The notes under the pieces: generated by a model | Told to the model about the DNA's origin: nothing | The model's database searches: none | The model's input: only the letters and a program-made list of their open reading frames with translations | Assembly: GCA_021413705.1 (NCBI GenBank) | Contig: JAIOPX010000146.1 | Coordinates: 49,479 to 81,478 of the forward strand | From: Planctomycetota bacterium | GTDB lineage: Bacteria; Planctomycetota; Planctomycetia; Pirellulales; UBA7805 | DNA length: 32,000 nucleotides | Reading direction: 5' to 3' | Shown here: in pieces, positions 1 through 32,000 of the stretch | How the letters are laid out: each line of letters begins with the position of its first letter | Position numbering within the stretch: position 1 is the stretch's first letter | Position numbers and translations under genes: made by a program

Positions 1-27
1 GCAAAGCCCGGCATCCTGGCAGCGATC

Positions 28-3000
28 ATGCGCCGAGAGTGCCCCGGGCTCGGCGCTACGGCCCGAGGCACGCACGACCGTCCCATGGGGCGGCTCATCG
101 GGCAGGCATTGGATCAAGCCGGCATTCGGCCGTCACTCCGCCATCAAAAGGTCGGCGATTACATCCTGGAACAACAAATTGGCGAAGGGCCAGGCTTCCA
201 GGACTGGCGTGGCACACATGCCCAGCTCCCCGAATCCAAGCGGCGGGTGCGTCTCTATCTAGTCCGCACTGGTGCCACGGCGCAAGAACGACAGACCCTG
301 GATCGAGCCGCCCGGCGAGAGTTTCAGTTGCTGGAAACCCTCCAGCATCCGGGCATTTTGCGGGCACTCAATTTCACGGGGCATGAACTCGGTCCGGCCC
401 TGTTCTTCGAGCACTATCCGTTAAGCATCCGGTTGGACCATTACCTCGCCCAACAGAAAGACAAACTGAGTGACGATCGACGCCTTGATCTTCTTCGCCA
501 AATTGCCGAGGTCGTTCGCTACGCCCACGACAAGAAAGTGGTCCATCGCGCTCTGTGCCCGCAGAGCATCCTGATTGCCGATCCTACCAGCGACAACCCG
601 CGGATCAAAATCTTCAACTGGCAGGCCGGCTATCGGGCCGGGGCCGGCTCATCCGGTGTGTCGCACATCATCAGCGCCACATCGCACGTGGACCGGCTGG
701 TTGAGGACGCCAGCACAGCCTACATGGCCCCCGAAGCGCTCTCCGACGGCGACAACACGGGTGAGCATCTGGACGTCTTCTCGCTGGGAGCCATCGCCTA
801 CCATATTTTCTCGGGCCAGCCCCCCGCGGCCAACGGCCTGGAGCTGAACAACAAGCTCCGCGAGACGAAGGGCTTGCAGATCAGCTCCGTCCTCAATGGC
901 GCCGGCACAGCCCTTCAGTATCTTGTCCAATACAGCTCTCATCCCGAAGTGCCCAACAGAATTGACTCCGTCGTCGAACTGCTGGGTTGCCTGGACGCCG
1001 TCGAAGAAGAATTGACGACACCTGAGCACGAGTATGTCGAAGATCCCCTCCTGGCCCAGATGGGCGACAAATTGCCGGGCGGTTTCCAAGTCGTCAAGCG
1101 AATCGGCCTAGGGGCCTGTTCCGTGGCGCTCTTGGTCGAGCGGGCCGGGCAGGATTTTGTCCTCAAGGTGGCCAGCGATCCCGAACATAATCAGCGCCTC
1201 AAAGACGAAGCCGAAGTGCTGACCAAGTTGCACCATACCAATCTGGTGCAATTAAGCGAGCTGCTGGAGATCGGCGACCGGACGGCTTTCGCCATGCGGC
1301 CCGTCTTCGTGGATAAAACGGCGCGGCGAATCGAGACCCTCCGCCAACGACTCCGCAGGGATGGTCACCTCCTGATAGACCTTCTGCAAAGATTCGGCGA
1401 GGATCTGCTGGACGCGGTCAACTACTTGGAAGACCAGGGCTTGCCGCACCGGGACATCAAGCCGGACAATATCGCCGTCGGCATGCTTGGCCGCGGAGAC
1501 CGGCTGCATCTGGTGCTGTTTGACTTTTCCCTCTCCCGCACACCGCCGGAAAACATCCGCGCAGGGACGACGCATTATCTCGACCCCCTGCTGCCACTCC
1601 GCACGCCCAAACCCCGTTGGGACCTGCACGCCGAGCGTTATGCCGCGGCTGTGACGTTATACGAGATGGCCACCGGGAAGACGCCGAAGTGGGGCGACGG
1701 TGTGACCGATCCCTCGCACCTGAATTGCGAAATCACAATCGACGCCGAAGTGTTCGATGCCAATCTGCGCGACGAGTTGACGGCTTTCTTCGCCAAGGCC
1801 CTCCGCCGCGACCCGGCGCAGCGGTTCGACAATGCCGAAGAGATGCTGCGGGCCTGGCGCAATTGCTTCGAGGGAATCGAGGAGCCGGGCTCCCTGTCGG
1901 ACCACGATGACGAAACCTTGTTGCCCGGCTTGTTGGCAGAGGCGACCGAAGACACGCCGATTTCGGAATTGGGGCTGGGGACACGGGCCACGAACGTACT
2001 CGACCGGGCCAACGTCCTGACGGTCGAGGACCTGCTCACCGTCCCCATGCGCCGGCTGTCCCGGCTCCGCGGAGTGGGAAACAAGACCCGCCGCGAGATC
2101 ATGGCTGCGGTCAAAATCCTCCGCGAACGCTTGGGCAAACCAACTGGCGCCAAGACGGCCATCACGGAGGAGCCGGAGCCCCAGCCCGCCGCCACCGACC
2201 TCAACACGCTGGGTGTTGATCAGCTGGCCCAGCGGGTTTTGCGAATCGGGGGACGTGAAGGAGACACCGCGAAAGACGCGATGCACGGGCTACTCGGGCT
2301 GGACCCCGAAGTGACGGATCCCTGGCCCAGCCAAGCGGACGTGGCTCGCCGCGTCAATGTCACCCGTGCCCGTGTGGGCCAGTTGCTCGGCAAGTTCCAG
2401 GATCGCGGGTCTAAAGACCCGGCCATTACCAAGGTCCGGGATCATCTTGCCGAAATTGTCACCGTGCAGGGTGGCGTGGTGTCGGCCGGCGAATTGATCG
2501 AGGCGCTCCTGGTGGAGCGGGGATGCGTCGAAGATGAGCCAAAGCGGACGCAACTCTCTGGCGCCGTGGTACGAGCCGCAGTCGAGGTCGAGCGGACGAT
2601 GACCGACCCGCGGTACCTCGTGCGCCGTGACGGCGACAGCGTGTTGATTGCCCAGAATCAAGTGCTGGCCGAATACGCCAGCGCTCTGGGGCAGGTTGCC
2701 GACGAGTTGGCCATCGAAGATCCGTTGGCTGCTCCGAATCGCGTTGCCCAGCGGCTGCGTGAGGTCGCAGCCCCCAGTGGTTCAGCGCTCTCCGATGCCC
2801 GCCTGGTCCGTTTGGCTGTTGCCGCCTCGCGCAACGCCGCACTCTCCAGTCGCCAGGAACTTTACCCGCGCGGCATGCCTGCCGGCCGGGTGCTGACCCT
2901 CTCGCAGGGGGCGCTGCTCGGTCCGAAGCAACTGACGGTCGAAGAGATTCGCGAACGGGTTAGCAGCCGTTACCCAGGCGCCGCGCCGCTGCCCGACAGG

Positions 3001-3738
3001 CCGGCGCTGGACGAACTGCTGCGGGACGCCGGCTTTGAGTTCCGTTGGGATCCGCTCGGCAAGAACGGCCAGGGTTGTTATGAGAGCCGGCTGAGAGACT
3101 CGATTTCGGTCACCAGCGGAAGCGAGTCCTTCCCTCGCTTGCCGACATCGCCGGGGAGCGCCGAGGTTGGCGAGGTCACACCTGAGGAGGCCGATGCGCG
3201 GCAATTTGAGGAGCGACTCCAGCGGGCGGTCAAGGAAGGAGCCTTCCTGACACTGATGGTCGATCCCAAGTATTACGAGCGGGCCATGAAGGAATTGTGC
3301 CGGCGGTTCGCCGTTGAACTGGTTGAGTTGGAGGGGCTGTTTCTCGACGCCCTGCACGCCGTGGCCAACGAAGCAAAAGTCGATTGGGAGCTGGTCGTCA
3401 GGACCGACGCCGCGCCCGGCAAAGGAGACTGGGACAAGCTAATGCTATTGGTGGGTCGTGCGATGACGATCGTCGAACAGAAGCTGTCAGCGGCGGAAAA
3501 GACGGCGCTTGTCGTATATGCCGGCGTCCTGGCCCGCTACGACCGGATGGATGTGCTAAGCCATCTGTCACAGAAGGTCGGTCGCCGGGATGGGATTCCT
3601 GGTTTGTGGCTGCTGTTGCCTGGCGATCACCAAGCACTGCTCGACGGCAAGGCTGTTCCGATCCTTGGCCCCGGTCAGCGGGCGCGTATTCCCGAAGGTT
3701 GGATAATGAATATTCATAGATCCAATGGCACGATGTAA
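28..3738 (+). CDS. pglW: PglW-like Ser/Thr protein kinase of type 2 BREX (Pgl): degenerate kinase domain, canonical kinase domain, helix-hairpin-helix, HTH and a long C-terminal region
   Basis: Uninterrupted 1236-aa ORF. The first kinase-like domain is degenerate: VVHRALCPQSIL replaces HRDxKxxN and IFNWQ replaces DFG, while YMAPE and DVFSLGAIAY are kept. The second domain is canonical: glycine loop IGLGACSVA, lysine in FVLKVA, HRDIKPDNIAV, DFS, ERYAAAVTLYEMATG. ISELGLGTRATNVLDRANVLTVEDLL...LRGVGNKTRREI resembles the RpoA alpha-CTD helix-hairpin-helix. SQADVARRVNVTRARVGQLL looks like an HTH. It sits first in a pglW-X-Y-Z-brxD-brxHI array. The start is uncertain (ATG 28, or ATG 85 giving MGRLIGQ), and the upstream region is cut by the window edge. 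Confidence 0.85.
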   Translation: MRRECPGLGATARGTHDRPMGRLIGQALDQAGIRPSLRHQKVGDYILEQQIGEGPGFQDWRGTHAQLPESKRRVRLYLVRTGATAQERQTLDRAARREFQLLETLQHPGILRALNFTGHELGPALFFEHYPLSIRLDHYLAQQKDKLSDDRRLDLLRQIAEVVRYAHDKKVVHRALCPQSILIADPTSDNPRIKIFNWQAGYRAGAGSSGVSHIISATSHVDRLVEDASTAYMAPEALSDGDNTGEHLDVFSLGAIAYHIFSGQPPAANGLELNNKLRETKGLQISSVLNGAGTALQYLVQYSSHPEVPNRIDSVVELLGCLDAVEEELTTPEHEYVEDPLLAQMGDKLPGGFQVVKRIGLGACSVALLVERAGQDFVLKVASDPEHNQRLKDEAEVLTKLHHTNLVQLSELLEIGDRTAFAMRPVFVDKTARRIETLRQRLRRDGHLLIDLLQRFGEDLLDAVNYLEDQGLPHRDIKPDNIAVGMLGRGDRLHLVLFDFSLSRTPPENIRAGTTHYLDPLLPLRTPKPRWDLHAERYAAAVTLYEMATGKTPKWGDGVTDPSHLNCEITIDAEVFDANLRDELTAFFAKALRRDPAQRFDNAEEMLRAWRNCFEGIEEPGSLSDHDDETLLPGLLAEATEDTPISELGLGTRATNVLDRANVLTVEDLLTVPMRRLSRLRGVGNKTRREIMAAVKILRERLGKPTGAKTAITEEPEPQPAATDLNTLGVDQLAQRVLRIGGREGDTAKDAMHGLLGLDPEVTDPWPSQADVARRVNVTRARVGQLLGKFQDRGSKDPAITKVRDHLAEIVTVQGGVVSAGELIEALLVERGCVEDEPKRTQLSGAVVRAAVEVERTMTDPRYLVRRDGDSVLIAQNQVLAEYASALGQVADELAIEDPLAAPNRVAQRLREVAAPSGSALSDARLVRLAVAASRNAALSSRQELYPRGMPAGRVLTLSQGALLGPKQLTVEEIRERVSSRYPGAAPLPDRPALDELLRDAGFEFRWDPLGKNGQGCYESRLRDSISVTSGSESFPRLPTSPGSAEVGEVTPEEADARQFEERLQRAVKEGAFLTLMVDPKYYERAMKELCRRFAVELVELEGLFLDALHAVANEAKVDWELVVRTDAAPGKGDWDKLMLLVGRAMTIVEQKLSAAEKTALVVYAGVLARYDRMDVLSHLSQKVGRRDGIPGLWLLLPGDHQALLDGKAVPILGPGQRARIPEGWIMNIHRSNGTM

Positions 3739-3750
3739 GCATCAAAACAG

Positions 3751-4587
3751 ATGGCTCGCAAAAAGAATACCGTGACGGACGCCGTTAAGAAACTCCACAA
3801 CTCGCTTGCCGTTGCGCATTTTGTTGCATTCTCACACGATGCGTCATCAAGCCGCGACATCAAACTAGCGGAAGGGATCATCAGTGTTGGAGGTGTCGGT
3901 GCGTTGATCTCAGGAGCTGCATTCAACGGTTATGACACGAATGAATCGGATCCTGCGAAAGTGCGCATCGTGACGTATGGCGTAAAGGCAGTCCTTCGCA
4001 AGGACATTCTTCGCTTGATCGACGAAGGCAACGCTGCTGTTCAGTCAGATTCGATTGCCACTGCCTATGAGGTGATGGAGACATTCATAAAAGACTTAGC
4101 TGGCAACTTCCTGTCTTATTCCGGCAAGCACATTCCGATCGACAAGCGATTCCAAGAAAAAGCAAAGAAGTCATTTGCAAAGAACACGCCCCCATATTTT
4201 AAGGAAGTTGCAAAGGCGATGGCACGCCAGAACTGTGATGGCCTTTACAAGCTGTTTTTTAAGCACGTTGATGGGCTTGAGGAACGTGTGCGCACGTATC
4301 ATCGGGGCGATCTACATGACTCTCACCGAGCTGTCGAGGCAATTCGTCATCTGAAGACTCATGAGTTTGGGCGTTATATTCCGGCCAAAATAAAAAAGTG
4401 TCCAACAGGCGCACAACACATTGTTAAAGCGTGTGTTCGCAACAGCATCATTCACAAAACAGACTGGATACTTCCAACATTTAAGCAGGCACAAGACTTC
4501 CTCATCCGAGAAGCTGAATACGGGCAAATACTGTATCAATCTGTCAGCGAAGAACTGGGAATGAAAATTGACTACTTGCCTGGGTAA
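3751..4587 (+). CDS. Hypothetical 278-aa protein inserted between pglW and pglX; possible HEPN-type (R-H-x3-H) effector
   Basis: Clean ORF starting 12 nt after the pglW stop and ending 23 nt before the pglX start, on the same strand. It is noticeably more A/T-rich than its neighbours: single 60-nt lines I counted gave about 48% G+C here and about 58% in late pglW, which is not a window-wide calculation. C-terminal segment HRAVEAIRHLKTHEFG contains RHLKTH, matching the HEPN Rx4-6H signature with a polar residue after the Arg. I recognise no other family. Confidence 0.7.
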   Translation: MARKKNTVTDAVKKLHNSLAVAHFVAFSHDASSSRDIKLAEGIISVGGVGALISGAAFNGYDTNESDPAKVRIVTYGVKAVLRKDILRLIDEGNAAVQSDSIATAYEVMETFIKDLAGNFLSYSGKHIPIDKRFQEKAKKSFAKNTPPYFKEVAKAMARQNCDGLYKLFFKHVDGLEERVRTYHRGDLHDSHRAVEAIRHLKTHEFGRYIPAKIKKCPTGAQHIVKACVRNSIIHKTDWILPTFKQAQDFLIREAEYGQILYQSVSEELGMKIDYLPG

Positions 4588-4610
4588 CAACATCCTGTGA
4601 TAGACGACCC

Positions 4611-7600
4611 ATGATTGACCGAAAAGCATTACTAGCTGACCTCCAGGACTTGCTGCGGCAGTTGGAGGCGGACTTGCTGGAGCGCAGCGAGTCGGATGAG
4701 GTGCCGGAGGTGGGAGAGGCGCTGCGCGCAGAGTTTGCGCGGGCGCAGCAGGCGCAGCGGACGGCGCAGAACTTTGAGGACTGGCGCGCGGACGCCACCA
4801 CTCAGGCGGCGGCGGCGTGGGTACTATCGTGCGTGTTCGTGCGGTTCCTGGAAGACAACCGACTCGTCGAGCCGCCACGGATCGCCGGGCTGGGGGATCG
4901 GCTGGCGCGGGCACGCGATGAGCATGAGTTGTACTTCCGTAAACATCCTACTGAGACCGATCGACATTACCTGCTGGCTGCGTTCGATGAGTTGGCCAGA
5001 CTGCCTGGCGCGAAGGACATCTTTGGCGAGCACAATCCCTTTCGCGAGTTGCCCAATTGGCTCTCCGGCGATGCGGCTGGGGAGTTGCTGCGGTTCTTCC
5101 AGAAGATCGACGCCAACACGGGCGCGCTGGTCCACGATTTCACAGACCCGGATTGGGACACACGATTCCTGGGAGACTTGTACCAGGATCTGTCCGAAAC
5201 GACGCGCAAAAAGTACGCCCTGTTGCAGACGCCAGAGTTTGTCGAGGAGTTCATCCTCGATCGGACGCTTGATCCAGCAATCGAAGAGTTCGGGCTGGCC
5301 GGCTTTCGCATGATCGACCCGGCATGTGGCAGTGGACACTTTCTGCTCGGGAGTTTCCGTCGCATTCTGGATCGCTGGCAGAAGAAGGAGCCTGGCACAA
5401 AGGTCCGCGATCTGGTGCAAAAGGCGCTCGACAGCATTCACGGAGTGGATCTGAACCCGTACGCCGTGGTCATTGCCCGTTTCCGGCTGCTGCTGGCGGC
5501 AATGCGGGCCAGCAATATACGCACGCTGGCTGATGCACCGGCATTTCAACTCAACATTGTCTGTGGTGACTCGCTGTTGCACGGCGTTGGCGCCCAAGCA
5601 AGCCTCGGTTGGCACGAGTTCGATCATGTGTACCAGGCGGAGGACCACAAGGAGCTAGTCCAGGTTCTGAAGCCCAGCCACTACCATGCTGTGGTGGCCA
5701 ACCCGCCGTACATTACGCCGAAAGACAAGGCCATGAACGACGCCTACCGCGAGCGGTATTCAGCCTGTCACATGAAGTATTCGCTCTCGGTCCCATTCAT
5801 GCAGCGGCTGTTTCAGTTGACTGTCCGCGGAGACGGCAATGGGCAGGGGGCATCGGGTTACGTCGGCCAGATAACAGCCAATAGTTTCATGAAGCGTGAG
5901 TTCGGCAAGAAACTGATCGAGGAGTTCTTGCCCACGGTGGACCTGAGTCACGTCATCGACACGAGCGGGGCCTATATTCCCGGTCACGGAACGCCAACCG
6001 TTATCTTGTTTGGGCGAAATCGCCGTCCAATTAGCGGCACCCTCCGCACTGTCATGGGTATCCGTGGCGAACCGAGTACACCGAATGATCCAGCGCAAGG
6101 CGTGGTCTGGACTGCCATTACCGCCCAAGTGGACCAACCCGACTCACAAGGTTCGTTTGTCAGCGTCTGCGACTCGCTGAGAGACAACTTCCATAAGCAT
6201 CCGTGGTCTATTGGCGGAGGCGGTGCGGCGGAGTTGAAGGAGGAATTACATGCCGTGGCAACCAGCACTCTCGCAGCCCTAGTCGATTCGATCGGCCCGC
6301 CGAGTTTTGCAGGCGTGGATGACATGTTTTTCTCAACCGAGAATGCATTGCGCCGAGCCGGAGTTGAGCCGAACCTTATTCGTCAGCTTATCAGTGGCGA
6401 TGTTGTCCGCGATTGGGTCATTGCACGCGATATTGATTGCCTTGTTCCGTACGACAATAACCACAATCTGCTTGCCTTTGACGCCAGTGCTCCGTGGGGA
6501 CGTTATGTTTGGCTGACCAAAGCCTCATCAGAGGGGATGGTGTCATTCAACAAGCAAACACGAAGGGAACTGCGCGAACCTTGGTGGTCGTGGTATCGTT
6601 GGATTCCGGGACGATTCAAGACCCCGTATGCAATTGTTTTCGCCGAGGTGGCCACTCACAATCACTTCGCTCTGGATCGCGGGGGCAGAGTTTTCAAGCA
6701 GACGGCCCCTGTCATCAAGCTGCCCGCCGACGCAACCGAAGATGACCACCTGGCGCTACTAGGACTTCTGAACAGCTCCACAGCGTGCTTCTGGATGAAA
6801 CAAGTGTGCTTCCCCAAAGGGACAACAACTGGCGACATTAGCACGGAGAAAGGACGAGCGGAAGCAAATCGGTTTGCATTTAATTCGACGGCTCTCGAAA
6901 ACTTTCCGCTACCAAATTGGTCTGAAGCGTGTCGCCAGGAGGTTATCGCAACAGCACGTGCTATTACTTTTCGCGGTGAGCAGATTAACCAATTGCAATC
7001 ACAGCAGAGAATCGAGGAGCTACTTTCCAAAGTGGATCGGAAATTATTTCTCTCGCTGCTAGAACAAGACCGTAATGCCATTGAACGACTAAAGCGTGAA
7101 ATGGTTTTCCTCCAAGAGGAATTAGACTGGTCTGTTTACGAGGCTTATGGATTTGTTCACGGTACTATCAAGACGAATGTCAACGACGATGTGCAGCAGG
7201 CCACGAAGTCAGAGCGACCGTTCTGTGCTGATGCCGACATAGATGCGAGCATCGCACAGAGTGATGTGTGGAAATCACGACGTCAAATAATTGGAGCGGT
7301 TGACGCCATTCGGCTGATCGAGACACCGGTCTACAAGCGGCTATGGGCCGGACGCCAGGGCGTTTATGGCTTGGCGAGTAGGACAGTAGCTGAACAGCAG
7401 CGAGATCAATTGGAACAGTTGTTGCTGAGCCGATTGGAGAGCTATTTCGACTTTGATGGGCGGATGAACGAACCAAGTGGTCGGACTGCAAAATTAGGGA
7501 CGGAGCTGTCTTCTACTGCGCAGATTGCCGACATCGCGGACGGCGATTCGGACTTTCACAACCTCGGCGCTGCCCTGCAAGGCGACTTCGCCTTCGACCT

Positions 7601-8333
7601 GCCGCGGCTGGTTGCGGAACTGGTCGAATCCCAGAGTGTCCCCCTGCTGCCGATTCTCCGTTACAAGGCCAGCGGCTTGCGCAAGCGCGCCGAGTGGCAG
7701 CAGACCTGGGAATTGCAGCGTGAGGAAGATCAACTGCGCAGCCATCTCGCTGATTTGGAAGAGGAGGCCCACGCGAAGCGAGCGGAACACGACGGAGACT
7801 TGCCAAGAGACATTGAACGCATCCTTGCGTTAATCGGCAAAGATATTGCCGCTCAGAAACAGAAATGCCACGAGTTCGCGGCCGCGATACCTGTCCCGCC
7901 CAAGTACACAAGCGGTGACTTTCTCAAGAGCGACTATTGGCGCCTCCGCGGCAAACTCGACGTCCCCAAGGAACGCTGGGTCAGCTTTCCCCACTGCGAA
8001 GGCCCCGACGGCACGCTGGTCGTCGCTTGGGCCGGCTACGACCACCTGCAACTGGCCACGGCGGTCGGGCAGTACTATCAGCGCGTCAAGGACGAGTTCG
8101 GCGGCAGCGACGACCCTCGTTTGACCCCGCTCCTGGCCTGCCTGATCGAGCTGCTCCCCTGGCTCAAGCAGTGGCACAACGAAGTATCGGCCGAGTTCGG
8201 CGTCCCCATGGGCGAATACTTCGAGGGCTTCGTGCAGGAAGAAGCCCGCCAACTCGGCAAAACCCTACCGGAAATCCAATCCTGGCAGCCCCCCGCCCGC
8301 ACCAGCGGCCGCCGGCGGAGGGCCACAACATGA
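4611..8333 (+). CDS. pglX: PglX, BREX N6-adenine DNA methyltransferase
   Basis: 1240-aa ORF. SAM-binding motif I is FRMIDPACGSGHFLLGS and catalytic motif IV is VVANPPYITPKD (NPPY). Size, motif order and position after pglW fit PglX. Confidence 0.9.
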   Translation: MIDRKALLADLQDLLRQLEADLLERSESDEVPEVGEALRAEFARAQQAQRTAQNFEDWRADATTQAAAAWVLSCVFVRFLEDNRLVEPPRIAGLGDRLARARDEHELYFRKHPTETDRHYLLAAFDELARLPGAKDIFGEHNPFRELPNWLSGDAAGELLRFFQKIDANTGALVHDFTDPDWDTRFLGDLYQDLSETTRKKYALLQTPEFVEEFILDRTLDPAIEEFGLAGFRMIDPACGSGHFLLGSFRRILDRWQKKEPGTKVRDLVQKALDSIHGVDLNPYAVVIARFRLLLAAMRASNIRTLADAPAFQLNIVCGDSLLHGVGAQASLGWHEFDHVYQAEDHKELVQVLKPSHYHAVVANPPYITPKDKAMNDAYRERYSACHMKYSLSVPFMQRLFQLTVRGDGNGQGASGYVGQITANSFMKREFGKKLIEEFLPTVDLSHVIDTSGAYIPGHGTPTVILFGRNRRPISGTLRTVMGIRGEPSTPNDPAQGVVWTAITAQVDQPDSQGSFVSVCDSLRDNFHKHPWSIGGGGAAELKEELHAVATSTLAALVDSIGPPSFAGVDDMFFSTENALRRAGVEPNLIRQLISGDVVRDWVIARDIDCLVPYDNNHNLLAFDASAPWGRYVWLTKASSEGMVSFNKQTRRELREPWWSWYRWIPGRFKTPYAIVFAEVATHNHFALDRGGRVFKQTAPVIKLPADATEDDHLALLGLLNSSTACFWMKQVCFPKGTTTGDISTEKGRAEANRFAFNSTALENFPLPNWSEACRQEVIATARAITFRGEQINQLQSQQRIEELLSKVDRKLFLSLLEQDRNAIERLKREMVFLQEELDWSVYEAYGFVHGTIKTNVNDDVQQATKSERPFCADADIDASIAQSDVWKSRRQIIGAVDAIRLIETPVYKRLWAGRQGVYGLASRTVAEQQRDQLEQLLLSRLESYFDFDGRMNEPSGRTAKLGTELSSTAQIADIADGDSDFHNLGAALQGDFAFDLPRLVAELVESQSVPLLPILRYKASGLRKRAEWQQTWELQREEDQLRSHLADLEEEAHAKRAEHDGDLPRDIERILALIGKDIAAQKQKCHEFAAAIPVPPKYTSGDFLKSDYWRLRGKLDVPKERWVSFPHCEGPDGTLVVAWAGYDHLQLATAVGQYYQRVKDEFGGSDDPRLTPLLACLIELLPWLKQWHNEVSAEFGVPMGEYFEGFVQEEARQLGKTLPEIQSWQPPARTSGRRRRATT

Positions 8334-9109
8334 GGCATCCATACGTGGGTGATGTGGGTGATTTTGGCAAGTATGGATTACTTCGCGCGCTGCATCAAGA
8401 AAATGGATCACAGCGGCTTGGCGTAGTGTGGTATCTCACAGATGCTGAAGAGCATAACAAAGATGGCAAGCATGACGGCTATCTCACCACTGCGTCTGAA
8501 AAGCGCCGCGCCATTTACCGAGACTGCGACCCGGAGCTTTACGACGTTTTAAGGGCGGTACGTAAGCACCGTCAGCTCAATATCGAAATGATGGAAAACG
8601 GAAACGTTCTTCACCAATCCACGGCATTCTTCGGAACATCTTTACCGGTATTCAGGGGGAGGGTCCGCGAACAACGCGAATACAAAACTCGGTGGGAGCA
8701 ACGTGAGAAATGGCATAGCGCTGCGGTCCACTCAATGAAAAACTCGGCATGTGTTTTTACCGACCCAGATAACGGCATTCTCTTCGCCTCACGGGATTCA
8801 GTGGAACGCAGGAAGCCCTCGCATAAGCACGCCTATTGGCATGAAATTGCAGGGTATCTCTCACTGGGTATGAGTGTAGTGGCCTATCACCATCTGGGAC
8901 GACAGCGCGGAGGTCATTCCGCGTTGATCAAGGAATGCCTGAGAAAAATCGGCTATCTGGGGTTCGATGCCTGGGCGGTGCATTATCGACGTGGGACGGG
9001 GCGGGCCTTTGTGGTGATACCTGAGAAAAGCAGCGCTAAACAACTTCTTAATGGCACACGTCAATTCGTCGCGGTCTGGAAGGAGCATGCGGGCCTTGTC
9101 ACGCTTTAA
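8330..9109 (+). CDS. Hypothetical 259-aa protein translationally coupled to pglX; possible RlmJ-like Rossmann-fold protein with divergent motif IV (DPDN)
   Basis: The ATG at 8330 overlaps the pglX TGA (ATGA, 8330-8333). The track ORF 7937-9109 carries an Arg/Pro-rich N-terminal extension that lies inside pglX in another frame, so I discount that extension. N-terminus YVGDVGDFGKYGLLRAL lines up with my recollection of E. coli RlmJ HAGNHADVLKHxxL (G, N/D, D, K, H/Y, L). ACVFTDPDNGI lines up with RlmJ LIDPPYE. VVAYHHLGR and GRAFVVIPEK sit where RlmJ has YALWYPV and MIVINPPW. This alignment is by eye only. Confidence 0.7.
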   Translation: MRHPYVGDVGDFGKYGLLRALHQENGSQRLGVVWYLTDAEEHNKDGKHDGYLTTASEKRRAIYRDCDPELYDVLRAVRKHRQLNIEMMENGNVLHQSTAFFGTSLPVFRGRVREQREYKTRWEQREKWHSAAVHSMKNSACVFTDPDNGILFASRDSVERRKPSHKHAYWHEIAGYLSLGMSVVAYHHLGRQRGGHSALIKECLRKIGYLGFDAWAVHYRRGTGRAFVVIPEKSSAKQLLNGTRQFVAVWKEHAGLVTL

Positions 9110-9194
9110 TGTCGAGTATGTCTTTCGCGAATTCCCGTTGCGAGTGAAACTGAACGCGAGATGAAATCGCCTTGCCCGACACAATTTTGGAAGT

Positions 9195-9200
9195 AAGGAG
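9195..9200 (+). promoter_or_regulatory. Shine-Dalgarno (AAGGAG) for the 171-aa ORF
   Basis: AAGGAG lies 7 nt upstream of the ATG at 9208. The track's upstream start at 9172 is a TTG with no ribosome-binding site. Confidence 0.5.
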
Positions 9201-9207
9201 TACGAAA

Positions 9208-9723
9208 ATGCCAGAAATGCCATCACTATCAACTCCATCCGAGAAGAGCTTGGTCGATTTTGCTATTCTGGCACCCGTGCCTGAAGAACACCTGCTTGAC
9301 GGTGAGCCGGTAGCGGACGCTGAAGGGTTTGTCGCCTTCGGCTCCCGAAAATGGGAACTCTTTCGCGCGGTGGACAAACTACGCGAGGGCGATCCTGTCC
9401 CTGTACTCATCTACCCGTCTCACGAGCATGAGGCCGGCAAACTGACATTCAAGATCATGTGGAGCGGGTGGTATATCGGGAGCGTGGAGAGCCATGATGG
9501 ATCTCACCCTGCCGGCATGAAGCATCGCCCGCCATCGACCGAGCAATATGCACAGGACAACCTGGGGCTGTGGGCCGTCTTCTGGCACGTCGCAGGACTT
9601 AAACCTCTGCCGGAGGCAGAACATCGGCTCATTTCGTCGCTGCGAAGTTACAAAACAGGCCACTGGCGAGTGGGACAAGCGCCGAAGGGGCCGGAAATCG
9701 TGGCCAGACCTAGTTGGATCTGA
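9208..9723 (+). CDS. Hypothetical 171-aa protein (no recognisable family), immediately upstream of the GmrSD-like gene
   Basis: ORF with a good ribosome-binding site and ATG, on the same strand and packed between two other cargo genes (98-nt and 68-nt spacers). The sequence (…LIYPSHEHEAGKLTFKIMWSGWYIGSVE…FWHVAGLKPLPEAEHRLISSL…) has a mixed, globular-looking residue composition. I recognise no motif. Confidence 0.6.
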   Translation: MPEMPSLSTPSEKSLVDFAILAPVPEEHLLDGEPVADAEGFVAFGSRKWELFRAVDKLREGDPVPVLIYPSHEHEAGKLTFKIMWSGWYIGSVESHDGSHPAGMKHRPPSTEQYAQDNLGLWAVFWHVAGLKPLPEAEHRLISSLRSYKTGHWRVGQAPKGPEIVARPSWI

Positions 9724-9791
9724 AACGAAAGTGCGGCGACATAAGATTACGCCTTTTCAATTTTTGACCCGGTACCTGCCATGAGCCACAC

Positions 9792-11480
9792 ATGAAGAAC
9801 CAAAAACAGACCATACGCAAGATCGTCGGATTTCTGAACAACCCTGACGAAGACGGCGGCTTTTGGCTGCCCAACATCCAGCGTCCCTTTGTGTGGACGG
9901 AAGAGCAGATTTGCCGGCTGTTTGACTCGATTCTGCGTGAGTATCCGATCAGCACGCTGTTGGTTTGGAAAACAACGAGCAAGATTCGGCGGCGGAAGTT
10001 CATCGACAACTGGAAGCATTCACTTCGCCTCAGCGATTTCTACGCCACGGAGGATGAGCAAAAGAAGTGCTTGGTGCTTGATGGTCAGCAGCGTCTGCAA
10101 AGCCTTTTCATCGGCCTTAAGGGCAGTTTTGAGGGACGCGAATTGCATTTGGACATACTTAGCGGGGACGTTGCGGCTCCAGACGACATCAAGTACCGAT
10201 TCAAGTTCCTGGAGGCCGCCAAGGCAAAGTTCCCCTGGATTCGCTTTCGCGATCTGATGTTTACAACGAAAAAGCAGCGGCAGCTCAGCGCCGAGATCGG
10301 GGAGAATGCCGGCCGCGAGTTGGGCGAAGAAGAAGCAGACAAGATTGGTGACCACCTGAACTTGATAGACCGCACATTCAAGATGGATGAAGCCGTCGTC
10401 TACCAGGAACTCGACAGCATTGATAATCCCAAGCTCTACACCGAAGACGATGTTGTGGAAATCTTTATCCGTGCCAATTCTGGCGGCACGATTCTCGGTA
10501 AATCCGACCTCCTGTTCTCATTGCTCAGTGTGAAGTGGAACTTTGCAAACGAAAAGATGGAAGAATTGCTGGAGTCGCTAAACAGGCATGGGTTCGCATT
10601 CGACCGCGATTTCGTTCTCAAGACATGCCTCGTTGTATTTGGACAGGGAGCTCGCTACGAGGTCGATAAGTTCCGCAAGGCGGGGGTGCGAGAGGACATC
10701 GAGGGGAACTGGGACCGCGTTTCTGAATCAATCCAAGACGTGCTGGACTACCTGCGCGAAAAAACATTCATTCGATGTGATCGCGCAATTCCTTCCTACT
10801 TGGTCCTAATACCTCTCGTCTACCTGCGGTATCACTACAAAGAGGCTTGGCGAGCGGCACAGAAAGTGGATGACTATGTCGTGCGCTGTCTCCTGACCGG
10901 AGCATTCGGTGGCCAGCCGGACAATCTTATCGACGCCCTCACGAAGACGATTGCTGAATCAAGTCATTTCGACGTCAAAGCGGCCTTTGCTGCCATACGT
11001 TCCCAACAACGCTCTTTGGAGCTTACAGAGGACCGATTCTGGCAAATGGGATATGGCTCAAAGACTATCCATCTGCTTTTCAATCTTTGGTACCGTGACT
11101 TCAATCAGACACCCGCCTATGACAATAACATGCCACAGATTGATCATATATTTCCGCAGAGCGCCCTTAAGAAATTGAAGGTGATAAATCCCGAAACGGG
11201 GCGGTCGGTGATGAAATACACCAGCGACGTTCGCGATCAGCTTGCAAACTGCATGCTGCTCAGCCGCGAAGAGAACGGCTCCGGCGGAAAGTGGGCCACT
11301 CTGCCCAAGGAATGGTTTTCCAGCAAAGATTCGGACTACCTCCGTAAGCACTTGATTCCTGCGGACCCTAAATTGTGGGAAATGGATCAATTCGAGGAGT
11401 TCATTGAGGAACGAAAAAAGTTGATTGCTGACCGTTTTAAGTGGCTGTTGGCGACCTCTGCTGTTACGAGTCCCGATTGA
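9792..11480 (+). CDS. GmrSD/BrxU-like type IV (modification-dependent) restriction endonuclease, DUF262 + DUF1524
   Basis: The N-terminal DUF262/ParB-like signature is WLPNIQRPFVWTEEQICRLFDSILREYPISTLLVW, plus the LVLDGQQRLQSLF (DGQQR) motif. The C-terminal DUF1524 His-Me finger signature is IDHIFPQS … LANCMLLSREENGSGGK. 562 aa. Confidence 0.85.
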   Translation: MKNQKQTIRKIVGFLNNPDEDGGFWLPNIQRPFVWTEEQICRLFDSILREYPISTLLVWKTTSKIRRRKFIDNWKHSLRLSDFYATEDEQKKCLVLDGQQRLQSLFIGLKGSFEGRELHLDILSGDVAAPDDIKYRFKFLEAAKAKFPWIRFRDLMFTTKKQRQLSAEIGENAGRELGEEEADKIGDHLNLIDRTFKMDEAVVYQELDSIDNPKLYTEDDVVEIFIRANSGGTILGKSDLLFSLLSVKWNFANEKMEELLESLNRHGFAFDRDFVLKTCLVVFGQGARYEVDKFRKAGVREDIEGNWDRVSESIQDVLDYLREKTFIRCDRAIPSYLVLIPLVYLRYHYKEAWRAAQKVDDYVVRCLLTGAFGGQPDNLIDALTKTIAESSHFDVKAAFAAIRSQQRSLELTEDRFWQMGYGSKTIHLLFNLWYRDFNQTPAYDNNMPQIDHIFPQSALKKLKVINPETGRSVMKYTSDVRDQLANCMLLSREENGSGGKWATLPKEWFSSKDSDYLRKHLIPADPKLWEMDQFEEFIEERKKLIADRFKWLLATSAVTSPD

Positions 11481-11509
11481 ATACGAAGTAGGCGGATTGA
11501 GCACGAGCT

Positions 11510-14500
11510 ATGACCCTCATAAAAGACCTCATTGAAATCCCTGACCACGTTCAGAAGGGGGACTTCGTCCTCCACTTGGCGGAGGACATTGGCCGGCCTG
11601 AAGTGGTCTTGAAAAACTACGTGGTTACGCCCGAACTGAAGGTGTGCTACGACGACGCGTTGGCGTTTGTCCGCAGCGCTGTCCAAGGAAACACCAGCAA
11701 GGCCGCGTACCTGCACGGTAGTTTCGGCAGCGGCAAAAGCCATTTCATGGCCGTGCTGCACCTGATTCTGCAAGGCAATGCCGCCGCCCGCGGCATTCCC
11801 GAGCTGGCGCCCGTCATCCAGAAGCACAATGACTGGATTGCCGGCAAGAAGTTCCTGCTCGTGCCGTACCACATGATCGGCGCCCACGACATGGAGTCGG
11901 GCATCCTGGGGGGCTATGTCGAGTACATTCGCCGTGTGCATCCCGAGGCGCCCATTCCCGGCGTCTATCTGGCCGAGGGGCTGTTTCGCGATGCCCAGTC
12001 GTTGCGGGCGACGCTGGGTGACGCAAAGTTCTTTGAGAAACTCAACGAAGGGGGTGGCAGCGGCGGTGGCTGGGGGGCACTTGCGGCCAATTGGGACGCC
12101 GCCCGATTCGATACCGCGGTCGAGGCACCTCCGGGCGCGGAGGAGCGGTCGCAGCTCATCAGCACTCTGATAGCCAAGTTCTTTGGCTCCTACGACACGC
12201 AGGCTGGCGGCAGGGGTGAAGCGTTCATTTCTCTCGACAAAGGACTGTCTGTCATCAGTCAACACGCGGCCAGCCTGGGGTATCACGCGCTCATTCTGTT
12301 CCTGGACGAGCTGGTCCTGTGGCTGGCCAGCCATGCCGCCGATCTGAAGTTCGTTCATCAGGAAGGGCAGAAGCTGGCCAAGCTGGTCGAGGCCCAGACG
12401 CCTGACCGTCCGGTGCCCGTGGTGAGCTTCGTGGCCCGACAGCGGGATTTGCGGGAGCTGATCGGCGATGCCGTGCCGGGTGCAGATCGACTGAACTTTG
12501 GCGATGCGTTGAAACATTGGGAGGGGCGGTTCCACAAGATTACGCTAGAGGATCGGAATCTGCCGCTGATCGCAGAAAAGCGGGTCTTGAAGTGCAAGAG
12601 TGAATCCGCGCGCCAGGAACTCGATGCGGCCTTCGAGCAGACTATCAAGATGCGCGACTCGGCCATGAACGTGTTGCTGACGGCCGAGGGAGACCGGCAG
12701 ATGTTCCGCCGCGTCTACCCGTTCAGTCCAGCGCTCGTGCAGACTCTGATCGCAGTCTCCAGCGTCTTGCAGCGGGAACGGACGGCGCTGAAGGTCATGA
12801 TGCAATTGCTCGTTGAGCAGCGGGAAACGCTCAAGGTAGGAGACATTGTCCCGATCGGCGACCTGTTCGACACGATCGCCCACGGTGACGAAGCATTCAG
12901 CCAGGAGATGGCCCTCCACTTCGACAACGCCAAGCGGCTGTATCACCAGAAGCTGCTGCCGCTGCTGGAACGGCAGCACGGGATCCGCCGTGAAGACGTC
13001 GAACAGCTTCCTTACGAGGATCCGAAGCGAATTGCCTTCCGCAATGACGACCGGCTCATCAAGACGTTGCTCTTAGGCGCCCTCGTGCCCGAAGTGGAAT
13101 CGCTCCGCTCCCTCAACGCCGAACGGCTGGCAGCGCTGAATCACGGCACGATCCGCACCCCGATCGCCGGCCGAGAGGGGCAAGAAGTATTGCGCCGTTG
13201 CCGGGCTTGGGCTGCCAGCGTGGGCGAGATCCGCATCGGTGAAGAGACCAACCCGACCATTTCGGTTCAACTTTCGGGCGTCGATACCGAAGGGATCATT
13301 GCCCAGGCCAGCCGCGAAGACAATCAGGGAAACCGGATTCGTCGGGTGCGACAGATCCTGTTCGAGCAGGTGGGGATCGAGGGTGAAGGCGAGTTTGAGC
13401 AGTACCACGAGTTTCTGTGGCGAAATACCAAGCGAAGTTGTGTTGTGCTGTTCAAGAACATCCGTGAGTTGCCAGACGCTTCACTGGAGAGCAATGAAGA
13501 CGCCTGGAAGCTGATCATCGACTTTCCCTTTGACGAGCCGGGGCACGGCCCCATGGACGACCTCAGCCGGTTACAGAAGTTCCGGCAGACCCAACCCCAA
13601 GGAGCCAAGACAGTCTGCTGGGTGCCTGCGTTTCTCAGCAATGAGGCGCAGAAGGATTTGGGGATGCTCGTCATCCTGGAGCACATTTTGTCGGGCGAGC
13701 GATTCACCCAGTATTCCAACCATCTCTCACCCCAGGACCGGCAGTCGGCCAAGTCGGTGCTGGAAAATCAGCGGAGCGTGTTGCGGGAGCGGGTCAAAAG
13801 CCACCTGGACGCGGCCTACGGCCTGGAGGCCATCACGCCGGGGGCACTCGACACGACGCACGAGTTGGAACTGGCTGAGCGATACGTTTCGTTGTTTTCG
13901 GGGTTTGATCCGCAACCACCGGTGGCCGCCAATCTGGGTCAGGCGATGCAGCACCTGATTGGTCAGGCACTGATCCACGAGTTTCCGGCAGCGCCAAACT
14001 TTGAGACGGAGATCAAGTCGGGGAATCTCAAAAAGGTTTATGAACAGGTCGCGCTGGCCACCCAAGCGCCCGATGGCCGAGTCGAAGTGGACAAGACCTT
14101 ACGTCCTCTGTTGCGGCAGATCGCGAATCCGTTGCTCGTGGGGGAGATGCGACTGGACGCCACCCATTTTGTGCTGGGGCGGCACTGGCGAAGCCATTTT
14201 GGTCGCAAGGCTGCCGAGACGGGTAGCCCGATGACGGTTGAAAACCTTCGCAAGTGGATTGACGATCCGCGGCCCATGGGATTGCCGAAGGAGGCCCAAA
14301 ACCTGGTGCTGCTCGTCTTCGCGGCCCAGACGAACCGGACATTTTATCTGCACGGCGTTCACTACGACGAGCCGACGCTGGCTAACATTCCCGATAAGTG
14401 TGAGCTACGCGAACAGAAGCTGCCGGACGCAGGAACGTGGGAGAAGGCCGTCCAGCGGGCCGGTAGCATTTTTGGAGTGGCCGTCTCCCGACTGCTCAAC

Positions 14501-15208
14501 GCCAGCAATGTCGGCCTCCTCTCCGCCGGTGTCAAGGCGAAGGCGGGCGAAGTACGCCGGCCGTGCCAGAGATACGTCCAGCGCCTGCGCGAGCGTCTGA
14601 CACGGATCGGGGTGGTGCCGGAAGAGGCCGACCGGATGTTGACCGCTTCGACGACCCAGGGGCTTGTCGAGCGCATTTGCGGCGACGAGGCGATTGATTT
14701 GGTGAACCTGCTGGCCACCGCTAACGTGGCAACCAGCGAGGCGGCTATGGGGGAGTGCGTCGGTAAGGCGGCCGAGTTGGAAGGGAATCTGGACACGGGC
14801 GGCTGGGAGATTTTCGAGGCCGTGGGGGCACTGACGGACGATCGTCAAGCAGAGGCCAGGGAGGTGGTTGTCGCGGTGCGCGACGCACTGCGAAGCGACG
14901 AGCACGTCATGCAGCTCGCGCCAGCACTGCGAGGCGCCCAGGCCAAGGCAGTGCGGTTACTCTCTAAGCCGACGCAAGCTCAGCCGCCGACTGGTCCAGC
15001 ACCGGTTGTGCCTCCCGCCGGTCCAACCATAGTGGCTCCCGTCGTCCCGGACAACACGCGCAAAATCGTAAGCCAGGGAGCGGAACAGGGTTTAGAGTTG
15101 CCGGCTGCCAAGGAATTGCTCGCCAAACTGGATCGGGATAAGCGCGCTGGGCAGGCCGTGCGCGTCAATCTCAGTTGGATCATTGAAGAAGGGGGCAAGT
15201 CAACGTGA
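11510..15208 (+). CDS. pglY: PglY (BrxC/PglY family) large P-loop ATPase of BREX
   Basis: 1232-aa ORF. Walker A is LHGSFGSGKSHF near the N-terminus and a Walker B-like motif is LILFLDELVLWL. Size and position between pglX and pglZ fit PglY. Its stop overlaps the pglZ start. Confidence 0.85.
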   Translation: MTLIKDLIEIPDHVQKGDFVLHLAEDIGRPEVVLKNYVVTPELKVCYDDALAFVRSAVQGNTSKAAYLHGSFGSGKSHFMAVLHLILQGNAAARGIPELAPVIQKHNDWIAGKKFLLVPYHMIGAHDMESGILGGYVEYIRRVHPEAPIPGVYLAEGLFRDAQSLRATLGDAKFFEKLNEGGGSGGGWGALAANWDAARFDTAVEAPPGAEERSQLISTLIAKFFGSYDTQAGGRGEAFISLDKGLSVISQHAASLGYHALILFLDELVLWLASHAADLKFVHQEGQKLAKLVEAQTPDRPVPVVSFVARQRDLRELIGDAVPGADRLNFGDALKHWEGRFHKITLEDRNLPLIAEKRVLKCKSESARQELDAAFEQTIKMRDSAMNVLLTAEGDRQMFRRVYPFSPALVQTLIAVSSVLQRERTALKVMMQLLVEQRETLKVGDIVPIGDLFDTIAHGDEAFSQEMALHFDNAKRLYHQKLLPLLERQHGIRREDVEQLPYEDPKRIAFRNDDRLIKTLLLGALVPEVESLRSLNAERLAALNHGTIRTPIAGREGQEVLRRCRAWAASVGEIRIGEETNPTISVQLSGVDTEGIIAQASREDNQGNRIRRVRQILFEQVGIEGEGEFEQYHEFLWRNTKRSCVVLFKNIRELPDASLESNEDAWKLIIDFPFDEPGHGPMDDLSRLQKFRQTQPQGAKTVCWVPAFLSNEAQKDLGMLVILEHILSGERFTQYSNHLSPQDRQSAKSVLENQRSVLRERVKSHLDAAYGLEAITPGALDTTHELELAERYVSLFSGFDPQPPVAANLGQAMQHLIGQALIHEFPAAPNFETEIKSGNLKKVYEQVALATQAPDGRVEVDKTLRPLLRQIANPLLVGEMRLDATHFVLGRHWRSHFGRKAAETGSPMTVENLRKWIDDPRPMGLPKEAQNLVLLVFAAQTNRTFYLHGVHYDEPTLANIPDKCELREQKLPDAGTWEKAVQRAGSIFGVAVSRLLNASNVGLLSAGVKAKAGEVRRPCQRYVQRLRERLTRIGVVPEEADRMLTASTTQGLVERICGDEAIDLVNLLATANVATSEAAMGECVGKAAELEGNLDTGGWEIFEAVGALTDDRQAEAREVVVAVRDALRSDEHVMQLAPALRGAQAKAVRLLSKPTQAQPPTGPAPVVPPAGPTIVAPVVPDNTRKIVSQGAEQGLELPAAKELLAKLDRDKRAGQAVRVNLSWIIEEGGKST

Positions 15209-17886
15209 CGATTGCGGCACCCACATTCAGCCAAATCAAAGCGCAAGTGGCAGCGATTCGTCAGAAAGTTCCCAATGCGCGCGTGATTGGCATTCACGCG
15301 CCGGGACGCTGGTCGGGTGAAAAGCTCAAACGGGATGGGGATGAGTCCTATCTGATCCAGCAATGTGACTCGCCGCTGGCGATGCGCCTCGCGCTCCGCG
15401 AGCCGGCGGAACCGGACGCCACGCGGGTACTGATTACCAGTTTGGACAACGATCAACTGAGTGACGACATCCGGCTTCGGCTGAGCAAGCGGAAACTGTT
15501 CCCGATCGACAGTTGGCAGATCGTGCGGTCGCTATTTCAGGCGCGGACTGTGGATCCGCGCTTGAGTCGGCCAAGCTGGAGCTGGATTGCCGATGCCCTG
15601 TTGGAGTTATTTCCCGCCGGGGGCTATCCGCCGGCCCGGGGTGGGTTTCTGGATGCCGAGACAGTCTGGCCGCTGTTGTTGGGGCGCGTGATGGGACTTT
15701 CCGCGGACAATCCCGATCTGGCATCGGTGTTGAGATGGTCGATCGACGCCGACGCGGTGGGGCGCTTTCGGCACGCTAGCGACGCCTTTCGCGCGGGGGC
15801 GATCGAATGGCTCTCCGAACGCACAGGCCCCGTGGCCGGGACGATCCTGCGGTGTGTGCAGCGGTTGGAGCGTCCCGATGCGCTGGCCTTGGGGTTGGCC
15901 GCGGGAGTTGTCTTTCACCCCATGGCGGCAGGTCGTCTGGAAAAGGCGGCCGGCAAACTGGAAGAAAGATTCTTGGGGGGTGAAAATCACGAGCCGGCCA
16001 TGATGGGCCGCTGGGCTGCCACGGCGACCGAAGTCGTACGGCTGCAACTGACGGACCCGAAGTTGCGACAGCAGCAAGTGCAGCGGGCCGATGAAATCCT
16101 GAGCGAACTTCAGGGCGAGGCGTTTGCCTACCTGAGCGACACGTCCCCGCTCGGCTTCGACCAACGGCTGGCACAATTCGGACAGCGGCTGTCGGAAACA
16201 CTTCAAGCCAAGTCCTATGGCTCGCTGGACGGGCTCCAGGAAGCCCGTGAGACGATCCGACGTCACGATAAGGCGGGAAGGGAAGCTCGACGGCTGGAAC
16301 GCGTGGACATGACACTGCGGCTGGTCTCTTGGCTCGCAAGCCGCCAAACTGCGTCGCCGCCCCCGTCGCTCGCTACCGACGCGGCAGATCACCTGCGTGA
16401 TGGCGGGTATGTCGATTGGGCACGGCTGGCGCTGCGGGCGGGGGACGCTGTGCCAGAACTTTCCCAGGGCTATGCTCGGCTGTTTGACGAGGTAACCAGC
16501 ATTCGGGAGCAGCAGGCGGCGCATTTTGGCCGACTGCTACGAGAATGGACCGCGGCCGGCTCGACAGGGGACGACGTCATCCCCATGGAGCGGATTCTGG
16601 AACAGGTGGTGGCGCCACTGGCTGCCAAGACTCCCGTGCTCTTGATCGTGATTGACGGGATGAGCGTCGCGGTCTGCCGCGAACTATTGGCCGATGCAAC
16701 GCGCGAAGAGTGGATCGCACTGACTGAGCCAGGGCGGCCGTTTAACCGGCCGGGTATCGCCACAATCCCATCCGTGACGGAAATGTCTCGCACGAGTCTG
16801 ATGTGCGGTCAGCTACGCAGGGGATCGTCCAGCGACGAAAAGATTGGGTTCGCCGAGCATCCCACGCTCCTGGAACAGTGCCGCAACGGTTATCCGCCGG
16901 TATTGTTCCACAAGGCATCACTTACAGAGTTCGATGATGCCAGTCTAGCGGCCGAAGTGCGACATGAGATCGGTTCCACGCATCGCAAGATTGTGGGCAT
17001 CGTGGTCAACGCGGTGGATGACCACCTGCTGAAGGGGGAACAGATCGACACCCGGTGGTCGCGTGACGAGATTAAGGTACTGCCCGCACTGTTGCATGAG
17101 GCCCGCCTGGCTCGGCGGGTCGTCGTGCTGGTGAGTGACCATGGTCACGTCCTGGATTGTCAGACCATCGGACGGATCTATGACGGTGGTGAGCGCTGGC
17201 GTCCTGACAACGGACAGTGCGAATCCAACGAATTGCAAGTTCAAGGGAGCCGCGTACTCACCGATGGTCAACGGCTGATTGCCCCGTGGACCGAAAAGCT
17301 GCGCTATGGCATCAAAAAGAACGGCTATCACGGGGGCCTGACGCCGCAAGAAATGGTCGTGCCGATTGTCGTCCTCAGTAGCTCCCAGTCGTTTCCCGCG
17401 GGTTGGACCGAAGCGTCGGTCGACAGCCCGGACTGGTGGGACGCACCGCTGCGCGTGACAAAGTCAATTGAGCCGACCACGCCCAAACTCAAACCTGCCA
17501 CGCTGTTCGATCTTATCGACCAGCAGGAAGAGCAAGCCCCTGCGGAACCGCCTCAGCCGTCGACCGACGACGCGGCGCCCCCATGGGTCTCGCGACTCGT
17601 GTCGGCGCCCGTCTTCGCTGCCCAGAAGCAACTCGGCGGCCGGGCAGTACCGGCAGACGAGGTCTTCACCCGACTTCTTTCCTTGCTTGATCGCCGTGGC
17701 GGCAAGATGACGTCGGTGGCACTAGCCCGGGCGCTGGACTACCCGCCCTTGCGACTGCGAGGGTTGCTGGCTGTGGCCCAGCGCGTTCTGAACGTCGATG
17801 GCTATGCGGTTATTAGCCGGGATGAAGCGTCGGATACCGTGGAATTGAATCGAGACTTGTTACTGGTCCAGTTCGATCTTGTTTGA
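15205..17886 (+). CDS. pglZ: PglZ, alkaline-phosphatase-superfamily BREX protein
   Basis: The GTG start overlaps the pglY TGA (GTGA, 15205-15208). PglZ / alkaline-phosphatase metal-site motifs are VLLIVIDGMSVAV, VVVLVSDHGHVLD and GYHGGLTPQEMVVP. The C-terminal roughly 90 aa looks like a winged helix (KMTSVALARALDYPPLRLRGLLAVAQRVLNVDGYAVI). Confidence 0.9.
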   Translation: MTIAAPTFSQIKAQVAAIRQKVPNARVIGIHAPGRWSGEKLKRDGDESYLIQQCDSPLAMRLALREPAEPDATRVLITSLDNDQLSDDIRLRLSKRKLFPIDSWQIVRSLFQARTVDPRLSRPSWSWIADALLELFPAGGYPPARGGFLDAETVWPLLLGRVMGLSADNPDLASVLRWSIDADAVGRFRHASDAFRAGAIEWLSERTGPVAGTILRCVQRLERPDALALGLAAGVVFHPMAAGRLEKAAGKLEERFLGGENHEPAMMGRWAATATEVVRLQLTDPKLRQQQVQRADEILSELQGEAFAYLSDTSPLGFDQRLAQFGQRLSETLQAKSYGSLDGLQEARETIRRHDKAGREARRLERVDMTLRLVSWLASRQTASPPPSLATDAADHLRDGGYVDWARLALRAGDAVPELSQGYARLFDEVTSIREQQAAHFGRLLREWTAAGSTGDDVIPMERILEQVVAPLAAKTPVLLIVIDGMSVAVCRELLADATREEWIALTEPGRPFNRPGIATIPSVTEMSRTSLMCGQLRRGSSSDEKIGFAEHPTLLEQCRNGYPPVLFHKASLTEFDDASLAAEVRHEIGSTHRKIVGIVVNAVDDHLLKGEQIDTRWSRDEIKVLPALLHEARLARRVVVLVSDHGHVLDCQTIGRIYDGGERWRPDNGQCESNELQVQGSRVLTDGQRLIAPWTEKLRYGIKKNGYHGGLTPQEMVVPIVVLSSSQSFPAGWTEASVDSPDWWDAPLRVTKSIEPTTPKLKPATLFDLIDQQEEQAPAEPPQPSTDDAAPPWVSRLVSAPVFAAQKQLGGRAVPADEVFTRLLSLLDRRGGKMTSVALARALDYPPLRLRGLLAVAQRVLNVDGYAVISRDEASDTVELNRDLLLVQFDLV

Positions 17887-17894
17887 GTCGCACC

Positions 17895-19214
17895 ATGTCA
17901 TTAAGCCCACAACGCCGACAGGAAATCATCGACGCCTTGCGCCGCGGGACGGTGCCGCGCGGCAGCCTGGATGCCTTCGCCGTCGGGCTGGATCGCCTGG
18001 AAGGCGCTCTGGACGAAGATCTGCGCAAGGTCGCCGGAGGAGGAAGCGTCTTCAAGGCGGTTCGCGGCGATTACGGCTGCGGCAAGACATTCTTTGCCCG
18101 CTGGTTGTCCGATCGCGCCCGGAAAATGGGCATGGCCACTTCGGAAGTGCAGATTTCCGAAACCGAGACACCCTTGTATCGGCTAGAAACAGTCTACCGC
18201 CGGCTTATGGAGGCCCTCGCCACGGCGGATGCCTCCGGCGGCGCCTTGCGCAACGTGATCGACGGCTGGTTTTTTGCGCTGGAGGAGGACGTGCTGGCCG
18301 AAGGGACCATCGGCCACGACAACCAGCAGCAGTTGATGGCGCGAACCAATGAGTTATTGGAGCAGCGTCTGGCGAAGGTAACCCGCACCGCGCCGACCTT
18401 CAGCGCGGCACTGAGGGGCTATCGTGAGGCCCAGGCCAGCGGGGAACGCGCCACGGCCGAGGGGATACTGGCCTGGCTGGCCGGGCAACCGAACGTGGCT
18501 GCCGCCGCCAAGCGAGTCGCCGGCGTGAAGGGAGACATCGACCACTTTGGGGCCATGAGCTTCCTTCAGGGCGTCCTGACCGTTCTGCGCGATTCAGGAC
18601 ATCCGGGACTGCTCGTCGTCCTGGACGAAGTGGAGACCATTCAGCGAATGCGCAGTGACGCTCGTGACAAAAGCCTTAATGCCCTGCGACAATTGATCGA
18701 CGAGGTCGATGCCGGCCGATTCCCGGGTCTGTTTCTGCTGGTCACCGGGACGCCGGCCTTCTTTGACGGCCCCCAGGGGGTTCAACGGTTAGAGCCCTTG
18801 GCGCAGCGGCTACATGTGGACTTTCAGACCGAGGCTCGGTTTGACAACCCGCGGGCCGTCCAGATTCGCCTGCCCCCCTTCAACTTGGAACGGCTCTGCC
18901 AGGTAGGCGGTAAGGTGCGGGACATCTTTCAGCAACATGCCGAAGCTCCCGATCGGATCGGGGCGCTGTGCGGGGATGATTATGTGCGGGACTTGGCCGG
19001 AGCCGTAGCCGGGAAACTCGGGGGCAAGGTGGGTGTAGCGCCGCGGATCTTCTTGAAAAAACTCGTGGCCGACGTGCTCGATCGGATGGACCAGTTCCCG
19101 GAGTTTGACCCGCGACAGCATTACGCCCTAACGCTTTTGGAGACGGAGCTGACTCCCGTTGAGCGGCAAGCGATGGGGGCCACGGACGTCGATCAGATTG
19201 AGTTGGACCTGTGA
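17895..19214 (+). CDS. brxD: BrxD, BREX-associated P-loop ATPase
   Basis: Walker A is RGDYGCGKTFFARW and Walker B is GLLVVLDEVE. It follows pglZ as in type 2 and type 6 BREX. I prefer the ATG at 17895. An in-frame TTG at 17883 would overlap the pglZ stop. Confidence 0.8.
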   Translation: MSLSPQRRQEIIDALRRGTVPRGSLDAFAVGLDRLEGALDEDLRKVAGGGSVFKAVRGDYGCGKTFFARWLSDRARKMGMATSEVQISETETPLYRLETVYRRLMEALATADASGGALRNVIDGWFFALEEDVLAEGTIGHDNQQQLMARTNELLEQRLAKVTRTAPTFSAALRGYREAQASGERATAEGILAWLAGQPNVAAAAKRVAGVKGDIDHFGAMSFLQGVLTVLRDSGHPGLLVVLDEVETIQRMRSDARDKSLNALRQLIDEVDAGRFPGLFLLVTGTPAFFDGPQGVQRLEPLAQRLHVDFQTEARFDNPRAVQIRLPPFNLERLCQVGGKVRDIFQQHAEAPDRIGALCGDDYVRDLAGAVAGKLGGKVGVAPRIFLKKLVADVLDRMDQFPEFDPRQHYALTLLETELTPVERQAMGATDVDQIELDL

Positions 19215-21331
19215 GCAATTTTGACCAACTGCATCCGGCCCTTCAGCACCATGTCGTCAACAGTCTGGGTTGGCGCGAGCTGCGTCCTTTCCAGGATGCG
19301 GTAATTCCTTCGATTCTGGGGGGCGAACACCTCATCATCCTGGCCCCTACGGCTGGCGGGAAGACGGAGGCTGCCTTCTTTCCGGTACTATCTCGAATGC
19401 TCTCCGAAAGTTGGAGCGGGCTTAGTCTGCTCTATATCTGTCCGATCAAAGCGCTGCTGAATAATCTCGACACCCGCCTCCAGAGATATTGCACGCTCGT
19501 GGGGCGACGTTCCGCATTGTGGCACGGGGACGTGACCAGCACGGAGCGGCGGCATGTGTTGCGGGAGCCACCGGATTGCCTGCTGACCACGCCCGAATCG
19601 CTGGAGGTCATGCTGGTTTCACAGAATGTTGACTACCGCAGCTTGTTTGGTCAGCTCAAGGCGGTGGTCGTCGATGAGATCCATGCTTTTGCAGGCGACG
19701 ATCGGGGCTGGCACCTGCTTTCGGTGCTCTCCCGCATCAATCGGCTTGCCGGTCGAGACATTCAGCGGATCGGTCTCTCGGCGACCGTCGGCAACCCGGA
19801 GATACTCGTCGACTGGCTGGCGGGCACCAGCGCCGGCACACGTCGCGTTTTTCTCCCTCCCGCCGCGCCGGCAGCGGAAGCTGAGGTCACACTGGATTTT
19901 GTTGGCTCGCTCTCCAACGCGGCGCTGGTTATCTCGCGGCTTCATCGTGGCGAGAAGCGGCTGGTGTTCATCGACAGCCGCGCCCGGGCCGAGCAGCTTG
20001 GGGCGGCGCTGCGACAGTTGGATGTGACGACGTTTGTCACCCACAGCTCACTTAGTCAGGACCAGCGCCGTCAGGCGGAAGATGCCTTTGCCAATCGAGA
20101 CGACTGCGTCATTGTGGCAACTAGCGTCCTGGAGCTTGGGGTTGACGTCGGCAATCTCGATCGGGTCATCCAGATCGACAGTCCTTCCACCGTATCGAGC
20201 TTTCTCCAACGGATGGGGAGGACCGGTCGCCGCTCCGGGGCGCTGCGCAACTGCCTGTTCCTGGCAACCAAGGACGAAGCCCTCGTCCAGGCCGCCGGCC
20301 TGATCAACCTATGGGCCGAGGGCTATGTGGAGCCGATCCACCCACCTGCCGAGCCGTACCACGTCCTAGCTCAGCAACTGATGGCACTGAGCCTTCAGGA
20401 ATCGGGGATCGGACGGCACACCTGGTTGGAATGGATCCGGGCGGTGCCAGCATTCGGGCAAATGCCTGCCGACCAGATCGAGAAGGTTGTCCAGTGGATG
20501 CTGGAGCGGGGCCTGCTTTGGGAGGACCAGGGGATTCTCGGGATCGGGCAGCAGGGCGAGGACACCTTTGGGCGGCGGAACTTCATGGAGCTATTCTCCG
20601 TCTTCATGTCGCCGCCGCTGTTTGCGGTCCTCCACGGACGCCAAGAGCTGGGGTTCGTCGATGAAAAGACGTTTCTGTCGAAGCAGGAGGGTCCACGAGT
20701 TCTGCTCCTCGGCGGCCGCGCATGGCAAGTGACGCATATTGACTGGCAACGGAAGGTGGCGCACGTCGAAGAATCCGCAGGCCAGGGTCGCTCTCAGTGG
20801 ATCGGAGCGGAGCCATCACTGGGGTTCCGCCTTTGCCAGGCGATCAAACAAATCCTGGCCGGAGACGCAGTGCAAGAATGCTGGTCGCAACGAGCCCGAG
20901 AGCAGCTGGCGGAGATCCGCGGCCACTGCGCCTGGCTCACGTCGGAGGGCTCGACCGTCGTCGCCAGCCGGGAGAGTGAAACCTTGTGGTGGACGTTTGC
21001 CGGACAAGGCGGCAATGCCAGCCTGGCACCGGCACTTGCCACCGCCTGCCGGGGCCGTGCCACGCCGGACAGCTTTGTAATTCGATTTGGGCAGCGGTTG
21101 TCACATTCCGACGTGGAGCGTGCCATCGCCGAGGTTCGATCAAAGGATCCCGCTGAGCTTTTGCCCGAGGTCGATGAGGAGGCGATTGACGGCCTGAAGT
21201 TTGCGGAGTGCCTGCCAGCAGAACTGACACTGCATGTTTTGCAGCAGCGATTGTGTGACCGCGCGGCGGTGGAGCATGTGGTAGGAAAAACCATCCGGTA
21301 CTGTGGTCCTGAGAGTCAACCCAACTCGTAA
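19211..21331 (+). CDS. brxHI: BrxHI, Lhr-like DEAD/DEAH-box helicase of BREX
   Basis: The GTG start overlaps the brxD TGA (GTGA, 19211-19214). Helicase motif I is ILAPTAGGKTEAAF, motif II is VVVDEIHAF (DEIH), motif III is LSATVGN and motif VI is QRMGRTGRR. A long C-terminal extension is typical of Lhr-like proteins. Confidence 0.85.
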   Translation: MSNFDQLHPALQHHVVNSLGWRELRPFQDAVIPSILGGEHLIILAPTAGGKTEAAFFPVLSRMLSESWSGLSLLYICPIKALLNNLDTRLQRYCTLVGRRSALWHGDVTSTERRHVLREPPDCLLTTPESLEVMLVSQNVDYRSLFGQLKAVVVDEIHAFAGDDRGWHLLSVLSRINRLAGRDIQRIGLSATVGNPEILVDWLAGTSAGTRRVFLPPAAPAAEAEVTLDFVGSLSNAALVISRLHRGEKRLVFIDSRARAEQLGAALRQLDVTTFVTHSSLSQDQRRQAEDAFANRDDCVIVATSVLELGVDVGNLDRVIQIDSPSTVSSFLQRMGRTGRRSGALRNCLFLATKDEALVQAAGLINLWAEGYVEPIHPPAEPYHVLAQQLMALSLQESGIGRHTWLEWIRAVPAFGQMPADQIEKVVQWMLERGLLWEDQGILGIGQQGEDTFGRRNFMELFSVFMSPPLFAVLHGRQELGFVDEKTFLSKQEGPRVLLLGGRAWQVTHIDWQRKVAHVEESAGQGRSQWIGAEPSLGFRLCQAIKQILAGDAVQECWSQRAREQLAEIRGHCAWLTSEGSTVVASRESETLWWTFAGQGGNASLAPALATACRGRATPDSFVIRFGQRLSHSDVERAIAEVRSKDPAELLPEVDEEAIDGLKFAECLPAELTLHVLQQRLCDRAAVEHVVGKTIRYCGPESQPNS

Positions 21332-21498
21332 AATCGGCAGGGTCTACCCGCCCCATCTTTGGCCGTACCTGCCAACCTGGAGTTGATCTGCTCCCACAGC
21401 TATAATTCAACACAGGGCAATGACTTTCAGTGGTCTATTTGTGGCATGTCGTCCGATACAGCCTCACGAGCCAAAGACATTGACCGAAAAGAGGCGCG

Positions 21499-22236
21499 AT
21501 GATGACGTTTACTTGCGAGGAGGATCTGCGCCAGAGTTTCCTGCGACAGGCGGACTCAGCACTATGGTGTCCTTCACCGAAGCCTGGACCGGTTCGGTCC
21601 GCAATAGAATCGACTTGTTCGGATGGACGAGCTGATTGGGTTTGGGCAACTCTGCATTGCGCGCTTTCTAGGTGTCTCGGTCAAGTTACATTCGACTTGA
21701 TGCAGCAACCTACGTGCAGTAGGATCCTCGCTGCTCTCAAAGTTAAACGAAGACAGCCAGAAGACGTACTCTATTCCGCAGCCGGTGTCAGCAGGCGAAC
21801 GTACCGTAAACTTTTGGCAGACCTTCTTAACTCAAAATTGGTGACCATGGACAAGACCGGTTTACTCGGCCTAGGTCCCACCTTTCGGATGCCCGACATC
21901 GAAATCTGTTCTTTTGAGTTTAAGTTGGAGAATTGGCGAAGGGCATTTCAACAGGCTCGGCGATACAGGAGTTTCTCACATCGTGTTTATGTCGTCATGC
22001 CGAGGAGAGGAGTCACTAGAGCGCTCCGGCATGCCGATTCCTTCCGTCGTTTCAACATCGGCTTAATACAGCACGAGTCGGATGGGACATCTGCTAGACG
22101 AATCGCATCCAGAAAGAGAACACCATCGTCTCCCGCACACCATATTCAGGCAATTGGGCTGCTTGGATCTCAACGGACATCAATTCCAGCACGTCGAGCA
22201 AAGTCTGACAAGGCACGACTCCAGCTGGCCAAATGA
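21499..22236 (+). CDS. Putative PD-(D/E)xK (RecB/Cas4-like, ExK…QxxxY) nuclease with an inserted winged-helix domain
   Basis: GAGG lies upstream of a double ATG at 21499/21502. Candidate nuclease core: N-terminal acidic helix EEDLRQSF, GRADWVWA (Asp), ICSFEFKLENW (E-x-K), then QQARRY (QxxxY) 8 residues later. About 95 residues between the Asp and ExK include a MarR-like wHTH (PTCSRILAALKVKRRQPEDVLYSAAGVSRRTYRKLLADLLNSKLV). The basic C-terminal tail overlaps the 3' end of the convergent gene by 67 nt. Confidence 0.55.
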   Translation: MMTFTCEEDLRQSFLRQADSALWCPSPKPGPVRSAIESTCSDGRADWVWATLHCALSRCLGQVTFDLMQQPTCSRILAALKVKRRQPEDVLYSAAGVSRRTYRKLLADLLNSKLVTMDKTGLLGLGPTFRMPDIEICSFEFKLENWRRAFQQARRYRSFSHRVYVVMPRRGVTRALRHADSFRRFNIGLIQHESDGTSARRIASRKRTPSSPAHHIQAIGLLGSQRTSIPARRAKSDKARLQLAK

Positions 22237-23369
22237 TCCTTGCCGGTCGAGCGCTCGAACTCAATTCCATTTCGCTCCAGAATTGTGTAGAGACCTTGCG
22301 CTTCACGTACGCGCCTCAACGTCTCTAGCGTATCTCTCCGAACACGACCCGTGAGCGACTGATCTATAGCGTGCAAGGTCTGCCAATGATGCTGTTGCGA
22401 GATGGCTTGATTCCAGGGTGAGCCTTGCGGACTACGAGCTGAGGTGATGATGCTATCAAGAGCAACGTCCGAAAGGACACTGCGAAGCCGTCCAACATCA
22501 AAGATTTCCTGCATTTCCTGCATCAAGATTGAGTTCAATAGAGGGGCACTAGAGTAGCGATCTCGTGGAGGCTGCCCTCCCGGCTTTTTTTGCAAAAAGT
22601 TTTTCCGGACGAACTGACGAAGACCTTGCGACCATCCGGTAGCGAAGGCAGCCGCTCCGGCAGCACGAAGTGGAATCCCTACGAAGTCGGTATAACCCAC
22701 CACGACGCGGAGTCCATTGACCGTGCCTAGTGCATGCACGAGGTAGAGGTAATTGGCGAGTCGAACCGGGTCAAAGTCTTGTGAATAAACTGGTTCGTGG
22801 CGGGCAGCGACGAGGTAGAAACCTTCCATGGACCAATCGTCCTGCGTGACTGTGTCCAAAAAGCGACCGATCTCATCCTCATCGGTCAATGCTTCTTCCG
22901 CGAATACAAAACTGAGAAGTAATGGAGGCGGGCTCGGCAAGCTGCCGTGATGTTCACGTGCCGCGTCCGCAAGATTTAATGCAATTTGGTACCAACGGTC
23001 TGAAAACGTCCCAAACATCACAGTCGGCGACAGGATTGCCGTCACTGGCAGGCCCGCTTGATAGTCAATCGTATCCCGAGCGATTTGACGAATCCGTCGC
23101 AATGAGAAGTCGCTTGCCGACAAACCACCCTCGAAGAAGTCGTACTCTTCTAGATACCGCATGTTTGCCGGTGTAAACGTCGCAACGTAGAGCTGAGGGT
23201 CGACCAGCAATTCGCAGCCATGATCCTCAGAAAGGGTTTCGAGGCAAGTGCGTAAATTGTCAGGCTTCTCGTTTCGAGGCGCGAATATCACGCCCTCAAT
23301 GCTGCCATCGCTCAGTCCAGTGACAATCTTGTCAGACTTGCCATGCCCGTGTTGCGCGTATACTGCCAT
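22170..23369 (-). CDS. Hypothetical 399-aa protein, operon partner of the stand-alone Ser/Thr kinase
   Basis: Clean ORF whose ATG lies 5 nt after the kinase stop codon on the same strand. The N-terminal half alternates hydrophobic strands and helices (VYAQHGHGKSDKI…IEGVIFAPRNE…ELLVDPQLY…AILSPTVMF…LLLSFVFAEE…GFYLVAARHE…VVVGYTDF), which suggests an alpha/beta, possibly barrel-like, fold. I recognise no catalytic motif. Confidence 0.7.
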   Translation of the reverse strand: MAVYAQHGHGKSDKIVTGLSDGSIEGVIFAPRNEKPDNLRTCLETLSEDHGCELLVDPQLYVATFTPANMRYLEEYDFFEGGLSASDFSLRRIRQIARDTIDYQAGLPVTAILSPTVMFGTFSDRWYQIALNLADAAREHHGSLPSPPPLLLSFVFAEEALTDEDEIGRFLDTVTQDDWSMEGFYLVAARHEPVYSQDFDPVRLANYLYLVHALGTVNGLRVVVGYTDFVGIPLRAAGAAAFATGWSQGLRQFVRKNFLQKKPGGQPPRDRYSSAPLLNSILMQEMQEIFDVGRLRSVLSDVALDSIITSARSPQGSPWNQAISQQHHWQTLHAIDQSLTGRVRRDTLETLRRVREAQGLYTILERNGIEFERSTGKDHLASWSRALSDFARRAGIDVR

Positions 23370-23374
23370 CTTGC

Positions 23375-24307
23375 TTATAGCCCTTGCAGTGCATCTATCA
23401 GCTGATCACACCGTCGATAACGAAGGTGAGGAGATTTTCCAAGCAAACGCAGAATCACATCATTTAATGCCTCAGGAATAGTCGACACCAAACTGTTTGG
23501 CGGGCTAGGCATGTGATTTGTAATTTTTGAGTAGAGCGCCGCAGAATTGTCGCCAGAACTCCAAAATGGATGTTGCCCCGTGACCAGATAATACATGGTT
23601 ACGCCGAGCGCGAACAAATCAGAACGAAAATCCAGTACGGTTCGTCGGTTGGAAAACTCAAACTGCTCCGGTGAGAAATAGGCTGGGGTGCCAACAGGTG
23701 CCGCGCTGATAGACTCGCCGTCGATGTCGAATGCGAGCCCTGCATCCAATAGCACAAAATCACCTGTACTATCTCGACGCATTATATTAGCGGGCTTGAT
23801 GTCACGGTGTATCTTGCCAAGATCCCAAAGTGATTTGATAGCAGAACCAATTTGCCTACCCAATTTTGCCACATCACTGACGCAGAGCGGTCCATTCGCA
23901 CGAAAGAGGTTGCGCAGGTCAGCGCCAGCAACATACTCTTCTGTAAAATACACGAGTTGTTGGTCGTCGACGGTGGCAAAACAAAGGCCAATGGGGCCGA
24001 GTTTAACGACATAGGGTGAATCACAATCGCGCATGGTCTCCACTTCTCTCTTCGCGCGAAGTGCTATATCCGTTGCGGAGAAGTCCTCTACCTCGGCAAA
24101 CTCACTAGTCGGCACCTTAGCGAACTTGAGTGCGTACTGTTGGTCGTCAATAGTTGTACGAAATACAAGTTTTTGACCGCCGCTTCCCACCTGCTCGGTT
24201 GCGCGAGCCTGCGGGACCAGTCGGGCAATCTGTTCGGGTGTCAAACTGGGTAGATCCGCCATTGCATGGCCTGTGCTATCTTGGAGTGGACGGCGCCAAA
24301 TGCGCAT
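23375..24307 (-). CDS. Stand-alone Hanks-type Ser/Thr protein kinase (about 295-310 aa, no accessory domain)
   Basis: Glycine loop VGSGGQKLVF, lysine in YALKFAKV, catalytic loop HRDIKPANIM, DAG (a DFG variant), GTPAYFSPEQ, DLFALGVTMYYLVTG. The start is either ATG 24307 or ATG 24262 (MADLPSL…). Confidence 0.85.
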   Translation of the reverse strand: MRIWRRPLQDSTGHAMADLPSLTPEQIARLVPQARATEQVGSGGQKLVFRTTIDDQQYALKFAKVPTSEFAEVEDFSATDIALRAKREVETMRDCDSPYVVKLGPIGLCFATVDDQQLVYFTEEYVAGADLRNLFRANGPLCVSDVAKLGRQIGSAIKSLWDLGKIHRDIKPANIMRRDSTGDFVLLDAGLAFDIDGESISAAPVGTPAYFSPEQFEFSNRRTVLDFRSDLFALGVTMYYLVTGQHPFWSSGDNSAALYSKITNHMPSPPNSLVSTIPEALNDVILRLLGKSPHLRYRRCDQLIDALQGL

Positions 24308-24736
24308 TTCCTATCGTCGTTAACGTAAAATCCATCTACCTATTGGGACCAGAGCCGACGCCCTGCATGCACCATCGCAGCGCAATCAGGGTGTTATCAT
24401 ATCAAAAGTGGTTCGGTGCGAATACCGCAGACAGGCCGTACCCGTCAGATTATCCGCTCAAGCAGGCTGAGATCCTAACCCAACACGGCTGCCCGACGGA
24501 CGTTGTCTGCCCATTAAGGCGAACGTGGAATACCTCACGGACTGGCAACTACGCGGTGTGATCACCGCGTCCGAGCATGCGCCGATAGTCCCGCGAATAT
24601 CCATTCGGACTACCTCTTTGTGAGGTTAACCTGTCGATTGAAAATGAAAAGGCAGGACTGTTTCGGATGTATAAATATTCAGCGGAAAGAGTGGGGCGAG
24701 CTGTGATCCAGAAAATAAACCCGGCGGCAGAACATC

Positions 24737-25552
24737 CTAGAATAATTGATTAAACTCGTGGATGATTTTGCTGACCACGGCCGCGATCTTGTCAAACGTC
24801 TGGATTGCCGGACGATCCCCGTCAATAGCTACGTAAGGGGTTACGTGTCCTGCAACGTCCATATTCGTCTCGACAGAGCCGGCTGGCAGTTTGGCTCGCA
24901 TGACTTCTACGCCGAGTTCCGCGCGTGGCCTGGACATGGAGCCAACCCTAGCGAATTGCTGGCAATTTCCCATGATCAGAAACTGGATCAGGTCGATTCC
25001 TTCGTGACACGTGACGGACGTTGGTATCGACAGACTAATCGGCAGGCGGTGCTTGTCCGTGCTTGCGAGGTCGCGAAGCATGGTAAGCGGGTGGAAGTAG
25101 GTGCCGACGGCAAGGTCTTCGTCAATTCGGTGGTATCCCTGATACCGCTCAATAATTGTCACATGATCCGGCGAAACTTCCCGCAGGTATCGTTTTTGGA
25201 GATCTCGAAATCGTTCGGCGTCGTCTGCAATGGGAAAGTCAATGCTAATAGGTTTCTTAATAGCACCGCCAGTGTTCAGTGAAGCAAGCTGATAAACCAA
25301 CTGGTTGAGCGCACTGATGAGGTTATGCATCATGTCGCCGACTATAATCTGACATCGCGGAAGAAAATCGCCTAGATCCGGCATGAAATTAATAAACATG
25401 ACATATTCGCCGGAATCCGAGTCGAACTTCATCCCGAGACGTGGGAGATTGTCCTGAATCTCGAAGGTATCGAGGACGAAATGCTGTAAAGAATCTCGGT
25501 GCTCTTTAGCCCGCTCAATCTTCAGCCAGCAGTTGTCTAGCGATGGTTGCAC
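24737..25552 (-). CDS. Hypothetical 271-aa protein (orphan), A/T-rich
   Basis: The track ORF runs to 25783, but its first 77 codons are Cys/Gly/Arg-rich junk-like sequence (MWGSGVTSCYYGRGFDPRPFCC…). An in-frame GTG at 25552 is preceded by GAGG with a 6-nt spacer and gives MQPSLDNCWLKIERAKEHRDSLQHF…. There is no in-frame ATG between 25783 and codon 110. Motifs noted: IIVGDMMHNLISALNQLVYQL and LASTDKHRLP. No family assigned. Confidence 0.6.
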   Translation of the reverse strand: MQPSLDNCWLKIERAKEHRDSLQHFVLDTFEIQDNLPRLGMKFDSDSGEYVMFINFMPDLGDFLPRCQIIVGDMMHNLISALNQLVYQLASLNTGGAIKKPISIDFPIADDAERFRDLQKRYLREVSPDHVTIIERYQGYHRIDEDLAVGTYFHPLTMLRDLASTDKHRLPISLSIPTSVTCHEGIDLIQFLIMGNCQQFARVGSMSRPRAELGVEVMRAKLPAGSVETNMDVAGHVTPYVAIDGDRPAIQTFDKIAAVVSKIIHEFNQLF

Positions 25553-26142
25553 TGGAAACCTCACAATGGAAAAGCGGTCGTATTGCCTATGCGAAAGTGT
25601 TGCCTGCCGGCCGGATGCCCGCGCCCCCCCGTTCCGGCTGCCGTTACTCTCGATCGTCCTGTCTGACTGTGAAAACAGCAGAAAGCAAAAATAAATCTTT
25701 GCCCCCCAATGAGGAGGGCAGCAAAATGGTCTTGGATCAAAACCTCTTCCGTAGTAACAACTTGTGACGCCACTCCCCCACACGCTATCCGCTGTGGGAG
25801 GAAATTGGAAGCGGCCGAGGCCAAATGGCCGCGCCAGCAGTTGACGATCCTGATTGCATCGAATAACTTTCGATCGGCAACACTGAAGACGATGGTCGAC
25901 ACCAGGCTACGCCTCGTAGCCAGCGCTTAGTATGAGCGCCTTCTTTACGGCCGGGCTGGCCGCCGCCGACCATTGCTTATTGCCGGCGAGCCAAATAGGT
26001 CGCCGCTCCCAGGATGGGTTCCACTTTGCTTTCACCGGCACGGTGCCCGTGTCGCAGTTTTTCACCCAGTTTTACTGATTGAGAGCGGTACCGTCCTGGA
26101 CTTCACATCGCATTGGTGTACAGGATTACTGCCAATCAGCAA

Positions 26143-26147
26143 AGGAG
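26143..26147 (+). promoter_or_regulatory. Shine-Dalgarno (AGGAG) for the DUF5131 gene
   Basis: AGGAG lies 7 nt upstream of the ATG at 26155. Confidence 0.5.
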
Positions 26148-26154
26148 AAGCGTA

Positions 26155-27069
26155 ATGTCCATACACACCACCATTCAGTGGACCGATGGCACTGTGAACC
26201 CCACTATGGGTTGCGACGGCTGCCCCCTGTGGAATCGGCTTAACAAGCGCTGTTACGCCGGCAAAACTACACGACGGTTTGGCGGCACGAACCCGGGTCT
26301 CGCAAAGAACTTTGATGTCGTCGAGCTGGCACCAGGGCGAATGGCAATGGCAACTTGTTGGCGCGACCTTTCTGGTACAGCCCGACGTGACAAACCGTGG
26401 CTAAACGATCTGCCTCGCCTCATTTTTGTTTCGGACATGTCAGACGCGCTTTCGCAATCAGTCACGTTCGGGTACCTTCGCCAAGAAATCATCGAGCAGG
26501 TTAGCAGCGAATTGGGCCGCCGTCACCAATGGCAGTGGTTGACCAAGCGACCGGCCCGTATGGCCCGCTTCTCTCGCTGGCTGACGCAGCAAGGGGTAGA
26601 TTGGCCAACCAATCTTTGGGCAGGCACCAGCATAATGACACAGTCCATGACGAAGGGAATCAATCATCTTCTTAATGTGGGCGACGAACGCACTATTCGT
26701 TTTCTTTCCGTCGAGCCGCAGTGGGAGTCGATCGACCTTAGCCAATGGTTGCCTCAACTCGATTGGGTGATCCAGGGCGGAGAATCCGGGGCCGTCGACC
26801 ACCCGTTTGATCTGGCCTGGGCAGATGAATTGTTTGAACAGTGTGCTGAGTCCGGTGTGGCATACTTCTTGAAGCAACTCGGTACCTGCGTCCGTGAGGA
26901 TGGTGAACGTCTGCGGTTTGCGGATCGCCACGGTGGCGATTGGTCCCAATGGCCGCGGCGGCTTCGTGTGCGTCAAATGCCTATCAACGCAACCACCAAA
27001 CACCGTGGAGTGCGTGGGCGACACGTTGACGCTGACCTGCGTCGCCCAGCTTTCAACTTGGCGAAATAG
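26155..27069 (+). CDS. DUF5131 (phage Gp37/Gp68 family) protein
   Basis: The N-terminus IQWTDGTVNPTMGCDGCPLW…RCYAG matches the family hallmark (I/E)WTDxTWNPxxGC…C…CYA. FVSDMSD, FLSVEPQ and WVIQGGESG are also typical. I chose the ATG at 26155 (with a ribosome-binding site) over the track start at 26113. Confidence 0.85.
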   Translation: MSIHTTIQWTDGTVNPTMGCDGCPLWNRLNKRCYAGKTTRRFGGTNPGLAKNFDVVELAPGRMAMATCWRDLSGTARRDKPWLNDLPRLIFVSDMSDALSQSVTFGYLRQEIIEQVSSELGRRHQWQWLTKRPARMARFSRWLTQQGVDWPTNLWAGTSIMTQSMTKGINHLLNVGDERTIRFLSVEPQWESIDLSQWLPQLDWVIQGGESGAVDHPFDLAWADELFEQCAESGVAYFLKQLGTCVREDGERLRFADRHGGDWSQWPRRLRVRQMPINATTKHRGVRGRHVDADLRRPAFNLAK

Positions 27070-27455
27070 TCCCGGAACTTAATTAAAGTATCGCTATTGG
27101 ACTGTCGCGACGATGTTTCCTGCCCAGGGATGGGCGGGGGCATTGTGTTCCGTCGTATGCAGAACTGAGCCGATGTACGCATCTACTTCGGGTTGTCGCG
27201 GTCACAGGCGAGAGTTGGTGGTTGGCGTTGCCAGGCAAACTGCTGTCCCTGGCGAACATCAGGGCGAAACACACGACTGGGCAGCAGCGACCAACGCGTG
27301 GTAACATGCGTCGTTGAAACGGTATAAGTATGGGCCACCCGATGGGACTCGTCTCAACGATGACGTTACCCATTTTGAGGAATGTGGGCACAGTCTGACC
27401 GCGAATCACCATCGTGCCGGACGGGGCTCTTAACGGTGGAGTGTGTTACCGCGCA

Positions 27456-27911
27456 ATGCAAATCTGGGTAGATGCCGACGCCTGTCCCGGCGTCATCAAG
27501 GAACTGCTATTTCGGGCCGCGAATCGAACAAAGACCAAGGTCACGCTGGTCGCCAATCAGTCCATGGTCACGCCGCGTTCCGAGTTCATCGACAGCTTGC
27601 TCGTATCGGGTGGGATGAACGTCGCCGATCGGCGCATTGTGGAACTGGTTGTGCCGGGCGATCTTGTGATTACGGCCGACATTCCGCTGGCTGCTGAAGT
27701 AGTCGCCAAGGGCGGACAGGCGCTCAACCCCCGCGGCGAACTGTACACTCACGACAACGTCGGCGAGCGGCTTGCCGTTCGGAATCTGCTGGATGAACTG
27801 CGCGGGGGAGGCCAGATCACAGGGGGACCGGCGAACTTCAGCGCCAACGATCGACAAGCGTTCGCGAATCAACTCGATCGCTGGCTGACTGCGGCGAGGG
27901 CTAAACAATAA
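27456..27911 (+). CDS. yaiI: YaiI/YqxD family protein (UPF0178, DUF188)
   Basis: [24 protein letters not shown]…LVANQ…[14 protein letters not shown]…ALNPRGE…TGGP…[13 protein letters not shown] is collinear with E. coli YaiI along its whole length. I chose the ATG at 27456 over the track GTG at 27414. Confidence 0.93.
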
Positions 27912-27972
27912 TGACATAGCGCGTTCGCCCGAGCTTGGTTGCTCCCGTGGGACAGTCTCGACAGTGTATCCG

Positions 27973-29721
27973 CTAAGGGACGGGCGGGTGCATGTTTAGA
28001 TGGTCAGCAGATGCATAAGCAGGCCAGCTCTGAAGGCGAGCGTCTTCGACGTGGACGCCGACCGTGAAGTGGTAGAGGTCCTGAAACTGGCTATCCACCA
28101 GTCCTAGAATCTCGTGAACAGGATCGTCGAAGTAGCAGCCAATTCCTGTGGAACGAGCCCCGGCAGCCTCGGCTTCCAGATATAGGACCTGACCGATCAT
28201 GCCCGCTTCCCAGAACAGGTTGCGATAGAACCAGGGACCGTAGTGGCGAATTGGTTCGGCAAAATCAGCAAGCATGCCCAGGCTGAAAAACCCATCGGCC
28301 GCGATGTCCTGGTGACAACTGACCTCCTCCGCCGTTTTTCGACAGTCCGCCCTGGTCAGCAAATACAGCGGAAAGTCCTCAGGCACCCCCGGCGGGGTTT
28401 TCCAGACAAAAGTGTTGTGCATCGCATTTCTGAGTGCGTCTATTTTGGTGGGATCGCGGACCAGGGCGTAGATGCCGGGCGCGACGTCGTCAACGCGGTG
28501 GACGAAGAGTACCAAGTGAATCATGGGCGGCCAATAAAGCGCATCCCAGGGCGGATGCGCCCCTGGCAACGTGCTGCCCAGGATTCGCAGAAAGTTGTCC
28601 CGCGATGTCCGGCTCGATCCGTCAAGCGCCAGGCAGCTCCGCCGGTGATAAATGATCTGTCGGGCGTCGCAGTTCGTGCGCGGGAGACTTGCAGGAGGCC
28701 ATTCAGAGAGGTGCTGCGAAGGTATTGCTAGCGCCGCCTCCCTTGGTTTTCGTGTCGCGAGCGTCACCTCGTCGATGACCGGCCACGGAACATGTTCCCG
28801 GCTGAGTCGGTTGGCGCGACCGTGCCAGTCCGCGGATTGGATCTTGTGGATCAGCTCCTTCGACGGCGACGACAACGACGGTGAGGGCGTGCCATCCGTC
28901 GTGGTGGTAATCAGGGCGAGAACCTCGGGCTCCTCGTGCTCCTCAGGAACAAAGTCCTGCTGGCGATCGAGCCCCAGCAGCGACGCTACATCCTCAGTGG
29001 ACCAAGTCGGGACCAGCGTGAGCTGCCAGCCGCACAACGCGGCAGAAATCCGCAGTGCCGCGATGGCATGTCCGATGTCGTGTTGGCAATAACGAAATGC
29101 CCGCTCGCCGTACTTCCAAGCCTCCCGCCAAATGATGGAACTCAGGCCGACGATAAAAAAGGTTCTTGGTTGATGTCCCATCACTTCCTGCCAGACTTCG
29201 TGTGGGAACGTCGCGCGAAGTTCCAACGCGTGGCTTTCTGAGACGTAGTGATATAGCGACGGTGTGGCGTCTGGGGAGAGCGCCGACAGCAAAAGATACG
29301 CTTCTGTGGGATGCAGGTTTCCGCTGGAGGGATTGACCCGCAGTGCCCAGCTTTTCTCGCCAGCTTGTTTCCAGGCGGAGAGCGCCAGGCTGTAAAAGAA
29401 GAAGTCGGACAAGGTTTCCAGGTTGAGCGGCGCTGGCGGCAGGGGTTCTGGCCGGTAAATCTGATCGTATTCAATAGGTGGCAACTTTCGGTTCAACTCC
29501 AACCGCGTGGAGGAAGTTCCCTCATAATATCGAAACGGATGGGGCTGATTTGCCCAATCCAAGTATCCCAGGGCAGCCGCATAGCGGTCGAAGCGATGTT
29601 TGCTGCGTTGATGGTACGCGTCTACGGTGGTCAAAAAGTTCATCGGGTGCTTCGCCGAGTCATTTAATGTTCGCTGAGGCAGTGGTACCATTTTATTGGA
29701 GATCACGGCTGTGCCCAGCAT
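27973..29721 (-). CDS. SagB/ThcOx-family dehydrogenase (two nitroreductase-like domains)
   Basis: YHQRSKH near the N-terminus, PSSGNLHPTEAYLL, YHRRSCLALDG (an RRSxR-like motif), and a C-terminal nitroreductase core AGMIGQVLYLEAEAAGARSTGIGCYFDD. The start is uncertain (ATG 29721, 29691 or 29643). Confidence 0.8.
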   Translation of the reverse strand: MLGTAVISNKMVPLPQRTLNDSAKHPMNFLTTVDAYHQRSKHRFDRYAAALGYLDWANQPHPFRYYEGTSSTRLELNRKLPPIEYDQIYRPEPLPPAPLNLETLSDFFFYSLALSAWKQAGEKSWALRVNPSSGNLHPTEAYLLLSALSPDATPSLYHYVSESHALELRATFPHEVWQEVMGHQPRTFFIVGLSSIIWREAWKYGERAFRYCQHDIGHAIAALRISAALCGWQLTLVPTWSTEDVASLLGLDRQQDFVPEEHEEPEVLALITTTTDGTPSPSLSSPSKELIHKIQSADWHGRANRLSREHVPWPVIDEVTLATRKPREAALAIPSQHLSEWPPASLPRTNCDARQIIYHRRSCLALDGSSRTSRDNFLRILGSTLPGAHPPWDALYWPPMIHLVLFVHRVDDVAPGIYALVRDPTKIDALRNAMHNTFVWKTPPGVPEDFPLYLLTRADCRKTAEEVSCHQDIAADGFFSLGMLADFAEPIRHYGPWFYRNLFWEAGMIGQVLYLEAEAAGARSTGIGCYFDDPVHEILGLVDSQFQDLYHFTVGVHVEDARLQSWPAYASADHLNMHPPVP

Positions 29722-29742
29722 ACCGCGTTGGAATCAGATCGT

Positions 29743-29749
29743 AAGGAGG
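29743..29749 (+). promoter_or_regulatory. Shine-Dalgarno (AAGGAGG) for the pterin dehydratase gene
   Basis: AAGGAGG lies 8 nt upstream of the ATG at 29758. Confidence 0.5.
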
Positions 29750-29757
29750 CCAAGTTC

Positions 29758-30102
29758 ATGCCAGAAGATCATGTCCTGACCAAATCCGAGCTGAACGACG
29801 CCCTGGCCGGTCTACCGGACTGGGAGGTCCGCGAGGGTTGGTTGCGGCGCACATACACGACGCCCGGCTGGCCGCACACGATGATGCTGACCGCCACGAT
29901 CGGCTATCTAGCTGAGGCTGCCTGGCATCACCCGGACCTGAGCATCGGCTACGCCAAGGTGACGGTCAAGCTGCAAACCCACCGCGTGCGGGCGATCACG
30001 AACAGCGATGTTGAACTCGCCAGGCAGATAGACCAGGTTGTGCTGTGGAAACCGACCTCAGGCGGAGCACTGGAAGGATTTCCGAAGAAATGGGTGCATT
30101 GA
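29758..30102 (+). CDS. phhB: Pterin-4a-carbinolamine dehydratase (PCD/DCoH family)
   Basis: 114 aa. LTKSELNDALAGLPDWEV…LRRTYTT…AEAAWHHPDL…VTVKLQTH has the family's typical length, the HHPD motif and the family's typical ordering of these segments. I chose the ATG with a ribosome-binding site over the track start at 29728. Confidence 0.85.
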   Translation: MPEDHVLTKSELNDALAGLPDWEVREGWLRRTYTTPGWPHTMMLTATIGYLAEAAWHHPDLSIGYAKVTVKLQTHRVRAITNSDVELARQIDQVVLWKPTSGGALEGFPKKWVH

Positions 30103-30147
30103 TGACCACAGTTGTCAATAAGTGCCTCCTCACCGTTAGGTTGCCGA

Positions 30148-31335
30148 ATGATCCTCCACGTTGACATGGACGCCTTCTACGCCTCGGTCGAGGAGCGCGA
30201 TCGCCCCGAACTGAAGGGCAAGCCGGTCATCGTGGGCGGCACACCCGGTCAACGCGGCGTGGTGGCGGCGGCCAATTATGAAGCCCGCAAGTTCGGCGTC
30301 CACAGTGCCATGCCGTCATCGACGGCGTACAGGCTTTGTCCGCAAGCCATTGTCCTGCCCTGCCGCATGGACCACTATGCCCAGGTCTCCCACCAGATCC
30401 GCGACATCTTCCACCGCTATACGCCGCTGGTGGAACCCCTGTCGCTGGACGAGGCGTTCTTGGACGTGACTGGCAGCGAGGCCCTGTTCGGGCGCTCAGA
30501 GTCGATCGGGCATCAGGTCAAAGACGCCATTCGCCAGGAGATTAGCTTGATTGCCTCCGTCGGCGTGGCCCCCAACAAGTTCCTGGCCAAGATCGCCAGC
30601 GACCTGAACAAGCCAGATGGTTTTACGGTGGTTTCCCCGCTGGCGATCCAAGAGTTCCTTGATCCTTTGCCCGTGGAACGCCTGTGGGGTGTGGGGCGTC
30701 AGACCAGCAAGGTCTTTCACGGCCTGGGCGTGCGCGCTATTGGCCAATTGCGTCAGCTCACACCAACCCTTCTCAAAAGCCATTTTGGCGGCCACGGCGA
30801 ACATTTGTGGGAACTGGCGCACGGGATTGATCCCCGTCCTGTCGTGCCAGACCGCGAGGCTAAGTCCATTTCCCACGAGACGACCTTCGCGCAGGATATT
30901 GACGATCAGGAAACGCTGCGGGCTTGGCTGTTGGAATTGACTGAGCAGGTGGCCCGCCGGCTGCGACGGCATGATTTGCGGGGCCAAACCGTCGAAATTA
31001 AGGTTCGATTCGCCGACTTCCGAACCATCACCCGTTCCCGCAAGTTGTCAGAAGCCACCAGCGGGACCAGCGAGCTATGGGAAGCTGTCAACGAGTTGCT
31101 CAATACGCGGGTACCTGGCGATCGTCTGCCTGTGCGCTTGCTGGGGATGGGCGTCAGCGACATTGATCGTTCGGGTGTGACGCAGGGACAACTTTTTGAT
31201 CAAGAGGATCGCGGTAAGCAGGGCAAGCTCGACGAGGTGGGAGACATGCTTCGTGAACGGTTTGGCTCTCAGGCCCTTCGCCGGGGTAGTGCCTTAGAGC
31301 ATAAGGCGCGGCACCTGCCGAAGCCAAACCAATGA
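30148..31335 (+). CDS. dinB: DNA polymerase IV (Y-family translesion polymerase)
   Basis: MILHVDMDAFYASVEERDRPELKGKPVIVGG…RGVVAAANYEARKFGVHSAMP…SLDEAFLDVTG…ASVGVAPNKFLAKIASDLNKPDG is the canonical DinB signature. I chose the ATG at 30148 over the track TTG at 30112. Confidence 0.95.
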   Translation: MILHVDMDAFYASVEERDRPELKGKPVIVGGTPGQRGVVAAANYEARKFGVHSAMPSSTAYRLCPQAIVLPCRMDHYAQVSHQIRDIFHRYTPLVEPLSLDEAFLDVTGSEALFGRSESIGHQVKDAIRQEISLIASVGVAPNKFLAKIASDLNKPDGFTVVSPLAIQEFLDPLPVERLWGVGRQTSKVFHGLGVRAIGQLRQLTPTLLKSHFGGHGEHLWELAHGIDPRPVVPDREAKSISHETTFAQDIDDQETLRAWLLELTEQVARRLRRHDLRGQTVEIKVRFADFRTITRSRKLSEATSGTSELWEAVNELLNTRVPGDRLPVRLLGMGVSDIDRSGVTQGQLFDQEDRGKQGKLDEVGDMLRERFGSQALRRGSALEHKARHLPKPNQ

Positions 31336-31641
31336 CGGAGTGTTTTCCCCCGATTTGCAAATACCCCTGGAGCGACAGGCTGCGCATGCCCTTACTGGCC
31401 GTTCGGGTGGTGATTCGGGCCTTCACCAGTGGAGTCGAACACAAATGAGCAGAACGGCCCGTCCGCCAAAGCCCTCATGCGATTTCCGCAGTTAATTGCT
31501 ACGGTACTGAAGGTGCAAATAACTTCGACATTCTCTCGTTGTGCCCACTGATTAGATACGAACTTTGCCCCCATTTTCAGCCGGCTTCCGCACTTATTAG
31601 AATCAATGTCTTTGCAGCCCTCTGCCAGTCGAGGTGAAACC

Positions 31642-31863
31642 ATGGAACTGATTGCAGCAACCCAAACGCTAAGCAATGCAGAAGAGAAGAACAACGAGAA
31701 GTTGACAAGGGAAATCGAAAATGCGGCCACCGAGCTACTGGCGCTCTGTGACGGCGACATCAAACGGGCACTGTCGTATCTGGAGGCCAGTTACGAGGTC
31801 AATTGGGAGAGCGGCGCTGGTGCGAGTCACGACATGGCGGTAGATCACTTCCCTTCGCCGTAA
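31642..31863 (+). CDS. Possible small hypothetical protein (73 aa)
   Basis: GAGGTG lies 5 nt upstream of the ATG at 31642, and the ORF is helical-looking and acidic (MELIAATQTLSNAEEKNNEKLTREIENAATELLALCDGDIKRALSYLEASYEV…). It competes with an antisense ORF (31392-31763, minus strand), so the call is weak. Confidence 0.3.
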   Translation: MELIAATQTLSNAEEKNNEKLTREIENAATELLALCDGDIKRALSYLEASYEVNWESGAGASHDMAVDHFPSP

Positions 31864-32000
31864 GCGGCCAGGGGCGGTGGCAGTCCTAATTCGCTCTCGA
31901 CCAGGATGGCCGTGGCCTCCATTGCGCTGCGAATATCAAATATCGTGCCTTCCGTCAAAAAGATCTGACGCGGGCCGCTATAGAGCGTCCAGCGGAAGCC
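31845..32000 (-). CDS. Possible 3' end of a minus-strand gene running off the window (last 51 codons)
   Basis: My own reverse-strand reading from 32000 is open for 51 codons (…WTLYSGPRQIFLTEGTIFDIRSAMEATAILVESELGLPPPLAAYGEGK) to a TGA at 31847-31845. It is too short and truncated to identify. Confidence 0.25.
   Translation of the reverse strand, partial: GFRWTLYSGPRQIFLTEGTIFDIRSAMEATAILVESELGLPPPLAAYGEGK

What the first reader, a model, noticed from the sequence alone, without database searches (positions are those of the whole stretch)
8330..11480. Three-gene cassette wedged between pglX and pglY as a candidate undescribed accessory defence module
Three ORFs (259 aa, 171 aa, 562 aa) sit head-to-tail on the BREX strand. 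The junctions are an ATGA overlap with pglX, then 98-nt and 68-nt spacers, then 29 nt to pglY. Only the last ORF (DUF262/DUF1524, GmrSD/BrxU-like) has a known defence role, and GmrSD-type enzymes normally act as single proteins. Two unknown partners sit upstream in the same transcription unit. The first is translationally coupled to the BREX methyltransferase. This suggests either a regulated or licensed type IV nuclease, or a second modification/readout activity attached to PglX. By eye the cassette is more A/T-rich than pglX and pglY, which is consistent with acquisition as a unit.
Basis: partly seen in the sequence, partly recalled or inferred. Interest (0 to 1): 0.8.

Follow-up and report, generated by a model that had tools for sequence, protein, structure and literature searches.

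The report
Three separate add-ons inside BREX-2
The three genes between pglX and pglY are real and conserved, but they are three independently inherited add-ons rather than one cassette: a methyltransferase-like partner of PglX, a small modified-base "reader" normally found in Hma systems, and a stand-alone BrxU-type nuclease; the first two are undescribed.

Summary

- **ORF1** has an RlmJ/DUF519-like methyltransferase fold. All six sampled relatives at 50% identity or more lie directly 3' of pglX in type 2 BREX. What follows them is nothing, Septu, or a different DUF262-HNH gene.
- **ORF2** has a PUA-like (ASCH/EVE/YTH) fold. Its relatives, including the closest ones, sit between the helicase and the DUF1156 adenine methylase of Hma systems.
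- **GmrSD** belongs to the BrxU/HEC-05 family. Its closest relatives (79% identity) occupy the same pglX|pglY slot alone.

The locus is therefore a lineage-specific PglX-coupled accessory gene followed by a cargo hotspot. Nucleases embedded in BREX are already known. The RlmJ-like BREX-2 gene and the Pfam-less reader family of Hma are not described in the literature I could search. Their biochemical functions are inferred from fold and context only.

The parts
4611..8333 (+). pglX, the BREX-2 N6-adenine methyltransferase. This is context, and it forms the upstream border of the slot.
   Evidence: Pfam DUF7008, Eco57I, MmeI_Mtase and N6_Mtase. Homologous PglX precedes ORF1 homologues or GmrSD in L078, L158, L161, L163, L168, L170 and L173.
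8317..8333 (+). Coupling junction: a GGAGG (8317-8321) inside the pglX 3' end lies 8 nt before the ATGA (8330-8333) that ends pglX and starts ORF1.
   Evidence: Sequence. The same GGAGG...ATGA junction occurs in L163 and L173 (followed by an ORF1 homologue) and in L168 and L170 (followed by GmrSD).
8330..9109 (+). ORF1, 259 aa. It is an RlmJ/DUF519-like class I methyltransferase-fold protein and a lineage-specific accessory gene of type 2 BREX.
   Evidence: AF2 model with pLDDT 93.8. Foldseek top hits are RlmJ 6qdx/6qe5 and DUF519 2oo3 (E 1e-5 to 2e-4, probability 1.0, TM 0.43-0.47). Invariant residues include D11, K14, D145-P-D147-N-G, K166 and Y186-H-H. All six sampled relatives at 50% identity or more follow pglX, and together with the window's ORF1 they form one clade of seven.
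9195..9200 (+). AAGGAG Shine-Dalgarno-like site 7 nt before the ORF2 ATG at 9208.
   Evidence: Sequence. The NCBI record starts the protein 3 codons later (168 aa).
9208..9723 (+). ORF2, 171 aa. It is a PUA-like (ASCH/EVE/YTH-like) fold protein whose family is normally a small gene of Hma (DUF499/DUF1156/SNF2) systems.
   Evidence: AF2 model with pLDDT 88.6. Apart from two Lon N-terminal domain hits (ranks 40 and 50), the top Foldseek PDB hits are PUA-like domains (2p5d at 1.8e-3, then YTH, ASCH, EVE and THYN1). Of 75 genome loci, 49 have the Hma helicase or methylase adjacent and 39 have HmaC. The closest homologues are also in Hma.
9792..11480 (+). GmrSD-family type IV restriction enzyme (BrxU/HEC-05 type, DUF262 + DUF1524). 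It is autonomous cargo.
   Evidence: Pfam GmrSD_N and GmrSD_C. PADLOC HEC-05 at 1.8e-105. DGQQR at 10080-10094 and IDHIFP at 11139-11156. Homologues at 79% identity sit alone between pglX and pglY in L168-L171.
11510..15208 (+). pglY, the BREX ATPase. This is context, and it forms the downstream border of the slot.
   Evidence: Pfam DUF6079/BrxC-PglY_N. It is 65-76% identical over its N-terminus to PglY of L078, L158, L161, L163, L168, L170, L173 and L174.

Best explanation
The region is a mosaic of three independently inherited modules inside a type 2 BREX operon. It is not one cassette.

(1) ORF1 is a lineage-specific BREX-2 accessory gene that stays directly 3' of pglX. It has the RlmJ architecture: a Rossmann methyltransferase core with an inserted helical subdomain, an N-terminal D-x-x-K element, and a motif-IV Asp-Pro. 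I infer that it is a SAM-binding nucleic-acid-modifying enzyme, or a PglX-bound adaptor, that works with MmeI/PglX-type adenine methylases.

(2) Downstream of ORF1, before pglY, lies a cargo hotspot. In sister loci this slot is empty, or holds Septu (PtuA/PtuB), or holds another DUF262-HNH nuclease. Here it holds ORF2 and GmrSD.

(3) GmrSD is a self-sufficient BrxU-type enzyme that cuts hypermodified phage DNA which escapes BREX.

(4) ORF2 is a PUA-like modified-base reader. Its family normally sits between the SNF2 helicase-nuclease and the adenine methylase of Hma systems. Here it has been transplanted, and it most likely reads a base-modification state (m6A or a phage hypermodification) for a neighbouring effector.

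What is shown: gene content, folds, family distributions and independent assortment. What is inferred: every biochemical activity and any physical partnership.
For: - **Type 2 BREX gene set:**
- **No co-occurrence:** ORF1 and ORF2 HMMs give zero co-occurrence in 157 loci, and none in 16 further BREX-2, Hma or GmrSD loci.
- **ORF1 homologues after pglX:**
  - followed directly by pglY in L161/L162, L163/L164 and L173;
  - followed by PtuA/PtuB in L078 and L158-L160;
  - followed by an NsnA-like DUF262-HNH gene in L174.
- **ORF1 phylogeny:** the BREX-linked ORF1 sequences form one clade.
- **ORF1 fold:**. The RlmJ paper describes the helical subdomain, motif X K18/D15 and motif IV D164. hhalign places VFxDPDNG on ILIDPPYE of RlmJ.
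- **A second ORF1 context next to an MmeI-like methylase:** L102.
- **GmrSD alone in the slot** at 79% identity, and standalone on a plasmid-like contig at 75%.
- **Precedent for GmrSD in BREX:** HEC-05 equals the BrxU family, and BrxU complements BREX.
- **ORF2 fold:**
- **ORF2 in Hma:**
- **ORF2 beside other methylases:** distant ORF2 homologues lie next to type III-like or MmeI-like methylases.
- **The slot is a general hotspot:** six plasmid BREX-2 loci have other cargo or nothing between pglX and pglY, and no ORF1 or ORF2.
Against: - **ORF1 is dispensable or absent in many BREX-2 loci.** It is missing from L168/L170 and from six plasmid loci. It could therefore be just an older piece of cargo rather than a PglX partner.
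- **Coupling is not ORF1-specific.** The ATGA coupling is a property of the pglX 3' end.
- **ORF1's link to RlmJ is structural only.** TM is 0.45, hhalign probability is 0.1, and there is no Pfam hit. Motif IV is DPDNG, not (D/N)PP(Y/F/W), so N6-adenine methylation is not assured.
- **Many distant ORF1 relatives lie in housekeeping neighbourhoods**.
- **ORF2's fold matches are only marginally significant** (best E 1.8e-3).
- **Part of the ORF2 family is in non-defence contexts**.
- **Sampling is small and biased.** There are 7 distinct ORF1-BREX loci and 3 GmrSD-BREX loci, mostly metagenomic contigs.
Confidence: 0.7

Rival explanations
1. The three genes form one co-functional accessory module acquired as a unit, for example a type IV nuclease licensed or regulated by two partners.
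For: The genes share a strand, have short spacers and show no internal promoter or terminator signal. All three have lower G+C than the BREX core. A reader plus modifier plus modification-dependent nuclease is a coherent design. One ORF1 homologue is followed by a different DUF262-HNH gene (L174).
Against: No co-occurrence of ORF1 and ORF2 was found in 157 loci, and none of either with this GmrSD. Each gene occurs alone in the same slot or in other systems. GmrSD-family enzymes act as single proteins (BrxU/HEC-05). The three genes differ from each other in G+C and GC3.
Confidence: 0.06
2. ORF2 and GmrSD are a two-gene unit, a stand-alone PUA-like reader plus a type IV nuclease. They were captured together, perhaps from an Hma locus, and inserted downstream of the resident ORF1. 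ORF2 widens or gates the range of modifications that GmrSD attacks.
For: The two genes are adjacent, 68 nt apart. PUA/EVE readers are commonly fused or adjacent to type IV nucleases, with rare EVE-GmrSD fusions. Both families share the Hma 'embedding' ecology: HEC-05 stands for Hma-embedded candidate, and ORF2's family lives in Hma. A DUF262 protein lies directly upstream of a distant ORF2 homologue in L059, and DUF262 proteins lie inside three ORF2-bearing Hma loci.
Against: The closest GmrSD homologues in the same BREX slot lack ORF2. The closest ORF2 homologues lack GmrSD. None of the 49 Hma loci has a GmrSD-like gene next to the ORF2 homologue on the methylase side. ORF2 and GmrSD differ in G+C, 0.574 against 0.513.
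Confidence: 0.2
3. ORF1 has no functional link to PglX or BREX. It is another piece of cargo, either an independent defence or modification gene or a recruited housekeeping RNA methyltransferase-like gene, that became fixed in one BREX-2 sublineage.
For: The family is large (4391 representative clusters) and almost always stand-alone. Many members neighbour housekeeping genes such as AroKB, PheS, MutS2 and RsmE. The sister clade belongs to a different triad, PurA-like + AAA + ORF1 homologue. Related BREX-2 loci lack it. The ATGA coupling is generic to the pglX 3' end.
Against: Seven distinct BREX-2 loci keep it in the same position while the downstream cargo changes. These ORF1 sequences form one clade. 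Another member sits beside an MmeI-like methylase in a helicase-methylase system. The active-site-like residues are invariant.
Confidence: 0.25

Closest known systems
BrxU (GmrSD-family type IV enzyme embedded in the type 1 BREX locus of E. fergusonii pEFER; equals PADLOC HEC-05)
   Same: It is a DUF262 + DUF1524 single-protein nuclease nested in a BREX operon on the same strand. It is expected to cover modified-DNA phages that BREX misses.
   Different: Here the host system is type 2 BREX. The slot is pglX|pglY, and two further non-nuclease genes lie upstream. Activity was not tested.
Embedded auxiliary effectors in BREX and Hma ('guilt by embedding', Payne et al. 2024 preprint; 'auxiliary and backup nucleases', Rakesh & Krishnan 2026)
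   Same: Variable defence genes (GmrSD, OLD-ABC/Septu-like ATPase + HNH) are nested inside BREX operons in the system's orientation. The slot behaviour seen here fits this pattern.
   Different: Those surveys catalogue nucleases and candidate systems. Neither ORF1 nor ORF2 matches any PADLOC model. The BREX survey lists type 2 as core + PglW + BrxHI + BrxD, with no RlmJ-like gene.
RlmJ / DUF519 (E. coli 23S rRNA m6A2030 methyltransferase)
   Same: It is the best structural match. Both have a Rossmann core with a helical subdomain inserted after strand 1. Both have an N-terminal helix with D-x-x-K (RlmJ D15/K18 against ORF1 D11/K14) and a motif IV that begins Asp-Pro.
   Different: There is no detectable sequence homology. 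Motif IV is DPDNG instead of DPPY. The N-terminal tail is shorter. The context is defence, not ribosome biogenesis. The substrate is unknown.
Stand-alone EVE/ASCH/PUA readers linked to COG1743 (DUF1156) - DUF499 - SNF2-nuclease systems (Bell, Wolf & Koonin 2020; Hma of Payne 2021; type-1 'BR' of Rakesh & Krishnan 2026)
   Same: A small PUA-like protein is encoded in the operon of an adenine-methylase/helicase-nuclease defence system and is proposed to read base modification.
   Different: The ORF2 family has no Pfam EVE or ASCH signature. It is bacterial (mostly Alphaproteobacteria and Planctomycetes) and has a fixed position between HmaA and HmaB. In this window it is detached from Hma and sits in BREX-2 next to GmrSD.

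Membership tests
Type 2 BREX (Pgl) | PglW kinase, PglX methylase, PglY ATPase, PglZ phosphatase, BrxD and BrxHI helicase in one co-oriented locus | tested here: met
   Pfam Pkinase + RNA_pol_A_CTD; DUF7008/Eco57I/MmeI_Mtase; DUF6079; PglZ; BrxC_BrxD; DEAD/Helicase_C/WH_Lhr
GmrSD / BrxU (HEC-05) type IV restriction enzymes (562-aa ORF) | N-terminal DUF262 with DGQQR motif and C-terminal DUF1524 His-Me (D-H-I-x-P) nuclease motif in one polypeptide | tested here: met
   GmrSD_N 8e-30 and GmrSD_C 1.4e-8. HEC-05 model matched over residues 4-554 at 1.8e-105. DGQQR at 10080-10094 and IDHIFP at 11139-11156.
GmrSD / BrxU (HEC-05) type IV restriction enzymes (562-aa ORF) | Modification-dependent DNA cleavage and phage restriction as a single protein | not testable with these tools
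   Supported only by analogy and by its solitary occurrence in L168-L172.
RlmJ / DUF519 methyltransferases (ORF1) | Sequence membership (Pfam family or profile match) | tested here: not met
   No Pfam or NCBIfam hit. The PDB profile search gave nothing relevant. hhalign against E. coli RlmJ gave probability 0.1.
RlmJ / DUF519 methyltransferases (ORF1) | Rossmann methyltransferase fold with inserted helical subdomain | tested here: met
RlmJ / DUF519 methyltransferases (ORF1) | Motif IV (D/N)PP(Y/F/W) and motif X lysine | tested here: inconclusive
   The invariant D145-P-D147-N-G aligns to D164-P-P-Y of RlmJ, so the Asp-Pro is kept and the P-Y is lost. Invariant D11 and K14 have RlmJ-like D-x-x-K spacing. 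The correspondence was not verified in 3D.
RlmJ / DUF519 methyltransferases (ORF1) | SAM binding and methyl transfer | not testable with these tools
   No biochemical or ligand-docking tool was available.
PUA-like modified-base readers (EVE/ASCH/YTH) (ORF2) | Sequence membership in the Pfam EVE, ASCH or YTH family | tested here: not met
   No Pfam hit at E<=0.01. The PDB profile search gave nothing relevant.
PUA-like modified-base readers (EVE/ASCH/YTH) (ORF2) | PUA-like pseudo-barrel fold | tested here: met
   Apart from two Lon N-terminal domain hits (ranks 40 and 50), the top Foldseek PDB hits are ASCH, EVE, YTH or THYN1 domains. The best is 2p5d at E 1.8e-3, probability 0.98, TM 0.41-0.47. 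The model has pLDDT 88.6. Significance is marginal.
PUA-like modified-base readers (EVE/ASCH/YTH) (ORF2) | Aromatic or polar pocket that binds a modified base | tested here: inconclusive
   Many conserved aromatic residues are present (W49, Y69, W85, Y89, W122, W126, H127). Their spatial arrangement was not examined.
Hma / type-1 DUF499 'BR' system | HmaA SNF2 helicase(-nuclease), HmaB DUF1156 methylase and HmaC DUF499 ATPase present in the locus | tested here: not met
   These genes are present around ORF2 homologues. None was found in this window. ORF2 is detached from its usual system.
Single mobile three-gene cassette | Co-occurrence of the three genes elsewhere, or mobile-element boundaries | tested here: not met
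   Zero co-occurrence. No flanking repeats.

The most novel reading that the evidence does not exclude
ORF1 is an active second methyltransferase, or a SAM-dependent subunit, that forms a complex with MmeI/PglX-type methylases in one clade of type 2 BREX. ORF2 is an m6A-state reader that links the PglX mark to a nuclease. The locus would then physically encode the 'modify, read, restrict' logic long proposed but never demonstrated for Pgl. It would also reveal a reader shared between BREX and Hma.
Probability: 0.12. Interest if true: 0.85.

Novelty: new variant of a known kind. Interest (0 to 1): 0.5.

Why it matters
How type 2 BREX (Pgl) works is still unresolved. The latest survey lists only PglW, PglX, PglY, PglZ, BrxD and BrxHI. 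A conserved RlmJ-like methyltransferase-fold gene fixed behind pglX in one lineage is a concrete new component that can be tested. The same holds for a Pfam-less PUA-like reader that is a near-constant extra gene of bacterial Hma systems and appears here in BREX.

Both families are large and unannotated. ORF1 has about 4400 clusters at 50% identity. Its sister clades form a recurrent PurA-like + AAA + ORF1 triad that looks like an undescribed system.

For the original claim, the practical lesson is negative. Adjacency inside a defence operon marks a cargo hotspot, not a functional unit.

Tried and rejected
**Dead ends**
- Sequence-level family searches for ORF1 and ORF2 gave nothing usable: Pfam, NCBIfam, PHROGs and PADLOC and PDB profile searches. 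The only hits were an AbiEii match at 0.0099 and a BilD match at 0.034, both dismissed as noise.
- hhalign of the ORF1 profile against E. coli RlmJ was not significant, although it aligned motif IV.
- The BFVD viral fold search for ORF1 gave no significant match.
- The promoter, terminator and repeat scans showed nothing above chance.
- The 265-aa gene after the ORF2 homologue in L061 was tested as a hidden ORF1 relative and is not one.
- Plasmid tblastn for ORF1 gave only three distant, uninformative hits.
- ORF1 relatives in viral contigs (about 30% identity) had unrecognisable neighbours.

**Ideas considered and rejected**
- ORF1 as TcmP, the partner of the DUF5131 gene at 26113-27069. There is no NCBIfam match and the two genes are 17 kb apart.
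- ORF1 as a DxD glycosyltransferase. The fold search favours methyltransferases.
- ORF1 tree versus PglY tree congruence. The identities are too similar to be informative.

Full report

Yes. The window, which comes from a Planctomycetes MAG according to the names attached to the identical proteins, carries a complete type 2 BREX/Pgl operon on the + strand:
- PglW kinase, 28-3738
- an unknown 278-aa gene, 3751-4587
- PglX, 4611-8333
- three inserted ORFs
- PglY, 11510-15208
- PglZ, 15205-17886
- BrxD, 17883-19214
- the Lhr-like helicase BrxHI, 19211-21331

The three ORFs have the stated sizes (259, 171 and 562 aa). The junctions are an ATGA overlap with pglX, then spacers of 98, 68 and 29 nt. 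Their G+C (0.522, 0.574, 0.513) is below that of pglX (0.577) and pglY (0.612). However, the central part of pglX is just as low.

No promoter-like or terminator-like signal above the shuffled expectation lies inside the region, and no flanking repeats do either.

All three are genuine genes. ORF1 has 1388 homologues in the word-indexed search and 4391 representative clusters in the exhaustive profile search. ORF2 has at least 197 homologues. The 562-aa ORF has thousands.

**2. What are the three proteins?**

*The 562-aa protein.* It is a canonical GmrSD-family enzyme. It matches Pfam GmrSD_N and GmrSD_C, and it has the DGQQR and IDHIFP motifs. It matches PADLOC HEC-05 over its full length at 1.8e-105. 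HEC-05 stands for 'Hma-embedded candidate 05' and is the BrxU family.

*ORF1.* It has no sequence-level family. A confident AlphaFold model (pLDDT 93.8) has as its only significant PDB matches E. coli RlmJ (6qdx, 6qe5) and the DUF519 protein 2oo3. These score E 1e-5 to 2e-4, probability 1.0 and TM 0.43-0.47. Other class I methyltransferases follow.

The model shares RlmJ's unusual helical subdomain, which is inserted after the first strand. The family's invariant residues include a D11-x-x-K14 pair in the N-terminal helix, comparable to D15/K18 of RlmJ. They also include a D145-P-D-N-G loop that hhalign places on RlmJ's catalytic D164-P-P-Y.

The Asp-Pro is kept, but the second proline and the aromatic residue are not. 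ORF1 is therefore RlmJ-like in architecture, but it is not a demonstrable member of the RlmJ family. N6-adenine methylation is a hypothesis only.

*ORF2.* It also lacks any sequence family. Its model (pLDDT 88.6) matches, with two exceptions (Lon N-terminal domain, ranks 40 and 50), only PUA-like domains: MJECL36/ASCH, EVE, YTH and THYN1. The significance is marginal, with a best E of 1.8e-3 and probability 0.98. It has many conserved aromatic residues.

**3. Do they travel together?**

No. I fetched 74 genome loci around ORF2 homologues and 80 metagenome loci around ORF1 homologues, plus 3 earlier loci. I searched them by tblastn, by HMMs of both families and by phmmer with the BREX proteins. 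There was no co-occurrence of ORF1 with ORF2, and none of either with this GmrSD.

Each gene has its own home.

*ORF1.* Every close relative I could place (50-58% identity; P0004, P0009, P0013, P0014, P0017 and L078) lies directly 3' of pglX in a type 2 BREX locus. Including the window, five of the six loci in which the pglX junction is visible have a 4-nt overlap. What lies between it and pglY varies:
- nothing in L161/L162, L163/L164 and L173;
- a Septu pair in L078 and L158-L160 (PtuA 7.8e-140, PtuB 4.2e-68);
- a different DUF262-HNH gene in L174.

These seven ORF1 sequences form one clade. Its sister group consists of relatives that follow a PurA-like gene and a 705-aa AAA ATPase.

*GmrSD.* The two closest relatives (79% identity) sit alone between pglX and pglY. 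They start at the same ATGA that starts ORF1 elsewhere, and neither ORF1 nor ORF2 is present. A 75% relative is solitary on a plasmid-like contig.

*ORF2.* In 49 of 75 loci an Hma helicase or methylase is adjacent, and in 39 HmaC is present. The typical order is:
- WYL regulator
- HmaA (SNF2 + NOV_C)
- ORF2 homologue
- optionally a roughly 1400-aa TmtA-like protein
- HmaB (DUF1156 methylase)
- HmaC (DUF499 +/- HEPN)

The closest homologues (63-65% identity, including a planctomycete genome) are in the same setting. So are a Bradyrhizobium plasmid copy and the only 'viral contig' copy. More distant members follow type III-like or precede MmeI-like adenine methylases in helicase-methylase loci. 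Others are in non-defence neighbourhoods.

**4. The slot.**

Six independently sampled plasmid-borne type 2 BREX loci were examined: Polaromonas, Thiodictyon, Sphaerotilus, Azospirillum, Streptomyces and Rhodococcus. They contain neither ORF1 nor ORF2. Between pglX and pglY they have either nothing or unrelated cargo, such as ATPases, a KAP NTPase or ParA-like genes.

The pglX|pglY junction is therefore a general insertion hotspot of type 2 BREX. ORF1 is a lineage-specific occupant that stayed while later cargo accumulated 3' of it.

The pglX 3' end in this lineage carries a GGAGG about 8 nt before the ATGA. Whichever gene follows uses this signal. The coupling therefore says little about function.

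**5. Most likely mechanism.**

*Shown.* The locus combines a BREX-2 core, a BrxU-type enzyme, a methyltransferase-fold protein and a PUA-like protein, and these assort independently.

*Inferred.*
- GmrSD acts alone on hypermodified phage DNA and complements BREX, as BrxU does.
- ORF1 works with MmeI/PglX-type methylases. This rests on its fixed position behind pglX in seven loci and on a further member between an SNF2 helicase and an MmeI-like methylase in L102. It may be a second SAM-dependent modifying activity or a SAM-binding adaptor.
- ORF2 reads a base-modification state for an adenine-methylation-based system. This is the role proposed for stand-alone EVE proteins with the same DUF1156-DUF499-SNF2 systems in archaea. 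Here it may serve BREX or GmrSD.

I put about 0.85 on the modular architecture and about 0.8 on ORF1 having a methyltransferase-type fold. I put about 0.4 on ORF1 being catalytically active and about 0.5 on a functional link to PglX. I put about 0.7 on ORF2 being a nucleic-acid or modified-base reader, and about 0.2-0.3 on a functional ORF2-GmrSD pair.

**6. Comparison with what is known.**

Embedding of GmrSD/BrxU, and of ABC-ATPase + HNH pairs, in BREX is published. The general idea that genes nested in BREX or Hma are defence candidates is published too.

The most recent BREX survey defines type 2 as core + PglW + BrxHI + BrxD. It does not mention an RlmJ-like gene or a small reader in type-1 DUF499 systems. 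No held paper contains both 'RlmJ' and 'BREX'. Neither ORF matches PADLOC.

Hence the GmrSD part is already known. The ORF2 family is a new member of a known kind, namely PUA-like readers attached to Hma-type systems. ORF1 is a new, undescribed accessory of a BREX-2 sublineage. Overall the locus is a new variant of a known kind.

**7. Verdict.**

The 'three-gene module' interpretation is not supported as a unit.

Interest is moderate (0.5). Nothing here is categorically new. However, two large unannotated families gain a fold, a context and testable hypotheses, and type 2 BREX gains a candidate extra component.

Noticed in passing
window 3751-4587 (+): A 278-aa gene of unknown family lies between pglW and pglX and has very low G+C (0.477). 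It is conserved at the same position (37% identity, E 5e-71) in the ORF1-bearing BREX-2 loci L161/L162. It is absent from six plasmid BREX-2 loci. It may be a second lineage-specific accessory gene.
   Followed up: partly
window 6411-7610 (inside pglX): G+C dips to about 0.52 (GC3 0.54-0.57), against 0.62-0.66 at both ends of pglX. This is compatible with an exchanged target-recognition region.
   Followed up: no
L001 4780-8789; L002; L079; L080 6668-10774; also L081, L082, L094, L135, L138, L153: ORF1-family genes recur with a PurA-like (adenylosuccinate-synthetase family) gene in 16 of 82 loci. The trio is either PurA-like + 705-aa AAA ATPase (weak IetA-like hits) + ORF1 homologue, sitting next to an integrase in L001, or it includes a dCTP-deaminase-like gene. 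There are no PADLOC hits for the PurA-like or DCD-like genes. This looks like an undescribed nucleotide-centred system.
   Followed up: partly
L102 1133-8360; L061 1901-10689; L074; L077: In SNF2-helicase + MmeI-like methylase loci, the small gene directly after the helicase is an ORF1 homologue in L102 and an ORF2 homologue in L061, L074 and L077. The MmeI-like methylase follows in L102, L061 and L074; it was not seen within the short L077 contig. Both families thus occupy equivalent positions beside PglX-type methylases.
   Followed up: partly
L016 10480-14709 and about 23 other Hma loci: A roughly 1400-aa sacsin/HATPase-like protein (PADLOC TmtA-like, 2.5e-56) is inserted right after the ORF2 homologue in about a third of the Hma loci.
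   Followed up: no
window 28-3738 (pglW): PglW here is 1236 aa with no NERD domain detected. The L161 orthologue is 1421 aa with NERD. The ORF starts 27 nt from the window edge, so an upstream separate NERD gene cannot be excluded.
   Followed up: no
window 9208 vs 9217: The public annotation starts ORF2 at the second Met (168 aa). The upstream ATG at 9208 has an AAGGAG 7 nt before it and is the more likely start.
   Followed up: yes
window 21499-27069: Downstream of BrxHI lies a lower-G+C stretch (about 0.51-0.56). It holds unknown genes (245, 399 and 348 aa), a stand-alone Ser/Thr kinase (23375-24307, - strand) and a DUF5131 gene (26113-27069). From about 27.4 kb onward the genes are housekeeping (DUF188, nitroreductase, pterin dehydratase, DinB). 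The unknown genes may be further island cargo.
   Followed up: partly
L158 13349-13708; L163 9328-9666: Sister BREX-2 loci carry an extra small gene between pglZ and brxD: a 23S_rRNA_IVP four-helix-bundle protein in L158 and an unknown 112-aa gene in L163. This is a second, smaller insertion slot, and it is empty in the window.
   Followed up: no
one search hit list: This GmrSD subfamily is unusually conserved, at 70-79% identity across Planctomycetes, Delta- and Betaproteobacteria and Parvibaculum. It is more conserved than the flanking PglX (52-54%) and PglY (65%) in the same loci. This suggests frequent horizontal exchange or strong constraint.
   Followed up: no

Follow-up and report, generated by a model that had tools for sequence, protein, structure and literature searches.

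A gene coupled to pglX in a BREX type 2 operon encodes a widely conserved protein with a predicted RlmJ-like fold and DPDN in place of the catalytic DPPY

What is the protein encoded immediately after the methyltransferase of a planctomycete BREX operon, and what might it do there? To our knowledge, it is still unresolved how BREX, above all the Pgl/type 2 form, turns a one-strand m6A mark into phage exclusion. The window analyzed here is a 32,000-nt stretch of Planctomycetota DNA in which positions 1-21331 encode, all on the + strand, PglW, PglX, PglY, PglZ, BrxD, and BrxHI, the components of BREX type 2 (Pgl). Our central finding concerns the gene that follows pglX (8330..9109, +), an open reading frame of 259 aa with no internal stops, whose product we call T. 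A preliminary description of this gene, made from the DNA letters, had likened T to the adenine methyltransferase RlmJ.

The operon begins with pglW (1..3738, +), the Ser/Thr kinase component (PADLOC PglW E=0; Pfam Pkinase and RNA_pol_A_CTD). Its frame is open at the 5′ end of the window, and the N-terminus, probably with the NERD nuclease, lies upstream; the PADLOC alignment begins at profile position 177, positions 1-27 hold no in-frame stop, and the PglW of related locus L082 has 1421 aa with NERD. The BREX N6-adenine DNA methyltransferase gene, pglX (4611..8333, +; PADLOC PglX E=0; Pfam Eco57I, MmeI_Mtase, N6_Mtase, and DUF7008), has intact catalytic motifs, with DPACGSGHF as motif I and NPPY at residues 364-367. 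Beyond T, a variable insert contains u170 (9208..9723, +), a 171-aa open reading frame with its own AAGGAG ribosome-binding site and no significant Pfam or PADLOC match. An accessory GmrSD-type (DUF262 + DUF1524/HNH) type IV restriction nuclease comes next (9792..11480, +; Pfam GmrSD_N and GmrSD_C; PADLOC HEC-05 E=1.8e-105). The remaining genes are the pglY/brxC ATPase (11510..15208, +; PADLOC BrxC-PglY E=0), pglZ (15205..17886, +), the brxD ATPase (17883..19214, +; Pfam BrxC_BrxD E=1.5e-143), and brxHI, an Lhr-like helicase (19211..21331, +; Pfam DEAD, Helicase_C, and WH_Lhr). The Pfam PglZ match of pglZ (E=3e-4, 21.3 bits) falls under the 25-bit gathering threshold, and its product is 53-65% identical to the PglZ of related BREX loci.

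The start codon of T (ATG, 8330-8332) overlaps the stop codon of pglX (TGA, 8331-8333) as ATGA, just as the preliminary description had read it. A Shine-Dalgarno sequence, GGAGGG (8317-8322), lies 7 nt 5′ of the start, and sequence reading places the coupling signals as a whole at 8317..8333 (+), with the overlap at 8330-8333. A longer, TTG-initiated open reading frame (7937-9109) was ruled out as the gene, as homologues all begin at the MRH/MQN position. The GC3 of T is 0.54 vs. 0.70-0.75 in the BREX core genes, a low value that fits an inserted passenger gene and a partner equally well. The protein is basic (pI 9.7; family median pI 9.1). Both motifs quoted in the preliminary description are present in T: YVGDVGDFGKYGLLRAL spans residues 5-21, and FTDPDNG spans residues 143-149.

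The order PglX-T-(variable insert)-PglY is found in five related BREX-2 loci (the window, L003, L082/L083, L084/L085, and L091), among which T identity is 50-59%. In these loci, T is a conserved accessory of BREX-2 at a fixed position. The 4-nt overlap with pglX occurs in three of them (the window, L084, and L091), while L082 has a 16-nt gap. Variable nuclease modules are inserted after T and in no case between PglX and T: L084 has an AAA_15 ATPase and HNH in the position of the GmrSD gene, and L003, L082, and L091 have nothing there. T diverges across the loci much like PglX (40-57% identity) and faster than PglY, PglW, and BrxD (59-85%). This comparison covers five mutually related, apparently planctomycete-type loci rather than all BREX-2 systems, and because all five are interrelated, the PglX-T adjacency could reflect a single inherited event.

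T matches no known BREX gene model in PADLOC (BrxA/B/C/D/E/F/HI/HII/L/P and PglW/X/XI/Y/Z), nor does the main text of a 2026 BREX domain survey mention it. Within PADLOC, the searchable catalogues, and that main text, the earlier suggestion of an undescribed BREX component is borne out. T, a non-core gene of lower GC3 that sits within a BREX operon and recurs in other contexts, resembles accessories such as BrxU, a GmrSD-type nuclease embedded in type 1 BREX (cited in PMC12839542). However, T belongs to no nuclease family, and it keeps its place after PglX in 5/5 loci, whereas nuclease modules vary downstream.

The family to which T belongs is large. At least 1,388 protein clusters, each of ~260 aa, are homologous to T (E<=1e-3), and the whole family comprises at least 1,900 clusters (1,388 + 538) occurring in bacteria, archaea, plasmids, and prophages. 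None of the four collections searched (Pfam, NCBIfam, PADLOC, and PHROG) has a model for it. With T as query, Pfam returned nothing at E<=0.01 and PADLOC at best an insignificant AbiEii match (E=0.0099). Searching PDB sequences with the family profile gave chance matches only (a serpin and a TetR protein) and no RlmJ, and even at E<=10 none of the methyltransferase HMMs of Pfam, NCBIfam, or PADLOC scored. Our literature searches on BREX, RlmJ-like proteins, and adenylosuccinate synthetase in defence turned up no description of T. Two other identities were ruled out. NCBIfam gave no match to TcmP, the partner of a DUF5131 gene such as that at 26113-27069, and no similarity was detected to PglX, of whose methyltransferase domain T might have been a degenerate copy. 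The notion of a PglX paralogue, raised in the preliminary description, fails on the same sequence comparison.

Despite this absence from domain collections, the family is strongly conserved. In an alignment of 177 sequences, D11, K14, W34, G46, R125, W128, D145, and D147 are invariant (100%), P146, N148, and G149 reach 99%, and ~20 polar or aromatic positions are >=98% conserved across bacteria and archaea. Both DPDN and the N-terminal motif, on which the likeness to RlmJ had been founded, proved essentially invariant in these homologues (n=177).

To place T structurally, we compared an AF2 model (pLDDT 90.6, pTM 0.90) with the PDB using Foldseek. RlmJ was the top and sole match below 1e-3 (E=9.8e-5, TM 0.45). 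A sister subfamily, homologous to T by hhalign (probability 100%, E=2.7e-41), was modeled at pLDDT 91.5 and gave a clearer outcome: ranks 1-14 were all RlmJ-family (RlmJ/LPL1258) chains, with E=4.7e-7 to 7.3e-6 and TM-scores up to 0.52, and the next fold appeared only at 9e-4. For the two models together, TM-scores to RlmJ are only 0.45-0.52, and identity in the structural alignments is ~9-12%. RlmJ, the 23S rRNA m6A2030 methyltransferase (PF04378; PDB 4BLU/4BLW/6QE5; Legionella LPL1258, 2OO3), is nonetheless the best and a specific structural match. The two proteins are similar in size (259 aa for T vs. 280 aa), both have motif X directly at the N-terminus, and both have a helical subdomain between strands 1 and 2; in the T model, helices 50-90 between strands 30-34 and 99-101 correspond to this RlmJ-type insertion. 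As modeled, T shows an RlmJ-like fold of the Rossmann type in which strand 1 is followed by an inserted helical subdomain, which supports the adenine-methyltransferase-like fold proposed earlier.

By contrast, sequence profiles did not recover the RlmJ link that had been expected from them. PF04378 matched none of 40 T-family members at E<=10, and a T-family HMM run with filters off failed to pick out RlmJ from a set made up of it and 2,000 shuffles. With hhalign, values reached only E=0.017-0.03: a 136-sequence RlmJ profile of diverse representatives aligned locally at E=0.03, and with a single RlmJ sequence the DPxx region alone aligned, at E=0.83. A forced global alignment to the RlmJ profile was discarded as meaningless, and a search of viral folds in BFVD gave no match below 1e-3. 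We also considered a HAD-like DxD phosphotransferase, given the hhhDPDNG pattern, and rejected it as a fold because the structural neighbours are all methyltransferases; the Asp pair of DPDN may still serve a metal- or phosphate-related function. DNA N6-adenine methyltransferases of the Dam/M.TaqI/Eco57I type, PglX among them, share the class I Rossmann fold, and T4 Dam is among the weaker fold matches of T. However, T has neither a target-recognition domain nor (D/N)PP(Y/F/W), while PglX has canonical NPPY.

Which parts of an adenine methyltransferase active site does T retain? In RlmJ, K18 and D164 contact N6/N1 of the target adenine and are both essential, and Y4/H6, the motif X tail, are needed for methyl transfer (PMC3814359). 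Dam-type enzymes and RlmJ alike hold the flipped adenine with a motif X residue and the D/N of motif IV (PMC3814359). In T, the Asp and Lys of motif X and the leading Asp of motif IV stand at matching, colinear positions. Its motif X equivalent, residues 5-19 (8342..8386, +; YVGDVGDFGKYGLLR), falls at RlmJ residue 9 as the best of ~265 ungapped profile offsets (z ~4.8), pairing D11 with D15 and K14 with K18, and hhalign of the sister family against RlmJ gives the identical pairing in a colinear alignment of 215 columns. The DPDN segment is likewise best of ~265 offsets at RlmJ 158-169 (z ~4.4). Profile scan and hhalign agree on D145-P-D-N-G149 (8762..8776, +) as the equivalent of D164-P-P-Y, with D145 on D164 and family VFVDPDNG paired with RlmJ VLIDPsYE. 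The sister, plasmid, and phage-borne subfamilies carry DPDN as well. These scans uphold both the N-terminal RlmJ-like signature and the reading of FTDPDNG in place of catalytic DPPY, and the E. coli RlmJ motifs given in the preliminary description, HAGNHADVLKH and DPPY, are correct against the E. coli sequence.

A third segment, Y186-H187-H188 (8885..8893, +), lies at the C-terminal end of strand beta5 in the motif VI region, where hhalign pairs family SlViYHH with RlmJ vy-lWYP (W195-Y196-P197). Across the 177 sequences, Y186 is 99% and H188 98% conserved, and H187 is H or Q. The Ensifer-like sister subfamily has ITF here instead of YHH, indicating that the proposed catalytic cluster is in part clade-specific. 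Beyond motifs X and IV, residue equivalences between T and RlmJ are uncertain by ~1 position.

The features that serve methyl donation in RlmJ look quite different in T. Motif IV in its (D/N/S)-P-P-(Y/F/W) form is absent, its second Pro and aromatic replaced by a near-invariant Asp-Asn. Where RlmJ has the motif I sequence DTHAGAG, the T family has no Gly-rich motif but a glycine-free W34-Y35-L-x-P/D-D-E after strand 1. At the motif II acid position after strand 2 (E118 in RlmJ), 58% of members have E/D, and T has Gly. In both models, DSSP assigns one long helix (115-135) and finds no motif III strand (D143-G144-F145 in RlmJ) on the way from beta2 to the strand of motif IV. With K14 set on K18, the first residue of T falls at RlmJ position 5, four residues later than the RlmJ start, so that Y4 has no counterpart, and H6 aligns with a variable R/Q.

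Taken together, motif positions and secondary structure suggest that the invariant residues of T line one pocket that could not bind SAM and that T has likely abandoned SAM use, with adenine as its probable ligand. T would keep the half-site for a flipped-out adenine, made of K14 and D11 (motif X), D145, and an aromatic at the end of strand 5, whereas the methyl-donor half would be replaced by an invariant polar cluster of D8, D45, D147-N148, K166, R125/W128, H188, and R221/R225. Because one half appears kept and the other replaced, we read T as an adenine-binding enzyme with non-methyl chemistry. It probably does something other than adenine methylation. Our best explanation, tentative and in our judgment a little short of an even chance, is that T belongs to a large uncharacterised sister family of RlmJ and is an autonomous adenine-directed non-methyltransferase enzyme that was recruited as a partner of PglX. 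Its ligand would be an adenine, or an adenine substituted at N6, within nucleic acid, and as candidate reactions it might hydrolytically remove or convert the N6 group, excise the base, or transfer a group other than methyl. Made together with PglX from one transcript through ATGA coupling, T would cooperate with it at or beside the target adenine of PglX, adding an accessory layer to a planctomycete-type BREX-2 subtype.

The occurrence of T outside BREX bears on this explanation in two ways. Among 80 species-representative genome loci carrying the family, only one is BREX-linked and most are solo, and the family is thus not confined to BREX. In eleven prophage-like contigs it forms a moron between portal and terminase genes with motifs intact, and a solo chromosomal gene is highly conserved (~70% identity) throughout Alphaproteobacteria. 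The rarity of BREX linkage, the solo copies, and the prophage morons speak for an enzyme that is sufficient by itself rather than for a subunit dedicated to PglX. In further searches, INPHARED phages gave no match, plasmids three distant ones, and a metagenome scan one locus, a duplicate of L086. The neighbours share a nucleic-acid/N6-adenine theme that counts for our best explanation, since alongside PglX and PurA-like genes they include an N6_N4 DNA methyltransferase overlapping the T start (L072), UvrD/AddA-like helicases, and HNH and GIY-YIG nucleases.

However, the strongest non-BREX partners point to nucleotide metabolism, and for these a free-nucleotide substrate fits at least as well as DNA. 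A gene for a PurA-like homologue of adenylosuccinate synthetase lies within ~4 kb of T at 18/80 loci, 14 of which also have a dCTP-deaminase-like protein (with a C-terminal membrane segment) and nine a P-loop nucleotide kinase. The nearest relatives of BREX-linked T (47% identity) sit in PurA-like/AAA/T cassettes, one adjoining an integrase, and a kinase domain fused to PurA bears a weak likeness to that of a defensive dCTP deaminase. T could on these grounds be an independent effector embedded like the GmrSD gene, next to PglX by position rather than function, that degrades or converts adenine or a 6-substituted purine nucleotide (as a nucleosidase, deaminase, or N6-modified AMP enzyme) in a nucleotide-pool defence. 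Solo and moron copies, which show that T needs no dedicated partner, and its GC3 below that of the BREX core would agree with this. Still, T directly follows PglX, ahead of the insert and usually start/stop-coupled, in 5/5 BREX loci. Its closest fold relative acts on a base within a polynucleotide, the family is basic, other neighbours are DNA enzymes, and the window itself, when searched, yielded no PurA-like, DCD-like, AAA710, or kinase homologues. We regard action on free nucleotides as rather unlikely.

It is also possible, if unlikely, that T lacks catalysis and serves as a reader or a regulatory subunit, its degenerate methyltransferase pocket binding adenine, m6A, or PglX, and that it either tunes the place and timing of PglX methylation or reports methylation state to the rest of BREX. 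METTL14, beside METTL3, and Dnmt3L are catalytically dead methyltransferase-like partners of this kind; like them, T is a methyltransferase-fold protein with a degenerate motif IV that is produced with an active methyltransferase. The loss of the catalytic tetrad and SAM motifs with retention of target-base contacts would be expected of a reader. The coupled start suggests that T and PglX are synthesized 1:1, the two diverge at comparable rates, and PglX is itself catalytically intact, so that a second catalytic center is not required. However, METTL14 and Dnmt3L are, as far as we know, paralogues of the active enzyme and found only alongside it, whereas T is unrelated to PglX, mostly has no methyltransferase nearby, and carries substituted residues that are invariant rather than decayed. 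A reader dedicated to PglX would not be expected to stand alone in most genomes, to be carried by prophages as a moron, or to occur as a ~70%-identical solo gene in Alphaproteobacteria, and strict invariance of D8, D11, D45, D145, D147, K14, K166, R125, and R225 across phyla is more typical of catalysis. Finally, although its significant structural neighbours are all SAM-dependent methyltransferases, motif X Lys and motif IV Asp are kept, and phage and plasmid copies recall orphan methylases, it is highly unlikely that T has remained a SAM-dependent methyltransferase whose motif IV is unorthodox, setting a second mark beside PglX m6A or methylating RNA or protein, given the invariant Asp-Asn, the missing motif I, motif II acid, motif III strand, and Y4/H6 equivalents, and the silence of every methyltransferase HMM in Pfam, NCBIfam, and PADLOC.

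If T is an adenine-directed enzyme working with PglX, as we tentatively prefer, a more specific role can be imagined. T might read adenine and process it at N6 by hydrolytic de-alkylation or deamination, or excise the (methyl)adenine targeted by PglX, and it would then be the component through which the presence or absence of the Pgl/BREX-2 mark takes effect on the DNA. PurA-like enzymes make N6-succinyl-adenine from 6-oxopurines, and together with them T might form the core of a hitherto unrecognised family of purine-N6-centred defence cassettes that are also prophage-borne. We consider this whole scheme improbable as it stands. At the level of candidates, T is a conserved, undescribed PglX-coupled gene with a putative adenine pocket derived from a methyltransferase and new invariant residues, and it could supply a missing BREX step by reading, erasing, or further processing the target adenine. 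Beyond BREX, our analysis defines a family that had no domain model and two recurrent PurA-like cassettes with T, one with an AAA protein and one with a dCTP-deaminase-like protein, that the defence catalogues we searched do not list. The genomic context of T is defensive, mobile, or solo, unlike the ribosome-biogenesis setting of RlmJ. Even if its function proves mundane, such as that of an odd RNA-modifying enzyme carried along by the operon, the family merits a name and a model.

T is not the only such gene in the operon. Between pglW and pglX lies u278 (3751..4587, +), a 278-aa gene with no Pfam, NCBIfam, or PADLOC match and a GC3 of 0.50 vs. 0.70-0.75 in the core genes. A homologue with 37% identity occupies the equal position in L082 and is absent from L003, and u278 is a second undescribed low-GC accessory gene of the operon.

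The first 21 kb of the window, which derives from a Planctomycetes MAG, hold a single, co-directional type-2 BREX (Pgl) operon, read on the plus strand: pglW (1-3738), the unknown 278-aa gene u278 (3751-4587), pglX (4611-8333), T, the gene under study (8330-9109), the unknown 171-aa gene u170 (9208-9723), a GmrSD-type nuclease gene (9792-11480; PADLOC HEC-05), pglY (11510-15208), pglZ (15205-17886), brxD (17883-19214), and brxHI (19211-21331). T is an uninterrupted 259-aa translation, 100% identical to "hypothetical protein K8T91_10970." As the preliminary description had reported, its start overlaps the pglX stop, the ATG and TGA sharing ATGA. GGAGGG lies 7 nt upstream. Both motifs quoted in that description were also present, YVGDVGDFGKYGLLRAL as residues 5-21 and FTDPDNG as residues 143-149. 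We saw no convincing promoter or terminator between pglX and T, or between T and the genes downstream. The DPACGSGHF and NPPY motifs of the pglX product are intact, so T is not a substitute catalytic center, and no sequence similarity was detected between T and PglX.

Third-position GC was markedly lower in T (0.54) and u278 (0.50) than in the core genes (0.70-0.75), and the overall GC of u278, 0.48, is the operon minimum. No Pfam, NCBIfam, or PADLOC model matched u278. Another T-bearing BREX-2 locus, L082, has a 37%-identical homologue in the equivalent position, and a third, L003, lacks one. Like T, u278 is an accessory gene of this BREX-2 subtype that had not been described. The middle of pglX (6300-7500) has a GC of 0.50-0.55 vs. 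~0.60 at both ends, which would fit an exchanged target-recognition region. The pglW frame runs open to the window edge with no in-frame stop ahead of it, and its PADLOC alignment begins at profile position 177, indicating that the window lacks the N-terminal part of PglW; the corresponding region of the L082 protein has a NERD nuclease domain.

The order PglX-T-(insert)-PglY occurred in five loci: the window, L003 (a Pirellulaceae MAG), L082/L083, L084/L085, and L091. Only these five BREX loci were recovered, and all are related. No gene lay between PglX and T in any of them, and in three loci the start of T and the stop of PglX shared 4 nt. L082 has a compact operon in the order PglW-u290-PglX-T-PglY-PglZ-BrxD-BrxHI. 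The T-PglY interval varied, holding u170 and GmrSD in the window (9110-11509), an AAA_15 ATPase and an HNH gene in L084 (4745-6744), and nothing in L003, L082, and L091; this stretch behaves as an insertion hot spot. Among the BREX loci, T (50-59% identity) and PglX (40-57%) were the fastest-evolving proteins. By contrast, slower genes of the same operons were 67-72% (PglY), 59-69% (PglW), and 75-85% (BrxD) identical. The fixed position, frequent start/stop coupling, and parallel divergence argue that T was recruited as a partner of PglX in this BREX-2 subtype, rather than carried as a GmrSD-like passenger.

T had been likened to RlmJ, the 23S rRNA m6A methyltransferase, and the RlmJ features used in that comparison were accurate: the E. 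coli MG1655 protein starts MLSYRHSFHAGNHADVLKH and contains LILIDPPYE. The likeness was borne out in fold and not in Pfam membership. PF04378, the RlmJ family, gave no match to the T family at E ≤ 10, the T-family HMM did not match RlmJ even with filters off, and RlmJ was absent from a PDB sequence search with the T family. Using an RlmJ profile (150 diverse representatives collected, 136 aligned), hhalign paired T 139-192 with RlmJ 158-202, a stretch reaching from motif IV to the end of strand 5; the E-value of 0.03 is suggestive only. By contrast, when the AF2 model of T (pLDDT 90.6, pTM 0.90) was compared by Foldseek with 350,542 PDB chains, the single match below 1e-3 was RlmJ (6qe5_A, E=9.8e-5, probability 1.0), at a modest TM of 0.45, and generic class I methyltransferases ranked after it. 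In ungapped profile-profile scans, the best of ~265 offsets for T 5-19 fell at RlmJ residue 9 (z ~4.8), a register equating K14 and D11 of T with K18 and D15 of RlmJ. The best offset for T 139-150 was RlmJ 158 (z ~4.4), equating D145 with D164 and placing FTDPDNG at the site of the RlmJ DPPY, as had been proposed. Judged by sequence, T is outside PF04378, yet it is very probably a remote, fold-level homologue of RlmJ, the nearest known family.

A distant homologue on an Ensifer plasmid (tblastn E=9e-6) has the N-terminus YAGDVSDVLKFAFL, which looks closer still to RlmJ's HAGNxADVLKHxVL. The sister subfamily to which it belongs comprises 538 clusters, and an hhalign probability of 100% (E=2.7e-41) unambiguously supports its homology to the T family. 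Its AF2 model (pLDDT 91.5) returned only RlmJ-family proteins as its top 14 Foldseek chains (E 4.7e-7 to 7.3e-6), namely E. coli RlmJ in every liganded state and Legionella LPL1258, with modest TM values of up to 0.52; the fold ranked next was CbiT (9e-4). Against the RlmJ profile, the sister subfamily aligned colinearly over 215 columns (E=0.017), with motifs X and IV, strand 5, and the final strand all in register. Its members are ~70% identical over Alphaproteobacteria, and ITF replaces YHH. On Ensifer adhaerens plasmid pCTYH.Ch1_3 (L090, 7014-9319), the T relative lies between two genes annotated as GIY-YIG nucleases, of which the upstream one has a weak sub-threshold Pfam GIY-YIG match and the downstream one weak HTH matches. 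A Parvibaculum copy is solo and chromosomal amid housekeeping genes, and three further loci (L094-L096) fall under this subfamily.

In RlmJ, K18 (motif X) and D164 (motif IV) are essential and touch N6/N1 of the target adenine, W195 is stacked on the base, and Y4 and H6 of the N-terminal tail are needed in methyl transfer (PMC3814359). SAM is contacted by H42 (motif I), E118/L119 (motif II), D143/G144/F145 (motif III), S100, and H19 (PMC3814359). T shares K14, D11, and D145 with RlmJ, and its aromatic Y186 lies at most one position from RlmJ W195/Y196. However, the Pro-Tyr of DPPY is an invariant Asp-Asn in T. After strand 1, T reads W34-Y35-L-x-P/D-D-E, with no glycine-rich loop, and the motif II acid is not conserved (E/D in 58% of the T family, Gly in the window T). 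Neither the T nor the sister-subfamily model has a motif III strand; instead, a single long helix runs from strand 2 to motif IV, and the invariant R125 and W128 lie on it. Counterparts of Y4 and H6 are missing because the protein starts four residues later than RlmJ. Because K14, D11, and D145 are kept and the SAM motifs are gone, T appears to retain the part of the active site that holds the target base, whereas the methyl-donor part would have been swapped for other, equally invariant polar residues. T departs from RlmJ in the family HMM, motif IV, motifs I-III, and Y4/H6, and is probably "like" it only in its manner of gripping a base.

T homologues form at least 1,388 clusters, nearly all of 250-290 aa, with no Pfam domains and no informative names among them; searches of Pfam, NCBIfam, PADLOC, and PHROGs found no match. 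Across 177 aligned members, D11, K14, W34, G46, R125, W128, D145, and D147 were 100% conserved, and D8, G10, G13, D45, C66, P146, N148, G149, K166, Y186, H188, R221, R225, and W250 at least 98%. The DPDN and GDxGDxxKY motifs, on whose conservation the preliminary description depended, are thus conserved. The family is basic (median pI 9.1; window T 9.7). Most genomes carrying it are Dehalococcoidia and Chloroflexota, and it also occurs in Planctomycetota, Acidobacteriota, Proteobacteria, Omnitrophota, and archaea such as Methanoperedens and Hydrothermarchaeales.

BREX was the context of only one of 80 species-representative T loci, while PurA-like genes lay nearby in 18, dCTP-deaminase (DCD)-like genes in 14, kinases in nine, and DUF7002 genes in six. 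The closest non-BREX relatives (47% identity) are the last gene of a three-gene cassette, after a PurA-like adenylosuccinate-synthetase homologue and an AAA ATPase of ~710 aa (L001, L002, L086/L097, L092, and L093); in L093, the cassette adjoins an integrase and an excisionase-like (HTH_17) gene. This cassette was absent from PADLOC, and we found no mention of it in the literature. Its PurA-like gene (~350 aa) lies ~3.3 kb upstream of the T homologue and has a P-loop reading GxQxG[S/G]EGKGK, so that Ser/Gly occupies the position of the PurA catalytic Asp. In a second cassette (T ~35% identity), a PurA-like gene is followed by a DCD-like gene, whose protein has a C-terminal membrane (DUF4231-like) segment, and then by T, often with a 4-nt overlap between T and the gene before it; a P-loop kinase sometimes comes next. 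This set includes L012, L017, L028, L032, L038, L040, L042, L046, L050, and L061, as well as L004, L029, L031, L049, L053, and L062. In a variant, T relatives adjoin two other genes, one for a kinase::PurA fusion and one for a DUF7002 protein; the N-terminus of the latter, by eye, resembles DarT-type ADP-ribosyltransferases. None of these partners (PurA-like, DCD-like, kinase, DUF7002) has a PADLOC model.

Elsewhere, T has an N6_N4 DNA methylase gene overlapping its start (L072), UvrD- or AddA-like helicases immediately upstream (L018, L071, and L080), and an HNH nuclease downstream (L080). Solo copies amid housekeeping genes are common, the ~70%-conserved alphaproteobacterial sister subfamily being one example. 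In eight Dehalococcoidia genomes (L008, L015, L016, L033, L041, L060, L064, and L074), T is just upstream of miaA, the tRNA adenine-N6 isopentenyltransferase gene, and in seven of them tpiA (triose-phosphate isomerase) is just upstream of T, both identified by eye; this order may be plain vertical synteny. Eleven related, prophage-like IMG/VR contigs (L098-L108) carry a relative of ~30% identity with intact GDxGDxxK, WY, DPDN, and YQH motifs. It is encoded on the opposite strand and flanked by the portal (phrog_533) and large terminase genes, a placement typical of morons.

These broad contexts, the solo and moron copies, and the ~20 invariant polar or aromatic residues point to T being a self-sufficient enzyme and not a scaffold that serves PglX alone. 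The adenine contacts of RlmJ/Dam type that T retains, its basic charge, its DNA-enzyme neighbors, and its N6-adenine partners point to a purine as the putative ligand, with adenine or an N6-substituted adenine as the simplest case. Several partners would make N6-modified adenine (m6A by PglX and N6 methylases, N6-succinyl-adenylate by PurA-like proteins, and i6A by MiaA), although this could be coincidence. Our tentative reading, to which we give just short of an even chance, is that T would be an autonomous enzyme acting on adenine or another purine that was recruited as a PglX partner in this BREX-2 subtype. The association with PurA-like, DCD-like, and kinase genes favors a free-nucleotide enzyme, an independent effector embedded in the operon; set beside the fixed place behind PglX, we consider this fairly unlikely. 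A non-catalytic reader or regulator, in a family with so many invariant polar residues, seems slightly less likely still. An unorthodox SAM methyltransferase, from a fold of that ancestry with its SAM motifs gone, is very unlikely.

The view that T is an undescribed BREX component held up: it has no PADLOC model, and the main text of a 2026 BREX domain survey (PMC12839542), which covers type-2 BREX in 1,309 taxa, mentions neither T, nor RlmJ, nor any additional or inactive methyltransferase-like component. A search of 8 million full texts found no occurrence of the term "RlmJ-like." What appears new is a methyltransferase-derived fold with a predicted new invariant active site, which serves as an accessory of a BREX-2 subtype and is an element common to the unlisted PurA-like cassettes.

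Downstream of the operon (21499-31335), the window also contains a 245-aa ORF that weakly matches the sce7726 family, a second Ser/Thr kinase gene (23375-24307, minus strand), and a DUF5131 (Gp37/Gp68-like) gene (26113-27069) for which no TcmP-type partner was detected. Next come a gene for a 582-aa protein of the nitroreductase family (27973-29721, minus strand) and one for a DinB-type DNA polymerase IV (30112-31335).

Follow-up and report, generated by a model that had tools for sequence, protein, structure and literature searches.

Three adjoining genes located 3' of a type 2 BREX locus in a Planctomycetota bacterium encode a Hanks-type Ser/Thr kinase, a protein of an unannotated family with a predicted TIM barrel, and a putative PD-(D/E)xK nuclease. 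We consider it rather probable that they constitute a self-contained, horizontally mobile conflict cassette, most likely one that provides immunity against phages or MGEs. The conservation of the three genes, their mobility, and their BREX and restriction contexts make the cassette a credible, undescribed anti-phage or conflict system. Literature searches with the cassette accessions, and for kinase/TIM-barrel/REase defence triads, returned no description.

To our knowledge, few cases of kinase-based immunity are known in prokaryotes (PglW, Stk2, PD-T4-6 and MADS), and these are mostly ill-understood. The cassette is a compact and genetically tractable three-gene kinase system with separable parts, in which natural kinase-partner fusions indicate which parts interact. 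Its family is large, with ∼1,165 representatives at 50% identity spread over at least seven phyla, haloarchaea among them, and Pfam, NCBIfam and PADLOC lack models for two of the three proteins. Should the cassette be a defence system, a new TIM-barrel family would join the immune repertoire, and the cassette would provide a direct handle on the gating of nucleases by phosphorylation and on why BREX recruits embedded auxiliary modules.

The cassette and its surroundings

The window (the whole 32,000-nt stretch of DNA analysed) contains a type 2 BREX locus in which PglW, PglX, PglY/BrxC, PglZ, BrxD and BrxHI are matched (E ∼0 to 1e-206). The cassette lies 3' of this locus, with the third gene starting 167 nt past brxHI, and comprises the following features:

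23375..24307, minus strand: kinase gene, encoding a stand-alone Hanks-type Ser/Thr kinase (310 aa from the ATG at 24307)
23370..23374, minus strand: kinase-partner junction (5 nt, operonic coupling)
22170..23369, minus strand: partner gene, encoding a 399-aa protein of an unannotated family, predicted TIM barrel with a helical cap
22170..22236: convergent 3' overlap of the partner and third genes (67 nt, ORF coordinates)
21499..22236, plus strand: third gene, encoding a 245-aa putative PD-(D/E)xK effector nuclease with a wHTH insert

The sequence-only reading of this DNA had described the kinase and the 399-aa partner as a candidate two-gene defence system in a lower-G+C stretch 3' of BREX. 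Both ORFs are as it placed them, on the minus strand and 5 nt apart, and the G+C content of the cassette (0.52) is below that of the BREX genes (0.59) and of the flanks. What it missed is the third gene, which is convergent and equally conserved. The PglW of the window seems to lack a NERD domain only because its ORF is cut by the edge of the window, being open to base 1. Searches for promoters, terminators, tRNAs, Rfam families and flanking repeats around the cassette gave nothing informative, and neither the 348-aa orphan nor the DUF5131 gene beside the window copy accompanies the cassette in relatives.

Conservation and co-evolution of the three genes

The complete set of three genes is present in more than 100 loci, which represent seven phyla and include one archaeal plasmid, with identities as low as ∼20%. 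In tblastn and profile searches, the partner gene is flanked immediately upstream by the kinase gene and immediately downstream by the third gene in 29/29 loci with an intact partner (the genome scan having provided 26 loci), and the metagenome loci with room for it show the same three-gene arrangement throughout, down to 23-30% partner identity. The kinase-partner pair, for which conservation as neighbours had been proposed as a check, is adjacent in every locus with enough sequence, across the seven phyla. The gene order third>kinase>partner is found on plasmids of Polaromonas, the archaeon Natribaculum and Bacillus, and kinase>partner>third in loci L029 and L080. Convergent overlap or abutment (∼0-80 nt) of the partner and third genes is seen in 28/30 main-clade genome loci; since co-directional clades exist (L029, L080, L115, L117, L126 and L127), the 3' overlap is common but not obligatory.

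The junction between kinase and partner genes in relatives is typically 0-12 nt or a 4-nt overlap of the ATGA type, or the two are fused. At least two such fusions occur, both on plasmids (Priestia megaterium L116, 677 aa; Kocuria rosea L128, 675-696 aa), and both fusion loci keep the convergent third gene. Pairwise-distance correlations among the three proteins are 0.953, 0.928 and 0.922 over 47 unique loci, those of the third gene with the other two being r 0.92-0.93, and 46-48/48 members keep the kinase catalytic residues and the nuclease signature. In 46 non-redundant loci there is no recurrent fourth gene, and the flanks are variable.

The kinase

All five motifs quoted in the sequence-only reading (GSGGQKLVF, ALK, HRDIKPANIM, DAG and TPAYFSPE) are present in the kinase translation. 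The Pfam Pkinase domain (PF00069) spans residues 37-298 (E 3.7e-32; 112 bits, with a cut-off of 31.7), and the protein thus has no extra domain; a sensor or anchor domain is absent, as had been stated. Across the cassette family, G43, K61, E88, H167-R168-D169, K171, N174, D188, G190 and T207 are conserved in 48/48 members and P213-E214 in 47/48. The protein belongs to the Hanks kinases, having the full domain above the curated threshold, a G-loop, the VAIK Lys, the αC Glu, HRDxKxxN, DxG and APE. The true start is probably the ATG at 24262 (295 aa), where the homologues begin, and the NCBI call (P0390, 289 aa from a TTG at 24244) cuts off the conserved L19-P20. The 120 closest database relatives are all single-domain proteins of 289-333 aa, on contigs shared with partner homologues; identity to the PglW kinase of the same window is only 32% over 126 aa.

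The PADLOC labels PD-T4-6 and mad6 were rejected for this kinase as non-specific matches to a generic kinase domain. The PD-T4-6 models match the kinase (E 2.4e-42), PglW (6e-50) and unrelated flank kinases (down to 6e-90), and because the latter two score as well or better, the match is not discriminating. With the PADLOC mad6 model the kinase domain gives a match of 3e-37, and the NCBIfam MAD6 equivalog scores 72 against a cut-off of 460. A bulk PADLOC scan of 101 flank ORFs was likewise dominated by redundant generic kinase models and by BrxL models, and yielded no usable measure of enrichment. No PADLOC match beyond generic kinase models was obtained for the pair, in line with its having been proposed as a new system.

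The TIM-barrel partner

The AlphaFold2 (AF2) model of the partner (pLDDT 94, pTM 0.93) predicts an eight-stranded β/α (TIM) barrel (residues ∼1-282) followed by a helical C-terminal cap (283-399), bearing out the earlier impression of an N-terminal barrel and a helical C-terminal third. Its assignment to the TIM barrels is based on the AF2 secondary-structure order and on Foldseek matches. The Foldseek comparison that had been suggested gave generic TIM-barrel matches only against PDB and BFVD (TM ≤ 0.47 to the query); the name-recognisable significant matches are all known enzymes with this fold, namely DHQase I, pyruvate kinase, GH10/GH5/GH53, TGT and KDO8PS. No Pfam, NCBIfam or PADLOC match was found among 53 members and 18 distant members, in agreement with the description of the partner as a protein of unknown family. 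A profile search recovered 1165 representatives at 50% identity, the 150 best-scoring of which are nearly all ∼395-aa single-domain proteins or fragments.

D57-P58 of the partner is invariant, and polar residues with at least 90% conservation occur on every β-α loop. The conserved basic and acidic pocket at the C-terminal face of the barrel suggests an anionic ligand, e.g. a nucleotide or nucleic acid. Outside the main clade, D57-P58 are the only polar-pocket residues still invariant, which leaves both an enzymatic and a sensor role tentative. The partner is probably a kinase-binding sensor or an enzymatic subunit, which would form a physical complex with the kinase.

Two candidate relationships were rejected. 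A metal site of the HxH type (TatD/amidohydrolase-like) in the sequence QHGHGK after strand 1 is not maintained, H7 and H9 being replaced by V/Q/N/I and Y/F in distant members. The companion sce7725/beta protein family is matched by none of the 53 and 18 members in Pfam or NCBIfam, and the literature is silent on such a link.

The partner and the kinase evolve at a similarly slow pace (mean identity 0.50 and 0.52, respectively). Typical phage sensors are fast-evolving, and this difference counts against the immune reading.

The third protein

The third protein is a putative nuclease and the most likely effector of the cassette. The AF2 model (pLDDT 91.6) has the topology α-β-β-(wHTH)-β-α-β, in which a predicted wHTH domain (∼residues 62-125) is inserted between strands 2 and 3, and the C-terminal tail (233-245) is basic and predicted to be disordered. 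The sequence carries a PD-(D/E)xK signature, consisting of a Glu in helix 1, an Asp in strand 2, (D/E)xK in strand 3 and then a helix with Q/Y. The signature residues are located on predicted elements H7-17, E45-52, E134-141 and H146-158, which fits the fold. G43, D46, E140, K142 and Q152 are conserved in 48/48 members, and E7 and Y156 each in 46/48.

The wHTH is matched by Pfam families in 45/56 members, and natural short forms in several lineages lack it and keep the nuclease motifs. The NCBIfam model sce7726_fam (NF033832) matches 31/56 members over the ExK...Q region (best E 1.5e-5); for the protein of the window the match is 13 bits (E 0.073), short of the curated cut-off of 70 bits. In its nuclease core, the third protein is therefore remotely related to the uncharacterised sce7726 family without belonging to it, and the 184-position model would not cover the wHTH insert. 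Genes for sce7726 are annotated on plasmids and strain-specific islands; the function of sce7726 being unknown, the link gives no mechanism for the third protein. McrBC, MmcB-like and NucS_C gave isolated weak matches among members, Foldseek matched the wHTH insert only, and the profile of the core found no sequence relative in PDB. The nuclease fold is thus putative, resting on the motifs, the predicted topology and the remote HMM link.

Genomic contexts and mobility

The cassette is an accessory, horizontally mobile unit. Its association with defence genes, which had been suggested as a check for the pair, recurs in several settings. Apart from the type 2 BREX locus of the window, the cassette sits within type 1 BREX, with pglX and pglZ on either side, in L020 and L024 (and in the fragments L076 and L078), adjoins a DUF499 ATPase and Prok-E2/ThiF genes in L111, and lies beside an MmeI-type R-M system with OLD and UvrD in L001. 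In L119 it is carried on an ICE, with a TrwC relaxase on one side and the type I R-M genes HsdMSR with GmrSD on the other. BREX adjacency or embedding is confined to the window, L020/L024/L076/L078 and possibly L111. Most loci are free of BREX genes, and neither the partner nor the third protein has a PADLOC match; the cassette is not part of the BREX core.

Plasmid or integrative backbones carry the cassette in L123 (with Rep/ParAB/ArdC neighbours), L124 (with an integrase), L115-L118 and L126-L128, the plasmids being those of Polaromonas, Priestia, Dietzia, Kocuria, Bacillus and Natribaculum. A large number of copies lie among housekeeping genes or on plasmid backbones, with no defence gene beside them. 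Several of these, among housekeeping genes in L003/L055, L120 and L121, count against the immune reading.

The cassette has no match in IMG/VR or among GenBank phages, and on that ground a phage origin was rejected. This absence provides no phage-side clue, and is neutral toward a role in defence.

Proposed mechanism and alternative explanations

Our best reading is that the cassette is a split, PglW-like immune module composed of a kinase, a sensor or enzyme, and a nuclease. We infer a physical complex, nuclease activity, a direction of signalling and an immune function as follows. The barrel protein would be the physical co-worker of a minimal, catalytically competent kinase, acting as its sensing or enzymatic subunit, and the kinase-barrel complex would detect a cue linked to infection or invasion. 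The kinase would then phosphorylate the nuclease and/or host proteins, triggering either cleavage of DNA or an abortive response. The nuclease, with its usual winged-helix insert, would be a DNA-directed effector. A more specific version, offered tentatively, is that of a split PglW representing a new class of phospho-signalling immune systems, in which the hitherto undescribed TIM-barrel enzyme or ligand sensor and the Hanks kinase coupled or fused to it read a cue derived from nucleotides or nucleic acids, and license the restriction-fold nuclease by phosphorylation. If this holds, the repeated capture of the cassette inside BREX would represent a plug-in backup effector layer for BREX.

An unlikely alternative is a TA-like function in MGE addiction or inter-MGE competition, with a nuclease toxin restrained by the kinase-barrel pair, stabilising plasmids and ICEs or excluding rivals, with phage defence not its primary task. 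This would account for the many copies on plasmids, ICEs and integrative elements, for the TA modules adjoining the cassette in L113 and L121, and for the existence of decayed copies (L112, L031 and L126), and the compact layout with overlapping convergent 3' ends would suit tight stoichiometric control. However, embedding in BREX and adjacency to R-M, GmrSD and OLD point more specifically to immunity, and a small labile protein resembling an antitoxin is not evident. TA and defence roles are mutually compatible, and since many copies lack a defence neighbour, addiction or MGE conflict and anti-phage roles are inseparable in silico. If the cassette is an MGE addiction module instead, it would be an unusual, kinase-controlled one.

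Quite unlikely is a regulatory cassette for adjoining immune operons, similar to BrxR, CapH/CapP or CapK/CapS, in which the third protein would be a wHTH repressor under phosphorylation control by a signal-sensing kinase-barrel complex. The prevalence of the wHTH is consistent with this, as is the position of the third gene, which abuts defence operons in the window, L111, L001 and L119. HTH and Peptidase_M78 regulators are found directly upstream of the cassette in L111, L032 and L113, and kinase-repressor pairs upstream of immune operons have precedent (PMC13373217). Against it, the flanks are entirely variable and often housekeeping, and the absence of the wHTH from several lineages, with PD-(D/E)xK residues that are invariant in all, is the opposite of the pattern for a pure repressor.

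We regard as very unlikely a modification-dependent, R-M-like system, in which the barrel would be a DpdA/TGT-like base-exchange enzyme or another DNA or nucleotide modifier marking self, the nuclease would cut unmarked DNA, and the kinase would balance the two. Among the otherwise generic TIM-barrel matches from two libraries, TGTs rank first or close to first by TM (QTRT1/2 9hn7_A, TM 0.47/0.49; a phage queuine tRNA-ribosyltransferase, TMt 0.52), the conserved basic and acidic pocket would suit a nucleic-acid or nucleotide substrate, and the slow evolution of the partner is enzyme-like. TM values below 0.5 are nevertheless within the range of any TIM barrel, and the pocket residues vary in distant versions of the partner. 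When the partner profile was aligned to E. coli Tgt with hhalign, the probability was 0.15%, and no partner member is matched by the TGT models in Pfam or NCBIfam. The Zn-binding CxCxxC...H of TGT has no counterpart among the conserved columns of the partner (no Cys occurs in those with at least 90% conservation), and the C-terminal region of the partner is all-helical in the AF2 model. A TGT/DpdA identity was accordingly rejected, the likeness being at the level of fold only.

A two-gene system with an incidental 245-aa ORF, or a housekeeping enzyme regulated by the kinase, is extremely improbable. In its favour, the kinase and partner genes form an operon and in some loci are fused, but the two-gene reading is effectively refuted by synteny, with the third gene present in every complete locus, co-evolving and carrying invariant catalytic residues, and the patchy distribution across seven phyla, plasmid carriage, variable flanks and atypical G+C are incompatible with the housekeeping family that the sequence-only reading had named as a possible outcome.

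Relation to known systems

PglW and DndF combine a NERD-REase, a kinase, wHTH domains and a sensor, and PglW has been proposed to serve as a sensory hub that has suicidal effectors in reserve; auxiliary nuclease modules are habitually found embedded in BREX loci (PMC12839542). The cassette resembles the PglW of type 2 BREX in having a REase of the PD-(D/E)xK clan, an active Ser/Thr kinase, a wHTH and an extra sensor-type domain, and is also found in and beside BREX loci. PglW is a single polypeptide of 1400-1600 aa with a NERD nuclease, a pseudokinase and a kinase, and three wHTHs, whereas the cassette consists of three separate genes with one kinase domain and an sce7726-like nuclease. The TIM-barrel partner is found in the cassette and is absent from PglW, and most cassettes are BREX-free.

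The CapK/CapS/VapC system is an experimental precedent for a kinase-gated, three-gene nuclease module in TA and immunity (PMC13373217). The likeness is conceptual: a damage- or infection-sensing kinase phosphorylates a DNA-binding partner, and one three-gene variant activates a nuclease (PMC13373217). The protein families are unrelated, those of CapK-CapS(-VapC) being a GHKL anti-sigma-type kinase, a STAS substrate and a PIN/VapC RNase, in contrast to the Hanks kinase, TIM barrel and PD-(D/E)xK nuclease of the cassette.

With staphylococcal Stk2, the TerY-P triad and Mad6 of MADS, the cassette shares a Hanks-type kinase, which in those systems serves phage defence. The partner and third protein contain no vWA/TerY or PP2C domain, and no such gene is a recurrent neighbour, which places the cassette outside the TerY-P triad. 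PD-T4-6 and the cassette are both kinase-based candidate or validated defences, and the cassette kinase matches the PD-T4-6 models; PD-T4-6 is a single gene, in contrast to the obligate three genes of the cassette, two of which (partner and third protein) have no PADLOC model. PADLOC also calls a kinase gene PD-T4-6 in S. thermophilus genomes (PMC11514479).

Composition and conservation of the cassette

The genes for the Hanks kinase and its 399-aa partner lie 5 nt apart on the minus strand, as the sequence-only reading had placed them, and a third gene converges on the partner to make up a three-gene cassette.

Genes of the cassette in the window
21499..22236, plus strand: third gene, a 245-aa ORF converging on the partner, with a 67-nt overlap with the partner 3' end
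22170..23369, minus strand: partner, 399 aa, following the kinase after 5 nt
23375..24307, minus strand: kinase, 310 aa counted from the first ATG

The type 2 BREX locus (PglW, PglX, PglY/BrxC, PglZ, BrxD and BrxHI) occupies the upstream 21 kb of the window, and the G+C content falls from ∼0.59-0.62 across BREX to 0.52 over the cassette, in agreement with the lower-G+C stretch described from the sequence. Bracketing the low-G+C segment with the triad and a 348-aa orphan ORF are two 15-nt sequences (21386-21400 and 25791-25805) that form an imperfect inverted repeat, 87% complementary; the repeat is short and may be due to chance.

In the three distant loci examined first, those of Novipirellula aureliae, a Terracidiphilus MAG and a metagenome lineage, a convergent gene of ∼230 aa comes after the kinase-partner pair, with 39-40% identity to the window third ORF. 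A systematic set was assembled from 26 loci in species-representative genomes (Planctomycetota, Acidobacteriota and Verrucomicrobiota) and 79 metagenome loci. In tblastn and profile searches the kinase lies immediately upstream of the partner, separated from it by 0-45 nt or overlapping it by 4 nt, and the third gene lies immediately downstream wherever the locus has room. Neighbourhood conservation of the pair, proposed earlier as a check, is kept across the genome and metagenome loci with room, and the three-gene arrangement persists at a mere 23-30% partner identity. Wherever a gene is absent, the contig ends or the copy is visibly decayed (L031 and L112 among the collected loci, which carry L-numbers and their own coordinates). 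Annotated plasmids also carry the triad in Pseudomonadota (Polaromonas pPNAP03), Bacillota (Priestia, Bacillus mycoides and B. bombysepticus), Actinomycetota (Dietzia and Kocuria) and a haloarchaeon (Natribaculum). Intact cassettes span 148.5-150.9 kb of pPNAP03 and 65.2-67.9 kb of the B. mycoides sequence NZ_CP128131.1. Gene order depends on the clade (kinase>partner<third, kinase>partner>third or third>kinase>partner), with the same three members throughout.

The pairwise-distance matrices of the three proteins are correlated over 47 unique loci (r = 0.953, 0.928 and 0.922), and when 443 flanking ORFs (46 non-redundant loci) were compared all against all, no fourth gene recurred. Constant membership, correlated distances and the lack of a recurrent fourth gene argue for a self-contained triad, which is almost certainly a functional three-gene unit. 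The two-gene and housekeeping readings of the kinase-partner pair are effectively refuted. The earlier interpretation is partly supported: the defence candidate stands, with three genes rather than two and with a putative effector that had been overlooked.

The kinase

The catalytic motifs quoted in the sequence-only reading are all present in the kinase translation, and K61, E88, HRD, K171, N174, DxG, T207 and APE are conserved in 47-48 of 48 sequences. Pfam Pkinase spans residues 37-298 (3.7e-32), leaving no extra domain, as had been supposed. Homologue alignment points to ATG 24262 as the probable true start, giving 295 aa; the NCBI start of the database copy (P0390) is later, giving 289 aa and dropping the conserved L19-P20. 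The closest 120 database relatives are all single-domain proteins of 289-333 aa sharing contigs with partner homologues, which, as judged from these relatives, makes the cassette kinase a dedicated clade. An origin as a copy of the PglW kinase is ruled out (32% identity over 126 aa).

PADLOC labels the kinase 'PD-T4-6/mad6', which is a generic kinase-domain match, with PglW and unrelated kinases scoring equally or better. The PD-T4-6 models (PDLC04039-04064) give high scores to PglW and to ordinary Planctomycete flank kinases; they score any Hanks kinase domain highly, and a PD-T4-6 call alone is no evidence for a defence kinase.

The partner

The partner had been described as belonging to an unrecognised family, and it indeed has 0 matches in Pfam, PADLOC and NCBIfam; none of 71 members tested matches a Pfam or NCBIfam family. 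An exhaustive profile search defines a family of 1,165 representatives at 50% identity, and the best 150 of these are nearly all single-domain proteins of ∼395 aa or fragments. The AlphaFold2 model (53-sequence alignment, pLDDT 94, pTM 0.93) is an eight-stranded beta/alpha barrel (∼residues 1-282) with a helical cap, agreeing with the earlier guess of an N-terminal barrel and helical C-terminus. Foldseek against PDB and BFVD returned generic TIM-barrel enzymes only (E 5e-5 to 1e-3, TM ≤ 0.47), which supports the barrel fold and identifies no specific family.

Main-clade partners have residues of ≥90% conservation on all the beta-alpha loops at the catalytic face (K11, R32/E34, D57-P58-Q59, Q128, E158, R190/Y195, D228 and R251), and the cap has conserved R271/Y272, D305, H327/H328 and H379. 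In the most divergent partners the invariant residues are reduced to D57-P58, P115, G238 and G245. tRNA-guanine transglycosylases rank among the best Foldseek TM scores; assignment to this family was rejected, with an hhalign probability of 0.15% against E. coli Tgt and no conserved Zn motif.

The third protein

The AlphaFold2 model of the third protein (pLDDT 91.6) has the order helix, strand, strand, winged-helix insert (62-125), strand, helix, strand. Read from the alignment, it carries a complete PD-(D/E)xK signature, with E7 in helix 1, D46 in strand 2, E140-x-K142 in strand 3 and Q152/Y156 in the next helix, conserved in 46-48 of 48 sequences. Removing the insert and adding short homologues leaves the signature invariant. 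Winged-helix (wHTH) families match the insert in 45/56 members, and NCBIfam sce7726 matches the core in 31/56 (best E 1.5e-5), making the core, on profile evidence, a remote relative of this uncharacterised family. Foldseek matched the wHTH only and left the nuclease core unmatched, and the core profile found 0 sequence relatives in the PDB; for these reasons the PD-(D/E)xK nuclease assignment stands as a strong prediction.

Natural short third proteins (169-190 aa)
L115, 4697-5206
L086, 3147-3680
L091, 2799-3374
L105, 1690-2211

These short forms drop the winged-helix insert and retain E...D...ExK...Q, which marks the nuclease core as indispensable. The window protein ends in a basic extension of ∼16 residues (…RRAKSDKARLQLAK; residues ∼230-245, window 22186-22236), which is predicted to be disordered (pLDDT <50), is absent from most homologues and accounts for the unusually long overlap with the partner.

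Fusions and decayed copies

Fused and decayed forms of the cassette
L116, 4855-6888: kinase-partner fusion, 677 aa, Priestia plasmid NZ_CP140272.1
L128, 3896-5986: kinase-partner fusion, 675-696 aa in Kocuria, Kocuria plasmid NZ_CP127859.1
L112, 10001-11856: decayed, kinase lost, partner N-truncated, terminase gene nearby
L031, 4954-6293: decayed, partner truncated
L126, 4721-5908: decayed, B. bombysepticus plasmid, partner split into two ORFs

The two fusions are independent events in different phyla, and both keep the convergent third gene beside them. Together with translational coupling, they imply that kinase and partner would form a physical or functional complex. The Kocuria third gene (L128 5993-6721) has no entry in the gene table of the plasmid collection, which is incomplete. 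The decayed copies indicate that the cassette can be lost or pseudogenised, which is typical of accessory conflict genes.

Genomic neighbourhoods

The cassette is accessory and mobile. The window copy lies 3' of a type 2 BREX that itself embeds a HEC-05 candidate, and in two other loci the triad lies inside a type 1 BREX.

Selected neighbourhoods of the cassette
L020, 9099-11918: triad between pglX and pglZ of type 1 BREX, with BrxC and BrxL
L024, 9099-11887: the same, with BrxL apparently split into two ORFs
L111, 6340-7546: HTH_3/M78 genes upstream of the kinase
L032, 583-1982: HTH_3/M78 genes upstream of the kinase
L113, 8027-8770: HTH_3/M78 genes upstream of the kinase

The short contigs L076 and L078 show the same pglX/pglZ-type junctions. 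The triad proteins of L020 share 77-85% identity with those of L024, against just 60-66% for the surrounding PglX and PglZ, which suggests long retention, or replacement, of the triad inside the BREX operon. Further copies beside known defence genes adjoin a DUF499 ATPase, Prok-E2/ThiF genes and an HTH + M78 pair (L111) or an MmeI-type enzyme with OLD and UvrD (L001). Copies on mobile elements include one in an ICE, between a TrwC relaxase and HsdMSR + GmrSD (L119), and others whose backbone is plasmid or integrative (L123, L124, L070 and eight plasmids). L114 and L112 are islands rich in orphans or resembling prophages, and in L003, L120 and L121 the cassette is simply inserted between housekeeping genes. 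No copies were found in IMG/VR or GenBank phages.

In three lineages, HTH_3 (XRE) and Peptidase_M78 (ImmA/IrrE-type) genes, or M78 alone, lie directly upstream of the kinase and may be a regulatory add-on. On Acinetobacter plasmids, sce7726-family genes are reported to adjoin immA/irrE (bioRxiv 10.1101/2020.10.08.331108).

Proposed function

The cassette is probably an immune or conflict system. The kinase-barrel complex would sense a cue and control the DNA-targeting nuclease and/or host targets by phosphorylation, resulting in restriction or abortive infection; a phosphorylation-gated nuclease as the specific mechanism is offered tentatively. S38 and S41 of the third protein, beside D46, are candidate phosphosites. 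The closest conceptual match is PglW/DndF, which combines NERD-REase, Ser/Thr kinase, wHTHs and sensor within one chain and has been proposed as a sensory hub with backup suicidal effectors (PMC12839542). Auxiliary nuclease modules are routinely embedded in BREX loci, and the triad is not described there (PMC12839542). Experimental precedent comes from CapK/CapS/VapC (PMC13373217), a three-gene immune/TA locus in which a kinase gates a nuclease, although its proteins are unrelated to those of the triad.

Among other readings, an addiction module of mobile genetic elements is improbable. Slightly less credit is given to a regulator of neighbouring operons, as the third-protein wHTH can be lost while the nuclease residues are invariant. 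A modification-dependent R-M-like system is very unlikely, the transglycosylase tests on the partner having failed. The partner and third protein have no PADLOC, Pfam or curated NCBIfam assignment, and no published description of the cassette turned up in literature searches, whether by accession or by architecture. It would belong to the known kind of kinase-linked, nuclease-bearing immune or conflict modules, and two of its three protein families lack annotation.

Other genes of the window

Additional ORFs
3751-4587: 278 aa, between PglW and PglX
BREX extra ORF 1: ∼260-390 aa, overlaps the pglX end
9172-9723: BREX extra ORF 2, 183 aa
9792-11480: BREX extra ORF 3, 562 aa, PADLOC candidate HEC-05 (1.8e-105)
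24737-25783, minus strand: 348-aa orphan upstream of the kinase, in the same low-G+C stretch
26113-27069, plus strand: DUF5131 (phage Gp37/Gp68-type) protein, PADLOC candidates PDC-M41B/PDC-M30B (∼1e-38)

The 348-aa orphan has 0 matches in Pfam, PADLOC, NCBIfam and the plasmid collection, and was never found beside the cassette in other loci. The 278-aa ORF has no PADLOC match and could be an accessory gene of type 2 BREX, as yet uncharacterised. Between pglX and pglY, the three extra ORFs break the type 2 BREX (7937-11480), and the HEC-05 match is a further candidate defence gene embedded within it. The DUF5131 gene is another candidate-defence gene in the window island, and is followed by YaiI, a SagB-type dehydrogenase and DinB.
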